DNA from: a virus
Lineage: Duplodnaviria; Caudoviricetes
Virus record (IMG/VR): IMGVR_UViG_3300010167_001484
Location: 128,001 to 192,000 of that record
Reading direction: 5' to 3' (one strand)
DNA: 64,000 bases
Positions 1 through 64,000 of the stretch are shown piece by piece. The first letter of the stretch is position 1. The number at the start of each line of letters is the position of its first letter. The position numbers were made by a program, and so were the translations under genes. Below the pieces are notes generated by a model. It did not search any database, had not been told where the DNA came from, and saw nothing but the letters and a program-made list of their open reading frames with translations.

Positions 1-2
1 TA

Positions 3-110
3 CGTACAATTAAGCCTGGAGGTGTTGGATCGGCATATAATTCTATAAGAGATTGTTGTACAGGTAGAAGAAAATCTGCTTATGGATATATGTGGGTTGA
101 TGCATCATGA
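3..110 (+). CDS. 3' end of a homing endonuclease-type protein (NUMOD1/IENR1 DNA-binding motif); starts before the window
   Basis: Frame 3 reads ...SAYNSIRDCCTGRRKSAYGYMWVDAS*, matching the I-x-x-C-C-x-G-x-R-K-S-A-Y-G-Y-x-W NUMOD1 pattern; stop overlaps the next ATG (ATGA). Confidence 0.7.
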   Translation, partial: RTIKPGGVGSAYNSIRDCCTGRRKSAYGYMWVDAS

Positions 111-634
111 AGAAATTATGCGAAGAGTGTGGGTCTGAATTTGAAGCTAAATTGAAAACTCAGCGATTCTGTAAGGCTGATCACTATAGAATTTGTTCTA
201 TCTGTAGTCAGTCTTACTATGTGAAATTTTCTAATCTTTCAAGTGGTTCTGATTGTTGTTCTCAAGTTTGTGCTGTTGCAAAAGGTGTTAGAAATAGAGG
301 AAACAAAGTTTATGAATTGAAGTGTAAAGAATGTGGTAAATTATTTTCAAGTGATAATTCAAGACAAGTATTTTGTGATGACGTGCATTATAGACCATGT
401 CCTATCTGTGGTAAATCTGTAGAAGTTAGAGATCTATATGATCTTCCTATGACTTGTTCTCCAGAATGTAATACTGCAAGACGGTTACAAACAACAATGG
501 AGCGATATGGAAGGGCGTCTGTTGGTTGTAGTTCAGATGAATCAAAATCTAAAAGAATTCAAACTAGTATAGAACGATTTGGTGTGCCTTATGTCACACA
601 ATCTGAACAGATGAACAGAAAACCAAGATACTAA
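107..634 (+). CDS. Multi zinc-finger protein with ERYG/ERFG repeats, typical of phage homing-endonuclease N-termini; no nuclease domain seen (possibly truncated)
   Basis: Repeated CxxCG...F...C motifs; TTMERYG and SIERFGVPY repeats; ORF ends abruptly after them. Confidence 0.55.
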   Translation: MKKLCEECGSEFEAKLKTQRFCKADHYRICSICSQSYYVKFSNLSSGSDCCSQVCAVAKGVRNRGNKVYELKCKECGKLFSSDNSRQVFCDDVHYRPCPICGKSVEVRDLYDLPMTCSPECNTARRLQTTMERYGRASVGCSSDESKSKRIQTSIERFGVPYVTQSEQMNRKPRY

Positions 635-687
635 GTATCGAAATAGTAATTTTCTTTGAGAGTTCAACTTTAGTATTTATATCATTT

Positions 688-700
688 AACCTTTTATATT
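688..700 (+). promoter_or_regulatory. Putative late promoter (AACCTWWWATAT motif)
   Basis: AACCTTTTATATT, intergenic, ~35 nt upstream of ORF 735; one of ~10 copies. Confidence 0.6.
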
Positions 701-734
701 AGTAGATTAGATTAAAAATAAGGAGATTTGTATT

Positions 735-1478
735 ATGAAAAGATTGATAAGAGCGGAGTTAGTAAGAAATATACGTGGTTATCTAGATCTTGCTAAGATT
801 GATTGGAATACTATCACATATGATGATGCTGTAGAATTGTTTAATCAAGATGATACTACATTTTATAGCGTACCTCAAAATTTAATTGATTATGATTTTG
901 CGAAACTTGCCGTGAAGAAAAATGGATATCGTATTTCTCATGTTCCGAAAGATTTGATTGATTATGATTTGGCGAGACTTGCATTTGATAAATATCCTAT
1001 GACTATCGAGTATATTCCAGAAAATTTAATTGATATTGATATGGCTAGAACTGCAGCTAGATATCTAGACTCTCTCCTACAGTATGTTCCTATGAATTTG
1101 ATTAATTCTGATAGTGAGCTTAAACAGATTTATAATTCTTATAAGAAGTGGAGCTCTGATACTGAAACAGATGAGAAAAATAGACAATCTAAGAAGTTTA
1201 AACCTTCAAAAGATAGAGTATATAATATTCTTTATAAAGAATGTGAAGATTGGAGCGATTATCATGATAATGAACCGGGAACAGCTGAGTATGATGAAAT
1301 GATAAAATATATGACTAAACAAGTTAAAGCTGTAATTGAACATGAAGGTAAAACTGTAGCTGATATTGATGAGCTTGATGTAGAGTTTGGTCAAGGTGAT
1401 GGTGTAGCCATATTCTTTAAAGATGGGACGGAAGTATACAAAGATGAATTCAACGATATATGGGATGAAATCTCATAA
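735..1478 (+). CDS. Leader-bearing (MKRLIRA) protein with DUF4116-like helical repeats
   Basis: Repeats such as AKLAVKKNGYRISHVPKDLIDYDLARLAF; strong AGGAG RBS. Confidence 0.6.
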   Translation: MKRLIRAELVRNIRGYLDLAKIDWNTITYDDAVELFNQDDTTFYSVPQNLIDYDFAKLAVKKNGYRISHVPKDLIDYDLARLAFDKYPMTIEYIPENLIDIDMARTAARYLDSLLQYVPMNLINSDSELKQIYNSYKKWSSDTETDEKNRQSKKFKPSKDRVYNILYKECEDWSDYHDNEPGTAEYDEMIKYMTKQVKAVIEHEGKTVADIDELDVEFGQGDGVAIFFKDGTEVYKDEFNDIWDEIS

Positions 1479-1527
1479 TAAGTAATAGTAATATAAATAA
1501 TAGAACAGAATTAAGGAGATTTATATT

Positions 1528-1701
1528 GTGAAGAAGGTAGTTAAAGCTGATCAGAACGAATCTGATGGAACAGTGTATGAAGTTTCTTTTACCTTTAAAG
1601 GTGATGATGAAGATGTTAGGGCTATGAGGAAGTATTTCTTTGAAGCTATGAAGGAGAATATGCAGATAAGATGTTACGATCTTCAAATTAAAATTTTGTG
1701 A
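1528..1701 (+). CDS. Small leader-bearing protein (MKKVVKAD..., 57 aa), absent from the ORF track
   Basis: AAGGAG RBS, GTG start, reads MKKVVKADQNESDGTVYEVSFTFKGDDEDVRAMRKYFFEAMKENMQIRCYDLQIKIL*. Confidence 0.7.
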   Translation: MKKVVKADQNESDGTVYEVSFTFKGDDEDVRAMRKYFFEAMKENMQIRCYDLQIKIL

Positions 1702-1732
1702 TAAGTATTAATAATATAAACAATAATTTCTT

Positions 1733-1772
1733 AAATATATCGTAAGAATGTGATTTCTGCGATATATTTTTG
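1733..1772 (+). terminator. Intrinsic terminator hairpin
   Basis: AAATATATCGTAAGAA / TTCTGCGATATATTT inverted repeat running into a T tract. Confidence 0.55.
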
Positions 1773-1814
1773 ATTAAAAATTTCATTATAGTATGTGAAT
1801 GGAGGTAGTTGATT

Positions 1815-2507
1815 ATGAAAGTTTTAATTAGAGGTGATTCGTCTAGTAAATCTCAGATTATTGATTTTGGCGGTGTTCGTATTTCTATAGCAGCATTTGA
1901 TTATATATGGAGAAATGTTGGTAGAAACCCTGGTGTTGCAGCAAGTACAGGAATTTTCGCTAGAAATCAATGGTCTTGGAATAAAGATGAACTTGACGAT
2001 GTGAATAGTTATCTTCGTAATTGGGAGATTGAAAGCAAATTAGGTCTTGCTGTACCTATGAAATATCATCAAATAAAACCTGAACATGTTGAGTTTGATA
2101 AAGTAAGAGATCAACATATGGTTCAACGAATAGAGGAACGCTTAGGTGTTACTTGGGAGCAATTACAAACAGACGAAGGTAAGAAATATGTGCTTGATAC
2201 ACTTCAGAGTTATATTGATGAAGCTGTTGTCAGATTTAAACAAGATGCTAAAGTTAAAGAAGATGATAACGAAGGTAATACACGTGTTAAGGATAAATCT
2301 AAAAATGGAGTTAATTTAAGTAATAGTGTATATATTGCAGATAATGGAACTGTGATTATTGAAATGAGTTCAGATGCAAAAATTGTAACTTTTTATACAT
2401 CTGAAGAATATAAAAAAGATGATAAAAATACTGAACTTGTTATAAAAGTTGTAAAATTATGTAATATAGAGTCTTTAGATATTAGCATACCACCAGAAGA
2501 ATTATAA
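1815..2507 (+). CDS. Leader-bearing (MKVLIRG) hypothetical protein
   Basis: GGAGG RBS; the ATG at 1815 gives the leader pattern. Confidence 0.65.
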   Translation: MKVLIRGDSSSKSQIIDFGGVRISIAAFDYIWRNVGRNPGVAASTGIFARNQWSWNKDELDDVNSYLRNWEIESKLGLAVPMKYHQIKPEHVEFDKVRDQHMVQRIEERLGVTWEQLQTDEGKKYVLDTLQSYIDEAVVRFKQDAKVKEDDNEGNTRVKDKSKNGVNLSNSVYIADNGTVIIEMSSDAKIVTFYTSEEYKKDDKNTELVIKVVKLCNIESLDISIPPEEL

Positions 2508-2533
2508 ATCTTCAATGATTTTTAGTATTATTT

Positions 2534-2546
2534 AACCTATTATATT
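2534..2546 (+). promoter_or_regulatory. Putative late promoter of the tail operon
   Basis: AACCTATTATATT, copy of the recurrent motif. Confidence 0.6.
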
Positions 2547-2559
2547 GATAGAATAATTT

Positions 2560-2635
2560 ATTGAGTGCGGTACGGCTCGTAAGAGAGTCTCCATGTGAGT
2601 AGCTTAGGCGAAAACAAGGTGGTACCAGGCTCAAT
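2560..2635 (+). ncRNA. Compact structured RNA (3-way junction with loop-E motif), family unknown
   Basis: GC-rich island in an AT-rich spacer: outer stem TTGAGT..GGTAC / GTACC..GCTCAA, hairpin GGCTC-GTAAGA-GAGTC, and stem CCATGT/ACAAGG enclosing AGTA..GAA around GC-TTAG-GC. Confidence 0.55.
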
Positions 2636-2684
2636 TTTTATTGTATAAAATATTTCTAAAAAACTTTTTTGGAGGGTCATTTAA

Positions 2685-3464
2685 ATGGAGAATAAGTGTC
2701 AATTATTGGGTAAGGGTCTATATAAAGATATTCCCGAAGAGCTAACATTAGGTAGAATTCCAACAATATCAGATCTAGATTATACTACAGGAGATGCATT
2801 TGATAAATTCTTGCTCGATAAGATTTTACCTGTATCTATAGAAGATAAGATCAATTTCAATGATTTACTTGAAATTGATTTTCAGTGGATCTGTAGGGCT
2901 TTGAGGATTCATAATTATGGACCTTACCATACTACTACAACTATATGGTGTGAAGATTGTGGCGAAACATCTTCAGGAGAATATCAGGTTGATTTGAGAC
3001 GAATTGATTGTAAATATTTACCGGATAAATTTGTTAATGAGTTTAGTATAAAACGTGCTGAATTCTTAGATTTTAAAGGTGATGTTGTATTGAAATTACC
3101 TACAATACAAAAAATATTGAATGCATATAAAGATAAACAGTTTCAATCAAACGATGGTAGAGTAAATCGTGAGTTTGCAAGAATTTGTTATATGATAACT
3201 ACTATAAAGGGCAAAGTTGGTATGACTCCTATCGAAATTAAGTTGATGATTGAGAAGGAGATGAGTTCGGCTGATTTTATGATGTTGAGAGGTATTATAA
3301 CAGATTTAGCTGATTACGGTCTACGGGCTGGTGGAGAAACCAAGTGTCCTGTTTGTAGTTCTGATACTGCTGTATATATGGGATTATCTGAAGATAGGTT
3401 CTTCCGTCCTACTTTAGAAGATCTTAGAGCTTGGAAGAAAGATAGGCAGTCAACATCTGCTTAA
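2685..3464 (+). CDS. Tail/baseplate-hub assembly chaperone (T4 gp26-like, CxxC pairs), short form
   Basis: LLEIDFQWI..ALRI..YG, CEDC/CPVC, LKLPT motifs; located upstream of the tape measure gene. Confidence 0.65.
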   Translation: MENKCQLLGKGLYKDIPEELTLGRIPTISDLDYTTGDAFDKFLLDKILPVSIEDKINFNDLLEIDFQWICRALRIHNYGPYHTTTTIWCEDCGETSSGEYQVDLRRIDCKYLPDKFVNEFSIKRAEFLDFKGDVVLKLPTIQKILNAYKDKQFQSNDGRVNREFARICYMITTIKGKVGMTPIEIKLMIEKEMSSADFMMLRGIITDLADYGLRAGGETKCPVCSSDTAVYMGLSEDRFFRPTLEDLRAWKKDRQSTSA

Positions 3465-3492
3465 GTGTTAAAATCACTAAGTAGGTGATATT

Positions 3493-4491
3493 GTGGCTAT
3501 ATCTGAGAAATTACAACTTCTATGTAAGTATGATAATATACCTTCTGAGTTGACAATTTCAGCAATTCTAACAGAGGATGAATTGCGGTATGTTGGTGAT
3601 GAATCTTTCTTAGATCTTATGCTCACAGTGATACTTCCTAAAGTAGTTGCAGAAGATGTCGATTTCTATAAATTATTTGAAATAGATTTTAATTGGATAT
3701 GTAGATGTTTACGAATTCTTAGTTTCGGTCCTATATATACAACAAATTCAATCTTCTGTGATAGTTGCCATAATACTACATACGGTGAGTATAAGGTTAA
3801 TTTGAATTCTGTTAAATGTATCCCTATTCCAGATGATACTCCTGAGATAATGCGAGTCAGTAAACATGAATTCATAGATTTTGATAAAGACATATTCTTT
3901 AAATTACCTACAATAGGTGAGATACAGAATATGATGAAGAATCAGCTATTTATAAGAAAAGATACAGTAATAGATGCTTTACTTGGTAGATTGTGTTGTA
4001 TGATAACTTGCATTGGAGATCAAGTTGATATATCTGATAAAAGTATTTTAGATATATTCAAAAATAAGATGATTTCTGCAGATTATCAGATTTTGAGAGC
4101 TATTATAAATCAAATGACTAATTTTGGTTTAGAGTCTTGTGGTAAAACACAGTGTCCAAGATGTAAATCGATTGATGCAACTTTTATAGCGTTACCAGAT
4201 GATAGATATTATGTGAGACCTTGGGAATTACATAGTGATGATCAAACAGTGACAGTAGCGGGTGTAGAAAAAACATATAGAGAAGTACGTCAACAATTGT
4301 ATGAGAATATAATAGATGAAACTTTATTTATATCTCGTGCATCTGAAAGTGCAGTTTCTGCAGATTGGTTGATGACTCAACCTATATTTGTTAGAAAAAA
4401 GTATGTGGAATCTTTTACAAAGGAATTACAAGAGCGAGAAAAAACTGTTAAGAATGCAGGTAGTCGTAGATTAGGTCAACCTAATAGATAG
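3493..4491 (+). CDS. Paralogous tail assembly chaperone, long form with C-terminal extension (GT/gp51-like)
   Basis: Aligns with ORF 2685 over ~235 aa, then extends (..DWLMTQPIFVRKKY..); directly precedes the tape measure gene. Confidence 0.65.
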   Translation: MAISEKLQLLCKYDNIPSELTISAILTEDELRYVGDESFLDLMLTVILPKVVAEDVDFYKLFEIDFNWICRCLRILSFGPIYTTNSIFCDSCHNTTYGEYKVNLNSVKCIPIPDDTPEIMRVSKHEFIDFDKDIFFKLPTIGEIQNMMKNQLFIRKDTVIDALLGRLCCMITCIGDQVDISDKSILDIFKNKMISADYQILRAIINQMTNFGLESCGKTQCPRCKSIDATFIALPDDRYYVRPWELHSDDQTVTVAGVEKTYREVRQQLYENIIDETLFISRASESAVSADWLMTQPIFVRKKYVESFTKELQEREKTVKNAGSRRLGQPNR

Positions 4492-4504
4492 GGGGTGAAT
4501 TTCA

Positions 4505-7500
4505 ATGGCAGATATTAGCGGAGATTTGATACATATACTGAATAATATGAATCAGTCACATAGTAACCAGCTTAGATCTCAACAACAATATTTATCTTCT
4601 ATAGAATCTACATTGAAACAAATTCTCCGGGGTGGTGGACGAATGTCTGCATCTAATGCAGAAAATATGATGCCTGGTTATGATAAAAATAGTATTTTCA
4701 ATAATCAGCCAGGAGATTATTTTAGGAATCAACGAGGTGGTCGAACTAATAGATCTGGGTTCTTAGATAGTTTTGAAAAATCTTTAATGGATGCTGTGCT
4801 TGGGAAAGATTTTCAAGATAGAATAAAGAAATCTTTAGGCGGATTTGCAGATAGTTTAGGTGTTAATATTAAAGACTTGCCTGGTGAATTAGGTAAGCGA
4901 TTAGGTGATAAAGCATTAGATTCTCTAAAAGGTACAGAATTTGGTAAAAATCTTCTTGGAAAGATTGGAAATTTAAAGAATCGAGGATTTTCTTTATTAG
5001 ATAATGTTTTAAAATCTGGTTCTAATTATTTAAGAACACCTTCAGGTAAAAGTAGTAAAGATAGTACTAGAGATGGTATCAAAGATGCATTTAGAGATCA
5101 AGCTCAAGATAAGATTTTTAATAAGATTAAACAAAGTCCACAGTATAATAAACTCAAGACACAAGGTATACAAAAAAGTAATCAACTTCTGAAACGTTCC
5201 ATAGGTAAGGGAGGTAAAGTAGGTAAAGTTGTTAGTAAAGTTCCTGGTATAGGTAAGATAGTAGGTGGAACTGCATTAAAATCTGGTGGTGCTGCTGCAG
5301 CTAGTGGTGCGGCAGCTGGAGGAGCTGCCGGTGGAGCTGCCGCAGCTGGTGGTGCAGCTGCTGGTGGAGCAGCGGCGGGTGCAGCTGGTGGTGCTGCCGC
5401 AGCTGGCGGAGCTGCTGCTGGGGCTGCAGGTTTAGCTGCTACAGCAAGTACTATATTTCCTCCGTTATTAGTAGTTGTAGGTGCATTAGTAGTTGTATTT
5501 AAAGTATTAGTTCCTCTAATAAAGGGTGCTGCAGAATATTATAAAGTTCTGAAGAAGATGGGCAAACGTGAAGAGGAATCAAAGAAGAAAAATTTAGAGT
5601 TCGCAAAGAAACGAATGGAAGCTGATATTACTTATATGATTGAGGAACCATTCAATATTCTTAAAGATGCCGTTGAGAGAGTTACATCTGTTTGGGATAA
5701 CCAATTAAGAAATATCAGTGCTACACAAGGTTATAATAAAGCTGAACTTCAAAATTTAATGGGGTCATTTGCTGATAGATTACGGAGTGAGAATTTATCA
5801 GATATGATTGCTGCTAGTGATATAACAGAGAATTTATCTAAAGTACTTGGTTCAGGTCTAAGTGGTCAAGTAGCTGAAGAATTTGCTTTTCTTGCAACTA
5901 AATTAAGTGCAGCTATACCTACACAAGATTTCTTTGGATATGCGGGAACATATGCTTCATTAGCAGCTAATGCTATAAGGTTAGGTAAATCTGAAGCTGA
6001 GGCAATTCAATATGCTAATCAGCAAATGGAATTATTTGCAAGTAATATTCTCTATGCGAGTCGTCAAATATCTGGAGGATTTACTACAGGATTAAAAGAT
6101 GCTCAATCTATATTTGATCAATCAGTTAGAATTGCACAAACTGGTAGATTTAGTGATCCATCTAGGATTGGCGGTGTTTTAACTTCTGTAGCGGCCATAA
6201 CTGGTTCTATTGCACCTGATTTGTCACAATCTATGATAGATGCTGTGATGAAAGCCGCTACAGGTGGTAATGCTTCTGAACTTGTAGCATTGAGATCACT
6301 TGCAGGTATAAATGCTTCTAATACAGAATTCTTGAGACAGCTAGCTGAAAATCCTCAAAAAATATTTAGTGATTTGTTTCAAGGTTTAGCTCATATGCAG
6401 AATATGTCTGAAAATGCTTGGATGGAAAATGCTGAAAATATTGCAAGTATATTTGGACTTTCGATGGATGCTATAGCGAGAGTGGATTTCAATTATCTTG
6501 CACAAGCAATCTCTAAAATGAATGTGAATAATGCTTCACTTGAAGAGAATATGAAATTACTCCGTTCAGGTGAAACTACAACATCTGCTGAACAACTTAA
6601 GATAGCTGAAATAAACAAAAAATTAATTGATGATGGTCTTTCTTATGTATTAGATAATGAGGCTGCAAGGGCAATTCAACAGAATATGTGGGATGAACAA
6701 CGTCATAGAGAAGCATTAGAGGCTGATTATGGTGTTGAATTAAAGGGAGCAGCTTTAGATTATATGGAAACAATTAAGAATGTTGTCGATAAAATTCGTA
6801 ATATTGTAAATCCTGCTAATTGGTTCAAGAAATCAGCTAATAAAAGGGCAACTAAACAAGAAGCTCGGGCTATGGATATAGACCTACGTCAGATGTTGGA
6901 GCTCGGTAAAGTAGGTAAAGGTAATTATCAATCCTTATATCAATTAACTACACGAAATGAAAATTTAAATATAATGCCAGGTCTAGTTGATATGATGGGA
7001 GGGTTTTCATTATATCAAGCAGCTAAGACAAAGAGAGAGATAGGTAATTCATTAGCAAGTGGTCAATTTGGTTTAGGTGGTTTATTATTTGGTTCACAAG
7101 GAGCTAACACTGGTGTAGGTTTAGGTCATCTTAATATGTTGAATGCTACTAATCGCCTTAATTTAATATCTACTTTATTCGGTAGTAGAGGCGGAGGTTC
7201 TAAATATAAATGGGGTACATTAGGTAAAACTGCAGCTTCTGAATTATCAGGTACAGGTGGTAATCAAGGTCCTGCATCAGGTGTATCTAATTTAGCTAAT
7301 GTTCCCTCAGGTACATCTTTAGCTCAAGCTAATGCTAATGCGAATATAGAGAGAATGTTAGATGATTTAGAAGGTAGATTACAGAAAGATAAAACATTAA
7401 CTTATGAAAAATGGGTAAAATCGGCAAGACAGTATGGTATATCTGATTTTAACGATGCTGCAGAAGCTGCAGGGTTCAGTGAGAATGAATTACGCGATTA

Positions 7501-8176
7501 TTTTATGACTAGAGAAACTGAGCAAGGTGCGGAAGAAAAGGCACGTAAAGAAGCTAAAGAAGAGCTTCATTGGGATAGATTAGTATTTGACGAGGACAGC
7601 TTATGGCATCTTACAGAATACGCTAATATGGTTCGTGATGAAATTTTTGAAGAATTAAAAGAATATCATCTAACATATACAAGTATGACACAATATGCAA
7701 ATGATGTTAGAGATGATTTTTATGCAGAATTTAAAGATTATCATGTAACATATAAGAATATGACTGCAACAACTCATAGTTGGTTATCTAAGATACACGA
7801 TACATTATTCACAGGTGATGGCCATCTAAAAAAATTACGTAATGAATTCTTCAATTTCCAAGATAAGTGGACTGCTTTCTATATACAGCAAACATGGCGA
7901 ACAGATTGGAGTAGCCAACTAAGTAGAGTAGAACAATTAAATGATATTAATCGTAGAGGTAGCAGAGAAGCAATATATGATCTTGCAGATCAACTTCTTC
8001 TAAATAATGAAGATTTGAGAAATCCAACAATGCAAACAAATGCACTTCTAGCTGAGATATTGAAGGTGTTGTCGACGATGATGATACAGCAAGCTAATCG
8101 CACGGATGGACTTTCACTCTTCGATACCTTGTCGGGAATGTCTTTGGGATTAACAAAAGCAACAACTTCTCCTTAG
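4505..8176 (+). CDS. Tape measure protein
   Basis: 1223 aa, helical, Ala/Gly-rich low-complexity stretch followed by a hydrophobic segment; follows the chaperones and precedes the baseplate genes. Confidence 0.75.
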   Translation: MADISGDLIHILNNMNQSHSNQLRSQQQYLSSIESTLKQILRGGGRMSASNAENMMPGYDKNSIFNNQPGDYFRNQRGGRTNRSGFLDSFEKSLMDAVLGKDFQDRIKKSLGGFADSLGVNIKDLPGELGKRLGDKALDSLKGTEFGKNLLGKIGNLKNRGFSLLDNVLKSGSNYLRTPSGKSSKDSTRDGIKDAFRDQAQDKIFNKIKQSPQYNKLKTQGIQKSNQLLKRSIGKGGKVGKVVSKVPGIGKIVGGTALKSGGAAAASGAAAGGAAGGAAAAGGAAAGGAAAGAAGGAAAAGGAAAGAAGLAATASTIFPPLLVVVGALVVVFKVLVPLIKGAAEYYKVLKKMGKREEESKKKNLEFAKKRMEADITYMIEEPFNILKDAVERVTSVWDNQLRNISATQGYNKAELQNLMGSFADRLRSENLSDMIAASDITENLSKVLGSGLSGQVAEEFAFLATKLSAAIPTQDFFGYAGTYASLAANAIRLGKSEAEAIQYANQQMELFASNILYASRQISGGFTTGLKDAQSIFDQSVRIAQTGRFSDPSRIGGVLTSVAAITGSIAPDLSQSMIDAVMKAATGGNASELVALRSLAGINASNTEFLRQLAENPQKIFSDLFQGLAHMQNMSENAWMENAENIASIFGLSMDAIARVDFNYLAQAISKMNVNNASLEENMKLLRSGETTTSAEQLKIAEINKKLIDDGLSYVLDNEAARAIQQNMWDEQRHREALEADYGVELKGAALDYMETIKNVVDKIRNIVNPANWFKKSANKRATKQEARAMDIDLRQMLELGKVGKGNYQSLYQLTTRNENLNIMPGLVDMMGGFSLYQAAKTKREIGNSLASGQFGLGGLLFGSQGANTGVGLGHLNMLNATNRLNLISTLFGSRGGGSKYKWGTLGKTAASELSGTGGNQGPASGVSNLANVPSGTSLAQANANANIERMLDDLEGRLQKDKTLTYEKWVKSARQYGISDFNDAAEAAGFSENELRDYFMTRETEQGAEEKARKEAKEELHWDRLVFDEDSLWHLTEYANMVRDEIFEELKEYHLTYTSMTQYANDVRDDFYAEFKDYHVTYKNMTATTHSWLSKIHDTLFTGDGHLKKLRNEFFNFQDKWTAFYIQQTWRTDWSSQLSRVEQLNDINRRGSREAIYDLADQLLLNNEDLRNPTMQTNALLAEILKVLSTMMIQQANRTDGLSLFDTLSGMSLGLTKATTSP

Positions 8177-8213
8177 AATTTATTGATTAATTTGATGTGG
8201 AGAACGAGAATAT

Positions 8214-8504
8214 ATGAATCGACTAATTCGCTTATGTGAGCTAAAAAATATTTTAGCAGCTAGTAATAGATACGTGGTAAAAGAGCGTGGTAAGCACGCA
8301 GGCGTTAAAGCCAAGATCTTAAATCCATCTCAATATGAAGCTAAAAAGAATCGTCTTCATTATCAGGGAAATGATAGAAAGTATAATTATTATACTAAAC
8401 TTGGCAATGAACAGTATACTTGGGATTGGTACGCAGTTTTAATTAGAAAAGAAGATTCGGATGAATCAGTTGGTAGAAATACATTAGTGAAGAGATACAA
8501 ATAA
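8214..8504 (+). CDS. Small basic protein with variant leader (MNRLIRL...ILAAS)
   Basis: ORF track; GGAG RBS; leader variant. Confidence 0.55.
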   Translation: MNRLIRLCELKNILAASNRYVVKERGKHAGVKAKILNPSQYEAKKNRLHYQGNDRKYNYYTKLGNEQYTWDWYAVLIRKEDSDESVGRNTLVKRYK

Positions 8505-8524
8505 ACCTGGAGGTAGTTTAAACC

Positions 8525-11500
8525 ATGAATTTTACATTATTCCAAGCAAGTACAACTAATATCTTTCCTATATCTAACACTGCTAAAGGTGGTCAATTGA
8601 TGACTGAATTTAATATTCGGTCAAGGGAAAGTGTTGGTGTAGGTCCAGTATCTAGAGAAAATGCAATAGAGTATCTGGTAGGACCTAGTTATACTAATAG
8701 TGAGTTAGATTATTACGTCAGACCTCAAATGGATAGTATTGGAGTTGTAATAGATCCTTCTGTTATTGAAATATTACCTGGTAGAGCTGTTGTGAACGGT
8801 CATTTTGTTCAAAATCTTGCTCCTATGGTTATTGATCTTAGAGATGCTAATGCATTGATAAAACAGAATCCTGATTTATATGGGGATGAGCTTATAGGTG
8901 ATTTAGCTGTAGGACTCAGAGCTATGTATGCAACAGAAGTAACTTTGTCAGGAACAATTAAACCTGAGGATGAAGATGGTTTCTATGCAGGGGTACAGGT
9001 TGTAATTTTACCTAGAACTACAGGACAACGTACAATTAGAACATTTAATCTACCTTCAGATGTGCCGAAAGATCAAAATTTGGTAACCGCTCATCTAGAG
9101 TTAGCAACATTTAATTATAGTAATGGTAGAATAACTGGAGCAAATGCTCAACAAACTACTAATCCTATAGTAAATTCTTCCATTAGATATAAGGTGATTG
9201 ATGGTAGCAGAATATCAAATGTTGACCAATTTCTAGGTGGTAGCTATATTACAAAAACAGGTTTGCAACCAGATAAAATATATGCAATGGCTGGTAGAGG
9301 TTCTGAAGAACAATCTACTTGGTGTGATATCACAAGTAATATTATGATCTGGGATAATAATCCTGATCCTTCTAAGGTGAATGATCCTGTACAAGCATTA
9401 GTTGGGGGCGAAGCTGAATTTGTTGCAAATATATCTGAATTTAAAGGTAAAACTAAATTTGTATTACCTAGAAAACAGATAGAAGGGATGCAAGGTTCAG
9501 ACGGTAATCCTAGATATTATTTACCTAAGGTGATAGATCTACCTCTAGCTGATTTTTTGAGAGGTACATCGGGTACAGTTGATAAAAAATATACAAATAA
9601 TGTTAAACGAGTTCTAAGGCAAGTACATGAAATTAGAACATTACAAACAGGTAAACAGAGAGTATATGTACCTCGTCTTTCTTCTAGAACAGTAACAAAT
9701 GCATGGATAGTGGAGGGAGCCTTACCTATAATAAATAATAACTGGAGACCTGGAGATTATGTATTAGTTGCGGAAGATTCTACTCTACAAAGTGCTGCAG
9801 ATACTGTGAGACCTCCGTCTTCTCTATATCCAGTGGTTCCAGGAGTTATACTAGATTTAGATTATGGTGGTGCAACTGATACTATTGAAAAAATTCCTGC
9901 TGTATTTCAGCAAGTACAAGAAGCTACTATTAAACCTACACCTAATGCTAAATTTATAGGAGCTATAGGTGGCACAGTTACCCCTGGAGTTCATCATACA
10001 CATAAGTTAGATGTTGTATCGGAACATACACATCCAGTTTCAGAAGAAGCTTTCCATACACATAATCTAGATACAATGGCTATACAGGTAGGTTCTCAAA
10101 ATTTCACAGGTACAATTAGTGCAAAAAATGAGCCATTTATAGGTGTTGAACTCGCTAGAGTGGTTGAATCTGGTAGACCTCCAATATCTTATAGTCCTGA
10201 AGATAAAGAACAGATTAGAGATATGTTTGGTATACCAAATCCTGATGATATGGTGTGTCCAATATGTAGTGCAGATGCAGGTTATTTACAAGGTATAGTT
10301 GGTCAAGATTATGTAATTTATGAAGATTCATCTGTACCACTTTCGTCTGATTTAACTATAGTATATTCTGTAAGAATGTTAGATGATATGTTGGCATTAC
10401 CTGCAGAGATAGATGATATTGTTACTGTAGCTGAGGATAACAAATGCTATAGACTCAATGTAACTCCTCCCGGATATACTCCGGGTGGTATGAATACTAT
10501 ACAATCGAATTGGGTAGAAATAGTAGGTCTTACAAGACCTGAGGCTCTAGGATTAAGGTATCATTGGTTTAGAGTTTCTGTATCTGGTCCTAATCTATAT
10601 GCTTCTGAGCCGGTTATACTAACAGGTGAAATTGGATTAGCGTCTGAAAACAAAGTAGGAGGATTCTTAAATGTAGAAGATACTTATCTAGATCAAGGAT
10701 ATGTTAGAATGAATGATGAAGGTCATCTACAATTGATGGATTATGGATTACTTCGTTCAGGTGCATTAGCTTATCAATTAGGTGAAGATTTTCATTCACC
10801 TGTAGGTATTGTTAATAGTGATATACAATTATATCTAGATGAATATGTGAATAGACGTGTTGTATTCCCTAATTGGAATCAAGAACAGTATGCAGATGAT
10901 CCCAATGTTATACATATTTATCTCAATGTTTCTGAGGGTCCAGAACCTAGTCAAATAAACATATTTGATATAGATAGTAGATTTAATTCTTCTATATATA
11001 TTCATATCAATGGTGTTGCTAGCAATCTAGTTGTTATAAATATTAGTGATTGTGCTAAAGTTAGAATTGATCCTAATATAGCTGGAGGAGATAGCGGACC
11101 AATAATAAATCTGTATAGGTCAAATTTATATTATGATGCTCAAGTGTTGAATAGGTTAAACATCATAAGTGACTTAAGACTTTGGTATGAAAGATTTGAT
11201 GAGTTAGATTCCGATTTACTTATAGATGGTATGACTGTACGAGAGGTAGGTAATCCCATTATACCACAAGGTACTATCGAATATAATTTCTGGGATATAG
11301 AACAGCCTAATGATAATCATTTTCAATCAGCTCTAAGGAGTTTAACATTTGGAAAAGATGGTACAATCATAGGTTGGGAAGTTTTAGTTAAGAATGATTC
11401 TACTGTTAATATTGTCAGAGGTAACAATCAGAATCGTGTTACAAAGATATTTTCATTCCCATTTACAATACCGCAAGGTTCTGGATTCACATATCCTACA

Positions 11501-11779
11501 AAACGTGTTACAAAACCATTAAAAGTTACAGGTAACTTTGTAAATGCATATAAGATTGACTTAGAAACTACAAGTCCTTATATAGTTCTAAATACTAGTT
11601 TCACAATACTCAGTCAAGTATATAATGCATATAATTCAGAACAGAGCATAACAGGTACGATATCTTTCTTCCAAGATATTATTGAAGTTAATGCTCAAGA
11701 TGTTACACATATAGGTACACCTGTGACGGGCTGGGATAGTGGGGAGTTCCACATTTTCCAAGGAGGCGCGCTGACCTGA
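8525..11779 (+). CDS. Large virion structural protein (tail/baseplate associated)
   Basis: 1084 aa, beta-rich; ILPGRAVVNG motif seen in baseplate proteins; short HTH repeats; operon position. Confidence 0.5.
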   Translation: MNFTLFQASTTNIFPISNTAKGGQLMTEFNIRSRESVGVGPVSRENAIEYLVGPSYTNSELDYYVRPQMDSIGVVIDPSVIEILPGRAVVNGHFVQNLAPMVIDLRDANALIKQNPDLYGDELIGDLAVGLRAMYATEVTLSGTIKPEDEDGFYAGVQVVILPRTTGQRTIRTFNLPSDVPKDQNLVTAHLELATFNYSNGRITGANAQQTTNPIVNSSIRYKVIDGSRISNVDQFLGGSYITKTGLQPDKIYAMAGRGSEEQSTWCDITSNIMIWDNNPDPSKVNDPVQALVGGEAEFVANISEFKGKTKFVLPRKQIEGMQGSDGNPRYYLPKVIDLPLADFLRGTSGTVDKKYTNNVKRVLRQVHEIRTLQTGKQRVYVPRLSSRTVTNAWIVEGALPIINNNWRPGDYVLVAEDSTLQSAADTVRPPSSLYPVVPGVILDLDYGGATDTIEKIPAVFQQVQEATIKPTPNAKFIGAIGGTVTPGVHHTHKLDVVSEHTHPVSEEAFHTHNLDTMAIQVGSQNFTGTISAKNEPFIGVELARVVESGRPPISYSPEDKEQIRDMFGIPNPDDMVCPICSADAGYLQGIVGQDYVIYEDSSVPLSSDLTIVYSVRMLDDMLALPAEIDDIVTVAEDNKCYRLNVTPPGYTPGGMNTIQSNWVEIVGLTRPEALGLRYHWFRVSVSGPNLYASEPVILTGEIGLASENKVGGFLNVEDTYLDQGYVRMNDEGHLQLMDYGLLRSGALAYQLGEDFHSPVGIVNSDIQLYLDEYVNRRVVFPNWNQEQYADDPNVIHIYLNVSEGPEPSQINIFDIDSRFNSSIYIHINGVASNLVVINISDCAKVRIDPNIAGGDSGPIINLYRSNLYYDAQVLNRLNIISDLRLWYERFDELDSDLLIDGMTVREVGNPIIPQGTIEYNFWDIEQPNDNHFQSALRSLTFGKDGTIIGWEVLVKNDSTVNIVRGNNQNRVTKIFSFPFTIPQGSGFTYPTKRVTKPLKVTGNFVNAYKIDLETTSPYIVLNTSFTILSQVYNAYNSEQSITGTISFFQDIIEVNAQDVTHIGTPVTGWDSGEFHIFQGGALT

Positions 11780-11784
11780 GTAAA

Positions 11785-11883
11785 TCGTATAAATATACGA
11801 AGTTTTCGTATAAATATACGAAAGTTGAGTCTTGCCCATAGCGATTCGCACATACCTTCAAATAATTCGTATATTTATACGAA
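11785..11883. repeat. Three copies of a 16-20 bp palindrome TTCGTATA-WW-TATACGAA (operator- or centromere-like)
   Basis: Copies at 11785-11800, 11804-11823 and 11866-11883; first two are 21 bp apart. Confidence 0.85.
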
Positions 11884-11912
11884 ATAGTCAATACCATCTG
11901 GAGGAGTATTTG

Positions 11913-12689
11913 ATGAGTTTGATACATGATCTTATAAAGATGAAGTATGTAAATGAGGGATATTTGCCAAATTATCCTTATCATTTGATAAGTGATGATG
12001 AAATGTGTGATGCTTTTATAAGATTAACTCAAGATGATATAGATAAAAATGGAAATCCTACAGGAACTTATACCTATAAAGGATATTTCTTCATGATGTA
12101 TCCATTACTTGATCTAGAGTTAAATCATGAAGACGGTTCTGATGAAATAGAACCTATGGCATATAGTAATCTTGTGAAAGCTATACATTATCATATATAT
12201 TCATTTAAGAATCGTACAGCAGATCATGCTATATTACCTGATTGGATTTATAGTTATATGTTAGGTCCAGTAATAAGTGTGTCTAGTCCTATTCCAGATA
12301 TCCATGATGTTATTGAACCAATCGATGCTGATAATGAAGATGATTTCTTTGAAGGGTATCAATCAATAGCTTGTTATAAAGTTAGTAGGGATTGGAATCA
12401 TAGAGTTGTTCATAAAGAAGAAGCTCGATTTTTTCCTTTAAGGTTGAATAATACAAAAGTAGATATTCTTTTACACCCTGAGTGGCTTGCCCCTCAAATT
12501 GATGAATCAATAATTGAAGACGGTGTTATTATTAGGTATACTGGAGATGGTTTAGCAAATGATAAAGGTCAAATGGTATATACTCCTAATTTGATAAATC
12601 TTCGTCCACCTACAATGTTTGGTGAACCTCATGTTGTTAAGGCGATACGCATTAGTATGTTAGATCCTATGATGGAGAGTATTATATGA
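11913..12689 (+). CDS. Hypothetical structural-operon protein (start moved to ATG 11913)
   Basis: GGAGGAG RBS upstream of 11913, in frame with ORF 11832. Confidence 0.6.
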   Translation: MSLIHDLIKMKYVNEGYLPNYPYHLISDDEMCDAFIRLTQDDIDKNGNPTGTYTYKGYFFMMYPLLDLELNHEDGSDEIEPMAYSNLVKAIHYHIYSFKNRTADHAILPDWIYSYMLGPVISVSSPIPDIHDVIEPIDADNEDDFFEGYQSIACYKVSRDWNHRVVHKEEARFFPLRLNNTKVDILLHPEWLAPQIDESIIEDGVIIRYTGDGLANDKGQMVYTPNLINLRPPTMFGEPHVVKAIRISMLDPMMESII

Positions 12690-13678
12690 AATTTTTAAAT
12701 ATAAATTTTAAAGAAACTTTAAGCTCTTTAGCAAATAAAGTAGGACAAAGAAATGTTCAAGATATATTGAATGTTAATAGTTTGGAACGGATACCTGCAA
12801 TAGGTAAACAATTACAATCTATTCAAAATTCTTTTATCAATGGACCTATAGTATCTGTAGAGAGAAAATCTGCAATATTGAATACTTTAACAGGAAACAC
12901 AGATATATTTGAAAAAGCTGCATTAGCTTCTGAGAAAGATTGGAAGGTGTTATCAGGTTTCGGTTCATTCTTAGGTTCATTGATGATACCTGAAGCTGTT
13001 AAGATAGCAGATTCTGTAAATCTATTAGGTAATAATCAATTTGTACCTAAAGGTATATATGAAAAAACTATACAATCTCTTATCAAAGTAGGTAATATAG
13101 ATGCTGCGATATTCAATGAATTTAGCACAAGACGAGATGCTCAAGTTGTAAATGTAGCTGGTGTAGGTAATCCTATGCAATGGTTTAATCTACCTTGGGG
13201 GAAGATAACATTATATTCGTCATTAGGTGGAGATTCTATTGATTTTCCATGTTATCCGGAAGAATATAATGATGGTGTTTCTGCATCTTATGATACAATG
13301 CCTGATATGTTATATCAATTCGAACCTTGGTATTTATTCAAGAGTTCTGGGCCAAGATCTAATAGCTATTCTTTTAAGTTTCATCGAGATCTGTGGAGCG
13401 GAGATCATAGAGATGGAAAAGCTAATCAGTTAATCACTTTTTGTAAAGCAAATTGTTATCCGGAATTCAAAGGAGCTACGGTCAATTCTGCAATTGTTAT
13501 ATTATTCATTGCGGGTAAACCACATATAAGAGGTGTGATGACTTCTGTGAAAGATTCTTGGTCAGGACCTATCGGTATAGATGGTAAACATCTAGTTTGT
13601 GAATTGACAATAGATATAACAGAAGTTTCTGAAAGACCTTTGAATTATGCTGTAGTACGTAGACTGGAGATGATATAA
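12686..13678 (+). CDS. Baseplate / tail-tube initiator protein (CIS-tube / gp48-gp54-like C-terminal half)
   Basis: FPCYPEEYND..Y..SGPRS.S.SF.F..CYP..G.MTSV..SW..I.ITE pattern. Confidence 0.55.
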   Translation: MKFLNINFKETLSSLANKVGQRNVQDILNVNSLERIPAIGKQLQSIQNSFINGPIVSVERKSAILNTLTGNTDIFEKAALASEKDWKVLSGFGSFLGSLMIPEAVKIADSVNLLGNNQFVPKGIYEKTIQSLIKVGNIDAAIFNEFSTRRDAQVVNVAGVGNPMQWFNLPWGKITLYSSLGGDSIDFPCYPEEYNDGVSASYDTMPDMLYQFEPWYLFKSSGPRSNSYSFKFHRDLWSGDHRDGKANQLITFCKANCYPEFKGATVNSAIVILFIAGKPHIRGVMTSVKDSWSGPIGIDGKHLVCELTIDITEVSERPLNYAVVRRLEMI

Positions 13679-13679
13679 G

Positions 13680-14123
13680 ATGGGTATACAACCTAAACCA
13701 ATTCAATATAATACATTGATACCTTATAAGGAAATTTCAGCATCTCCTATTATTTATTCAGTTTGTAAGGATTTTGATCATATATCTAGGCATAAAAGTT
13801 TAAGGCAGATTGCACATAATCCTTTAGAAATGGATGAGAGGTTCATTGCATTAGAAACTCCTAATCCTATAACAACATATTCAACTTTTGTATATTATGA
13901 TGTACCTAAGGTAGAAGAGGATCGTCTAGATATAATAGCTCAGAAATTTTTTGGTTCTGCTCAATATTCTTGGGTTATTGCATATTTCAATGATATAGAT
14001 GATGGTTTCACTGTACATGAGGGGCAAAGGTTACGTATATTGAAGCAATTTACTGCACTTTTTAGTAAAAATGAGATATTAGCTCCGATACCCGCGATGA
14101 CATTAAACCTTGGTACGGAATAA
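13680..14123 (+). CDS. Baseplate wedge protein, LysM/gp53-like
   Basis: EEDRLDIIAQKFFGSAQYSWVIAYFNDI...GQRLRI. Confidence 0.75.
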   Translation: MGIQPKPIQYNTLIPYKEISASPIIYSVCKDFDHISRHKSLRQIAHNPLEMDERFIALETPNPITTYSTFVYYDVPKVEEDRLDIIAQKFFGSAQYSWVIAYFNDIDDGFTVHEGQRLRILKQFTALFSKNEILAPIPAMTLNLGTE

Positions 14124-14134
14124 GAGGTATCAAT

Positions 14135-14512
14135 ATGAAGCATTTGAAAATTATAAATAATATAACAGGCCATATATGTGATGCAGGTACATTCAGTGAT
14201 GCAGCTATTTCAGCTACTTTACAGGATTTTAAATATTGTGAGAAAACTAATAGATATGAACAAAGAAAAATTCCTATAGTTTATCAAGTTGGTGATTCTG
14301 CTCCTAGTGCTAAAATTAAGAAAGATTTATCTATAACATCGGATTTCAGACAGTTATTTAGATTAAATATAGATACAGATGAGATTTTAGATTGTGGGTG
14401 GGTTTTGCCTGAGAGTTTAGGTTCTATATTGAAGGGATTCAAATTAGTAACTATTAATAATAATACATGGTATGAGAAATTACACGGTAAGTTTGTATAT
14501 GAGGTATCATAA
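14135..14512 (+). CDS. Hypothetical protein (inserted in the tail operon)
   Basis: ORF with GAGG RBS. Confidence 0.55.
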   Translation: MKHLKIINNITGHICDAGTFSDAAISATLQDFKYCEKTNRYEQRKIPIVYQVGDSAPSAKIKKDLSITSDFRQLFRLNIDTDEILDCGWVLPESLGSILKGFKLVTINNNTWYEKLHGKFVYEVS

Positions 14513-14838
14513 TGGTAGATATGTCAAGTGTAGCAATAATGAGAGAAGCGCGTAATGCTGCTAAGCGATATACTAAAGAATTAGTTTCGCAACATTTAAA
14601 ATATTGTTTGGATAGTATTGGATATTATCAAGAAGATACGCGTAAATCAGGCTTTCAGTATTTAGATCAAATTCTTAAAAGTGAATTCACAGATGGCTTG
14701 CCTAGGCCTATGAGTACATCTAAAAGAGAGATTAGAGCATTGTCTGTAGAAGATTTTTATGCTTGGTGTAATAATGTTCAGATAATTGGAGCTGTTAAGG
14801 AAGCTATAAGATATTCAAGTATGCTTAGAGGTGTATAG
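14512..14838 (+). CDS. Hypothetical protein
   Basis: Translationally coupled ORF (TAATG). Confidence 0.55.
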   Translation: MVDMSSVAIMREARNAAKRYTKELVSQHLKYCLDSIGYYQEDTRKSGFQYLDQILKSEFTDGLPRPMSTSKREIRALSVEDFYAWCNNVQIIGAVKEAIRYSSMLRGV

Positions 14839-14839
14839 T

Positions 14840-15082
14840 ATGAAGAAGTATGAAGAACCTGTAAAACAACGTTCTAGATATAAGAAAGATGGTACACGTG
14901 TTTCGCCTAATTCTGTTGAAGATTATTTTAAATCAGCACGACTAACTCCTGAACAGTGGGAGAAACGTGATAAACGTCAAGCATTGTGGAATATTGTGAT
15001 GGGGGTACTTATGTTTGCTATCACAGCTATTGTAGTATGTTGGCTTGTTTGTATGTTTATGGAAGGTGTGATGTTCAAATGA
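14840..15082 (+). CDS. Small membrane protein
   Basis: C-terminal hydrophobic helix; GAGG RBS. Confidence 0.55.
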   Translation: MKKYEEPVKQRSRYKKDGTRVSPNSVEDYFKSARLTPEQWEKRDKRQALWNIVMGVLMFAITAIVVCWLVCMFMEGVMFK

Positions 15083-15744
15083 ATACTTATAGTTTTATTT
15101 TATTATTAATATTGTGTAGTACAGCTTTAGTTCTAGCTGTGTATGCATTACTTCAACTTATAAGAAAGAAGGATTTAGCGTTCATGAAAGTATTGTTATA
15201 CAAGGTGAGTGGTAGAGAGCAGAAGTATAGAAGTTATTTGAAAAAACATATAAAGAATACTATTGATGTTTGGAAAGACGTTTTAAGACCTGCTGTAGCA
15301 TCTGATTTAGATCAAGATTTATTAAGTGAAGTAGATGCTTTGATTGCATCACACGATGAATCTAAGTATGATGATTTAGAGTGGCAAGGATATTTAGATA
15401 ATTTTTATCCAGCGGATGAACCATCTTTAACTAAAGAAGAGGTAGAAATTCAATTCAAATACGCATGGTTACATCATCAGCATCTCAATGAACATCATTG
15501 GCAATATTGGGTGTTGATGGAAGATGATAATCCAGGTAAACCTGAGCCACTTGATATGCCGATTCAGCATGTATTGTGTATGTTAGCAGATTGGGCATCA
15601 TTTCGTTATGGTGAACGGTTGAATACTAAATATGATGGTGAATTTAATTCCACTCGTGAATGGTATGATGCAAATAAAGAAAAACAAATCATGACAGATA
15701 ATACTCGTGAATTAGTAGAAAAATATATTGATTTGTTACCTTGA
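15079..15744 (+). CDS. HD-domain phosphohydrolase (DUF5662-like) with N-terminal TM helix
   Basis: HDESKY ... AWLHHQHLNEHHWQYW ... DMP ... MLADW; start moved to the ATGA overlap at 15079. Confidence 0.7.
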   Translation: MNTYSFILLLILCSTALVLAVYALLQLIRKKDLAFMKVLLYKVSGREQKYRSYLKKHIKNTIDVWKDVLRPAVASDLDQDLLSEVDALIASHDESKYDDLEWQGYLDNFYPADEPSLTKEEVEIQFKYAWLHHQHLNEHHWQYWVLMEDDNPGKPEPLDMPIQHVLCMLADWASFRYGERLNTKYDGEFNSTREWYDANKEKQIMTDNTRELVEKYIDLLP

Positions 15745-15752
15745 GGTATTAA

Positions 15753-17207
15753 ATGAAACGTAATGGTTTTTGTAATTTTGTGCTAGCAGGGATTTCAATT
15801 ACAGATTTTGGGTTGAAAATACCTTCTCCATTTACTTCATTAGAATTGAGTAATAGTGAAGTACATTCTATGACTAGTTGGAATCTAAGTTGTGTAGTTG
15901 GTGGAGATGCTTCTAGAAATGTAAATGTTGCTGCATTTGAAGCACTTTTATATAGTGCTGCTCAAAAAGTTAGTGCATATCCTGATGCTAGTGGAATACC
16001 TGTTTCATTTCTTTTTGGTTGGTTAGATGAACAAGGTAATGTGAGTGAGTATTTATCTTATCAAGGATTCACATTGAAATTTCAAGTTACTGCTAATGGA
16101 TCGTTTATGGTGTATAAACTTACCGGTTTTGCTTCTTTAGCAGTTCAAGCAAATATGCCGGTGCTTCGTATTCCAGCTATAACTGGTATAGTCCAACCTT
16201 CTGCTGTAGTAGAAGCTTTAGCATTTGCTTCAAAAGCTACATCTTATTATGATTTAGATATTGATCACAATGATGCACCTACTTTAGTTAATCATGGTCC
16301 AATAACTACAAGTTTTAATAAGTATGTTAGAGGTACATATTCTGCAGAAGATGATTATGATAATTTTCCTGGATTATTACCTTTATCTAAGTCTTATAGT
16401 TCTTCTAGAGATTCTGGAGGATTAAAATCCGGTTATAGAAAATTAAGTCAAGTATTGAATAATGCTATAGTTAGTCCAATATCTGAATTTCTCAGTCAAG
16501 CAAATGGGGATACTGCTCCACAGATAGCTTCTTTTTCTTATTGGGTAGATGAGCCTACAATGACTCAACCAGGTATGATACATTATAAGAGTAATGCAGG
16601 GATGATAACTACTCAAAGTGGAGATGTTTTAGAATATGGTACGTCTAATACAAATGTGTTTTCTATACAGGGTTCGTACGACGGCGTAGCTTACAATATT
16701 TCGGACATGCGATTCTCTCAAGTTGGTTTCGCAGTAGATGCATCAGGTCATACAATTACACAAGCTTCCGAAGTAGTTAATAGTTGGAGTAGTTCTTTAG
16801 CAGATGTATTCATGTCAGCAAATATAATAAATGATGTAAATGTTGTAGCTACTCAATTTGCAGGAGAATTTTCAGTACAGATACCTGGTACAACTAAAAA
16901 ATATACAGTTGCACAACCTGTATCACTATTAGTAGTTTCAGGTAATACACCTTCTCCTATATCTGGTATATATCATATAATGTCTGTATCTCATGTTATA
17001 TCTAATTCATTTGTAACTAATTTAAAAATAAAGAGAATGTCTATGAGTTCCGCTAATCAAGTTGCAATGTCTCAAGCAGTTTTTGTAGCAGGTAGTTCTA
17101 ATATTCCTCGTAGTTCCTATAATACAACTAGTAATATTGTAAGTTCACATAAAGTAGATCTCGGTACAATGTATCCTACATTTGAACATCTTAGTATGAC
17201 TATATAA
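15753..17207 (+). CDS. Baseplate hub protein (gp27 / late control D-like)
   Basis: V.F.FGW near the N-terminus and SGIYHIMSVSHVIS..FVTNLKI.R at the C-terminus; position. Confidence 0.65.
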   Translation: MKRNGFCNFVLAGISITDFGLKIPSPFTSLELSNSEVHSMTSWNLSCVVGGDASRNVNVAAFEALLYSAAQKVSAYPDASGIPVSFLFGWLDEQGNVSEYLSYQGFTLKFQVTANGSFMVYKLTGFASLAVQANMPVLRIPAITGIVQPSAVVEALAFASKATSYYDLDIDHNDAPTLVNHGPITTSFNKYVRGTYSAEDDYDNFPGLLPLSKSYSSSRDSGGLKSGYRKLSQVLNNAIVSPISEFLSQANGDTAPQIASFSYWVDEPTMTQPGMIHYKSNAGMITTQSGDVLEYGTSNTNVFSIQGSYDGVAYNISDMRFSQVGFAVDASGHTITQASEVVNSWSSSLADVFMSANIINDVNVVATQFAGEFSVQIPGTTKKYTVAQPVSLLVVSGNTPSPISGIYHIMSVSHVISNSFVTNLKIKRMSMSSANQVAMSQAVFVAGSSNIPRSSYNTTSNIVSSHKVDLGTMYPTFEHLSMTI

Positions 17208-17228
17208 TTGGTAAGGAAATAGGGAGTT

Positions 17229-17786
17229 ATGGATATAATAAAACCGTTCATAGATGATGAACATAGTGAAGAATTTAAGAAATATGGTGGATTTCATACA
17301 GGTGTAGATGTGAATGTATTTGATGTTAAGGCATTAGCTTCTGGAGTTGTAATTGATATAGGTAGAGAATCTGGAGGTGTAGCCGTTACCGTACAATTTG
17401 ATGTCAATAGTTGCTTACGATATATGCATATGCGGTTGATTAATTTACATCTAGGTAGTACTTTGAAAAAGGGTGATAGTGTAGGTTTATCTAATAAATA
17501 TCTTCATTTTGAATATATTAAACCTATATCTATTAAACCTATATGGCCTGTAAGGATTGGTAAATTAACTTATTACAAACATGATCCTACACCTATTATA
17601 ACAGGTGATTTGGTTATAGATAATACAGATGTGTGGTATGCTAATCTTGATTTGAATTTTGAATACGTTGATGATGAGATTGAAGTTATAATTCCACCTC
17701 CTATTGATGATGATATGGTAGGTTCTAGAATGATAAATCAAGGAGCTAAAACTAAAGTTGTACGTGGTAGGAGAGTTATTATTTGA
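17229..17786 (+). CDS. M23-family peptidase-like protein
   Basis: HTGVD, YMHM and LHFE motifs. Confidence 0.7.
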   Translation: MDIIKPFIDDEHSEEFKKYGGFHTGVDVNVFDVKALASGVVIDIGRESGGVAVTVQFDVNSCLRYMHMRLINLHLGSTLKKGDSVGLSNKYLHFEYIKPISIKPIWPVRIGKLTYYKHDPTPIITGDLVIDNTDVWYANLDLNFEYVDDEIEVIIPPPIDDDMVGSRMINQGAKTKVVRGRRVII

Positions 17787-19591
17787 ATGTTAAAATTCTT
17801 ACACGAGATCAGGTTAGATCTATAGGTTGGAATGGTGACGCAAGTATAATAGACCTTAAATCTAATGTAAAATATACTGTAAGAGGTTCTGTAGGCGATT
17901 ATTATCATACTGATTTTATGCCCAAAACTCGAAATGATGCTGAAGCTATGTTACGTAATGCAGGAGGTAAATGGAGTTGGGGGGCTAGACCTGTAGTACT
18001 TCAGCTTTCTAATAACACAGCAACAGCTGCAGCTATACACACATATCCTCATAGTGTTGTAGTTGCATCAAATGCATTCAATATTGCAGCATCTGACTTA
18101 AAGAATGCTGGAGTTAGTGGTAACAATGCTGGTTGGGCTATCGGCTCTCATATGTGTTTACACTATATAGATTCGTTGAAATTAAGACCCTTGGGTGTGA
18201 ATAATTTTTATACTAGTATGAATAATGCGGTTGTTACAGCTGGTAGAATGGCTGGAAGTGCCGATTTATCTAAGGTAGCTACAATTCTAGGAGGAGGTGG
18301 TAGCGGAGGTGGTAGCGGAGGTGGTGGAGGATTTGGTGATGATGAATTTGGGTTTGGTCCATCACGTCCACAGCCTGCAGATCCTCCAGTTGTTATAAGA
18401 GATGGTAGATTTATATTGAATATGGAATATAATTCAGCTACTCAATTTTATAATAAGTATAAACTGTCTTGTCCTGCCGAGTCAGTGCCGTTTGTAGTAT
18501 TACCTGCTAGTTTTACATTGAATGGTAAGAAAGCTAGTGAATTGATAGGTTATTGTGCTTTAGTTGTTAATACCGATACTAATAATGCTCAAGCAAGTAT
18601 AATAGGTAATATTGGAGGTACAGGACAAATTGATACCGTATCTGTTAGAGCTGGTTGGGGTGTAGGTGCAGATCCTAGATATCCGAGTCAAGTATCAACT
18701 CCTAATATAGTTGGTAATTTCAAGATAGCAATATTTGATGATTTCACTCCTGAATGGTCTGCAGAAACATCTCTAATAAATCAAATAGAGTCTGAATGTT
18801 CTAGACGTTTAGCGGCTAGTTTAGTAGAATTAAATCAGAATGCAAGAGCTATGGAATTAAGTGGTGGAACAATGTCACCTGAGAGCATTGATCCTACAAT
18901 GATTGAAAAATATATGTTAACGGTTGATAGAAATACAACTAGTAGTTTCAGTTATAGTAGGGCTAAAGATTTAGGTGTAGTTGGTATGATGATTGAAGCA
19001 GGTTCTATAACATCATATTCTAGTTCTAAAGGTAATCGTTCATTTATTAACCCTAAACTTGAAGAACAAATAAGAGCAGCTGATGATAATAAATTAGATT
19101 ATGCGTTCTTCATGGATGCAAGAGCTAGAAATAAGATGGAAGTTCAGCAAGAAATGCATCTACTTTCTTATGTAACTAATAAATGGCCTCCTATACTAGG
19201 TATGTGGTTAAAAATCCAGCTAACACAATCTAAGAATGTTAATGATGATATAATTGATGAGTATTATACACAACTTGTAAAATTAGGTTTCATAGGTAAT
19301 GTAGGATTATATTGTGGTAGAAATCAACTTCAACAGATTGATTGGAAATCGCATAGCAAACATTGGTACTGGTTGATGGTTGATACAGTATCTAATGTGG
19401 GAGTATTAGATGAGTTACTGACACCAGAATTTTTCATGTTAGATCCTAATGCTCCAGAGGATGCGAGTGCTGATAGTTCTGCAAATTCTGGTTTAGGTAG
19501 ATTTGCAGCTGGTGCTGTAGGTCTCTTAGTAGCAGGTATTCCCGGAGCTATTGCAGGTGTTGCTATATATGATGCAGTTACAAGTAGGTAA
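17783..19591 (+). CDS. Multidomain tail-associated cell-wall enzyme: N-terminal His/Cys domain plus C-terminal GH25-like domain
   Basis: N-term HTDFMP..WSWGARP..HTYPH..GSHMCLH; C-term GVVGMMIEAG..INPKLEEQI..; Gly linker; hydrophobic tail. Confidence 0.5.
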   Translation: MNVKILTRDQVRSIGWNGDASIIDLKSNVKYTVRGSVGDYYHTDFMPKTRNDAEAMLRNAGGKWSWGARPVVLQLSNNTATAAAIHTYPHSVVVASNAFNIAASDLKNAGVSGNNAGWAIGSHMCLHYIDSLKLRPLGVNNFYTSMNNAVVTAGRMAGSADLSKVATILGGGGSGGGSGGGGGFGDDEFGFGPSRPQPADPPVVIRDGRFILNMEYNSATQFYNKYKLSCPAESVPFVVLPASFTLNGKKASELIGYCALVVNTDTNNAQASIIGNIGGTGQIDTVSVRAGWGVGADPRYPSQVSTPNIVGNFKIAIFDDFTPEWSAETSLINQIESECSRRLAASLVELNQNARAMELSGGTMSPESIDPTMIEKYMLTVDRNTTSSFSYSRAKDLGVVGMMIEAGSITSYSSSKGNRSFINPKLEEQIRAADDNKLDYAFFMDARARNKMEVQQEMHLLSYVTNKWPPILGMWLKIQLTQSKNVNDDIIDEYYTQLVKLGFIGNVGLYCGRNQLQQIDWKSHSKHWYWLMVDTVSNVGVLDELLTPEFFMLDPNAPEDASADSSANSGLGRFAAGAVGLLVAGIPGAIAGVAIYDAVTSR

Positions 19592-19599
19592 GATATTGT

Positions 19600-20919
19600 A
19601 TGACTAAATTAGAAGCGTTTGTTAGGTTACCATATGAATTTGTAGGTAAGAATTTTGATACAGTTAATTCTCAGTTAGGTATGGGTTTATCTAGAGGTAC
19701 TCCTTGGTGTGCATATTTCATTACAAATATAGCTAGAAAGGTTGGAGGAATATTAGGTGTAATCCTTATTAGTACAGGTAGTTCAGCTGCTATGACTAAA
19801 GATGCAAAAGGAGTTTCCGGAAGATATATACAAGGTGCAGGTGTTACACCTATACCTGGAGATATAATGTATTATCCTAAGGGACATGTTGGTATTGTTG
19901 TAAAAGTTAGCGGTAGTACGATTACACTTGTCGAAGGTAATGCTGGTGGAGGTTCAGGAAGTGCTACTCACAAATGTCTTGAAAAGACTCGTAATGTAGG
20001 TAATTCTGTTATAGGTGGTTATTGGAGACCTGAATGGGCTAAGGTAGGTTCGTTTTCAGGAGATTTAGGAAATTTAGGTGGTTCAGGTGGTTCAGGTGGT
20101 TCCGGTGAATTTTCTGAGGGTTTTGGTTCAGGTTCATATCAACCTCTATATGATAGACATAATACAAGAATAGATGGTACAATAAGAGAAGTAGGTATTA
20201 TGGATTCTTCATATAAACCTTCAATTAGTATATCTACATCCATGCCCAAATTATCTGTTATAAATTATACATCTATGTTAAGTGCAATGTTCATGGGTGC
20301 TGGTAGTGACGAAGATGGTGATGGTGATGGTGATGGTGGAGGTGGAGGTGGAGGTAATTATGGAGATGTGATAATAGGTAATATAACTGGACATGCTAGA
20401 ACTGTTGCTGAATATCTATTAGGTAAAGGTCTAAATCGTGCAGCAACTGCAGGTATTATGGGTAATATAGAAGCAGAAAGTGGATTTAATCCTGCGGCTG
20501 CTCAAGGTAATGGAAATTATCCATTAGGTGTAGGTATTATTCAATGGTCCGGTGGTAGACGAACTAATCTTATAAATGCAGTACCTAATTGGAAAACTAA
20601 TCTTACAGGTCAATTAAATTTCTTATGGGGAGAATTATCTGGAGGTTATAAAGATTCTACACTTACACCAATAAAAAGTGTAGCCGATTCGGACAATGGT
20701 TGTGGTGATGCTGTAGATATATTTTTACATAGATTTGAGAAACCTTGTATACACACACTTGGGGCAAAAAGTTGTAAAGAATTTAAAAGTAGATATGGTG
20801 GAGCGTCTGGTAGAAGAGGTGCATTATCTTTCTTTCGTTCTATGACTATTCAGCCGAATAGACCTTCTACTGGTAATAGTTTGTCTACATCTCAAGGTTA
20901 TTCGAGATTAATGGTGTGA
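19600..20919 (+). CDS. Tail-associated lysin: CHAP amidase plus phage tail lysozyme (Phage_lysozyme2)
   Basis: PWCAYF..GHVGIV..EGN; AGIMGNIEAESGFNP..GIIQWSGGRR..QLNFL..EL. Confidence 0.85.
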   Translation: MTKLEAFVRLPYEFVGKNFDTVNSQLGMGLSRGTPWCAYFITNIARKVGGILGVILISTGSSAAMTKDAKGVSGRYIQGAGVTPIPGDIMYYPKGHVGIVVKVSGSTITLVEGNAGGGSGSATHKCLEKTRNVGNSVIGGYWRPEWAKVGSFSGDLGNLGGSGGSGGSGEFSEGFGSGSYQPLYDRHNTRIDGTIREVGIMDSSYKPSISISTSMPKLSVINYTSMLSAMFMGAGSDEDGDGDGDGGGGGGGNYGDVIIGNITGHARTVAEYLLGKGLNRAATAGIMGNIEAESGFNPAAAQGNGNYPLGVGIIQWSGGRRTNLINAVPNWKTNLTGQLNFLWGELSGGYKDSTLTPIKSVADSDNGCGDAVDIFLHRFEKPCIHTLGAKSCKEFKSRYGGASGRRGALSFFRSMTIQPNRPSTGNSLSTSQGYSRLMV

Positions 20920-20923
20920 ATTA

Positions 20924-21223
20924 ATGACAACATTTGGTTATGCTAAACAATATATGTATGCTGGAGATAATACGTTACAGATACAAGTGCGTATTCCATC
21001 TATCCATGGACCTTATAAGCAATCCGATTATAAAGGTAAAGCGGTTCGTAATTATGTTAAAGATGAAGACTTACCTTTCTATCCATCTTTGTTATTACCC
21101 CATCTACCACACAATGGTGATGTAGTTGCAGTAACTGCTCTAGATAAAGGTAATACATCTTTTCTTGTAGTCGGTCTTATGGGTTCATCTTATCAACAAG
21201 GTAATATGATGAGTGGCGATTAA
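20924..21223 (+). CDS. Baseplate spike OB-fold protein (gp5 N-terminal-like)
   Basis: IQVRIPSIHG ... LPHNGDVV.V ... FLVVG. Confidence 0.65.
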   Translation: MTTFGYAKQYMYAGDNTLQIQVRIPSIHGPYKQSDYKGKAVRNYVKDEDLPFYPSLLLPHLPHNGDVVAVTALDKGNTSFLVVGLMGSSYQQGNMMSGD

Positions 21224-21238
21224 TAGGAGAATAGTATA

Positions 21239-21643
21239 ATGAGGACAAATTCTTTAGCGTTTCCTAATTTATTTGATGTGGCGAGAAATAGAGTCGGTGT
21301 TATAGAAGATAATGTATCTATAGTATCACGTGTTAGACTTCTGATATTGACAGAACCTACCGAATTATATGATAATCCTACATTCGGAGTTGGTTTAAAA
21401 CGCCATCTATGGCAGTATAATAACGAGAATCAGATCGCTATAATTCAAGATAGAATAAAAGCACAATTAGAAATATATGAACCTTGTGTTGATGCTGAAG
21501 AAACAACTTTTGCTCCTGGTCTGTTGTTTACAGGTGATGATGCATCTAACAGTAGTAGAGAGTTTGATAAGGTTAAAATGACTGTAGGGCTTAGAACTAT
21601 ATATAATGATCAAATTGAAGTTCAATTAGACAATTTCAAGTAA
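21239..21643 (+). CDS. Baseplate wedge subunit, gp25-like
   Basis: LILTEPTELYDNPTFGVGLKRHL ... YEP. Confidence 0.85.
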   Translation: MRTNSLAFPNLFDVARNRVGVIEDNVSIVSRVRLLILTEPTELYDNPTFGVGLKRHLWQYNNENQIAIIQDRIKAQLEIYEPCVDAEETTFAPGLLFTGDDASNSSREFDKVKMTVGLRTIYNDQIEVQLDNFK

Positions 21644-21656
21644 GGGGTATAAATCT

Positions 21657-23690
21657 ATGAGAAATAGAAGTAGAGAAAAAGGAATGATACGCTATACGTC
21701 GCGTGATTATGAGTCAATTTTGGAGGAATTTTTCTTACTTGTTCCAAAGTTAACTGATTTATGGAAACCTGAAGCTGATTCAGATCCAGGTGTAGTTATA
21801 GGTAAATTTATAGCTAGTGTGGCTGCAATGCTCGGAACAAATTTGGACTGGTTAGCTAATGAAATATATGGACCTTCCGTCACCCAACGTAAGAATGCTG
21901 AGAAGCTATTTAGTCTTATTGGATACAAATTGGGGTGGTATACAGCTGCTAGGACTGAAGTAACATTTACAAATAGTGGTATATATGATTCCCAACTTAA
22001 CTTTGGATTTAATGGTAGCAATTTTGCTACATTGAATGCATATACAGATATAACTGCACAACCTCGTGTAATAACATATAACATATTACCTCTTACAAAT
22101 AGATTTGGTGCTCCTGAATCTAGAAGTCGTAGGCAAGTTAAAGACGAAGGTTTGAATATGTTCACCGATGATGATAGAGTTATACTCGAACCTAATAAGA
22201 GTGTAACAAGGGTAGCGATAGAAGGAGAACTTCGTAGTTTTTCTATATCTGTTAAAGCTATCAAGGAGAATAATTATATAATCAAATTACCTTCACAACA
22301 TCTAGATACAACTGCTGTTTGGATTAAAGCTAGACCTTCTACAACTAGTGGTATAGACAATAGTCAATATATTGCAACTCAATGGATACAGGTATTATCT
22401 CCTGCAGATTTTATAATACCTGAGCCTAGGTTTGCAGTTACGTATGATAATTATTCAAATGCTCAAATTCAGATAAGTAATTATCTTAATCAGCTAGATA
22501 ATTATGATTCAAATTGGTTAGTTATATATTGGGTAGATTGTTCTGGTATAATAGGTTCTGTAGGTTCTAATGTTTTAACAAATTTCTTACCTGCATGGCC
22601 AGATAAGAATTCTTTTGTTGCAGAGGATCTGACTATATCTAATTTATCTAATACAGTAGAATTACCTCATACAAATACAATAACAGGTAGAAGTCCTGAA
22701 ACCGCTAAACAAGCATATCTTAATAGTAGAAATTATCATAATACTTGGGACAGTTTGATAACATTGCCAGATTTTAATAGGTTTTTAAATAGAGAGCCTG
22801 GTATAGATTGTGGATTAGTTATTGATTGCCAGAAAGCTCTAGAAATAAATCTTGCAATTTATCATGACCCTAATTTAACTTTTGAGCAAAAAGCAAAGAT
22901 GTATATTGGACCTGGTGATATACCTGCATTAGATGTACCTATGTTTGATTGGAAGAATATATTAGAGCTTGGGTTTGATCCAGAAGATCCTTTGAAATTC
23001 ATATTTCAAGCTGGATTCAAAACATATGAAGCTTTTTGTTTCGGAATTCACAATGATTTTAATAATAGTAATTTTGGTACTAATCTAACAAGTCATGTGA
23101 TTGTATCTACCTCAAGTGTTACAGTTCCTACAGAATTTAAATCAGATATCTGTAAGCATATGAGATCTGAAGATGAACAACATATTAGAACACAAGGTCT
23201 ACGCAAATCTTCTATAAATATACAAATGAAATCTAAAGATACACAATTTATACAATATAGAATGCCTCCAATGTTTGAACAGATGGTTATTAGAGATTAT
23301 AAACCTTTACAGGCTATGACAGTTAAGTTAAGATTCTGTTTCGCTAGAATATTTCCATGGTATGTTGTAGGGTTGATATATCCTCATAATCCTGTTTCAC
23401 CTGATGTTGGTAGAAACATAATTGCTAAGGTTAAAGAAGATCTTGCGATTCATTTTGCTCCAGCTAATAGGCAGTTTGGTATTAAACCTACAGTTATGGA
23501 AGTAGTAGATGTAATTCAAAATGCAGATAGTAGAATCGATTATTTTGACGCTGGAAGTATAAATAATCCCATCATAAATTATAAAGATTGTGATACGTCT
23601 TATTTTAATCCCATCAGTTTTGCTCGATATTTAGACATCGGCGACATTTCTCAAAATTTAAGAATTGCACCTGAGTATCTTTTGAAGTGA
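21657..23690 (+). CDS. Baseplate wedge protein (gp6 / baseplate J-like)
   Basis: YTSRDYESI..W...SDPG..LIGY; GRSPET..LITLPDF. Confidence 0.8.
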   Translation: MRNRSREKGMIRYTSRDYESILEEFFLLVPKLTDLWKPEADSDPGVVIGKFIASVAAMLGTNLDWLANEIYGPSVTQRKNAEKLFSLIGYKLGWYTAARTEVTFTNSGIYDSQLNFGFNGSNFATLNAYTDITAQPRVITYNILPLTNRFGAPESRSRRQVKDEGLNMFTDDDRVILEPNKSVTRVAIEGELRSFSISVKAIKENNYIIKLPSQHLDTTAVWIKARPSTTSGIDNSQYIATQWIQVLSPADFIIPEPRFAVTYDNYSNAQIQISNYLNQLDNYDSNWLVIYWVDCSGIIGSVGSNVLTNFLPAWPDKNSFVAEDLTISNLSNTVELPHTNTITGRSPETAKQAYLNSRNYHNTWDSLITLPDFNRFLNREPGIDCGLVIDCQKALEINLAIYHDPNLTFEQKAKMYIGPGDIPALDVPMFDWKNILELGFDPEDPLKFIFQAGFKTYEAFCFGIHNDFNNSNFGTNLTSHVIVSTSSVTVPTEFKSDICKHMRSEDEQHIRTQGLRKSSINIQMKSKDTQFIQYRMPPMFEQMVIRDYKPLQAMTVKLRFCFARIFPWYVVGLIYPHNPVSPDVGRNIIAKVKEDLAIHFAPANRQFGIKPTVMEVVDVIQNADSRIDYFDAGSINNPIINYKDCDTSYFNPISFARYLDIGDISQNLRIAPEYLLK

Positions 23691-23700
23691 GGCTATTTAT

Positions 23701-23901
23701 ATGGAGATGAATGAAAATGAGATATTAGAGTATTTAGATTTTTGTATTAATGAATGGCGTGATAGGAATGAAGATATTAACCATATACATCATAATATTT
23801 CGTTATATTATATAGATGCCTTTCAGTCTGTGAGAAGTTCCTTATTTGGATCTACATTACCATTGAGAGTAGAGGAGAAGGTTGATGAAAATTTATGCTA
23901 G
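23701..23901 (+). CDS. Small hypothetical protein, paralog of 24753
   Basis: Shared LD..I..WR....DINH....S.YYIDAFQ.VR..FG. Confidence 0.65.
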   Translation: MEMNENEILEYLDFCINEWRDRNEDINHIHHNISLYYIDAFQSVRSSLFGSTLPLRVEEKVDENLC

Positions 23902-24667
23902 TTCAAATGTAAGGGTGAAGAAAATAGATGAGCCCGAATCTATGGAAATCAGACAACAACTTCTAAAAGAATTTTCAGACTATTCTAATATCATATTCTT
24001 AGGTACTTATCAAGATTATCGAGGTCGTCAAGCATATAAATATATTCTAAAGCACCCTGATTATGAAGATGATATCGAATGGGTTATTCCTGGTGAAGGT
24101 GTTCAAATCTTTGATATGGCTAATAATTTTAATGATATCGCTAAGAGGTTTTTGAATAAGGTGTATCCAAAAATGCCAAGAAGTGTACCTCCTAATGGTT
24201 GGGATACTGATAAAACTATTACACTTACAACTGAATGGGGAGATAAATCTGATTTTGATATAATTAAATCAAAACAGAAAGCTATTAAATTCTTATATGG
24301 TGCATTGTATGATATTAATTTTCCTATGATGCGTCTAAGTTATCATCAATATGATGAAACTGAATATATAGAACATATGCAGAAATTCGATACAGATGAC
24401 GGAGTATATGGTAATGAGGGTGACGAAGATACTGTTACATATTTTTATGCAGACGGTGAATTCTATTCAATAGATTATGAAACTACACTTGAAGAAGGTA
24501 TTAAAATATATTATGCAATACCTAATGTAGAGTCATTACATCAATCAAATGCTAATAGTGCTGTTATATATAAAGGGTATATCTTCAAAGATGAAACAGG
24601 TTACTATTATAGCGAGATGGGTGAATGTGAGAATTCAGATGATTGGGAAGAAGTTATAGAAGTCTAA
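23885..24667 (+). CDS. Acidic hypothetical protein with short leader variant (MKIYASS)
   Basis: ORF track; RBS upstream. Confidence 0.6.
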   Translation: MKIYASSNVRVKKIDEPESMEIRQQLLKEFSDYSNIIFLGTYQDYRGRQAYKYILKHPDYEDDIEWVIPGEGVQIFDMANNFNDIAKRFLNKVYPKMPRSVPPNGWDTDKTITLTTEWGDKSDFDIIKSKQKAIKFLYGALYDINFPMMRLSYHQYDETEYIEHMQKFDTDDGVYGNEGDEDTVTYFYADGEFYSIDYETTLEEGIKIYYAIPNVESLHQSNANSAVIYKGYIFKDETGYYYSEMGECENSDDWEEVIEV

Positions 24668-24752
24668 TATGGTTTTAGATATGTACGAACTATTTGTTGT
24701 AATCTTTATATGTGTTTGTATTAAAATTTATAAGAAACTATTGAAGAAATAA

Positions 24753-24956
24753 ATGTGTGATATGGTTGAAGTTGTAGATAATATTAGCACAATTGTTGGT
24801 GATGATGACTTATTGTATTTTCTGGATACAAAAATAGCTGATTGGAGAAAGATATTGAAGGATATTAATCATCCTCAATATTCAGTATCAATATATTACA
24901 TTGATGCATTTCAAGCAGTTAGATGCTTTGTGTTTGGGGAACGGCTTGAAAATTAG
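24753..24956 (+). CDS. Small hypothetical protein, paralog of 23701
   Basis: See 23701. Confidence 0.65.
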   Translation: MCDMVEVVDNISTIVGDDDLLYFLDTKIADWRKILKDINHPQYSVSIYYIDAFQAVRCFVFGERLEN

Positions 24957-24969
24957 TTGAGGTGATAAA

Positions 24970-26652
24970 ATGATTATAAAAGATGTGCCCTTACCTGAAG
25001 AGTATTTGGTATCTCAAGATTTTCGATTTTTTGTCGATTGGGTGGCTCATACACTTGATAGATATAAATACGAGCATGAGAATTTCATGGATCTTTACGA
25101 TCCGCTCAGAATACCTGAGCATCTGTTATGGGCATTAGCTGATACGATGGGTTATAAATTTGATGATAGATTGCCCACATCTTTTAATAGATTAGTTCTT
25201 CTATATTTTATTTCTATGATTAAAAATAGGGGATCAAAAGATGGTGTGACATTAGCAGCTCAAACAAATTTAGCACAATTTAATATATTGATGAAGGCTC
25301 AAGGTTTCACCGATATTAATGGTAAAATCTATCCACCTAATGATATATTATATAATAGATTAGAAGATCCTACTATTCCTGTTAATGCAGTTTATGTATC
25401 TGTATATACAGAAAAAGGGTATATTGATATTGTTTATTTTTCTGATAAAGTACCTTTGGATGCTTGTTTAGAATATGTACGACCTGTAGGAATGTATGCT
25501 TTTCAGCATGCAGGTGTGAGATTTGATGCTAAAACAAAGGTTTCTATTGATTCCAGATTAACTAATACAAGGGATGCAGGTATGTCTTTTGGTCCTACAC
25601 ATGTTGGTCATTATCGTAGAAAGGATTATGCATCTATGCAATTAACTCGTCAAAAATTGAATGATACTATGCCGTTATTCAGAGTTAGGAGAGTTCCAAA
25701 TACTAGTAGAGGTAAGTGGTTCGTACAAGAATATATTGATAGAGAAGATAATCTTGGATGGAAATCAGTATATGGTCCATTTGAGTCAGAACGAATAGCA
25801 ACATCATATTTTGAAGCAAACATGATTGAACCTAGACATACTAGAGAAAATGTGTGGTATAGAAATCGCGAAGGTGAAAGTGGTGTATTAGAGCCTCCTA
25901 CAAGTTATGCATCTAATTCTTTCCAATATCAAGTGAATGGTGAAGATTATGTGATGAATCCTGGATATAGAACATTATATTCATTGCAACTTTGTAATAA
26001 TGAGAATATAACTAAATCTTTATTCGATGAGCCGATATTCAGTTTAGGTTATGGTCCCCAAGATGTTGAAACTAAAAGATATGATGATGATTATATGAAG
26101 TATCCTTATCGTGATAAGTATGAAGATGGTACATTTGAAGAACCTGAATCTTATATAGATAGAGAGGGTATATCAAATCGTCGTGTACTGGGTAGTAAGG
26201 TGTATAATTTACGTGTAGATAGGGATTTAGAAGAATCTAGAATAGTTCCTAATTTGACAACTTATGCTATTGATGGTGAGGGTGATGAATGGTATCTATT
26301 AAAAGATGGAAAACGTCTAGAGCCTGGTAAGGTTTATGCTGAGAGAAGGATAGCAGAGATTAGATTAGCTGTATTGGTTCCTCCAGATGTATACACTGTT
26401 GAAGCAAGGCATCCATCTCATCCTGAGAGAACAGATATAGCTGACCAAGGTACAGCTGATTATGAAGTAGAGCGTATTAATAAACCTAATGTTACTAAAC
26501 CACGACCTGCAGTTAATCCTATAATGGCATCATTAGGTGACTCATTGTCAATGGATACGATGAATACAGAGTATATGATGAAAGAACGTAATACTGATGG
26601 GATAATCGAGGACGACACTAGTTTTGAGATAAAGCCCAACACAGAGTTATAA
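24970..26652 (+). CDS. Baseplate/tail protein (P2 gpI / gp7-like N-terminus)
   Basis: LYDPLRIPEHLLWALADTMG ... KNRGSKDG ... YVRPVG. Confidence 0.7.
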   Translation: MIIKDVPLPEEYLVSQDFRFFVDWVAHTLDRYKYEHENFMDLYDPLRIPEHLLWALADTMGYKFDDRLPTSFNRLVLLYFISMIKNRGSKDGVTLAAQTNLAQFNILMKAQGFTDINGKIYPPNDILYNRLEDPTIPVNAVYVSVYTEKGYIDIVYFSDKVPLDACLEYVRPVGMYAFQHAGVRFDAKTKVSIDSRLTNTRDAGMSFGPTHVGHYRRKDYASMQLTRQKLNDTMPLFRVRRVPNTSRGKWFVQEYIDREDNLGWKSVYGPFESERIATSYFEANMIEPRHTRENVWYRNREGESGVLEPPTSYASNSFQYQVNGEDYVMNPGYRTLYSLQLCNNENITKSLFDEPIFSLGYGPQDVETKRYDDDYMKYPYRDKYEDGTFEEPESYIDREGISNRRVLGSKVYNLRVDRDLEESRIVPNLTTYAIDGEGDEWYLLKDGKRLEPGKVYAERRIAEIRLAVLVPPDVYTVEARHPSHPERTDIADQGTADYEVERINKPNVTKPRPAVNPIMASLGDSLSMDTMNTEYMMKERNTDGIIEDDTSFEIKPNTEL

Positions 26653-26664
26653 ACCTTTAATATT
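26652..26664 (+). promoter_or_regulatory. Putative late promoter
   Basis: AACCTTTAATATT. Confidence 0.55.
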
Positions 26665-26688
26665 AATGTATTAAGTAGGTGATTCTGT

Positions 26689-27111
26689 ATGAAAGTAGGA
26701 CAGTTCGACATATGTCCTGTGTGTAAATTTGTATTAGGACAGGAGAATCAATTTCAAATAAGGGAATGTCCTAATTGTAATACACTAATACCTCCTAGAA
26801 TGGGTCAAGGATATGCTGTTAGATTAGATCATGGTATGTTAGAATCTAATAGAGATGATTTAGGGTTTATCAACCCTAATCTACATAGAAGAATTATCTA
26901 TTGTGAATGTATGGAACTGAATAGCTGGATTTGTCCTGTACATAAAGATGTAGGTGTCTGTAATTGTGAACCTTATGTTATACCTTGTGAATGTGGTGTG
27001 CGAAATAGGTCTAATGAAACTTACAAAGTCAGTATAAATGGAATTCAATCGTATCTTGAAACATCAATAAAAATTCGTGATGAAGATAGTGTTATTTCGG
27101 AGATACCTTAA
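26689..27111 (+). CDS. Cys-rich zinc-ribbon protein
   Basis: CPVC, CPNC, CEC, CPVH, CNC. Confidence 0.55.
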   Translation: MKVGQFDICPVCKFVLGQENQFQIRECPNCNTLIPPRMGQGYAVRLDHGMLESNRDDLGFINPNLHRRIIYCECMELNSWICPVHKDVGVCNCEPYVIPCECGVRNRSNETYKVSINGIQSYLETSIKIRDEDSVISEIP

Positions 27112-27347
27112 TGAAATCTAATAGAATTAGAGTAGTAACCAAGCAACAAGTTGATTTTGAAACTTTACCTCAATTAAAGAAATATTTGTGGTTGAATATT
27201 AAAACCAACAAGCATTATCGTATTGTGAGTGTGTTTAAGGGTTATGATGGTAATAGATATGTAGCTTTGATAAATATACCGGATGTTTCTGATAGACGTT
27301 TAATTCTATTTTCACAATTCTTGCAGAAATTCCAGTTAATTTTATAA
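27111..27347 (+). CDS. Small protein, homolog of 32372 but without the leader
   Basis: FKGYDGNRYVAL..LILFSQFLQKFQLI vs FVGFDGEQYIAL..YILYDKFVKQYQIL. Confidence 0.6.
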   Translation: MKSNRIRVVTKQQVDFETLPQLKKYLWLNIKTNKHYRIVSVFKGYDGNRYVALINIPDVSDRRLILFSQFLQKFQLIL

Positions 27348-27360
27348 AGGTGTTTATATA

Positions 27361-27549
27361 ATGGGAAGTTATTCAAATTCATTTATAGATTATCAGTTTG
27401 ACAATGATTTTTGGAATTTAAATAAAGTCTCAAATAAGCGCTTATCTATATTCGTGTCGATACTTGTAATTTCTATAATTGTATTAGGAATACCTATTAT
27501 AATATATAATGGAATCAGTGTTATATACTATAAGATTCGAGGTCATTAG
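27361..27549 (+). CDS. Small membrane protein
   Basis: One long hydrophobic helix. Confidence 0.5.
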   Translation: MGSYSNSFIDYQFDNDFWNLNKVSNKRLSIFVSILVISIIVLGIPIIIYNGISVIYYKIRGH

Positions 27550-27550
27550 A

Positions 27551-29023
27551 TTGATTCATAATAATTTAAAAGGTGAAATTAAGAATCTAGGTCCTATGCA
27601 GAATGTTTCAATTCAAGTAATTGATTCTGTTACAGATAGAATTGTTCATCAACATGTCGGACATAATGCTGCTACTAATGCACTTCTCGTAGGATTAGCA
27701 CATTATTTGCAAGGAGATGGTGTACTTAATCAAGGTGTGCATCAACTTTCAGCATTTGTACCAAGATTTATGTCTCTAGGTACAATGGGACTTGTAAATC
27801 AGCTTGAAGATGAAGATGGTTTACCTATGGGATTGGGCTATAAATCTTATAGAGATTATGACCCTGATAAAAAATGTTGGGTATATAATAGATGTAATCA
27901 GTTAACTGGAGAGCAGAGAGATTTTTTAGGTGTATTTAATAGTGATCAACCTTTGACAGAAGAACAAGAAGAGGCATTACGATTTAAAGATTATATGGAT
28001 ATGATGCCTGGTTACGGTGCAGATGGTTATGATCTTAATATGAATAACAGCCGAACTAGTAGTGCTGACGGTTATATCATGGCAGGTTTAGGTCCACCTT
28101 TTAGTAGACGTAGTGAAGTTGGAGCCCCTGCATTGGGGATGTTGCCTGTAACTAATGTTAAACCTTGTCCAGTGTGTGGTGATGTGAATTGTCCACATAG
28201 TCAACACGGTGAAATCACATTTGATCCTTATGATTATGATACAGTTCGATGTGAGTTGATATCTGATACTTTTCCTCGTCAACATATTTCATATAGAGAT
28301 ATAGTACCTGAGGAACAGGCTGAGTTACCTAAAACAATCGATGTTGTGTTTAGTTCTATGGTATCTACTGGAGCATTAAGACAATTCAGACGTACTGATC
28401 ATGATTATGTATTTATAACAGAAGCAGGATTGTGGTCAAGACGTGATTGGAACCTTAGTGGTAGTAACGGTCTCCTTGCAGGTTACAGAATTGCTCCTCC
28501 TAATAGTGATAATTGGGTGATGTACCCAGATCATTCAATCTTCATAGATAGATATTATAATGAAAATAATATCACCGGGATACCTACTTCTGATGATAGA
28601 TTTAATGCTGTGATGCATGCTCGTATGATGATAAGTGAGATTGATTTTGAACGAGCTAGAGAGAATCGGCTAATTCTAAAGAAGAATATAATCAAAGTTG
28701 GTATAAATCAAATTGTTCAAATAATCTGGAAGGTACAACTTGGTGAAATAGAGCAGTTATTTCCTGGAGCGTATTGTCCAAATTGTCGAACAGAATATAT
28801 ACCAGAATTACCTGGAACATCTCCTAGAGAACCAAGTAATGTATGTTCATTCTGTTGTAGATTGGATGCAGGAAATATTGATTTAATAGATGAAGAGTTT
28901 TGTCCCCGTATTTGTGATATAGATGCTGGAGATTTAGAGATGGATATAGCAGGTACAATATTATCTGGACAACATTCTGGTGCAGGAGTAAATAGTACTA
29001 TTTATATGGAATATTCTGAATGA
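27551..29023 (+). CDS. Tail/baseplate structural protein
   Basis: GHNAATN and ITEAGL...LLAG motifs typical of fibre-attachment proteins; TTG start with GAGG RBS. Confidence 0.5.
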   Translation: MIHNNLKGEIKNLGPMQNVSIQVIDSVTDRIVHQHVGHNAATNALLVGLAHYLQGDGVLNQGVHQLSAFVPRFMSLGTMGLVNQLEDEDGLPMGLGYKSYRDYDPDKKCWVYNRCNQLTGEQRDFLGVFNSDQPLTEEQEEALRFKDYMDMMPGYGADGYDLNMNNSRTSSADGYIMAGLGPPFSRRSEVGAPALGMLPVTNVKPCPVCGDVNCPHSQHGEITFDPYDYDTVRCELISDTFPRQHISYRDIVPEEQAELPKTIDVVFSSMVSTGALRQFRRTDHDYVFITEAGLWSRRDWNLSGSNGLLAGYRIAPPNSDNWVMYPDHSIFIDRYYNENNITGIPTSDDRFNAVMHARMMISEIDFERARENRLILKKNIIKVGINQIVQIIWKVQLGEIEQLFPGAYCPNCRTEYIPELPGTSPREPSNVCSFCCRLDAGNIDLIDEEFCPRICDIDAGDLEMDIAGTILSGQHSGAGVNSTIYMEYSE

Positions 29024-29034
29024 GGTAAGATATA

Positions 29035-32000
29035 ATGGCAGATGTCATAATGTTACTAACTAATAAAGGTAAAGAGTTGAAAGCTAAACTCGAAACCACT
29101 GGAGATAATCCTCCATTACAGTATACTAGAATAGTATCTGCTAGTGGTCGTTCTAGTGATCCTGTTAATGCTGTTGCACTCACTAATCCAAAATTACCTT
29201 TAAGTATAATTGATTCGTATAATGATGGTGTAGATACAATAATAAAGTGCCTTATAACAAATGCAGGTAATCCTGATTTGGGTATAGGTCCACTTGAAGA
29301 AAAGTATGGTATAGCTCAAATAGGTTTCTTCGCTCTTGATCCTGATGAAGGTGAGATATTATATAGACTTTGTCAATATGATATGTCTATTCCTGTACCT
29401 AGTATATCTGACGGTATATTTAGATATGAACCCGAATTTAGAATAACTACTGATAATGCTAATGTTGTTATATTCCCTCCACCTACAGGATTTATATCTT
29501 ACGGTGATTTATCTAATGCTATGGATGAAGTAATCAGTAATAATCCGGAGATGGTTGGTAGAGAGGGTCCTAAGGGTGATAAAGGTGACAAGGGTGATCA
29601 AGGTCCTAAAGGTGAAGATGGTATTCAAGGTATTGATGGTAAAGATGGCATTCAAGGTATTGATGGTAAAGATGGTCCAGCCGGTCCTAAAGGTGATAAA
29701 GGTGATAAAGGAGACAAAGGTGATAAGGGCGATAAAGGCGATACGGGACCTCCTGGTGAGTTAGGGCCTCCCGAAGGTTCTAGTAAGTTCTCTTTAGATT
29801 TTATATATCCAATTGGAGCTATATATTCATCTGTAGATCCTACACATCCTTCAGAATTATTTGGTGGAGAGTGGATAGAATGGGGGCAAGGTAGAGTACC
29901 TGTTAGTGTTTCAACGTCAGGTACATTCAATACAGTTGAAAAAATTGGTGGTTCTGAAACAGAATCTTTGACAACAGCACAATTAGCACAACATAATCAT
30001 ACATTTGATGGTACATCTGATCAAACTACTAGTTCATCTGGTACTAATAATACTAGCAGTACAACTCCAGGAGTAACAGGTGGAGTTAATACAGCTAATA
30101 CAGGTAATCCTACCTCTAATCCAGCATCAGGTTCAACATCTGGAGTAACCGACGGAATGAGTGCTAATTCGACTGGTAGTTTTCACTTTAGAACAGTTGC
30201 TACAGACAGTCATGGTACAGGTAACTTTGGTATGCTCATTAATCCTGTAGGTGCATTTGGACCTCATCAATGGATACCTCCTATGGTTACTAGTGGTACT
30301 GGATATGGGAATAGTTTAATTGGTATAACTCCTGTAAGATTATCACCTACAGGTACTGGAAATATTGGAGGAACACCAGTTCATAGTCATAGGATGGATC
30401 TTAATGTATCTCATACTCATAATTTCGGTAGTCATACTCACTCTATTAGTAACCATGTACATACACAAGCACATACACATAATAGTGCTGCTCATACTCA
30501 TACTGGTCCAAGTCATACACATACATTAACTCCTGCTGGTACTATCGGTAATACCGGTACTGGGATAGATCATAATAATTTACAGCCTTACATTACTTGT
30601 TATATGTGGAAACGTACTGGTGGGGTTATGAATGATGTAGCTGTTGGTGGAGAAGGATTTCAAGGTGAAACAGGTGAACAAGGACCTAAAGGTGATAAAG
30701 GTGATCAAGGAATTCAAGGCGAAGAGGGTATACAAGGTCCTAAAGGTGATAAAGGGGATAAGGGTGATAAGGGAGATCCAGGTATACAAGGACCTCCTGG
30801 TGAATTAGGACCTCCGGAAGGTTCTAGTAAATTCTCTCTTGATAAGATATATCCTATCGGTGCTATATATTCTTCAGTAGATCCTACATCTCCTGAAACA
30901 TTATTTGGTGGAGATTGGGTAGAATGGGGTCAAGGTCGTGTTCCAGTTGGTATAGCAGATTCGGGAACATTTGATACAGTTGAAAAAACAGGTGGAGCTG
31001 AAACACATACACATACAATAAGCAACCATATTCATACTATGGCACATACACATACATTTGCACATACTCATACAATGGCTCATACTCATACCGGACCTTC
31101 ACATACACATACTAGTGCAGCTCATACTCATACCGGACCATCTCATTCCCATGTTTTAGGTAATTCAAGTTATGCTAAAATTGATATATCCGGAGGAGCT
31201 CATAAATATATAGCTAGTAAACTTATAAAAACTCCATCATATACTTTTGATTTGGCTACTTCTAGTATATCTTCTGCACCAGCTGCAAATATTAGTAATA
31301 CTGACGGTACAGGGTTAGGTGGTAATACTGATGCAGCGGGTACAGGTGCAACAGGATCTACAACTCCAGGGGCAACAGGTTCAGCTGGTAATGGAGCTAC
31401 AGGTGCAGCAAGTGTTGCCGATACAGGTGCAGCTAGTACAACTACTACTAGTGATGTAAGTACAGCTAATACAGGTAATTCAACTACTAATCCAGTAAGT
31501 GGTTCTGAATCAAATTTACAGCCTTACATTACTTGTTATATGTGGAAACGTGTAGGCGGAGTGATGAAAGATGTAGATGTTGGTGGAACTGGAAATGTTG
31601 ATATTCCTGAACTTGTTAATGAAATAAAAGAAACACTTTATTTAGAGATTCTAGATGAGATTACATCTTCTGTTAAAGCAAGTATATATCCTATAGGTTC
31701 AATATATATGTCATCTAGTCCAACTAATCCTTCTGTACAATTTGGAGGTACTTGGGTAGAATGGGGTCAAGGTAAAGTACCAATAGGTGTTGCAGATTCT
31801 GGTATATTCGATACGGTTGAAGTAACTGGTGGAGCTGAAACTCACACACATACAATAAGTAACCATGTACATTCACAAGCACATACACATACATTAGCAC
31901 ATACACATGCAGGACCATCTCATACACATACTAGTGCAGCTCATACTCATACTGGACCTAATCATACACATGGTTTAGTTGCAGGTTATGCTCGTCTAGA

Positions 32001-32349
32001 TATTTCTTCAACTAGTGCTAACTTATATGTAGATTTACATGCAACTAAGTCCTTTAGAGCTACATATGGTGCTACACTTGCCAGTACAGGTTGGGGTGCA
32101 AATCGAAATAGTCCTAATGCACTTAATTTAGATGGTACTACAGATGCGGCAGGTACAGGTGCAACAGGATCTACAACCCCAGGGGCAACAGGTTCAGCAG
32201 GTAATGGAGCTACTGGTGGTGCAAGTGTTGAAACTACTAGCGGTGTAAGTACTGCTAACACAGGTAATCCAACAACTAATCCGGCAAGTGGTTCCGAGTC
32301 TACACTTCCTCCTTATATCACATGTTATATGTGGAAGAAGGTTGCATAA
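29035..32349 (+). CDS. Tail fibre: N-terminal anchor, collagen repeats and three tandem collar/HxH-needle modules
   Basis: LTNKG..L.AK anchor; GxY repeats; 3x YPIG.IY.S..P...FGG.W.EWGQG.VP ... PYITCYMWK; many HTH repeats. Confidence 0.85.
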   Translation: MADVIMLLTNKGKELKAKLETTGDNPPLQYTRIVSASGRSSDPVNAVALTNPKLPLSIIDSYNDGVDTIIKCLITNAGNPDLGIGPLEEKYGIAQIGFFALDPDEGEILYRLCQYDMSIPVPSISDGIFRYEPEFRITTDNANVVIFPPPTGFISYGDLSNAMDEVISNNPEMVGREGPKGDKGDKGDQGPKGEDGIQGIDGKDGIQGIDGKDGPAGPKGDKGDKGDKGDKGDKGDTGPPGELGPPEGSSKFSLDFIYPIGAIYSSVDPTHPSELFGGEWIEWGQGRVPVSVSTSGTFNTVEKIGGSETESLTTAQLAQHNHTFDGTSDQTTSSSGTNNTSSTTPGVTGGVNTANTGNPTSNPASGSTSGVTDGMSANSTGSFHFRTVATDSHGTGNFGMLINPVGAFGPHQWIPPMVTSGTGYGNSLIGITPVRLSPTGTGNIGGTPVHSHRMDLNVSHTHNFGSHTHSISNHVHTQAHTHNSAAHTHTGPSHTHTLTPAGTIGNTGTGIDHNNLQPYITCYMWKRTGGVMNDVAVGGEGFQGETGEQGPKGDKGDQGIQGEEGIQGPKGDKGDKGDKGDPGIQGPPGELGPPEGSSKFSLDKIYPIGAIYSSVDPTSPETLFGGDWVEWGQGRVPVGIADSGTFDTVEKTGGAETHTHTISNHIHTMAHTHTFAHTHTMAHTHTGPSHTHTSAAHTHTGPSHSHVLGNSSYAKIDISGGAHKYIASKLIKTPSYTFDLATSSISSAPAANISNTDGTGLGGNTDAAGTGATGSTTPGATGSAGNGATGAASVADTGAASTTTTSDVSTANTGNSTTNPVSGSESNLQPYITCYMWKRVGGVMKDVDVGGTGNVDIPELVNEIKETLYLEILDEITSSVKASIYPIGSIYMSSSPTNPSVQFGGTWVEWGQGKVPIGVADSGIFDTVEVTGGAETHTHTISNHVHSQAHTHTLAHTHAGPSHTHTSAAHTHTGPNHTHGLVAGYARLDISSTSANLYVDLHATKSFRATYGATLASTGWGANRNSPNALNLDGTTDAAGTGATGSTTPGATGSAGNGATGGASVETTSGVSTANTGNPTTNPASGSESTLPPYITCYMWKKVA

Positions 32350-32371
32350 TATTTATATAGGTGGTAGAATA

Positions 32372-32608
32372 ATGAAAAAATTAATAAAAGCTGATAACAA
32401 TTCTAGAAGTATACCTGCATTTGATGATATTGAACATGATAGTAGTGGATATATCTATACTAGAGGTGGAGGTATACAGTTTCAACTTGTAGGTAAATTT
32501 GTAGGGTTTGATGGTGAACAGTATATAGCTTTAGAAAAGCTAGGATATGGTGATAAAACTTATATATTGTATGATAAGTTTGTTAAACAATATCAAATTT
32601 TAGAATAG
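32372..32608 (+). CDS. Leader-bearing (MKKLIKA) small protein
   Basis: Start moved to ATG 32372 (AGGTGG RBS). Confidence 0.65.
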   Translation: MKKLIKADNNSRSIPAFDDIEHDSSGYIYTRGGGIQFQLVGKFVGFDGEQYIALEKLGYGDKTYILYDKFVKQYQILE

Positions 32609-32621
32609 AGAGGTAAATATT

Positions 32622-32972
32622 GTGGAGATATTATTCACGCCTGCAGCAGTGTTAGATCTATTAAGTAGAGTAGAAGAATTCAATGATTATCATCTAGGTA
32701 TAACGGAAACATTAGATGGTCAACTTCAATTACAAGTTGGAGAATCTTTCTATATAATAGATGATCAAGAAGCTACAAATATTGATGTAACTGATGATGT
32801 TGTCGAAACAATTGAAGAAGTTAATCTTGAAGCTTATGAGCAACTTGCTGATAATGATGTTATAGATCTGCAAGAGCCTGTAGAGTCAGGTATTTTAAGT
32901 GGGATGGCTAAAGCACTTGCTATAGGTGGCCTTGTTATGGTCGGTAGTAAGATGGCTAAGAAGTGGTTATAA
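32622..32972 (+). CDS. Acidic head-module protein with C-terminal cationic amphipathic helix
   Basis: D/E-rich first ~89 aa, then GILSGMAKALAIGGLVMVGSKMAKKWL. Confidence 0.6.
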   Translation: MEILFTPAAVLDLLSRVEEFNDYHLGITETLDGQLQLQVGESFYIIDDQEATNIDVTDDVVETIEEVNLEAYEQLADNDVIDLQEPVESGILSGMAKALAIGGLVMVGSKMAKKWL

Positions 32973-32981
32973 GGAGATATT

Positions 32982-33362
32982 ATGAAAAAATTAGTAAGAG
33001 CATTCACAGGTACGAAACAATATGAAGGGTTCAAATTACTTGATCCTAAAACAAAAGAACTTCATTACTTTCCATATAAATCTGGTAGAAAAAATACAGA
33101 TGTTGAGAATGAAGCAATAAGTAAATTGAAAGAAGAAACAGGTTATGGTGGCTTCATGGTATATGAACTTGTTAAGTCGAGTACAGATGCTAAAGTAACT
33201 GCAGCAAGTGGAGAGGATGTTTGTTTCAAAGTAACATTAGAAGTAACTATGTCGGGAGAAGTGTTTGATAGATATTCTGATGATAGTGATGATATCCAAG
33301 AACAGATAATTCATCTGATAGAAATAGGTCAATTTGAATTTATTGATTCAGAATATTGTTAA
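32982..33362 (+). CDS. Leader-bearing (MKKLVRA) protein
   Basis: AAGGAG RBS; internal LVKSS and VTAAS motifs. Confidence 0.65.
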   Translation: MKKLVRAFTGTKQYEGFKLLDPKTKELHYFPYKSGRKNTDVENEAISKLKEETGYGGFMVYELVKSSTDAKVTAASGEDVCFKVTLEVTMSGEVFDRYSDDSDDIQEQIIHLIEIGQFEFIDSEYC

Positions 33363-33392
33363 TAAAGTCGTATTAATTGGAGGTATTATAAA

Positions 33393-34841
33393 ATGGCTGC
33401 AAAAGTTAAATCTGCAAATATAACAAATTCAACTATTTTAGGAGTATTCGATGGTGAAACAATGGATACAACTATAACTAATCTTAATGGATTGGATATC
33501 ACTGCGGAAGTTATGGATGCTGTATTTGAGTCAGATGAATACAAACAAGGTATAGATAAGGGTTGGTATATTGGTTTCTTAGGTCATCCTGAAGATCCTA
33601 ATGAAATGGGATTCCAGGATGGTTGTATTGTGATGACTGAAGGTCATATGGATGATAGTGGGAAGGTATATGGTAAATTTAATCTCATTGATACTCCTGT
33701 TGGTCGTGTTGTCAAGACATTCATAGATGCTGGAGTTAAATTCGGAATATCTATTCGTGGTGCAGGAGATATTGAGAATAATTCTGTAGATCCCGAAACA
33801 TTTGTATTCAGAGGATTTGATTTAGTATCTTTTCCTGCTTATCCTGACTCAGTTCCAAAATTTACTGAAATTGCAGCAAGTACTGATGCTAAAGATAGAG
33901 CCAAGTATAAGAAAATCTGTGCTTCAATTGCAACCAACCTTCAAGATATTAATAGTATTGAAGCTTTAGATATAATTCAAAGTAATTTTGCACCACAATC
34001 AAAAGAATTTAAAATGTTAGAAGATAGACGTAAGTCCATTGAAGCATCTGATATAATATCTATAAATGACGCAAAGATAACCGGTATGACTGAGTTATAT
34101 ATAGAAGCAGTTGAAGCTAATAAGAATTTATTACTTGAAATTGAATCACTCAAAAAACAAGTGTCAAAATACTCAGTTACGGCTAATCAGCGTCTAGCTA
34201 AAATTAGACGTATTGTAGGTAATCAACTTTCTGTTGTAACTACTAATAGAGATGAGCTAGTTACTGCTAATGAAGAATTGGTTCAAGCTGCGTCTGAGTC
34301 TAAGTTGTATCAAAGAGAGTTAGAAAGAAACAATAGATTATTAGAACAATCTATTGGAGAATTAGAAGCATATATTAAAGAATTAGAGTTAGATAATAAG
34401 AAATTATCTAAGAGAATAGCCTCTTCAGAGAATTCTAACCTTATATATAGTGATAAGATAGAAAGTCACAAAGCCGAAATTAGAAAACAAGCCGATGTTA
34501 TCGCTAGTCTGAGAGCAGAGCTCGATGAAACTGTCAACGGTGCATCTGATTTGGAAGACCAGACATCAAACCTTGATGAAAGAAACAAAGACTTAGATTC
34601 TAAGATTAAAGCTTCAAATCGCCTTCTTAGAGCATACCAGAATGCTTATAGCAAATTGTATGCTTCTGCTATAGGTAGTGACTATCATCTTGATTCATTG
34701 TCTATAACAGCGTCAACATCTGTACCTGAGCTTCAGAAAATAATTTCTGCAAGTTCTAATAATCTATCTGGTATTTTCGCAGAACCTGAACAGATTGATC
34801 TAGTAGATGGTGACCTAGACAATAATGTTATCATTTTATAA
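33393..34841 (+). CDS. Prohead core protease (T4 gp21-like) fused to a coiled-coil scaffold region
   Basis: LGHPE, GKFNLIDTPVG, GISIRGAG, FDLVSFPA; heptad-rich C-terminal half; immediately upstream of MCP. Confidence 0.85.
   Translation: MAAKVKSANITNSTILGVFDGETMDTTITNLNGLDITAEVMDAVFESDEYKQGIDKGWYIGFLGHPEDPNEMGFQDGCIVMTEGHMDDSGKVYGKFNLIDTPVGRVVKTFIDAGVKFGISIRGAGDIENNSVDPETFVFRGFDLVSFPAYPDSVPKFTEIAASTDAKDRAKYKKICASIATNLQDINSIEALDIIQSNFAPQSKEFKMLEDRRKSIEASDIISINDAKITGMTELYIEAVEANKNLLLEIESLKKQVSKYSVTANQRLAKIRRIVGNQLSVVTTNRDELVTANEELVQAASESKLYQRELERNNRLLEQSIGELEAYIKELELDNKKLSKRIASSENSNLIYSDKIESHKAEIRKQADVIASLRAELDETVNGASDLEDQTSNLDERNKDLDSKIKASNRLLRAYQNAYSKLYASAIGSDYHLDSLSITASTSVPELQKIISASSNNLSGIFAEPEQIDLVDGDLDNNVIIL
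34437..34449 (+). promoter_or_regulatory. Putative late promoter internal to the protease gene (upstream of MCP)
   Basis: AACCTTATATATA. Confidence 0.5.
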
Positions 34842-34867
34842 AATAGAAGAATAGGAGTGTAAATACA

Positions 34868-36310
34868 ATGGCAATTATAACAAAGCGCAAATCTAAAACT
34901 CCTGTGACTGCTGCCCGTAAACCTGTTCAAGCTAGTAATAATATCACATCAGGTGTACGTAGTAGATCTAATTCACAGCGAGTTGCTGCTAATTTTGCTA
35001 AGTTAGATCCGAATCAGCAAGCTTTTGCTCGTCAACTTCAGGCTAACTGCCGCAAACATTCAGCAATAATGGGCGCAACAAATACATCGAATATTGCAGC
35101 GCGTCCTGATTTTATTGAACTGCTTCCGTTGTTCGTCCAGAAATTACTCATTCTTGATGTATTCGGCTCAGTAGCGATGAAATCACGTCAACAAATTATC
35201 CCTTACTTCAAAGTAGTGAGTGAAACAACTAAAGGTGAAACGAATAAAGGCGATGTTTTCAATACACCGTTTGTTAACCGTCAAGGTTTAGACGGTAACT
35301 TCACAGGCCGTGTTGTAAAGAACGAAGTCATGGCTGCAGAAGGTGGATTTACATCTGGTGCAGTTAATTATATCCCCGTACTTCCTGGTTCTGTAACAAT
35401 CAATGCTAACATTAGTGGAGTTACTAATATCTATACAGATGATGGTGCTGGTACTATCCTTGGTGCTGATGGTTCCGAAGAAGGTACAATTGCATATGAT
35501 ACTGGACTTATCACAATGGGTGATCCTATCGACACAAATGTAGGTGATACCGTTAAAGCTACTTACCAGTATGACAATGAGACTGTTGGTCCGGATGTCA
35601 ATGGAGACTATGGCGCTAGAATGGGTAAAGTCTATCTCCAGTTAGATGAATTCAATCTAGTAGCAACTGCCCACGAACTCGCAAGCTATTGGTCAATTTT
35701 CTCCGCGTTTGCAGCCCAGAATGAATGGGGTACAAACATCGGTGATATGGCTAAAGAAGCAGCTTTCTCCGAATTGACAGCTGAGATCAATACAAAAGGT
35801 TTCAAAGCTCTTGAAAAAGCAGCGACCTATAAACCTCAGTACAACTGGGATGCTTCTCCTGTTTTGTCAGGTAGCGTTGTACCGTCAGATTACTTGAACA
35901 TGTTTAAACTTAAACTCGGTCAAGCGTCAGCTTCTATATATCAGGCAACAAGACTTACCCGTCCGAACCGACTTACAATGGGTGCTAATGCTGCAGAATA
36001 TATGAAAATGATCAATGGATTCTCTGCTGATAATATTGACGATACGGTTGGTCCATATAAGCTTGGTACACTTGATAACTTCGAATGCTATGTTGAGCCT
36101 TCGTATGACCCGAACAAGTGGGTAATGTCCTGTAAGAGTACAGACATTCGCAGGAATAGCGGATTGTTTGGGGAGTATATGCCCTTCACAGCTACTGATG
36201 CAATCGGCCTTGCGAACGCTAGTGTGCAGCAAGGATATGCTACGATGTATTGCATGGAAGTGGTCAACCCGGCAACAATCGTTTCTGGAAAGATTGTTGG
36301 AGTATTCTAA
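34868..36310 (+). CDS. Major capsid protein (gp23-like, HK97 fold) with basic N-terminal propeptide
   Basis: Follows the protease; ELASYWS..A......G, ELTAEIN, GEYMP, GYATMY..VVNP motifs; highly expressed codon style. Confidence 0.85.
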   Translation: MAIITKRKSKTPVTAARKPVQASNNITSGVRSRSNSQRVAANFAKLDPNQQAFARQLQANCRKHSAIMGATNTSNIAARPDFIELLPLFVQKLLILDVFGSVAMKSRQQIIPYFKVVSETTKGETNKGDVFNTPFVNRQGLDGNFTGRVVKNEVMAAEGGFTSGAVNYIPVLPGSVTINANISGVTNIYTDDGAGTILGADGSEEGTIAYDTGLITMGDPIDTNVGDTVKATYQYDNETVGPDVNGDYGARMGKVYLQLDEFNLVATAHELASYWSIFSAFAAQNEWGTNIGDMAKEAAFSELTAEINTKGFKALEKAATYKPQYNWDASPVLSGSVVPSDYLNMFKLKLGQASASIYQATRLTRPNRLTMGANAAEYMKMINGFSADNIDDTVGPYKLGTLDNFECYVEPSYDPNKWVMSCKSTDIRRNSGLFGEYMPFTATDAIGLANASVQQGYATMYCMEVVNPATIVSGKIVGVF

Positions 36311-36342
36311 ACAATATTCTATATCTCATTAATAATCACAAC

Positions 36343-36371
36343 CTCCCAATTGCAGTAATTGTAATTGGGAG
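36343..36371 (+). terminator. Hairpin after MCP (terminator or stabiliser)
   Basis: CTCCCAATTGCAG-TAA-TTGTAATTGGGAG. Confidence 0.65.
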
Positions 36372-36420
36372 TTCTCATATTTCTTATAAATAATTTATTT
36401 TTATATAGGTGGAGTATTTT

Positions 36421-36468
36421 AACCTTATATATGTATGTGATAAGATAAGCCTGAGAACCTTATCTATT
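36421..36468 (+). promoter_or_regulatory. Two copies of the putative late promoter motif
   Basis: AACCTTATATATG (36421) and AACCTTATCTATT (36456). Confidence 0.55.
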
Positions 36469-36546
36469 GATGAGATAGAATCGCAAAAGATGTTATTCTA
36501 TCTATTACTTGTGTAATAGTAAAAATTTAAATGGAGGTAAAACACA

Positions 36547-36930
36547 ATGGCGTACAAAGTAACTATAACTTATGCTGGTGTAACTGCTGATGTTGAAGCG
36601 TTTGTAGCTCCTGTAATGCGACTTTACAGACCTAATCCTTCATACGTTGATACACTTGCATATGAAGGTACAGTGTATGACACAAATACACCAGGTATGG
36701 GCAGTCCGGAAGGTATATGGAATTATACGCTTGATCAAATGGAGCCGTTTGCAACTACATCTATTCCGTTCCCAGTGTCGTTGGCGCAGTTTAAACTTGC
36801 AGTTGTTGGGAAGGATAATGAGGTGTCGTTTGAAGTTGCAGATTATAAGGAAGCGTTCTACTATATGCAGATCGGTGAGTCTATGGCAGATCAAGGTTTC
36901 AGCGTAAAAGTCGAAGAGATTGCAGCTTAA
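36547..36930 (+). CDS. Probable abundant head protein (decoration-like)
   Basis: Own promoter, GGAGG RBS, MCP-like codon usage; function inferred from position only. Confidence 0.4.
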   Translation: MAYKVTITYAGVTADVEAFVAPVMRLYRPNPSYVDTLAYEGTVYDTNTPGMGSPEGIWNYTLDQMEPFATTSIPFPVSLAQFKLAVVGKDNEVSFEVADYKEAFYYMQIGESMADQGFSVKVEEIAA

Positions 36931-36967
36931 TTTGAAAGGTGTGAGTGTGTAAGGAGGGTCTAGACTG

Positions 36968-37678
36968 GTGACTATGCAAGAAATTGTAGCAGAAATCAAT
37001 TTTTCATTAGGTCTTCCTGCACATGATAATATTGAGGAAATTCAGATTGATTTAGCTGTAATTAAAGCTTTTAGAGAACTTAAAAGGTATATGCGAACTC
37101 CTGTAGATAAAACCGTTCCGTTTTCAACACGAGTGAAACTTTCAGATGTTGGAATAATTACCAGACGAGTAATCTATTGTTTTGCAGCTAGGCCTAGAGT
37201 AGGATTACATCTGAGCACCATTGAAGCGGGTACACCTTTTCAGATAGGCGCTGCTATTAATACCCAAGGTATGGTTGGTCAAACACGTAGACTTAATATT
37301 GATCCGATAATGACGGAAATGGCAATGGCTCAAGTAAGGAATACACTTCAAACTGACTATCAGTGGCATTATGATCAACTTAACGATTGTGTGAGCATTA
37401 CTCATAGAGATCCGAAACCTGCAATGGTTACAATCAGATATGTTCCAGAGTATAAGGATGTATCTGAAATAGTTAATCAAGCTTATATTGATTATCTTAT
37501 ACGGATGAGTGAAGCTTATGTTAAGAAAGCCCAAGGTCAAACGAGATCTAAATATAGTATTGAAGGATCTAATGTTAAACTTAACGGTCCAGAATTATTA
37601 GCAGAAGCTAATGCAGAACTTGAAGCAATTCGTGCAGAGCTTGAAGGTAAACGAAATAAGCTAGTTGTATTAAATTAA
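36968..37678 (+). CDS. Neck / head-completion protein (T4 gp13-like)
   Basis: KYSIEGSNVKLNGPELLAEANAELEAIRAEL C-terminal motif. Confidence 0.7.
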   Translation: MTMQEIVAEINFSLGLPAHDNIEEIQIDLAVIKAFRELKRYMRTPVDKTVPFSTRVKLSDVGIITRRVIYCFAARPRVGLHLSTIEAGTPFQIGAAINTQGMVGQTRRLNIDPIMTEMAMAQVRNTLQTDYQWHYDQLNDCVSITHRDPKPAMVTIRYVPEYKDVSEIVNQAYIDYLIRMSEAYVKKAQGQTRSKYSIEGSNVKLNGPELLAEANAELEAIRAELEGKRNKLVVLN

Positions 37679-37705
37679 AATTCAAATTGTAAAGGAGTAT
37701 GTATA

Positions 37706-38038
37706 ATGGTTATCCAGAAGAAAACAGTTAGACCGATTAAAGCTGAAACAGAAGTAGCACCGGAAGTTACCGAGCTTCTATTTGAAGCTGAAGATGTAGC
37801 ACAACTTATCGCTGAGGTAACAGGTGAAGATGTAACAGTTAGCGCAGAGCCTGATGCTGATGTTATTACATTCGAGGTTGCTGGCGAAGAATTCTCAGTT
37901 GAACCTGAAGGTGAAGAAGAAATGCTTGAAGCATCTACTCGTTTCAAGAAAGGTAAGAAGCCCGTAGCGGCATCAACAAGAAATCGCCGTCCAGCAGCTC
38001 CTGCTAGTCGTCCTGTCAAGAAAGTTGGACGTAGATAA
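37706..38038 (+). CDS. Acidic prohead core/scaffold-like protein with basic termini
   Basis: PIKAE, MLEAS, PVAAS motifs resembling the MCP propeptide. Confidence 0.5.
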   Translation: MVIQKKTVRPIKAETEVAPEVTELLFEAEDVAQLIAEVTGEDVTVSAEPDADVITFEVAGEEFSVEPEGEEEMLEASTRFKKGKKPVAASTRNRRPAAPASRPVKKVGRR

Positions 38039-38061
38039 TATTTTAGCATTGCAGAATGACT

Positions 38062-38100
38062 GAAGGAACTTGCTGGACTAATATTCCGGTAAGTTCCTTC
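38062..38100 (+). terminator. Long hairpin (terminator or processing site)
   Basis: GAAGGAACTTGCTGGA / TCCGGTAAGTTCCTTC. Confidence 0.6.
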
Positions 38101-38125
38101 TGTTAAATATTGTGGAGGTTTGATA

Positions 38126-39487
38126 ATGAAGATACAAGTTAATTCATCTGCAGTTGAAGGTAAAGGTGAAATTAGAAACTTCTTTCGTAAATTGGCTGGT
38201 ATAGTTGATACAGTTTTTAAAACATTAGATGATTGGTCTGTAGAACAGCAGAAAGAAACAGATACAGGATGTAAGGTTCGTATTCGTAATACTGATTCTG
38301 ATGATCTTCTAGATGTTGAATATATAAGAATTGAAGATGGTACACTTACTATCAAAATAAGAGATGAAGAAGGTAAAGAAACTATAAAGGAAGATGTACC
38401 TGACGATAAGGAGAGTGCATCAAATGCTCTTAAAGATATGTTAGATAATATTGGTAATATAACTTCTAATACAGAATTGGATATTAATGATAATCCAATA
38501 GGTGATGATGACGTTGTCGAAGGTCTTGAAGGTATATTAGAAAAATTATCAGGTATGTTGAATACTTTCTTCGACAGTACAGAAAACATTGAAGAAATTG
38601 ATCATAAAGATATAACTAACGGTATTAAATATAGAGCTCAGCATAATGATATATATGCAGATATTTCTATAACAAGTGAAGATGCTGGGGAATTGTGTAA
38701 AATTGAAGTTAAAGCGTCTACAGGTGATATACTTAGTTTAGATAATATTCCTAGAATAAAGGTGCTCAGTACTGTGAAGACTATGCTATGGCAGGTGTTT
38801 ACAGGTTCTACTTCAGATGTTGATGCTTCTAGAGAGCTTCTAGTTACTCTAAAACGTGTTGTAGGTAGTCGAGAAGATAGTATAGAACTTGTTGCAATCA
38901 ATGCTAATTATTCTATAGAGGCTGCATTAGATACATTGGACGAAGTATTAGAAGATGAAGAGATATTAGATCTTATTGATGAAGAACCTTTGAGTCTAGC
39001 AATCACTGATTTAGATGAATCCGATATGTTTGATGTAGAACAAATTGAGAGTGAAGAAGTTACTCAAGATAGTTCTTGTACTATCAATAATATACTTTCT
39101 GCTGTTTCAATATTTGCAAATAACATATTAATGATACATTGGAATGCTAAAGGTGATGATTTTAGTACAATTCATAATTTGACGGATTCCTGGTATTGGT
39201 CTGCTAGAAATGATTTAGATACAATAGGTGAATTGTCTGTTGAATTGTGTGGCTCTGCCCCCAATCCTGCTATGAGTTTAGATGATGTAGCTTTATTACA
39301 ATCTAATACAGAATATACTATAGATGATGTCTATGTAGTTGTTGCTGCTCAGATGGATTCACTCATAACTACACTTGAAACATATTATGTTAATTTTGAT
39401 CATGATGTTCAAAGTACTTTAGATAATATTATCCGTTATTGGAAGAAAGAGCGAGATTACAAGGTATTTCGTGTACTAAAAGATTAA
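38126..39487 (+). CDS. Acidic head-module protein with C-terminal Dps/ferritin-like domain
   Basis: IHWNAKGDDFSTIHNLTD..Y.....DLDTIGEL; N-terminus MKIQVNSS. Confidence 0.6.
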   Translation: MKIQVNSSAVEGKGEIRNFFRKLAGIVDTVFKTLDDWSVEQQKETDTGCKVRIRNTDSDDLLDVEYIRIEDGTLTIKIRDEEGKETIKEDVPDDKESASNALKDMLDNIGNITSNTELDINDNPIGDDDVVEGLEGILEKLSGMLNTFFDSTENIEEIDHKDITNGIKYRAQHNDIYADISITSEDAGELCKIEVKASTGDILSLDNIPRIKVLSTVKTMLWQVFTGSTSDVDASRELLVTLKRVVGSREDSIELVAINANYSIEAALDTLDEVLEDEEILDLIDEEPLSLAITDLDESDMFDVEQIESEEVTQDSSCTINNILSAVSIFANNILMIHWNAKGDDFSTIHNLTDSWYWSARNDLDTIGELSVELCGSAPNPAMSLDDVALLQSNTEYTIDDVYVVVAAQMDSLITTLETYYVNFDHDVQSTLDNIIRYWKKERDYKVFRVLKD

Positions 39488-39528
39488 TTTAGATATCTAC
39501 CATAACCACTAAACTTTGGAGGTATGGT

Positions 39529-39942
39529 ATGTCATTGTTATATGACGCTGAGATAAGAGAACGTATAATTAGATCAGAAAATCCATTCCAACATGTAATA
39601 GATATTGCTATATTAGCTAGGAAGAAAGCTAAAGAATCTGAGTATCATATATTAGATTCTGAAGCACTTACATGGGTCATTCAAGGTATTGAACCTGTAG
39701 AAGATTCAACTTTGAATTTAAGTAGGACAATAACAAATTATGAAGAGAAATATCTTGATGATATGTTATGTTGTATTGATGATGCTCAAGTAAGAAATGC
39801 ATTACAAGAATCATTCTATCAAAGTAAATCTGCAAATAAGCTTATATATGAATATGGTAATATTACAGATAAACCACGTCAAACTAGAGTAAGAATTTTA
39901 CTTAGAATGATCTGGTACAATACTGTATTAAAAGAAATATAA
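39529..39942 (+). CDS. Hypothetical protein (N-terminus faintly RNA polymerase omega-like)
   Basis: ENPFQHVIDIAILARK. Confidence 0.45.
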   Translation: MSLLYDAEIRERIIRSENPFQHVIDIAILARKKAKESEYHILDSEALTWVIQGIEPVEDSTLNLSRTITNYEEKYLDDMLCCIDDAQVRNALQESFYQSKSANKLIYEYGNITDKPRQTRVRILLRMIWYNTVLKEI

Positions 39943-39959
39943 TTTAAGGAGTGTATAAA

Positions 39960-40538
39960 ATGCCTAGAGGAGTAAGGAATCCTAAACCTGTAGAAGTTGA
40001 AGACGTAGTTGAAGAAGCAAAAGTTGAAGATGTGATAGTTGAAGAAGCAAAAGTTGAAGATGTAATAGTTGAAGAAGCAAAAGTTGAAGATGTAATAGTT
40101 GAAGAAGTAGTTAAGGAAGAGATTGAGTCTTTACAAGATGAGGTTGAAGAAGTTGTTGAAGAAATTGTTGAGGAAGTAGAAGTAGTTGTTGAAGATGTTG
40201 TTGAAGATGTAGTCGAAGAAGTTGTTGAACCTGAAGTAGAAGCTGAAATTATTGAGGTAGAGCCTGAGGTTGTTGAAGTAACACCTGAACCTGAAGTTGT
40301 TGAAATAATATCTGAATCTAAGGTTGTTGATGATGAATATAAGATTGGTCAAGAAATAACATTTAGATTACCCACGATAAGGACCTATGATACAAGTGTT
40401 GCTAAGCTACCTAGCCGTAAACCTGGACCCTTATATATTTACGATACATTAGTGCAGAACGATCGCATAAGGGTATCTAATAGAGTTAATGGTGAGTATC
40501 TTGGATGGGTTTCATTGAATGATTTATCTAAGAATTAG
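39960..40538 (+). CDS. Glu/Val-rich repeat protein with C-terminal SH3-like domain
   Basis: EEAKVEDVIV repeats; RIRV....YLGWV. Confidence 0.55.
   Translation: MPRGVRNPKPVEVEDVVEEAKVEDVIVEEAKVEDVIVEEAKVEDVIVEEVVKEEIESLQDEVEEVVEEIVEEVEVVVEDVVEDVVEEVVEPEVEAEIIEVEPEVVEVTPEPEVVEIISESKVVDDEYKIGQEITFRLPTIRTYDTSVAKLPSRKPGPLYIYDTLVQNDRIRVSNRVNGEYLGWVSLNDLSKN
40011..40107 (+). repeat. 30-bp tandem repeat x3 (EEAKVEDVIV)
   Basis: GAAGAAGCAAAAGTTGAAGATGTRATAGTT at 40011, 40041, 40071. Confidence 0.9.
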
Positions 40539-40562
40539 ATAATATACTTTAGTTTTAGATTA

Positions 40563-40592
40563 TGATGCAGAGCTGTAAGAAGTTCTGCATCA
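40563..40592 (+). terminator. Intrinsic terminator hairpin
   Basis: TGATGCAGAGCT-GTAAGA-AGTTCTGCATCA then GTTT. Confidence 0.6.
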
Positions 40593-40598
40593 GTTTGT

Positions 40599-40611
40599 AA
40601 CCTTATATATT
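40599..40611 (+). promoter_or_regulatory. Putative late promoter
   Basis: AACCTTATATATT. Confidence 0.6.
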
Positions 40612-40640
40612 TTTATACTATACCTAGGTGGTGTGATACT

Positions 40641-41552
40641 ATGGATAAAATACAGATACCTTCTAATATCAAATTAATAGATTCGGGTGAATTCCCTACA
40701 ACGGAAAATTTACCAAAAGGTAATTTAGCTTTCGGTAAAATAACTGAGACTGATATGTACCATTTATTCGGTAATTCTGATGATAATATTGTAGATTATA
40801 TGATGCAGGGTGAGCAAGGTGAACAAGGGGAATCTGCTTATCAATCATGGTTGAATACGGGAAATAATGGGGATGAATCTGATTTCATTCGATGGGTAAA
40901 AGCTTCATCTGGAGGTCAAGCAAATGTAGGCGAAATATTTTGGTGGCCTTTATCTAACCCTCCTGGAGATTCTTTATATTGCAATGGAGATGAAATTAGT
41001 AGAATAGAATATTCTAAATTATTTGAAGTAATAGGAACTATGTTTGGTACAGGTAATGGATCTACTACATTCAATTTACCTGATATGCGATATAAGAAAG
41101 CTGATTTATATCCATGTATAAGATATAAAGTTGAAGCATTTCCTTATGTTAAAGGTTATTTTGGTGATTCTAGTTTAGCTGCAAATGTACATAATATACC
41201 TACACCTATTATTACTAATGGTGATTCTAGTTTAATTGTAAATAAAAATTTTATAGTATCTGAAGATGGAGTATGGGCCTTAAGTTTCTCTGGTACTACT
41301 ACTAATCAAAGTACTCCCTTTTCGGGTACTTTAAATTCTTATATTACTGTTGATTGGACATTACCGTCACAACGTTGTATTACACAGTTGCAATCATCTC
41401 AATCTACAATGATATTACATGCATTAGGTATAGATACATTGTTAGCTAATGATATCATGAATGTCACTTTACTTCCATCTGTATCGATGACATCTTGGCA
41501 ACATCCAATTTATGGTGCAGAACCCTCCTTCTGGTTTGGTAGAATAGTATAG
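40641..41552 (+). CDS. Short fibre protein with tail-collar domain and C-terminal C1q/TNF-like head
   Basis: GEIFWW..PPG..LYCNG..SR..Y..LFEVIGT.FG.GNGSTTFNLPD.R. Confidence 0.75.
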   Translation: MDKIQIPSNIKLIDSGEFPTTENLPKGNLAFGKITETDMYHLFGNSDDNIVDYMMQGEQGEQGESAYQSWLNTGNNGDESDFIRWVKASSGGQANVGEIFWWPLSNPPGDSLYCNGDEISRIEYSKLFEVIGTMFGTGNGSTTFNLPDMRYKKADLYPCIRYKVEAFPYVKGYFGDSSLAANVHNIPTPIITNGDSSLIVNKNFIVSEDGVWALSFSGTTTNQSTPFSGTLNSYITVDWTLPSQRCITQLQSSQSTMILHALGIDTLLANDIMNVTLLPSVSMTSWQHPIYGAEPSFWFGRIV

Positions 41553-41560
41553 GAGATAAT

Positions 41561-42007
41561 ATGAATATATCTTATCTAGGTATTGTAAATCCTGAATTTC
41601 CTTATGTAACAGGTTTACTTATCCCTAAGTCTTTAGCAGCATATACATTCAATATTATGACACCTGATATTACTACGCTTGATGGAAATATCAATATGGT
41701 GAATGGTGATAAATTTATAGCTCCTGAAAATGGGGTTTATAGATTTTGTTTTAGTGGAGCGAAGCTTAGTGTAGTTCATACTGCAGAAACTCAAACATTT
41801 GTTGTTTATAATAGTGAATCTGTTGGAAGTAATTTTAAAAATGTAGCTGTGAATCTTGGTAAATTCGGATTGGTATCATCTGTATCAGTAGAATTAACTT
41901 TGGAAACAGAGGATTTTCTAACACTTCATGTTTTCACTGATATTGCAACACATGGAATAAACTATGCCGAAATGATACCTGTATTTGCATTCGGACGTAT
42001 ATTTTAG
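41561..42007 (+). CDS. Stand-alone fibre head / receptor-binding domain
   Basis: MNISYLGI..PEFPY..G...F.APE.GVY.F...FGRI. Confidence 0.55.
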   Translation: MNISYLGIVNPEFPYVTGLLIPKSLAAYTFNIMTPDITTLDGNINMVNGDKFIAPENGVYRFCFSGAKLSVVHTAETQTFVVYNSESVGSNFKNVAVNLGKFGLVSSVSVELTLETEDFLTLHVFTDIATHGINYAEMIPVFAFGRIF

Positions 42008-42016
42008 GAGTTTATT

Positions 42017-42457
42017 ATGGATATATCTTATTTAGGGATTACACATCCCGAATTTCCTTGGTGTAGAGGCACGTTTGAGAATAGAAGTATTCCCGTTAGT
42101 GTAATAACAGAACTTAAACCTATTATTATGAACGGTAATATGACGCTAGATTCTACCTCTGTTAATGGCATTAAAATACCAGAAGATGGCATATATGCGT
42201 TTTATGTTAAAGCAGGTGGTCTTTCGATAAATAAATTTATCTTAGAGCGCACTGTGTATGGTGGAACTTATATAATGGGCGCTCAAGATGTAGTTATTAG
42301 AGATGATAATATGGCTGTACCGTCTTTATGCATTGTAAATCACTTTTCAAAAGGCGGATTATTTACTTATACTTATGCTTTAAATGTAGCCTCGACTACG
42401 ATTACTTGGATGGACGCTGGTTATAATATGGCGTTCTTTTTTGGTAGAATAGCATAG
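42017..42457 (+). CDS. Stand-alone fibre head / receptor-binding domain
   Basis: MDISYLGI..PEFPW..G...IPEDGIY.F...FFGRI. Confidence 0.55.
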   Translation: MDISYLGITHPEFPWCRGTFENRSIPVSVITELKPIIMNGNMTLDSTSVNGIKIPEDGIYAFYVKAGGLSINKFILERTVYGGTYIMGAQDVVIRDDNMAVPSLCIVNHFSKGGLFTYTYALNVASTTITWMDAGYNMAFFFGRIA

Positions 42458-42473
42458 ATAAGATATGGGGTAC

Positions 42474-42486
42474 AACCTTTTATATA
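42474..42486 (+). promoter_or_regulatory. Putative late promoter
   Basis: AACCTTTTATATA. Confidence 0.6.
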
Positions 42487-42517
42487 GTTGTATATTACAT
42501 TTAAGGGTGTGATGGTG

Positions 42518-44017
<1,500 letters not shown>

Positions 44018-44031
44018 TTGGAGGTAATTAT

Positions 44032-44454
44032 ATGAATAAGGCGTATTTAGGTAACATTTCTACAGGATTACCTTATTGTTATGGAACATTTGTCAATAAA
44101 AGTATGGCAGCTAATGCATGGACAACTTTTGCTCCTAATATATTAGATAGTAATTTTAATTTTGTAGTATCTGGCAATGATATAATTATTCCTAGTAAGG
44201 GGAGATGGAGTGTTAATGTATGGAGTATGAATCTTACTACAGCACCTGCAGCTAATTCTCAAAATGTTTATAGATGTGTTATGGGTATGAGATATCAATT
44301 ACCGTTTTCTACTCCTAATCTTAGTTTAACACCTGATTTATATTTTGAACATGATGTTCCATCAGGAACTGTATTCAATTTTTCAGTATATCTACAAGCA
44401 GCTCAAACAGGCTTTTCACAGATACCGCAATTTATTCTTAAACGTATTTTATAA
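44032..44454 (+). CDS. Stand-alone fibre head / receptor-binding domain
   Basis: YLGNI..GLPY..G; IIIPSKGRW; ends LKRIL; GGAGG RBS. Confidence 0.5.
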   Translation: MNKAYLGNISTGLPYCYGTFVNKSMAANAWTTFAPNILDSNFNFVVSGNDIIIPSKGRWSVNVWSMNLTTAPAANSQNVYRCVMGMRYQLPFSTPNLSLTPDLYFEHDVPSGTVFNFSVYLQAAQTGFSQIPQFILKRIL

Positions 44455-44468
44455 AGAAGGTGATTTTA

Positions 44469-44711
44469 ATGAGAAAAGAGATAAGTTATTTTGATCCGCG
44501 TTGTCCTGAACTTGAAGTAGTAGATGGTCGTAATATTTTTGGAATAATTGCTAATAGTCAAGAAGACTATGATAATATTATGGCGATTATTACTAATCCT
44601 GAACGAGAGATAACAAATATTGTTGAAGAAGATTTACCTCCAGCAGAGGGTTATACGGAAGAAGAAAAAGATGATTTTTTAACTAATGTTATGAAAGGGT
44701 TGGGATTATGA
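44469..44711 (+). CDS. Small fibre-associated protein
   Basis: ORF; position. Confidence 0.45.
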   Translation: MRKEISYFDPRCPELEVVDGRNIFGIIANSQEDYDNIMAIITNPEREITNIVEEDLPPAEGYTEEEKDDFLTNVMKGLGL

Positions 44712-45163
44712 ATAAATACCAAGAAGCGGGATTTGGTATAGGTGAAGGTATGCGTATGGGTAGATATCATACGTCTGAAGGTAATGGTAGAATGTTATTA
44801 CGTTTTCCTGCTACTGCATTTGATGAGTATGTACCTAATCCCAATACAGAATATCCTGCTGGCTATGTATTGAAGATGTCTGATGATCCTGTTAGTAAAT
44901 ATATGTTTACACGTGATGGTAAACTTGATGTATCCCCATCCCAGAGTAATATGTGTAAGTTGTTTCGTAATGGTAATCGTTATCCATACGTTGAAGAAGA
45001 ATTTCTTGAAAGTGGTTTTGAGCGCTATTGGGAGAATCCTAATAGGCCTGAAGAGGATGGGTGGTACAGAGTTAAACTAAGGAATGATGGAGAAGTAATG
45101 ATTGTTTCTGATAAGACATCTCCACCTAATGCTCCAGATAGATGGGAGAAACTAGCTGAATAG
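44708..45163 (+). CDS. Hypothetical fibre-associated protein (C-terminal P...P..W motif)
   Basis: ORF, translationally coupled. Confidence 0.45.
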   Translation: MNKYQEAGFGIGEGMRMGRYHTSEGNGRMLLRFPATAFDEYVPNPNTEYPAGYVLKMSDDPVSKYMFTRDGKLDVSPSQSNMCKLFRNGNRYPYVEEEFLESGFERYWENPNRPEEDGWYRVKLRNDGEVMIVSDKTSPPNAPDRWEKLAE

Positions 45164-45172
45164 GAGTAAATT

Positions 45173-46792
45173 ATGGGTACTTATATCGGATCAGGTATTC
45201 TAAATATTGTTATGAATAATCTAAATATGTCTACAGATAATCATGAATTTATTTGTGGTGAATTTACATATCCAGTTGAAGTAATAAATTATGATGACGA
45301 TGTAGAATGGTCTACAAATCAAAATTTAGGTAATTCTACTGCAGATGCAAGAATGTTGATTGTTATAGTTCAAGGTGATTTAGTAATAGATACAAATGTA
45401 ATTATAATACCTCAAACACGTAAACGAGGTTTCTTGATATATGTAACAGGTACACTCACTAATAACGGAACAATTAGTATGACTGCTAGGGGAGCTAGTG
45501 CACCTAATCAGATTGTATATTTATGGGCTCATAATAATAGAAATCTTGAATTAATTGAGGGATCTACACTAGGTGGAGTGAATAATGTTACTACAGCTCA
45601 TAATGGTGTTGTTGGAGGACATGGTTCTAATAGAAGATGTGGCGGAGGAGGTTCAGGGGGAAGAAATGCAAATGGGAATGTACCAGGTACTACGGCTAAA
45701 GGAGGCAATTCTACATCTTATTCAGGTGGAACTGGTGGAGCAGGATTATATGGAGCCGGAACTGTAGCATCTGATACAGGTGGAGTAGGTGGAAGTAGTA
45801 CTGGAAGTGATGGTGGAGGCGCAGGTGGTGGAGGTGTAGGTAATCCTGGAGGTACAGGAGGTCTTCCTGCAGCAAATGGTGCAAATGGTACAGGAGGTCT
45901 ATTAATAATTTATGCTAAAACTTTCATTAATGCTGGTTCTTTATTATCCCAAGGTATAAGTAACAATACTTATACAAATGCTGCTGTTAGATGTGGAGGC
46001 TCTTCAGGTGGAGGTTCTATAAATCTATTTTATAGTGATATTATTTATAATGTTGGAGTATGTAATGTGAATGGAGGACCTGCTGGAGCAACAGGTGCAG
46101 GAGTGAGTAATATTAGTGGTGCTGGAGGGAATGGATCTTTAACTACAACTCAAATAGAACCTTATCTATTTGGAGATTTAGATTTTAGACGATTGCATGT
46201 TAGCGGTCGTTCATTAATTCATACTATCACTGAGAATCTATATCTAGTAACTACTGGAAATAGTTTCTTGAATTTCAATGGAGATTTAATTCATTCTGCA
46301 GAAACAATAGTATATGAAGGTAACCATGTATGGAGTGAAGATAAATTATTAGGTCAAAACATATCAGATCATAGAATGTTAATAGTTATAGTTAAAGGCA
46401 ATCTAAGAATAGATCCAGGAGTAACTATAAAATCTACAGCTACAAGAAGAGCATTTTTATTATTTGTATTAGGTAATTTAGAAAATTATGGTACCATTAA
46501 TATGACTACTAGTGGTCAGATATTGGGTGGAATTATCAAAGTATTTCAAAATAATAATGAATCTTATGAAACTGTCGGATTAGCTCAGAAGAATGGAATA
46601 GCTCTAATAAGTACGGTTCGATTGATAAATAAAGGTGACATCTATATGAAAGGTGATACACTTCAATTATATTATCAAGGATTATTAGAATTAGGTACTA
46701 CAGAATTTAGAAAAATAGATGGTAATAAAAATAGTTTAATGGCGAATAGAATAGTAGATGCAGATGAGGTTGAAACGCGAACATTTGTGTAG
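45173..46792 (+). CDS. Glycine-rich adhesin-like virion protein, paralog of 46804
   Basis: Duplicated domain (D.RML.VIV.G.L.I) flanking polyglycine tracts. Confidence 0.65.
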   Translation: MGTYIGSGILNIVMNNLNMSTDNHEFICGEFTYPVEVINYDDDVEWSTNQNLGNSTADARMLIVIVQGDLVIDTNVIIIPQTRKRGFLIYVTGTLTNNGTISMTARGASAPNQIVYLWAHNNRNLELIEGSTLGGVNNVTTAHNGVVGGHGSNRRCGGGGSGGRNANGNVPGTTAKGGNSTSYSGGTGGAGLYGAGTVASDTGGVGGSSTGSDGGGAGGGGVGNPGGTGGLPAANGANGTGGLLIIYAKTFINAGSLLSQGISNNTYTNAAVRCGGSSGGGSINLFYSDIIYNVGVCNVNGGPAGATGAGVSNISGAGGNGSLTTTQIEPYLFGDLDFRRLHVSGRSLIHTITENLYLVTTGNSFLNFNGDLIHSAETIVYEGNHVWSEDKLLGQNISDHRMLIVIVKGNLRIDPGVTIKSTATRRAFLLFVLGNLENYGTINMTTSGQILGGIIKVFQNNNESYETVGLAQKNGIALISTVRLINKGDIYMKGDTLQLYYQGLLELGTTEFRKIDGNKNSLMANRIVDADEVETRTFV

Positions 46793-46803
46793 GAGTTTGA
46801 GAT

Positions 46804-48438
46804 ATGTCAAAGTATTATGAATCAAGCATAATAAATATTGTTATGAGTAATATAGATATGCCCAACGGTGACCATGAATTTATTTGTGGAGAATTCACAT
46901 ATCCTGTTGAAGTGCTTAGTTATGATGGTGATGAAGATGGTAATGTTGTATGGTCATCTAATCAAAATCTTGGTAGTGCTATAGCAGATGCTAGAATGCT
47001 AGTAGTTATTGTACGAGGTAGTCTTATAATAAATACAGGAGTGACAGTTACACCTCAAACACGTAAGAGAGGGTTCTTATTATATGTGACAGATGTTCTG
47101 ACAAATAGTGGAACAATCAGTATGACAGCTAGGGGAGCTAGTGCACCTAATCAACCTGTTTGGTTATGGTCTCATGAAAATAGAGAAATTGAGATTATAA
47201 ATGGAATATCTCTTGGAGGTGTGCATCCAAATACTGCTAATAATACACCAGGTGTTAGCGGTCAAGTAGGTTTGAATCGTAAATTAGGTGGAGGCGGTTC
47301 AGGAGGACGAAGTAGTAACGTCACAGGTCGTGGAGGTAATTCTACATCTTATTCTGGAGGTCCTGGAGGGGGCGGCGGTCATGCCGGAACCGCTACTCAA
47401 GGTTCAGATACAGGTGGACCTGGTGGTAATGGATCAGGTAGTGATGGTGCAGGAACTAGTGGAGGTGGAGCAGGTAATCCTGGGGGAAGTGGTCCAGGAG
47501 GAGCTGGGAGTGCTGGAACAGGAGGATTACTTATTATAGCTTGTGATGAATTCTATAACATTGGTACAATATCATCTAATGGTTCTAATGGTGCTAATAC
47601 TTTCTGGTATAGTAATCCAGGAGGAGCTGCTGGTGGAGGTTCCGGTGGAGGTTCTATCAATATATTCTATATTAAAACCTTTCAACAATATGGTACAATA
47701 TTGGCAAACGGAGGCCTTGGAGGTAATGCTCTTACAACATCAAATTCAAGAGGTGGAAATGGTGGAAATGGCTCTATAACACATACTCAGATCGATCCTT
47801 ATAAATTTTCTACCTTTGAATATAATCGTAGATTTCTTGAAGGAAGGAGTTTACTTCAAACTATAACAGAAAATTTAAATAAGTTATTAACAGGAAATAG
47901 CTTTCTTGATTTCAATGAAGATGTTATATATTCTGCAGAAACTGTTGTGTATGAAGGAAACTATACATGGGATAATGATAAACTATTTGGAGAAGTACAA
48001 CCTCAAGGAGTAGATCATAGAATATTAATTGTTTTAATTAAAGGTAATTTGAAGATAAATGAAGGTGTGACAATATCAGCAAGAGATTCACGAAGAGCAT
48101 TCATGTTGGTTGTATTAGGAACATTAGAAAATTATGGAACAATCAATATGAAAACAACTGGTTCAATTTTAGGTGGAGATGTTAGAGTATTTCAGAATAA
48201 TAATAAATCTTATGAAACAATATCAACTGTACAGAAGAATGGAATAGTTATTATTAGTACGGTACGTTTAATCAATGAAGGGAATCTTATTTTACAGGGA
48301 GATTCTATTAATTTATATTATCAAGGTCTTATGAAGTTAGGTAATCGTGTACTTAAAAAACAAGATGGTTCACCAAATGCGCTAATAGCTCATAGAATAA
48401 TAGATGCAGATAGAGTAGATAAACTAACATTTGGCTAA
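46804..48438 (+). CDS. Glycine-rich adhesin-like virion protein, paralog of 45173
   Basis: Collinear with 45173 (HEFICGEFTYPVEV, PQTRKRGFL, GTISMTARGASAPNQ). Confidence 0.65.
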   Translation: MSKYYESSIINIVMSNIDMPNGDHEFICGEFTYPVEVLSYDGDEDGNVVWSSNQNLGSAIADARMLVVIVRGSLIINTGVTVTPQTRKRGFLLYVTDVLTNSGTISMTARGASAPNQPVWLWSHENREIEIINGISLGGVHPNTANNTPGVSGQVGLNRKLGGGGSGGRSSNVTGRGGNSTSYSGGPGGGGGHAGTATQGSDTGGPGGNGSGSDGAGTSGGGAGNPGGSGPGGAGSAGTGGLLIIACDEFYNIGTISSNGSNGANTFWYSNPGGAAGGGSGGGSINIFYIKTFQQYGTILANGGLGGNALTTSNSRGGNGGNGSITHTQIDPYKFSTFEYNRRFLEGRSLLQTITENLNKLLTGNSFLDFNEDVIYSAETVVYEGNYTWDNDKLFGEVQPQGVDHRILIVLIKGNLKINEGVTISARDSRRAFMLVVLGTLENYGTINMKTTGSILGGDVRVFQNNNKSYETISTVQKNGIVIISTVRLINEGNLILQGDSINLYYQGLMKLGNRVLKKQDGSPNALIAHRIIDADRVDKLTFG

Positions 48439-48455
48439 AATCAATTTATATATTG

Positions 48456-48485
48456 TAGAGTCGCATATGTGGCTCTATTTTTATT
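48456..48485 (+). terminator. Intrinsic terminator ending the structural operon
   Basis: TAGAGTCGC-ATAT-GTGGCTCTA followed by TTTTTATT. Confidence 0.7.
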
Positions 48486-48490
48486 GTTAA

Positions 48491-48509
48491 AAATTTCGTT
48501 ATATATAAT
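48491..48509 (+). promoter_or_regulatory. Second promoter class (AAATT[T]CRTTATA..AT)
   Basis: Similar motif at 1777-1795 and 52556-52573. Confidence 0.45.
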
Positions 48510-48541
48510 ATAATCAAAATAATCAAAAAGGAGTATGTATA

Positions 48542-49078
48542 ATGAGAAAGACTTCAAGTATAAATCAATTTCCATATAAACATACATCTATATGTTACAT
48601 AGAAGTATTCAAAGATGGTAAAATTGAAAATCCGTTACATGCAAATGAATGTGATCGTCACCAGTTGAAAGAAGCTTATGAAAGGGCAAAGTCTAAAGAA
48701 ACTAAGTTATATTGTACATACTTGGGTACATATGCAGGCCATTTATTTATTGTAGATGATTTAGATTCTCTTGCTAATGCATTCAAATTTAAAGAAGAAT
48801 CAGAAAGAATTGAAGAAGCTTTATTACCTCAAGGTCGTAAAACATATATTTCTAAGAATGAATTAATTCAAGGAGATACATATGATGTTAAAATTGTAAC
48901 CTGTAATAGAGTTAATTCTTTAGATAATCTAAATATTGTTACCAGGACATTCAGTAAATTTGAGGATGCTAAAGCTTACGTAGAGTTGAGATCGTCAAAA
49001 GTATCTGATAAATATTGGGTAGATGGTATGGTAAATTCTAAAACAACTGGAGAGATCTGGTTTAGTATATCAAGATAG
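48542..49078 (+). CDS. Hypothetical protein sharing its C-terminal domain with 49123
   Basis: DTYDVKIVTCNRV vs DIYEVRIVTCTRV. Confidence 0.6.
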   Translation: MRKTSSINQFPYKHTSICYIEVFKDGKIENPLHANECDRHQLKEAYERAKSKETKLYCTYLGTYAGHLFIVDDLDSLANAFKFKEESERIEEALLPQGRKTYISKNELIQGDTYDVKIVTCNRVNSLDNLNIVTRTFSKFEDAKAYVELRSSKVSDKYWVDGMVNSKTTGEIWFSISR

Positions 49079-49122
49079 TAATCAAATTAATATCAAATTA
49101 ATATCAATAGGAGGGCATATCA

Positions 49123-49539
49123 ATGAAATTCGAAGTAATAGGACCTAAAGGTAAAGTGAAGTTAATAACATGGGATGCAAATTGTGTTTATGATTTCCTT
49201 ACATTAAAAAGAAAGGAAGCTCTTGGTTATACTTTTCGTCTTAATAAAAAAGTAGCAACCGCTGATATTGTGAATAACTATCTAAGACCTAAGTCTATCA
49301 CTAAATTCGGTAAGGTAGATACAAGAGATATTTATGAAGTTAGGATTGTAACTTGCACACGTGTTCGAAATATCCAGAGCGGTATATCTGAATCTGTTAA
49401 GGTTTTTGATACTTTCATCGATGCAGAATATTATCTTAAACAGAAGGTAGCCAAGATTGATAAAAACTATTATGTCAGTGGTGTTATCACATTGTTTAAG
49501 AAGGGTGAAGTAGCTTTAGAAATAGCTAGAGAGTGGTGA
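49123..49539 (+). CDS. Hypothetical protein, partial paralog of 48542
   Basis: See 48542; AGGAGG RBS. Confidence 0.6.
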   Translation: MKFEVIGPKGKVKLITWDANCVYDFLTLKRKEALGYTFRLNKKVATADIVNNYLRPKSITKFGKVDTRDIYEVRIVTCTRVRNIQSGISESVKVFDTFIDAEYYLKQKVAKIDKNYYVSGVITLFKKGEVALEIAREW

Positions 49540-49546
49540 GAGTCTA

Positions 49547-49702
49547 ATGTATTGTTCAAATTGTAAGGAAGTAGTGAAACCTAACGGACATTTAAGAAGT
49601 GGTATGCTATACTACACTTGTCCTCATTGTGGAGATATATTGACAGATGTCAATAAAGTAGAGAAAATAGAAGATAATTCGGAGGTGAAAATTAGTTGTT
49701 AA
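49547..49702 (+). CDS. Small zinc-ribbon protein (51 aa; absent from the ORF track)
   Basis: MYCSNCKE...YTCPHCG. Confidence 0.55.
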   Translation: MYCSNCKEVVKPNGHLRSGMLYYTCPHCGDILTDVNKVEKIEDNSEVKISC

Positions 49703-52371
49703 ATATTATCCAAGAAGGTAAGTTATATAAGATTTCGTTCAAGTATGACCCTCAGATAGTTTATTTTGTAAAAAATGTTCCAGGTAGAAGGTATAGTTCA
49801 AATCCCAAATCTTGGACAATTCCTATGGAGAACCTAGGTTTCTTCTTAAATGAGATCAAGGGTACAGAATATGAGAAGATAGTTAATATACAGTCTACAG
49901 AAGACCTCAATGTGAATCCAAAAATCGATACAACACATGTGATACCGAATATTGATATATCTAATGTGAATTTCAAGGTTAAAGAAGGTGCTACACCATT
50001 TGCACATCAATTAGATTTCATGAAATTTGCTATTCATAGATATAATAAGGGTAATCATAATGGTTTCATACTCACTGACGAAATGGGGTGTGTTTCTGGG
50101 GATGCTGTTATATCTTTTAAAAAAGGGGGAGCTTCAAGTAAACTATCGTTAAGGCAGTTTTATAATAGATATTATGGACCTAATATATCAGATAGTGTTG
50201 TATCTAGCCTTATAGAGGTTAGATGTTTAGACGAAATTTCTAAGTTATTCCGGCATCGTACATGTGAAAATGTAATATATAGTGGCATCAAATCTGTGAT
50301 TAGATTATCTTTAGATGATGGTAAGATTGTTGATTTAACTCCTGATCATTTAGTACGTATAACTATAGAGGGAGATTATAAGGAGGCAGGTGAATTAGTT
50401 GTTGGTGACGAAGTAGTGATTAATGGGGAACCTGTATGTAGAAGGTGTGGTTCTAATGAAGATATGGTTGTGAGAACGGATGCTAAATTCTATGGTTATT
50501 GTCGAAGGTGTATGTATACTCTACGTGAGGGTACACGCCATAAACATGGTGGAGGAATACATAGACGAATTGATTATGATGGTTATGTATTACTTAGTGG
50601 TCCAGAACTTAGAGATCATCCAAATTACAACTATCTTTGTGGTGTACTGGAACATCATTATGTTATGTCTAAACATATTGGAAGAGGGATCAATACACCT
50701 TATGAAGTAGTTCATCATAAAGATCGAAATAAAACTAATAATGATATAACTAATCTAGAATTGCTAACTACAGATAAACATTGGTTGGAACATTGTAATT
50801 CTGTTGATTATATAGGTAAGGGTGGACTAGTTGTAATGCGCCCAAAATACGCTAAGATTATAGCTATTGAAGATGCCGGTAGTATTGATACCTATGATAT
50901 ACAGATGGAAGCTCCTCATCATAATTTTATAGCTAATGGGGTAGTTGTACATAATTGTGGTAAAACTGTTGAAGTTATGAATCTTGCTTTATATAGACGA
51001 GAGCATCAGAATTATAAACATTGTTTAGTTATTGTTTGTATAAATGGTGCTAAATATAACTGGGTAGAAGATATATTCTTACATACTAATGGTGAAGAAT
51101 TACCTTATATCCTTGGTACAAGAATTAAACGCGATGGTAGATTAAATCATGATGCAGGAAGTAAAGCTAAACTTGAAGATCTAAAATCTGGTTATTGTTA
51201 TGGTAAAGAAGATATTAAATTACCTTATTTTCTTGTTATGAATATTGAAGCAATTAGGATGAAATCTGCGAGAAAAATGCCTATAATGGAAGAAATTATA
51301 AGATTGTGTAGATGTGGATACATTAATATGATTGCAATAGACGAAATCCATCTTAATATGTCCCCTACTTCATTACAAGGTAAAACCATTCTTAAGATTA
51401 AACAACAAACATCTAATTTAGTTGAATGGCTACCTATGACAGGTACACCTATAATAAATAGACCTACAGATGTATTTACACCTCTTAAACTTGTTGGAGG
51501 ACATGAATTCAGTAATTATTGGGTTTGGAATCAACATTTTGTAGTTTATGGAGGATTTCAAGGTCATGATATACTTGGATATAAGAATATCCCTCAATTA
51601 AAAACTATGCTTCAAACGAATATGCTTCGTAGATTAAAAAGAGATGTTTTAGATCTTCCTCCTAAGATATATTTTACAGAATATGTAGAGAATACATCTT
51701 ATCAAAGAAGGTTATATCAAGATATTCAAATTGAACTTAAACAGAAGAAGGATGAAATAATAAATCAGATGAATCCTCTAGTTGCACTTCTTAGATTACG
51801 TCAAGTTAACGGTGCACCTGAATTAGTGGATGATAAACTGGTTATAGATAAAGATTATTTGAAGAAAAATGCTAAGATTTTAAGAATTCTGGAGATTTTA
51901 GCTGATATTCATGAGCGAGGAGAAAAGGTCATCATATATAGCAATTGGATTGAACCTCTCAAGACTCTCTATAGATTTATTTCTAAAAAATATAAAGTAT
52001 GTTGTTACACAGGTACAATGAAGAGTTCTGAACGTGAACAGCATAAACAAACATTCATTAATAATCCAGAATATACAATCATGATTGGTACAATCGGTGC
52101 TTTAGGTACAAGTCATACATTAACTGTAGCAAGAAATGTTATATTCTTCGATGAATGTTGGACACCTGCTCAGAAGATTCAGGCTGAAGATCGTATCCAT
52201 CGCCCCGGCACAACACATAGTGTGAACATACATACAATTATAACAAAAGATACAATTGATGAAGTAGTTCATAATATATTAGCTGATAAGAAGGTGATGG
52301 CAGATTATATTGTAGATGGTAGTCTAAATCTTCGCCATAATTCTCAATTGTTTGATAGATTGTTGATGTGA
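49696..52371 (+). CDS. SNF2/SWI2-family (HARP-like) helicase interrupted by an intein
   Basis: N-terminal HARP-like domain; DEMG/CGKT Walker A, IDEIH, MTGTP, LRRLK, QAEDRIHRPG. Confidence 0.9.
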   Translation: MLNIIQEGKLYKISFKYDPQIVYFVKNVPGRRYSSNPKSWTIPMENLGFFLNEIKGTEYEKIVNIQSTEDLNVNPKIDTTHVIPNIDISNVNFKVKEGATPFAHQLDFMKFAIHRYNKGNHNGFILTDEMGCVSGDAVISFKKGGASSKLSLRQFYNRYYGPNISDSVVSSLIEVRCLDEISKLFRHRTCENVIYSGIKSVIRLSLDDGKIVDLTPDHLVRITIEGDYKEAGELVVGDEVVINGEPVCRRCGSNEDMVVRTDAKFYGYCRRCMYTLREGTRHKHGGGIHRRIDYDGYVLLSGPELRDHPNYNYLCGVLEHHYVMSKHIGRGINTPYEVVHHKDRNKTNNDITNLELLTTDKHWLEHCNSVDYIGKGGLVVMRPKYAKIIAIEDAGSIDTYDIQMEAPHHNFIANGVVVHNCGKTVEVMNLALYRREHQNYKHCLVIVCINGAKYNWVEDIFLHTNGEELPYILGTRIKRDGRLNHDAGSKAKLEDLKSGYCYGKEDIKLPYFLVMNIEAIRMKSARKMPIMEEIIRLCRCGYINMIAIDEIHLNMSPTSLQGKTILKIKQQTSNLVEWLPMTGTPIINRPTDVFTPLKLVGGHEFSNYWVWNQHFVVYGGFQGHDILGYKNIPQLKTMLQTNMLRRLKRDVLDLPPKIYFTEYVENTSYQRRLYQDIQIELKQKKDEIINQMNPLVALLRLRQVNGAPELVDDKLVIDKDYLKKNAKILRILEILADIHERGEKVIIYSNWIEPLKTLYRFISKKYKVCCYTGTMKSSEREQHKQTFINNPEYTIMIGTIGALGTSHTLTVARNVIFFDECWTPAQKIQAEDRIHRPGTTHSVNIHTIITKDTIDEVVHNILADKKVMADYIVDGSLNLRHNSQLFDRLLM
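50089..50955 (+). mobile_element. Intein (289 aa) with embedded HNH endonuclease
   Basis: Starts CVSGDA; block B LTPDH; ends YDI..HNFIANGVVVHN followed by +1 Cys; HNH VVHHKDRNKTNNDITNLELL. Confidence 0.9.
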
Positions 52372-52374
52372 TTA

Positions 52375-52387
52375 AACCTTTAATATA
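52375..52387 (+). promoter_or_regulatory. Putative late promoter
   Basis: AACCTTTAATATA. Confidence 0.55.
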
Positions 52388-52391
52388 TTGT

Positions 52392-52544
52392 ATGGATAAA
52401 AATCAAGTATTCAAAGGTAAGGATCTGATGCATTGGGCATGGATTGTATTGATATCAATAGGAAGTTTTATATTATTAATAATTATAGCTTGGTTTGTAA
52501 TGGGATGTATATTTGCTTATCTAAGAGGTAAATATGGAGAGTAA
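52392..52544 (+). CDS. Small single-TM membrane protein (absent from the ORF track; may start at 52428)
   Basis: MDKNQVFKGKDLMHWAWIVLISIGSFILLIIIAWFVMGCIFAYLRGKYGE*. Confidence 0.5.
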   Translation: MDKNQVFKGKDLMHWAWIVLISIGSFILLIIIAWFVMGCIFAYLRGKYGE

Positions 52545-52644
52545 AAATATGTATTAAATTCGTTATAGTATATTGTCATACTTAATTGTATGTGGATTGA
52601 AATTAGTATATAAAATTATGCTATATAAGAAGGAGTAAATTAAG

Positions 52645-53496
52645 ATGAAAATATTAGTCAGTTCAGCAAGAAAAGATGATCTTATTAAACAAAGAGACCA
52701 ATGGGAATCTGATAATGCTGCCCAGAAATCTAAATATGAAGCACAAAGTAAACAATTCTATGAAAAACAACAAGAAGTATTTGATGATATAAAAAATCAA
52801 GTACTTGGATATTTATCTGAGTGTAAGATAGATATTGTTGTTAATATCATGCAGGCACTTTCATTTCAAGGTGGGGGTATAGAAGTTAGAGTCGAATCTA
52901 ATGAACGCAACGTGCACGGTAAAGATAAAGCACTCAGTTGGAATTGGAGGGTTTCTTTAGATAGTGGAGGTGAGGTTGTTAAGGAAACATCATCTTGGTC
53001 AGGTTTACAAGCTACTACTCCTGCTCAACTTGATTCATTGAGAGAAACTGTAAAAGCTTTAGAAATATTGAATGATATTGATTGGTCACATATGTTAAAT
53101 GTAACTCTTCCTGATTATCGTGAATACGTGACTGAACCGTCTAGTATTGGTCAACGTCCTAAATTTGAATCAGATATTCTTGATGAAGAATTGAAGGCTC
53201 TGATTGGTACTAATACACTAGTTAAGGGTATGTATAAGCCTGATGGTGATAGACATTCACGAGGTATGAATAAAAATTACTATCAATATTATCTGATATT
53301 GAAGGATTCTGGTAGTCAATATACAATAGCTGACGTATCTCGAGATCAAGTTGAAAATGAGGAGTATCGTAGAGGTAAGACTCTTGCTGAACTTGTTGAA
53401 AGTGCTAAAAAGTATTCAAATAGAATCAGAAAAGATACATTCCAACAGATGTTATTCAAACCTCTTGAAACTGTTGATGTTGGTGGTGTTGAATAA
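52645..53496 (+). CDS. Leader-bearing (MKILVSS) protein
   Basis: AAGGAG RBS; first gene of the array. Confidence 0.65.
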   Translation: MKILVSSARKDDLIKQRDQWESDNAAQKSKYEAQSKQFYEKQQEVFDDIKNQVLGYLSECKIDIVVNIMQALSFQGGGIEVRVESNERNVHGKDKALSWNWRVSLDSGGEVVKETSSWSGLQATTPAQLDSLRETVKALEILNDIDWSHMLNVTLPDYREYVTEPSSIGQRPKFESDILDEELKALIGTNTLVKGMYKPDGDRHSRGMNKNYYQYYLILKDSGSQYTIADVSRDQVENEEYRRGKTLAELVESAKKYSNRIRKDTFQQMLFKPLETVDVGGVE

Positions 53497-53508
53497 AGGA
53501 GATATATA

Positions 53509-53874
53509 ATGAAGAGATTAATCAAAGCTGCAGATAATAATGATGTAATACTTTCATCTGAATATTTTGATTTAGTGTCTAGATCAGGTACAGGTATGGG
53601 TAATGTACCTTGGAGTAGTTATGAAATTTATTCTAAAGGTCTAGCTGAAGATTTGATAGTTAGAATTGATTTAAATAATCAAAATATTGATTTCAATAGT
53701 TGGAAAGAAGGTGAACCTCCTTTAAAATATATACCATATAGTATATGTATTAATTGGGGATTTTCTTCTCAAGGTGATCCTGATGTAATTGGGATGATAA
53801 CAGTACTTCAAGAAGCCATGAAATTTGGTAATGAAGTTGCTGAGCATTTTGGTATTAAAACTATTAATTTTTAA
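53509..53874 (+). CDS. Leader-bearing (MKRLIKA) protein
   Basis: ORF plus RBS. Confidence 0.65.
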   Translation: MKRLIKAADNNDVILSSEYFDLVSRSGTGMGNVPWSSYEIYSKGLAEDLIVRIDLNNQNIDFNSWKEGEPPLKYIPYSICINWGFSSQGDPDVIGMITVLQEAMKFGNEVAEHFGIKTINF

Positions 53875-53901
53875 TCAATTTAGAAGAAGGATAGATGTAT
53901 C

Positions 53902-54114
53902 ATGAAGAAAGTTGTAAAATCTGAAATTGAAATATCTGATGATATGCTTAAGCGGTTGCTTAGAGAAGTTGCTAGATTGTCTAATAAGATATTAGATGAT
54001 AAAAATTATGATGAGATTTATCATATGTCTGAAGAAACACGCAAAAAAGTTAAAACTCTTTGTAATAATTTCTTGGATACTATCATATATGAACTTGAAT
54101 TAGATAGAGGCTGA
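53902..54114 (+). CDS. Leader-bearing (MKKVVKS) protein
   Basis: ORF plus RBS. Confidence 0.65.
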   Translation: MKKVVKSEIEISDDMLKRLLREVARLSNKILDDKNYDEIYHMSEETRKKVKTLCNNFLDTIIYELELDRG

Positions 54115-54116
54115 AT

Positions 54117-54380
54117 ATGAAAAAATTAATTAAATCATCCTCTTATCCAGGAGAAACTTCTCTGGATAAACTTTCTTATATGTTAGGAGATTTAAGTAAT
54201 CATATAACCGAAGTAAATCGTATAGTAAATGATATGTATGCAATATCCACTGAATATAGTGAATTGAATGATATATTGGATAAAAGTACAATTCCATTTA
54301 TTCAAAGTATGATTGAAGATGATAGGCCTGGAAGTATTCCTAGATTACGTCAAGCAATTAAAGATGCAAAGTATTTATAA
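54117..54380 (+). CDS. Leader-bearing (MKKLIKS) protein
   Basis: ORF plus RBS. Confidence 0.65.
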   Translation: MKKLIKSSSYPGETSLDKLSYMLGDLSNHITEVNRIVNDMYAISTEYSELNDILDKSTIPFIQSMIEDDRPGSIPRLRQAIKDAKYL

Positions 54381-54428
54381 GACTTTGTCATATTAATGTA
54401 GTATGTTGATTGAAGAAGGAGATATAAG

Positions 54429-54800
54429 ATGAAGAAGATCATAAGAGCGTCAGATGAAGCAAAATCATACAGAAAATTAATTAAATCTTCAACTATTGAA
54501 GATGAGGATGAAGAAGATCTTGAAGCATGTGACAGTGTTATGGGTGAAGATGGTGCTGATCAGTATGTAGAAGATGATATAATGGGTGCCGAAGGTGGTG
54601 GCTCTAAAGAAGAGGCTTTTGATGAGGGTCTATCTGATTTAAAATCTGATTTTGATTATGCTATGGATGGATTAGATAAGATGGCTCGCGATGGTAATAC
54701 AGATGAAGCACTTTCTCTAGTACTTGAATTTAGTTCAGGTGTTGCAGGTATAATAAGTAAAATAGTAGATGGAATATCTGGAGAAGTTACTGAAGAGTAA
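54429..54800 (+). CDS. Very acidic leader-bearing protein with a tandem leader (MKKIIRAS...RKLIKSS)
   Basis: ORF plus RBS; internal VMG/IMG motifs. Confidence 0.65.
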   Translation: MKKIIRASDEAKSYRKLIKSSTIEDEDEEDLEACDSVMGEDGADQYVEDDIMGAEGGGSKEEAFDEGLSDLKSDFDYAMDGLDKMARDGNTDEALSLVLEFSSGVAGIISKIVDGISGEVTEE

Positions 54801-54811
54801 GGAGATATATT

Positions 54812-55159
54812 GTGAAGAGATTAATAAGGGCTACGTCTGTAAAAGATTGGGATTATAAGAAAGAAAATAGCATTGTAGATCCTTCTTATCTTGAATCTCA
54901 ACTTCCTAATAGTATGAGATATAAAGAGTGGCATCTTGAGCCTAAACGTGCTGACGAATCCACAATTGTTTTTACATGGATAACACAGGGAGAAGTTACA
55001 GATGAAGGATATATGTATATAGAACATTATGCAGATCAGATAGCAGATGATCTTAGATACTATTATGAGGATGCTAAAACATTAGAAGTTGAAATATATC
55101 AAAAGGATTATCGCAATGATAAAACTAAATGGCACACCTTTAGTCAGCCCATTAGATAG
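54812..55159 (+). CDS. Leader-bearing (MKRLIRA) protein
   Basis: GTG start, AAGGAG RBS. Confidence 0.65.
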   Translation: MKRLIRATSVKDWDYKKENSIVDPSYLESQLPNSMRYKEWHLEPKRADESTIVFTWITQGEVTDEGYMYIEHYADQIADDLRYYYEDAKTLEVEIYQKDYRNDKTKWHTFSQPIR

Positions 55160-55167
55160 GAGATATT

Positions 55168-57639
55168 ATGAGAAAAACAATATATGGAAAAAGGAGTACA
55201 CCTGAAGATTTCTTAAATGCACTTGGTGATAAGATAACTGAATTGGAAGGAGGTATAACTTCTGCTCATAGAGCTGGAGATCCTTTTGATGATGAACTAG
55301 ATGATTCAGATGAAATTACACTTCATGCACATTACACTTTACCTGAAGATGTTTATATGGAGATATTAAATCTAGAGTCTGAACAATCACAATATTCTGA
55401 TAAGATTAGCAAAGCTGCTCAATTAGTATCAGAATATGATAGTCATGCTTTCAATATATGGCAAAGGAATGTTGGTGAAGTAGGTAGTCCTGCATATCAA
55501 TATAAAGAACTTACGGATTTACTTGTTATGAAGTATGAAGATATGTATGGAGTACCAGATATAACTGCTGCAACAAATGTGAATACATCTACTAAGCGAA
55601 TTATTCGTGCTACTAAGAAGGGTTCGCCTCAAGATTTTGAAGAAGCACTTCATAGTCGTATATCTGAACTTGAGGGTGGAGTTCAATCTGCAGAATATGT
55701 AGAAGGTGTATTTCTTGATCAAAATGATGCGTATAATGCAAGTACAGGTCAATGGGATGATTATGAATCCGAAGAGCGAGGAGATAATTTCGAATATAAA
55801 GGATTCAATGTTCATAGAGATTGTTGGGATGGTGATGGTGAAACTGGTCCACAAGCCCCTCAAATATATTTTGAAATATATGGTCCTGAAGGTAATGATT
55901 ATACAAATGAGGTAAATTTATCAGCATATTATGATGATAATAGTATAACTGGATATAATTTTGATATATTCAAAGATGATGAAGTTAAACGTGTAATTGA
56001 TGAACTTATATCAAATGGATATAGTTATGAAGAAGTATGTCCTAACTGTCATGGTGGAGGTTGTCCAGATTGTATAGGATTAGATGATATAGATTCATCT
56101 GTGAAAGCCTCATCTGGTGGAGATATAGATCATATAACTGAAGACGATATTCAGTTATGGATAGATGATGAATTGAATGCACTTGAAGATGATGATTGGG
56201 AAGGTTTACAGGATGTTATATGGGCTTGTCCAGATAGTGTTCTTGAGGATGATCTTCAACTTATGTATGATAGTTGTTTACATGATGGTGATTTTGATGA
56301 TTGTGTATCATCCTTAGATGGTATTGCAAGTGATTATATAGATAATTATATTACCTCTAGTGCAGATATAAATGATAAAATTCAAGGTCCTCAAACAAAT
56401 GAAGATTTAGTTGGACTTGCAACAAAATATGGTTTGAATTATGATTACGATGAAGCTGGTAATCTCATTGTATTTGATGAAACATATGATCTCAATCTTG
56501 CAGGATTAGAAGATGGTTACGGCCCTAATATAGATGCTTTCTTTGATGAAGCAAGTCAGAACCCTTCATTCCATTATGAAGATTATGATGGTGAATTCGG
56601 TGTAGGATTCAAGGGAATAAGAGGTATAGCAGATGTGATGGGTGCTGATACATCTAATATTAATTACAATGTAGGTGATTTGTTTGAATTGACAGATACA
56701 TCTCATCCTTATACTTTCGAGATATTGGAAATAACTGATGAACATGTTCAAATACAAAACTTCACCACAGGAGTTACACCTAGCCCTATATCTAAAGATG
56801 AATTTGATTCAAGATGGGGCTCAGGATATTATACTTATACTGGTAATAAGGATACCGCATATGGTCCTATAGAATCTAGTGAATCCATATATGGTACAGG
56901 TGAAGGCGAAGTTGTTTTAAATAATACAAATACAGATGCAGAAGGTATTCTAGCAGCTGATTTACTTAATGATAAAGATTATGTTGAAAGACTTGCATCT
57001 GAAACCGTTGATTGGGTCGCAAATTTTGGATATCAAGCAGGGTATCAAATACAGCCAGATGAAAATTATTTATACTTTGAAGTATTTGATGTAGATGATG
57101 TAGTTATACATGAATATCTTCAATCTATAGCTGATATTGAACCAATTGAAGCCGATCTTTTTGATGATTCTAGAAAACTTGCAGAAGCTATAATGGAGGG
57201 TATACCTGGTTGGGAAGATAATATTGCTAATGATGAGGGTCTAGCACTTGATCGTTCAGAATCTGGTTATGATAAATTTGGTATGCCTTTTGACGGAGTC
57301 GAAAGTTCTCAAGAAATTGTAGCAGATGATTATCCTGTTGAAGATGAATTCAATTCTGCAGTTCAAAGACCTAAGAAATTTAGAAAGTATGAAGCATTTC
57401 TTGATGAGTTAACAGCTATAGCATTTGATTGTGTAGATGTTGATGGTCTCAATTTTGAAAGTACTGCAGTTGATTGGCTTAGTAGTGAATTAAATAATCG
57501 TGATTTAGCTGAAAAATATGTCCGTCGTTTCATTAAAGAGAATGATATGGAGAATTCAGATACTGACTATGATATTGGAACTGATCATTATGGTGAACCT
57601 GAAATTCCTTATACTCCTCCTAACAGATATAGATATTAG
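55168..57639 (+). CDS. Large acidic multidomain (polyprotein-like) protein punctuated by [IV]-x-[ASG] motifs
   Basis: 823 aa; internal leader KRIIRAT; duplicated P[EQ]DF..AL...I.ELEGG[IV].SA module. Confidence 0.65.
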   Translation: MRKTIYGKRSTPEDFLNALGDKITELEGGITSAHRAGDPFDDELDDSDEITLHAHYTLPEDVYMEILNLESEQSQYSDKISKAAQLVSEYDSHAFNIWQRNVGEVGSPAYQYKELTDLLVMKYEDMYGVPDITAATNVNTSTKRIIRATKKGSPQDFEEALHSRISELEGGVQSAEYVEGVFLDQNDAYNASTGQWDDYESEERGDNFEYKGFNVHRDCWDGDGETGPQAPQIYFEIYGPEGNDYTNEVNLSAYYDDNSITGYNFDIFKDDEVKRVIDELISNGYSYEEVCPNCHGGGCPDCIGLDDIDSSVKASSGGDIDHITEDDIQLWIDDELNALEDDDWEGLQDVIWACPDSVLEDDLQLMYDSCLHDGDFDDCVSSLDGIASDYIDNYITSSADINDKIQGPQTNEDLVGLATKYGLNYDYDEAGNLIVFDETYDLNLAGLEDGYGPNIDAFFDEASQNPSFHYEDYDGEFGVGFKGIRGIADVMGADTSNINYNVGDLFELTDTSHPYTFEILEITDEHVQIQNFTTGVTPSPISKDEFDSRWGSGYYTYTGNKDTAYGPIESSESIYGTGEGEVVLNNTNTDAEGILAADLLNDKDYVERLASETVDWVANFGYQAGYQIQPDENYLYFEVFDVDDVVIHEYLQSIADIEPIEADLFDDSRKLAEAIMEGIPGWEDNIANDEGLALDRSESGYDKFGMPFDGVESSQEIVADDYPVEDEFNSAVQRPKKFRKYEAFLDELTAIAFDCVDVDGLNFESTAVDWLSSELNNRDLAEKYVRRFIKENDMENSDTDYDIGTDHYGEPEIPYTPPNRYRY

Positions 57640-57653
57640 AAAGAAGCTAGATT

Positions 57654-58337
57654 ATGAAGGTATTGGTTAGAGCTGCAGTAGAAGATAATGATGATTATAG
57701 ACAAGATGAATCTATTGAATCTAGATTAAATGATATTTATTTAATCTTCAATGATAAGCCTAATAAAGCTCTAGAAGCTAAATGGGAGAAAGCTTGGGAT
57801 CTGTATGAATCTTGGCAAAGACACGGTGATGATAATGATTTACAAGCTGTTATTTCAATAATTTCAAAGGTAGAAAAGTCTAAGAAACAAACTGAGAGAG
57901 TTATCAAGAAAAAACGAGAGGCTGATCCTAATCATCCTGTAGATACAATAGAATATATAGGTGATTTCTTCTATGATGGTAAGCATCTAACATTTAGGAC
58001 TTTTGGTGCTTCTTATAGCTATCAGAATACTTATATATTACGTAATGGTACTAAGATTGATATACCTGCTGCAAAAGATGCGATATCTAATGGAAATATT
58101 AGTGGGGACTATTTTCAAAAAGATGATAAGGTTGCCGAAGTATTGGAATCTATTGGATGGTTTTCACGTGAAAATTTAATCAAAGAATTTGCAAAACAAT
58201 ATCAAGGTTGGAGCAAAGAAGAGTTAGTTACAGAATTGAAGAGTAGAGATTCTAATAGATATAAGAAAGCAGAAGATTATAGTTCTACAGTTATTAGAGA
58301 GTGGTTAGCAGAATGTGATATAGGGAGTCAATGGTAA
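57654..58337 (+). CDS. Leader-bearing (MKVLVRA) protein
   Basis: ORF. Confidence 0.65.
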   Translation: MKVLVRAAVEDNDDYRQDESIESRLNDIYLIFNDKPNKALEAKWEKAWDLYESWQRHGDDNDLQAVISIISKVEKSKKQTERVIKKKREADPNHPVDTIEYIGDFFYDGKHLTFRTFGASYSYQNTYILRNGTKIDIPAAKDAISNGNISGDYFQKDDKVAEVLESIGWFSRENLIKEFAKQYQGWSKEELVTELKSRDSNRYKKAEDYSSTVIREWLAECDIGSQW

Positions 58338-58341
58338 TATA

Positions 58342-58638
58342 ATGAAACGTGTTATTAGATCTGCATGGAAATCATCTTGGAATGATAAATTTGATGAAAA
58401 TATTGCTGGTTCAATAATTCCAATTGAAGTAGCTCAAGAAATTGATGATGCTGGTGGATATATAACACAAGAGAATAATCATACTTTTATTAGTTGTTCA
58501 AATGATGTGAATATCTTTAGATTATTAGATGATGCAGATATTGAATATTCTTGGAAACATGATTCTAGAGGTGATTTCAATTATAAAGATATGCCAGGAT
58601 TTTATGATATAATAATTACAATTGATAATAATCAATAA
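58342..58638 (+). CDS. Leader-bearing (MKRVIRS) protein
   Basis: ORF. Confidence 0.65.
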   Translation: MKRVIRSAWKSSWNDKFDENIAGSIIPIEVAQEIDDAGGYITQENNHTFISCSNDVNIFRLLDDADIEYSWKHDSRGDFNYKDMPGFYDIIITIDNNQ

Positions 58639-58665
58639 ATACATTTTAAGGTAAGGTGAAGTAGT

Positions 58666-59802
58666 ATGAAAATATTGATAAAAGCTTCAGATAATAAATA
58701 TAATGCAGGTCCATATAAATATATAACGACACATGGTATAGGTCCAGGCACATTACCTAAAGATGTTGAACTTGTTAAGGTTGTAGATCTTCCGAATTTT
58801 AGGTGTGAATTATATCTGGATAGACCTTTGACATCTGAAGAGCTTGATTATTATGATATTCGTAGTGAAACAGGTGAAAGAGGTGGAGTCCAAGCATCTA
58901 TTGGACTAAATACTGCGTTGAATGCAGCAATTAGAGCTATAACCTGTGATGATGACGATTATCGTTATAAAATTATGAATAAACTTGCAAGAGGTACTTA
59001 TAAAATTCCTGAGGATATCTCCAGAAGAATTCATGATATCGTAGATAGTTGTGATTCAATGCCTGATGAGTCTAATAATTATCACGGAGATTGTGTAGAT
59101 AAATTGAAAAATATGATGGAAAATTCTGTTGAAGCGAGTCAACAATATATAAAATCAGATGAAACTTCTGATATAGTAGGGGATAGATATACTGGATCTG
59201 GTCTATATTCAGATAGGACTTGGAAAATATTGCCTGTAGATTTATTTAAAAGATTAGCGGAAGCTTTAGCTGATCCTCAAATTGTTGAAACTAAACCTAA
59301 GCACCCAAATCGAAGTGATCTGTATAAGAATAGATTTGAAGCATTTTCTAAAATAATTAATCTTCCAGAAGAATTCACCTCTGAAATTACTCAAACTTGG
59401 GATAGTGGATCACCTAGTGTTAAGATTAGTATAAAGTATGAAGATCAATCTGCTGGATATACTTATGAAGGGATTAGCCGTGAAGGTGAAGCAGGTATTA
59501 AAGATGCTATAAGTGTTATATATGAACGTATGTTAAGATACAGCGAACCTGGTTTATTAGACGAAGATTCTGTAGAGCGTTGGATAATAGTTGACAAAGA
59601 TGGTAAACAGACGTCTGATAAAGAATTTATCAGTGAAGAATCTGCTAACCAATGGAAAGAAGATGCAATCAGAACATGTTTACCTAACTTCAAATTGTCT
59701 TACTTATCAGAATATTATAATAGAGTTGTAAAAACATCTGATTCTACTGTCAAAAGTTCTGTAGATATCGATGATAGTATGCATGTGGGGGTTACTTTAT
59801 GA
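58666..59802 (+). CDS. Leader-bearing (MKILIKA) multidomain protein; first domain DarA C-terminal-like
   Basis: YKYITTHGIGPGTLPK...LYLDRPLTSEELDYYDI; internal VQAS, VEAS, YIKS, VKTS, VKSS motifs. Confidence 0.55.
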   Translation: MKILIKASDNKYNAGPYKYITTHGIGPGTLPKDVELVKVVDLPNFRCELYLDRPLTSEELDYYDIRSETGERGGVQASIGLNTALNAAIRAITCDDDDYRYKIMNKLARGTYKIPEDISRRIHDIVDSCDSMPDESNNYHGDCVDKLKNMMENSVEASQQYIKSDETSDIVGDRYTGSGLYSDRTWKILPVDLFKRLAEALADPQIVETKPKHPNRSDLYKNRFEAFSKIINLPEEFTSEITQTWDSGSPSVKISIKYEDQSAGYTYEGISREGEAGIKDAISVIYERMLRYSEPGLLDEDSVERWIIVDKDGKQTSDKEFISEESANQWKEDAIRTCLPNFKLSYLSEYYNRVVKTSDSTVKSSVDIDDSMHVGVTL

Positions 59803-60491
59803 AAAGATTAGTCAGGACATCTAATGAAATTTTAGGAGTATCTGGAACAATTCGTAGTCAGATTGTATCTAGAATAAGAGAAAGATTATCTTCTGAGCTT
59901 GAAGGTAAATTCAAACTTGCGGATATAGATTGTTATGACGATTACTTCTATTGTAAAGTCATATATTATATTCCTGGTGTTAAAGATGAATTTGTAAATA
60001 AATCAATATCAATTGAATGGGATGATAATAATTCCTCTGATACTATTGATATGATTGATATTGAAGTTGATGCTGTAGTAGAATATTTTAATACTAAGTC
60101 TGGAGAAATTTCAGCTAGATATGATAAATATGCTAAAATTAATCCTCGTACAGAGAAAGCTATTGAAGATAGATTCCGTCTGCATAAAACTTTCAAAGAA
60201 GAGGATGAAGCGGTAGATGCTGCAATAAATATATTATCTAAATTCAATTTTGAAGTTGATATTTCTTCTAGAAAAGAACGGGAAGAATTAGATAAAGGTA
60301 TTGAGCCTAGTTCCTATGAACAGAGGATAAATTATGATGTATATCATAATGATAAGTTAGTTAATGGAGGATTACAAGTTAAGAGATGTTTCCGGGATAA
60401 AGAGATGCCTTCGTTAAGTTGGGCTGTTAATGGGGCACCTTTCAATTATTATCTTATACAAATGTATATGTTTGATAAAGCTTATAGATGA
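59799..60491 (+). CDS. Leader-bearing (MKRLVRT) protein
   Basis: ORF; coupled ATGA. Confidence 0.65.
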   Translation: MKRLVRTSNEILGVSGTIRSQIVSRIRERLSSELEGKFKLADIDCYDDYFYCKVIYYIPGVKDEFVNKSISIEWDDNNSSDTIDMIDIEVDAVVEYFNTKSGEISARYDKYAKINPRTEKAIEDRFRLHKTFKEEDEAVDAAINILSKFNFEVDISSRKEREELDKGIEPSSYEQRINYDVYHNDKLVNGGLQVKRCFRDKEMPSLSWAVNGAPFNYYLIQMYMFDKAYR

Positions 60492-60505
60492 TGAGAGATG
60501 TTTTA

Positions 60506-60739
60506 ATGAAAAGATTAATACGTGCAGATAATAATATTTCACCTTATAGTGTAGGTGATAGAGTTTCTTATGATGCTAATATAAGAGGAGTTACACCAAG
60601 ATTAGGTGAGGGTGAAATTGTTAAAGTAAGTAGAGGTTATGCTACAAGTGGTCATTCTACATCTTGGGAATATTCTATAAAAGAAGACGATGGTCATATA
60701 TGGGTAGCTGATGAACTTATGATAATAGACAAATTATAA
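60506..60739 (+). CDS. Leader-bearing (MKRLIRA) small SH3-like protein
   Basis: Start moved to ATG 60506; YSVGDRV..GEIVKV..YSIK. Confidence 0.6.
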   Translation: MKRLIRADNNISPYSVGDRVSYDANIRGVTPRLGEGEIVKVSRGYATSGHSTSWEYSIKEDDGHIWVADELMIIDKL

Positions 60740-60765
60740 TTTATAGGAATTGTGAGATTAGAATT

Positions 60766-61086
60766 ATGAAAAAATTAATTCGAGCTAGTGCAGATTATCG
60801 TAAATGTAGTAGATGTAGAGATTTATTACATATGGAGGAATTCGATGGAGATAATCAAATATGTAACAGATGTATTGATTTACCTGATATAGAGGATGCC
60901 CCTGAATTAAGAATGTGTCAATATTGTCATAAAGAATTTCCTAAAGAAGATATGACTTGGACTATTGACTGTCAAGGTATAAATTACAGATATGTTGATG
61001 ATAGTTGTTATGATAAATTGATGGCTAAAGGGTATGATGGGCAATATTACGATGAGCGAGATGAAAATCTTGATTATGACTATTGA
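60766..61086 (+). CDS. Leader-bearing (MKKLIRA) zinc-finger protein
   Basis: CSRC, CNRC, CQYC. Confidence 0.65.
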   Translation: MKKLIRASADYRKCSRCRDLLHMEEFDGDNQICNRCIDLPDIEDAPELRMCQYCHKEFPKEDMTWTIDCQGINYRYVDDSCYDKLMAKGYDGQYYDERDENLDYDY

Positions 61087-61108
61087 TATATGTGAAATGA
61101 GGTAAATT

Positions 61109-61348
61109 ATGAAATTAGTTATTAAAGCAAATGCAGGTATCTCAGCTAATGGTAGATATTATGATTTGATAGATGATAATACTCAAACTGAATCTATAAG
61201 AATATTACGTGATGAGGGCTATTCTAATAATGAGATATTTGATGGAATAGTTAATTATGAAGGTGGATTAGCATCTGGTTGGGAAATACGTAATCTGATT
61301 GAAAGCGTATATAATGTCAAAGTTGATATAATTGCTATGAAGAGTTAA
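61109..61348 (+). CDS. Leader-bearing (MKLVIKA) small protein
   Basis: ORF plus GAGG RBS. Confidence 0.6.
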   Translation: MKLVIKANAGISANGRYYDLIDDNTQTESIRILRDEGYSNNEIFDGIVNYEGGLASGWEIRNLIESVYNVKVDIIAMKS

Positions 61349-61362
61349 TATAGAATTTTGGG

Positions 61363-61842
61363 TTGATAAATATGCTAGATAATAGTCTCGGTAAAAAAGC
61401 AGAAAAGAAAATTAAAGAATGGTTAGATATACCTGAAGATGGTTATTGTTTCGATCGTCTAAAGGATCAACAAACAGGTTTCTATGGTTCTAAGAATATA
61501 TGTGATTTTACATTATTTAAATCACCATATTTTTATTATATAGAATCTAAAAGTACTTGGGAGAATCGTATAGATTTCAGTGTGATAAGTGATTATCAAT
61601 ATGATAACCTTCTTAGAAAATCTAAGATAGAGAATGTATACGGTGTTGTTATAGTGTTATTTGCCACAGAGAAAAGGGCTTTTATTCTAGATATACAGGA
61701 TATACATAAGGTTAAACAAGAAGGAACCAAATCATTGAATATCACAAAAATAGATAAGTGGTCAATTAAATATAGAGAAATACAAACAATACCAAATAAT
61801 CGTAAAGAATTATTAGATTATATAGGTGAATTTGAGGTATGA
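61363..61842 (+). CDS. RecU-like Holliday junction resolvase (PD-(D/E)xK)
   Basis: GKKAE..I; CDF; IESKST; I.F..I..YQ...L; G.VIV.F. Confidence 0.75.
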   Translation: MINMLDNSLGKKAEKKIKEWLDIPEDGYCFDRLKDQQTGFYGSKNICDFTLFKSPYFYYIESKSTWENRIDFSVISDYQYDNLLRKSKIENVYGVVIVLFATEKRAFILDIQDIHKVKQEGTKSLNITKIDKWSIKYREIQTIPNNRKELLDYIGEFEV

Positions 61843-62057
61843 AGAGATTAATTAGGGCATCTAAGACGATAGATCTTGAAGCTCAAGATGTTAAGCCTGG
61901 AGATCAATTGATTTTAGATAATCCGAGTGATGTAGAAGAGGTTATAGAATCTTTCACCAAAAATTCTAATAAGGGTTTAGAAACTACAATAATCACTTCT
62001 GGTAATATATATCATACATATGATTGTAATACATATGTATCAGTGATACGAACTTAA
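61839..62057 (+). CDS. Leader-bearing (MKRLIRA) small protein
   Basis: A.DVKPGD SH3-like start. Confidence 0.6.
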   Translation: MKRLIRASKTIDLEAQDVKPGDQLILDNPSDVEEVIESFTKNSNKGLETTIITSGNIYHTYDCNTYVSVIRT

Positions 62058-62077
62058 ACAGAAAGGGAATTCATATT

Positions 62078-62413
62078 ATGAAAAAATTAATTAAAACAGC
62101 TGAAGAGTTGAATCCTGTATTTAATCAGTTAGCTGATTCGGCAATTGCTGCTGGATATGATTTAAATGTTGATGGTCATGATATTATATTGACAACTGAT
62201 AATGAGATGTTTCCAACTCTCGATGTTATATCTGAACCCTTTAAAGATGGTTTCACATATGATGTTACTATGTCATTTCCTGTGTTGAATGCAGATAATA
62301 TGGAATATGTTGATTCAGCTGAATATTATATAAAATTGTGGTTACAGATTGCAAAATTTGTTACACAAATACATAAATTTACATATTCTGAAACTGAGGA
62401 ATCTGAAATATGA
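62078..62413 (+). CDS. Leader-bearing (MKKLIKT) protein
   Basis: ORF plus RBS. Confidence 0.6.
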   Translation: MKKLIKTAEELNPVFNQLADSAIAAGYDLNVDGHDIILTTDNEMFPTLDVISEPFKDGFTYDVTMSFPVLNADNMEYVDSAEYYIKLWLQIAKFVTQIHKFTYSETEESEI

Positions 62414-62607
62414 AGATATTTGTTAAAGCTAGTATGAAAAGTCGTTCAGGTGTATTCTTCAGATTAGATACCAGATTACAAGGATTTTTAACAGATCTGG
62501 AATATCTCAAACATCTATTTGATGAAGGAGAACTCACAGAAGAGGATGCATATGAAATATTGAATTTAATCCAAGGTGCACATACTCAAATTCAAGAATA
62601 TGTATAA
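62410..62607 (+). CDS. Leader-bearing (MKIFVKA) small protein
   Basis: ORF; coupled. Confidence 0.6.
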   Translation: MKIFVKASMKSRSGVFFRLDTRLQGFLTDLEYLKHLFDEGELTEEDAYEILNLIQGAHTQIQEYV

Positions 62608-62630
62608 ATAGAATATAGTATAAGAATATC

Positions 62631-62675
62631 TATTATAACCTTTTATAGTTCTGTAAAGGGTTATAATAATTTTTG
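62631..62675 (+). terminator. Terminator hairpin whose 5' arm contains a late-promoter-like motif
   Basis: TATTATAACCTTTTATA-GTTC-TGTAAAGGGTTATAATA then ATTTTT. Confidence 0.55.
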
Positions 62676-62702
62676 TAAATTATTAGGAAAGTAGTTACTA
62701 TA

Positions 62703-63017
62703 ATAAAGAAATTAATTAAATCTGCATCAGCCAGTACATATCAAGGAACAATATCAATTAATACTGGTAATATCATGTCTGCTATGGAGAAGTTGTATGA
62801 ATTTAGTGAGGATAATGTTAATTTAAGTGATGAATATGCATTTTTGACAAGACAAGAACAAGTTGAATTATTTTCTATGTGTGCAAATGCGTCACAAGAT
62901 ATATATGATTTAGTCATTAAATTGAATAATGAGATTTATGACTATCTTAATGGGAAATACCAACAAAGTGATGAACATGATGATTCTTTAAATTTTAAAC
63001 TTATGGGAGATCTATAA
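62703..63017 (+). CDS. Leader-bearing protein with ATA at the start position (xKKLIKSA...)
   Basis: ATA AAG AAA TTA ATT AAA TCT in frame with and 72 nt upstream of the called ATG at 62775. Confidence 0.55.
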   Translation: MKKLIKSASASTYQGTISINTGNIMSAMEKLYEFSEDNVNLSDEYAFLTRQEQVELFSMCANASQDIYDLVIKLNNEIYDYLNGKYQQSDEHDDSLNFKLMGDL

Positions 63018-63019
63018 TT

Positions 63020-64000
63020 ATGAGTACTACATTATCCGTTATACAGAATTCTATAGTTAAAGCGAATCTCAAGGGGATGTCAGATAGATTAGAACATATT
63101 GCAGGTATCATAGCTAATCTATTAGCAGAAGCTGGTAAGAATTTATGTCCATTTCAACAAGAAATCAAAGCTAAAGTAGGATTAGGTTTGATGCAATGGA
63201 GTTATGGTCGTAGAGAATCATTAGAAGCATTCATGTGGAGTAATGGTATTGATAAGAATCAATTTATAGCTGAAATGAATAGACATCTTGATAAAGGATG
63301 TGCAGATACTTCAATACATCCAACAGAATTCTTCAATAAGGTTTTAGATGTTCAAATAAAATTCATGTTACATGAACTTACAACAACTTGGGAGAAGTTC
63401 TATTTCAATTTTGTTGATTATCCTACAAACAAAACAGGTGAAGCTGGAGCTAAAGCTTATGCAGAATTATTCTGCGTATTATCCTTACGTCCAAGTCAAG
63501 GAGGTACTAATGATAATATTCAAGATTTGGGAGTACAAAAAGCACTCAAAGAAAGCGATTTCGGTGGTAAAGGTGTACTCGGTAGAATAAATTATTCTCA
63601 ATTAAATGTAAGACGTAATAATGCTGTTGATGTTCTTAAACAATTAACTACTGTCCAAACTACTGTCCAAACTACTACACAACCCAGTGTACAAACTAAT
63701 ATATCAGGAGGAACAACTATAATGCAAGGTACAGCTATGACAAGAGCACAGGCGATAGCTAAATGGCCATCTAATTGCGATTTAACTATGGTCGATTTGA
63801 GAACAGGTAACACATTCAAAATTAGAGGAGGTCCGCCTAAAAATTATAGCCATTCAGATTGGATGTATAAAGCAAAAACTGATTTTGATTTGCATCGTAG
63901 ATTGAATGGTAGAGCTTGGACTGCTAGACCTGGATTGATTAAAGAAGTTGGATGTATAGTATCTTTTCATAGTTTCAATCATTCAATTCCTGTAGCATCT
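63020..64000 (+). CDS. Cell-wall hydrolase (Phage_lysozyme2-like plus the His-rich domain shared with 17783); runs off the window
   Basis: IAGIIANLLAEAG..GLGLMQWSYGRR..QIKFMLHEL; later VDLRTG..HSDW..WTARP..HSFNHS. Confidence 0.7.
   Translation, partial: MSTTLSVIQNSIVKANLKGMSDRLEHIAGIIANLLAEAGKNLCPFQQEIKAKVGLGLMQWSYGRRESLEAFMWSNGIDKNQFIAEMNRHLDKGCADTSIHPTEFFNKVLDVQIKFMLHELTTTWEKFYFNFVDYPTNKTGEAGAKAYAELFCVLSLRPSQGGTNDNIQDLGVQKALKESDFGGKGVLGRINYSQLNVRRNNAVDVLKQLTTVQTTVQTTTQPSVQTNISGGTTIMQGTAMTRAQAIAKWPSNCDLTMVDLRTGNTFKIRGGPPKNYSHSDWMYKAKTDFDLHRRLNGRAWTARPGLIKEVGCIVSFHSFNHSIPVAS

Follow-up and report, generated by a model that had tools for sequence, protein, structure and literature searches.

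Why should dozens of otherwise unrelated phage proteins begin with the same seven residues? The question is raised by the genes at 52645–63017 of a window of 64,000 nucleotides, corresponding to positions 128001–192000 of the 214,046-bp genome of an uncultured T4-like phage (coordinates below refer to the window unless given as genome). An earlier note, made from the letters alone, had described ~26 ORFs with a common leader and compared this leader with the capsid-targeting sequence of T4. The observation itself is confirmed, but the count was too low: ~39 of the ~290 genes in the 214-kb genome carry the tag M-K-[KR]-L-[IV]-[RK]-[AS] (the next residue being small and polar), and 31 of these cluster in two arrays.

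The tagged array

Eighteen tagged genes lie in 52645–63017, one of them with an ATA start. All 17 of the ATG or GTG starts previously listed were found, with N-termini as described, and the remaining ORF (noted as xKKLIKS) is also real: its ATA start at 62703 shares the frame of the 62775 ORF and has a Shine–Dalgarno-like AGGAAAG 11 nt upstream. The parts of the array are as follows.

52559..52566, + strand: promoter-like P1 (core TTCGTTAT of TTTCGTTATAGTA), 86 nt upstream of the array's first gene
52622..52629, + strand: promoter-like P3 (TATATAAG), 23 nt upstream of the 52645 ATG
52645..53496, + strand: tagged gene, 283 aa; weakest tag, S at position 6
53509..53874, + strand: tagged gene, 121 aa
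53902..54114, + strand: tagged gene, 70 aa
54117..54380, + strand: tagged gene, 87 aa
54429..54800, + strand: tagged gene, 123 aa; motif repeated in full at residues 15–21
54812..55159, + strand: tagged gene, 115 aa; GTG start
55168..57639, + strand: tagged gene, 823 aa; variant tag
57654..58337, + strand: tagged gene, 227 aa
58342..58638, + strand: tagged gene, 98 aa
58666..59802, + strand: tagged gene, 378 aa; sub-threshold Pfam match to DarA_C (E 0.005)
59799..60491, + strand: tagged gene, 230 aa
60506..60739, + strand: tagged gene, 77 aa; true start is the second ATG in the 60488 ORF
60766..61086, + strand: tagged gene, 106 aa; body Cys-rich, zinc-finger-like
61109..61348, + strand: tagged gene, 79 aa
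61363..61842, + strand: RecU-family gene without tag (Pfam RecU, E 5e-6, above cut-off)
61839..62057, + strand: tagged gene, 72 aa
62078..62413, + strand: tagged gene, 111 aa
62410..62607, + strand: tagged gene, 65 aa; ends the P1-headed unit
62638..62647, + strand: promoter-like P4 (core ACCTT[AT]TATA of TAACCTT[AT]TATA)
62703..63017, + strand: tagged gene, 104 aa; probable ATA start

Thus, RecU was rightly said to be untagged, despite its position inside the array. The gene directly after 62703 encodes 770 aa, including a phage tail lysozyme domain, and the sequence downstream of the P1 at 52559 resembles that following the P1 copies at genome 557 and 46888. The 55168 protein contains a repeat of its N-terminal domain that opens with another copy of the motif, at residue 143, suggesting that this gene may represent two tagged genes fused. 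A 148-kb relative encodes an orthologue of the 52645 protein, similar at the N-terminus too, and a 75-aa protein homologous to the 54429 body. In a 218-kb relative, 10 genes of the syntenic array bear the tag; these include orthologues (bodies 31–77% identical, two relocated between arrays) as well as several genes with no counterpart, and one pair retains the tag despite a 20-residue indel directly after it. The orthologues of 54812 and 60766 in this relative sit within the other array.

Of 41 coding-strand matches in a start-agnostic scan of the genome, 39 have an ORF of at least 40 aa, and ~38 of these are real gene starts (the ATA-start gene is additional); on the opposite strand there were three matches, one with such an ORF. 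The enrichment over other positions is likewise upheld: the strict motif opens 29 of 289 called N-termini and is found at 7 of 65,072 internal positions genome-wide, making it ~1000 times rarer internally than at gene starts. Moreover, three of the seven internal copies are mis-called starts, and two of the other four fall within tagged proteins, in one case where two domains meet. Searched as a degenerate DNA pattern, the tag gives 22 forward matches, 21 at gene starts, with none on the reverse strand and none in a backwards control. The information content drops sharply past residue 8; this residue is S, N, D or A in 28 of 36 tagged proteins and, given that it lies outside the search regex, its bias is independent of the motif definition.

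As also previously stated, the bodies beyond the tag are unrelated (by BLASTP, save three weak or paralogous pairs) and mostly acidic, with a median pI of 4.5 versus 5.6 for the other proteins, and a net charge per 100 aa of −8.5 versus −2.4 (Mann–Whitney p = 1e-9). A comparison of the tagged bodies with protein families gave no significant match, and none to a known virion or ejection family; for this reason, an anti-defence role for the cargo is still a guess.

The head operon and candidate processing sites

Eight further matches had been placed outside the array. Five of these (735, 1528, 1815, 32372 and 32982) are good, whereas those at 8214, 23885 and 38126 are weak variants that fail the motif. 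The five are given here with the adjoining head genes.

735..1478, + strand: tagged gene, 247 aa; DUF4116 repeats
1528..1701, + strand: tagged gene, 57 aa; GTG start
1815..2507, + strand: tagged gene, 230 aa; G at position 7
32372..32608, + strand: tagged gene, 78 aa, head operon
32622..32972, + strand: conserved, very acidic 116-aa head-operon protein, untagged here
32982..33362, + strand: tagged gene, 126 aa; abuts the prohead protease on its upstream side
33393..34841, + strand: prohead protease–coiled-coil scaffold fusion, 482 aa (PHROG head maturation protease, E 3.5e-20)
34868..36310, + strand: Gp23-type major capsid protein, 480 aa (Gp23 match above Pfam cut-off)

Three tagged genes, starting with 735, lie downstream of a P4 motif at 689. 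Just upstream of the protease, the tagged 32372 and 32982 genes flank that for the conserved acidic 32622 protein, and the 32982 protein contains a partial second motif at residues 63–67. Among the 148-kb relative and its clade, the 32622 orthologues themselves start M-K-K-[VI]-[IV]-[HK]-A, the tag being carried on a 13-residue extension that is absent from the other orthologues.

The head module is of the T4 type, with a gp21-fold protease–scaffold and a Gp23 capsid protein, and the portal of the relatives is Portal_T4. The 33393 protease matches Pfam Peptidase_S77 (E 8e-5), most of its homologues carry PF03420, and the model of its protease domain matches T4 gp21 (PDB 5jbl, E 1.8e-6, TM 0.6), followed by herpesvirus proteases. 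A link to the tag is that its second half, [IV]-x-[A/S] plus a small residue, recurs in these proteins (as [IV]-x-[A/G/S]) at four places: at the N-terminus of the protease, where protease and scaffold join, close to the end of the scaffold and in the N-arm of the capsid protein. At the first of these, the motif occurs within a ~17-aa pre-domain segment in 94 of 120 protease N-termini versus 39% of control windows of 17 residues; since [IV]-x-small carries so little information, the argument rests on column conservation among related sequences. In this phage's protease, it occupies residues 5–7, in a register identical to that of the tag. The protease domain ends in [IV]-A-A-S, whose A-A-S does not vary across 40 sequences and falls in a linker of low pLDDT; I-x-[G/A] is conserved close to the scaffold C-end, and the capsid N-arm has two conserved [IV]-x-small sites. 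Judged by this conservation, these positions are candidate cleavage sites, and we propose the 33393 protease as both reader and cutter of the tag. Among 40 distant homologues, the second capsid site has Glu in 22 and L/I/M two residues earlier in 23, matching the canonical T4-type [LI]-x-E (as [LIM]-x-E), whereas this phage's family has G, A or S there; indeed, there is no Glu in residues 1–83 of the capsid protein. The capsid N-arm is very basic (+12), the protease and scaffold have charges of −15 and −11, respectively, and the tag has a mean charge of +2.75, a complementary set.

Expression, alternative readings and a model

Of the promoter-like motifs, P1 has ~30 genome copies, mostly upstream of non-structural genes, whereas the nine copies of P4 (eight intergenic) all fall at genome 122–201 kb, where the virion genes lie, several of them directly upstream of sheath-region and fibre genes. 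The array at 52645–62607 is headed by P1, and P3 is found ahead of several tagged genes in the first array (genome 97–101 kb), neither being of the P4 virion class; consequently, the genes of the two arrays look to be expressed early or middle, which counts against packaging into the head. Overall, most tagged genes are downstream of non-late motifs, and at least six belong to transcription units of the late or virion kind, among them the head operon. The P1-site transcript leader of the 52645–62607 array resembles putative CRISPR-repeat mimics elsewhere in the genome.

The synonymous codon variation had been taken to indicate selection on the peptide, and we agree that selection on the tag acts at this level, since both codon families are used for Ser (AGT and TCN) and Arg (AGR and CGN), and no DNA repeat is present in the second array. 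Leu likewise uses both families (TTR and CTN), replacements within the tag are conservative for the amino acid (L/V/I, K/R, A/S/T), and relatives encode the same peptide with different codons. It is, therefore, very improbable that conservation acts on the mRNA, through a translational ramp or a RegA-like repressor operator over the first codons, even though the motif is exactly at the initiation region, its codons are skewed (AGG 11 versus 3.7 expected and TTG 11 versus 4.6, with CGN and CTN under-used) and those of the first array belong to a ~30–77 bp repeated block. Alternatively, the peptide could be a functionless passenger on a promoter–RBS–first-codons cassette that spreads by duplication or recombination and captures ORFs, as might be supposed from the almost exact repetition of a hairpin–TATATAAG–RBS–tag block before at least five genes at genome 97–101 kb, and from the fast turnover of array gene content between the two tagged phages. 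Against the mRNA reading, the second array has no common upstream sequence beyond the Shine–Dalgarno site, and against the passenger, no DNA repeat is shared among its genes and the scattered ones, the tag persists at 31–56% body identity, where an unselected heptapeptide would be expected to decay, and residue 8 is biased too; we give the passenger very little credence indeed.

Peptide-level selection would equally suit a docking or recognition peptide for a non-capsid partner, be it a host chaperone, a phage hub protein or a multi-substrate modifying enzyme, and the tag is indeed mostly on proteins of the non-late-looking arrays. The classic DnaK-binding pattern is a hydrophobic core with basic flanks. 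We nevertheless consider this unlikely: the genome has no radical-SAM gene, no candidate partner was found, and neither the tag on head-operon proteins nor the match of its second half to conserved head-protein sites is explained. These last matches, together with the internal motif copies, are also without a role if the tag is read as an N-terminal degron, through which a host AAA+ protease would set a short lifetime for early host-takeover or anti-defence proteins; the N-terminal motifs recognized by ClpXP, one such protease, are basic and hydrophobic. The non-late motifs ahead of the arrays, and the small, acidic products typical of early phage genes, would accord with such a signal; however, the phage has no ClpP gene and the tagged genes in late units do not fit, making it distinctly improbable.

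Taking the ~39 shared starts together with the match between the tag end and the head-protein sites, the most likely reading is an address-and-trim tag for head loading, namely an analogue of the T4 capsid-targeting sequence that serves an exceptionally large set of cargo and is cut by a protease with no remaining need for Glu; we rate its chances as about even. The heptapeptide would be an N-terminal prohead-targeting propeptide, unlike the T4 one in sequence. During head building, the basic, hydrophobic tag would dock acidic cargo on the acidic protease–scaffold core, as the very basic capsid N-arm may do likewise. The gp21-fold protease, having presumably lost the usual Glu requirement, would then cut past residue 7, between [IV]-[KR]-[AS] and a small residue, and the trimmed proteins would remain in the head and probably reach the next host with the DNA. 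The T4 analogy drawn earlier thus has circumstantial backing from the T4-type head, the tagged head-operon genes, the tagged orthologue in a relative and the shared site motif, and is weakened by the non-structural class of promoter motif ahead of most tagged genes and by the strongly acidic cargo, T4 internal proteins being basic. To our knowledge, 39 cargo species would be far beyond any known case. Also counting against Glu-free cleavage, the T4-type and giant-phage prohead proteases studied experimentally all cut after Glu (PMC5694885).

Relation to known systems

In phiKZ, 201phi2-1 and SPN3US, many head-internal proteins have N-terminal propeptides that are removed by a gp21-type protease and thought to target the prohead (PMC5694885). 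The likeness lies in the N-terminal extensions on ejection and inner-body proteins; however, these propeptides have 20 to >100 residues and no single short sequence in common, and their cleavage follows Glu (A/S/G-x-E).

Herpesvirus assemblin is similarly a protease fused N-terminally to a scaffold, and its R and M sites (PMC4498786) are matched here by the invariant small-residue site after the protease domain and a second near the C-end. Herpes proteases are the next-best fold matches to this protease, behind T4 gp21, to which it is nearer in both sequence and fold. The herpes cleavage consensus is (V/L/I)-x-A then S, which the putative site here, [IV]-x-A then S, resembles, albeit that the cleavage positions here are inferred. 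We know of no herpesvirus-like tagging of many cargo proteins.

A third parallel is T4 itself, in which diverse internal proteins have in common only a 10–20-aa N-terminal targeting sequence that is removed by the protease (PMC3012670; PMC5694885). The two peptides have no sequence similarity and the tag has only seven residues; T4 cuts after [LI]-x-E, whereas the tag has no Glu; T4 has a handful of tagged genes and basic cargo, rather than ~39 and acidic cargo; and most tagged genes here are behind non-late promoter motifs. Nevertheless, like the sequence on IPI, IPII, IPIII and Alt that gp21 removes, the tag is a short N-terminal peptide common to unrelated proteins, in a phage with the same portal type, a gp21-fold protease and a Gp23 capsid protein. 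Moreover, the tagged genes, as the T-even internal-protein loci (PMC3012670; PMC5694885), are scattered and variable between relatives, and the tag ends in an apparent site of the phage's own protease.

The tag and the proteins that carry it

Some 39 otherwise unrelated proteins of this phage begin with a common seven-residue peptide (the tag), the consensus of which is M-K-[KR]-L-[IV]-[RK]-[AS]; residue 8, which lies outside the search pattern, is S, N, D or A in 28 of 36 tagged proteins, and there is no conservation from residue 9 onwards. The window has a GC content of 33%, and nearly all of its genes are on the + strand. A scan that is independent of gene calls, using the pattern M-[KR]-x-[LIVFMT]-[IV]-[KRSY]-[ASTG], gave 41 matches on the coding strand of the whole genome, of which 39 head ORFs of 40 aa or more, approximately 38 of these being real starts; the opposite strand gave three matches, one with such an ORF. 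The enrichment at gene starts that the earlier note presupposed is borne out by a stricter pattern, found at 29 of 289 called N-termini versus seven of 65,072 internal positions, three of the latter being mis-called starts. At the DNA level, a degenerate pattern of the tag matches 22 times on the forward strand, 21 of these at gene starts, and is found neither on the reverse strand nor in the backwards control.

Tagged genes and the protease–scaffold gene ('genome' coordinates refer to the whole record; P1 and P4 are promoter-like motif classes)
Genome 96.1–102.9 kb: 14 tagged genes upstream of the terminase (first large array)
Window 52645–63017: 18 tagged genes, 17 in a P1-headed array (array 2) plus an ATA-start gene at 62703 behind a P4 site
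Genome 128.7–130.5 kb: three tagged genes behind a P4 site
Window 32372 and 32982: two tagged genes of the head operon immediately upstream of the protease, on either side of the gene of a conserved acidic protein
Genome 53080, 55106, 203284 and 207813: four tagged genes, scattered singly
Window 33393–34841: prohead protease plus coiled-coil scaffold, 482 aa; the first ~160 residues are protease, the rest scaffold

The N-termini that had been listed for window 52645–63017 are all present, and the eighteenth of these is genuine: it starts at an ATA codon at window 62703, in frame with the ORF at 62775, with a Shine–Dalgarno-like site (AGGAAAG) upstream. The gene that comes after this probable ATA-start gene (63020 onwards) encodes 770 aa, including a phage tail lysozyme domain. 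At window 14986–15744, the true start is probably an internal M-K-V-L-L-Y-K, and the orthologue in the 148-kb relative has a tag-like start. A small paralogous family (genome 8058–8791, 207314–207787 and 61903–62280) opens with M-K-K-L-I-R-N, which resembles the tag, and continues with a conserved segment of the S-I-L-G-M-A type; its members may be look-alikes rather than tagged cargo, because this N-terminus belongs to a homologous domain.

It had been claimed that the proteins are unrelated after about residue 8 and mostly acidic, and BLASTP, pI and net charge agree. The bodies are mutually unrelated except for three weak or paralogous pairs, their median pI is 4.5 against 5.6 for the other proteins, and the net charge per 100 residues is −8.5 versus −2.4 (p = 1e-9). 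When 20 tagged proteins were scanned against Pfam and 10 against PHROG, DUF4116 was the only family above the cut-off, and no body had a significant family match; a DarA_C match (E 0.005) is weak and is not taken as evidence. Internal copies of the motif occur in two tagged proteins, in one case at the boundary of a duplicated domain. The exclusion of a Sec signal also stands: the tag contains two hydrophobic residues only, residues 8–16 are polar or acidic, and the hydrophobic core of ~7–15 residues that follows the basic N-region of a Sec or lipoprotein signal peptide is missing. The Prp/L27-type N-terminal motif of Firmicute phages was likewise rejected, as its F-F/A-type site is absent.

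Arrays, promoter-like motifs and relatives

Synonymous codon variation had been taken to indicate selection on the peptide rather than a DNA repeat. This holds for array 2, where the upstream regions have no common sequence beyond the ribosome-binding site. In the first array, a hairpin, TATATAAG, a ribosome-binding site and the tag codons are repeated almost exactly before several genes. Within the tag, Ser is encoded by AGT and TCN, Arg by AGR and CGN, and Leu by TTR and CTN, and the amino-acid replacements are conservative. The alternation of codon families, the conservative replacements and the unshared upstream regions of array 2 together point to selection acting on the peptide, although this is not the whole story: the tag codons show an excess of AGG and TTG and, together with the near-exact repeats of the 5' block, this means that new tagged genes seem to arise partly through copying of a 5' cassette. 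The cassette, with CAACTC-N6-GAGTTG as its hairpin, is seen before at least five tagged genes at genome 97338–101030. The palindrome TCGTATAAATATACGA also occurs, paired or tripled, in intergenic regions (window 11785–11826, genome 68025–68070 and 95206–95310), one set lying just upstream of the first tagged array; these palindromes may be operators or some other protein-binding site.

Three classes of promoter-like motif, assigned by position only, are relevant to the timing of these genes: P1 (TTTCGTTATAGTA), with ~30 copies in the genome that mostly precede non-structural genes, P3 (TATATAAG) and P4 (TAACCTT[AT]TATA), with nine copies in the virion-gene part at 122–201 kb, several of which directly precede sheath-region and fibre genes. 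Array 2 has a P1 site at its start (window 52559) and a P4 site at its end (62638). Judged indirectly by these motifs, most tagged genes would presumably not belong to the late class, and this is the main point against capsid loading. T4 internal proteins are likewise made before the late period. A textbook TTGACT-17-TATAAT promoter lies at genome 196300–196399; its dissimilarity to the abundant P1 motif suggests that the latter does not represent the host-sigma early class. Just before array 2, at window 49696–52371, a SNF2-family helicase is split by an intein that includes an HNH endonuclease domain; inteins are also present in the terminases of relatives.

A metagenome contig of 218,791 bp (the 218-kb relative), the terminase of which is 80% identical, carries ten tagged genes in a syntenic array in the part of the contig that was read. 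Some are orthologues of those in this phage, with bodies 31–77% identical, and several have no counterpart; two orthologues have been relocated between arrays, and one orthologue pair retains the tag although the sequence immediately after it differs in length by 20 residues. The arrays are absent in relatives with terminase identities of 75% or less. In the complete 148-kb relative, the strict pattern has no matches and the relaxed pattern eight, with none on the non-coding strand; these eight include the conserved acidic protein encoded immediately upstream of its protease. Within this clade, that protein starts M-K-K-[VI]-[IV]-[HK]-A on a 13-residue extension, which other orthologues, including that of this phage, do not have. 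Accordingly, the tag predates the arrays and is linked to the head operon. Searching for homologues of the head-operon protein yielded little other than near-identical sequences.

A megablast of the array against phage records gave no match. An exact-codon scan for the commonest tag found three single matches in IMG/VR and 113 single matches in metagenome contigs, and none of 80 loci retrieved held more than one good tagged ORF. Such single matches are at chance level, and the multi-copy tag system is therefore not widespread in these collections. A full-text literature search for the tag strings found no paper.

The head module and its candidate cleavage sites

A T4-type head set is present: portal, gp21-type prohead protease (gp21 being the T4 prohead protease), scaffold and Gp23-type capsid protein. 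The terminase and portal lie at genome 103.7–109.1 kb, the portal being assigned by a PHROG match, and Portal_T4 is found on the portals of relatives. The protease matches a PHROG head maturation protease (E 3.5e-20); against Pfam Peptidase_S77, it reaches E 8.4e-5 and 22.6 bits, under the 27-bit cut-off. Most of 120 listed homologues carry PF03420, a search for which gave no match in the phage's own genome, nor in the control genomes, and is hence uninformative; the full protease–scaffold profile retrieved coiled-coil noise only from the PDB sequences. Roughly 1,265 genomes encode a member of this protease–scaffold family. The AlphaFold model of the protease (pLDDT 79) has as its best PDB match 5jbl, T4 gp21 (E 1.8e-6, TM 0.59–0.64, 2.9 Å over 140 columns), followed by herpesvirus proteases. 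His65 and Ser120, the candidate catalytic residues, are invariant in 40 sequences, and their spacing of 55 residues is that of T4 His85 and Ser140. The gene after the protease–scaffold encodes the Gp23-type capsid protein (Pfam match above the cut-off).

Elsewhere among the structural genes, three tandem paralogues with a T4 Gp10 C-terminal baseplate domain are located at genome 111871–113909. A 1104-aa tail-fibre-like protein (window 29035–32349) has collagen-like G-x-x repeats and, in triplicate, a module with many runs of alternating His and Thr that may bind metal.

Several conserved segments of the head proteins resemble the end of the tag. In 40 protease–scaffold sequences (mean identity 43%), the protease domain ends in [IV]-A-A-S, with A-A-S invariant, in what is a low-confidence linker of the model, and I-x-[G/A] is nearly invariant close to the scaffold C-terminus. 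Of 120 disordered protease N-termini, 94 contain [IV]-x-[AS]-small, for the most part preceded by basic residues, versus 39% of control windows. The motif stands at residues 5–7, in register with the tag, both in this phage and in the 218-kb relative. The capsid N-arm has two conserved [IV]-x-small sites, the second immediately before an invariant A-T. At this second site, 22 of 40 distant homologues have Glu and 23 of 40 have L, I or M two residues earlier, the canonical T4-type [LI]-x-E, whereas the family of this phage has G, A or S; a more distant lineage combines Ser at this column with I-A-S at the protease–scaffold junction. Capsid residues 1–83 are without any Glu. The tag itself also contains no Glu, so that it lacks a T4-type [LI]-x-E end, and it terminates in [IV]-x-[AS] like the conserved candidate sites. 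We infer that the protease of this family would cut after a small residue rather than Glu, and that the last three residues of the tag would form such a site; the [IV]-x-small motif is short, and the support for the candidate sites is conservation, not site mapping. The capsid segment 1–83 (window 34868–35120) has a net charge of +12; protease, scaffold and an adjacent 116-aa protein are strongly acidic.

Proposed capsid loading, its alternatives and known systems

The most far-reaching reading, which is somewhat less likely than not, is that a T4-like lineage uses a seven-residue peptide as a universal tag for loading ~39 proteins (13% of genes) into the head, with cargo added or swapped by cassette-like turnover, and processes it with a gp21-fold protease whose specificity has shifted to Ala/Ser/Gly, as in herpesvirus assemblin, from the Glu for which all phage prohead proteases studied so far are specific. 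The net charges are +2.75 on average for the tag, +12 for the capsid N-arm, −15 for the protease domain, −11 for the scaffold and −19 for the conserved head-operon protein. In the mechanism that we favour, which is about as likely as not, the tag would hold acidic cargo on the acidic core through charge and a short hydrophobic contact; the protease would then remove it after residue 7, and the cargo would stay in the head. The internal motif copies in two tagged proteins could represent extra cut sites. A complex prediction for protease residues 12–158 with a 72-aa tagged protein scored 0.00, giving no verdict, and is neutral on binding. That the cargo is ejected into the host and acts against its defences, as advanced in the earlier note, is a guess.

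Among the alternatives, a role as a degradation signal would be in keeping with acidic early proteins, yet the phage is without ClpP, a search of its genome having found none, and the links to the head operon would go unexplained. The tag may instead serve a different docking partner or a modifying enzyme, although no candidate partner was found and the genome has no radical-SAM gene: a search for PF04055 gave matches in each of the 14 control genomes and none in the 214-kb genome, and a radical-SAM/SPASM maturase leader was rejected on that basis. Readings at the nucleic-acid level are contradicted. A signal in the mRNA is at odds with the use of alternative codon families, and pure hitch-hiking on the 5' cassette is opposed by array 2 and by the conservation of the tag across diverged orthologues.

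Capsid loading makes a sharp prediction, namely, cleavage after residue 7 of the tagged proteins and at four named sites in the protease–scaffold and capsid proteins. If it is correct, this would be by far the largest capsid-delivered protein set defined by one minimal tag, and it would directly list which proteins of an uncultured gut phage are candidates for injection to counter defences or take over the host. Moreover, gp21-type prohead proteases would be able to replace Glu with small residues in their P1 specificity, narrowing the gap between phage and herpesvirus maturation proteases, and a seven-residue tag whose cutter is known would offer a compact means of getting foreign proteins into phage heads. 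The capsid targeting sequence (CTS) of T4 has already been used in this way.

The internal proteins of T4 are diverse defence proteins that have only a 10–20-residue N-terminal tag in common, which binds the scaffold core and is cut off by gp21 (PMC3012670, PMC5694885). The phage described here has the same head-assembly set and, similarly, one short N-terminal peptide common to unrelated proteins. The earlier description of the tag as analogous to the T4 CTS but distinct is thus supported in part: the T4-type head set and common short N-terminus speak for the analogy, and the missing [LI]-x-E for the distinction. Beyond the initial M-K, the consensus is not known to resemble the CTS in sequence. 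In their layout, the junction and C-end sites are reminiscent of the herpesvirus protease–scaffold fusion with its release and maturation sites (PMC4498786). T4 already shows the principle, as do phiKZ-like phages, in which the propeptides are long; what is new is the tag itself, its minimal length, the size of the set and a coherent sign of Glu loss at the protease site.
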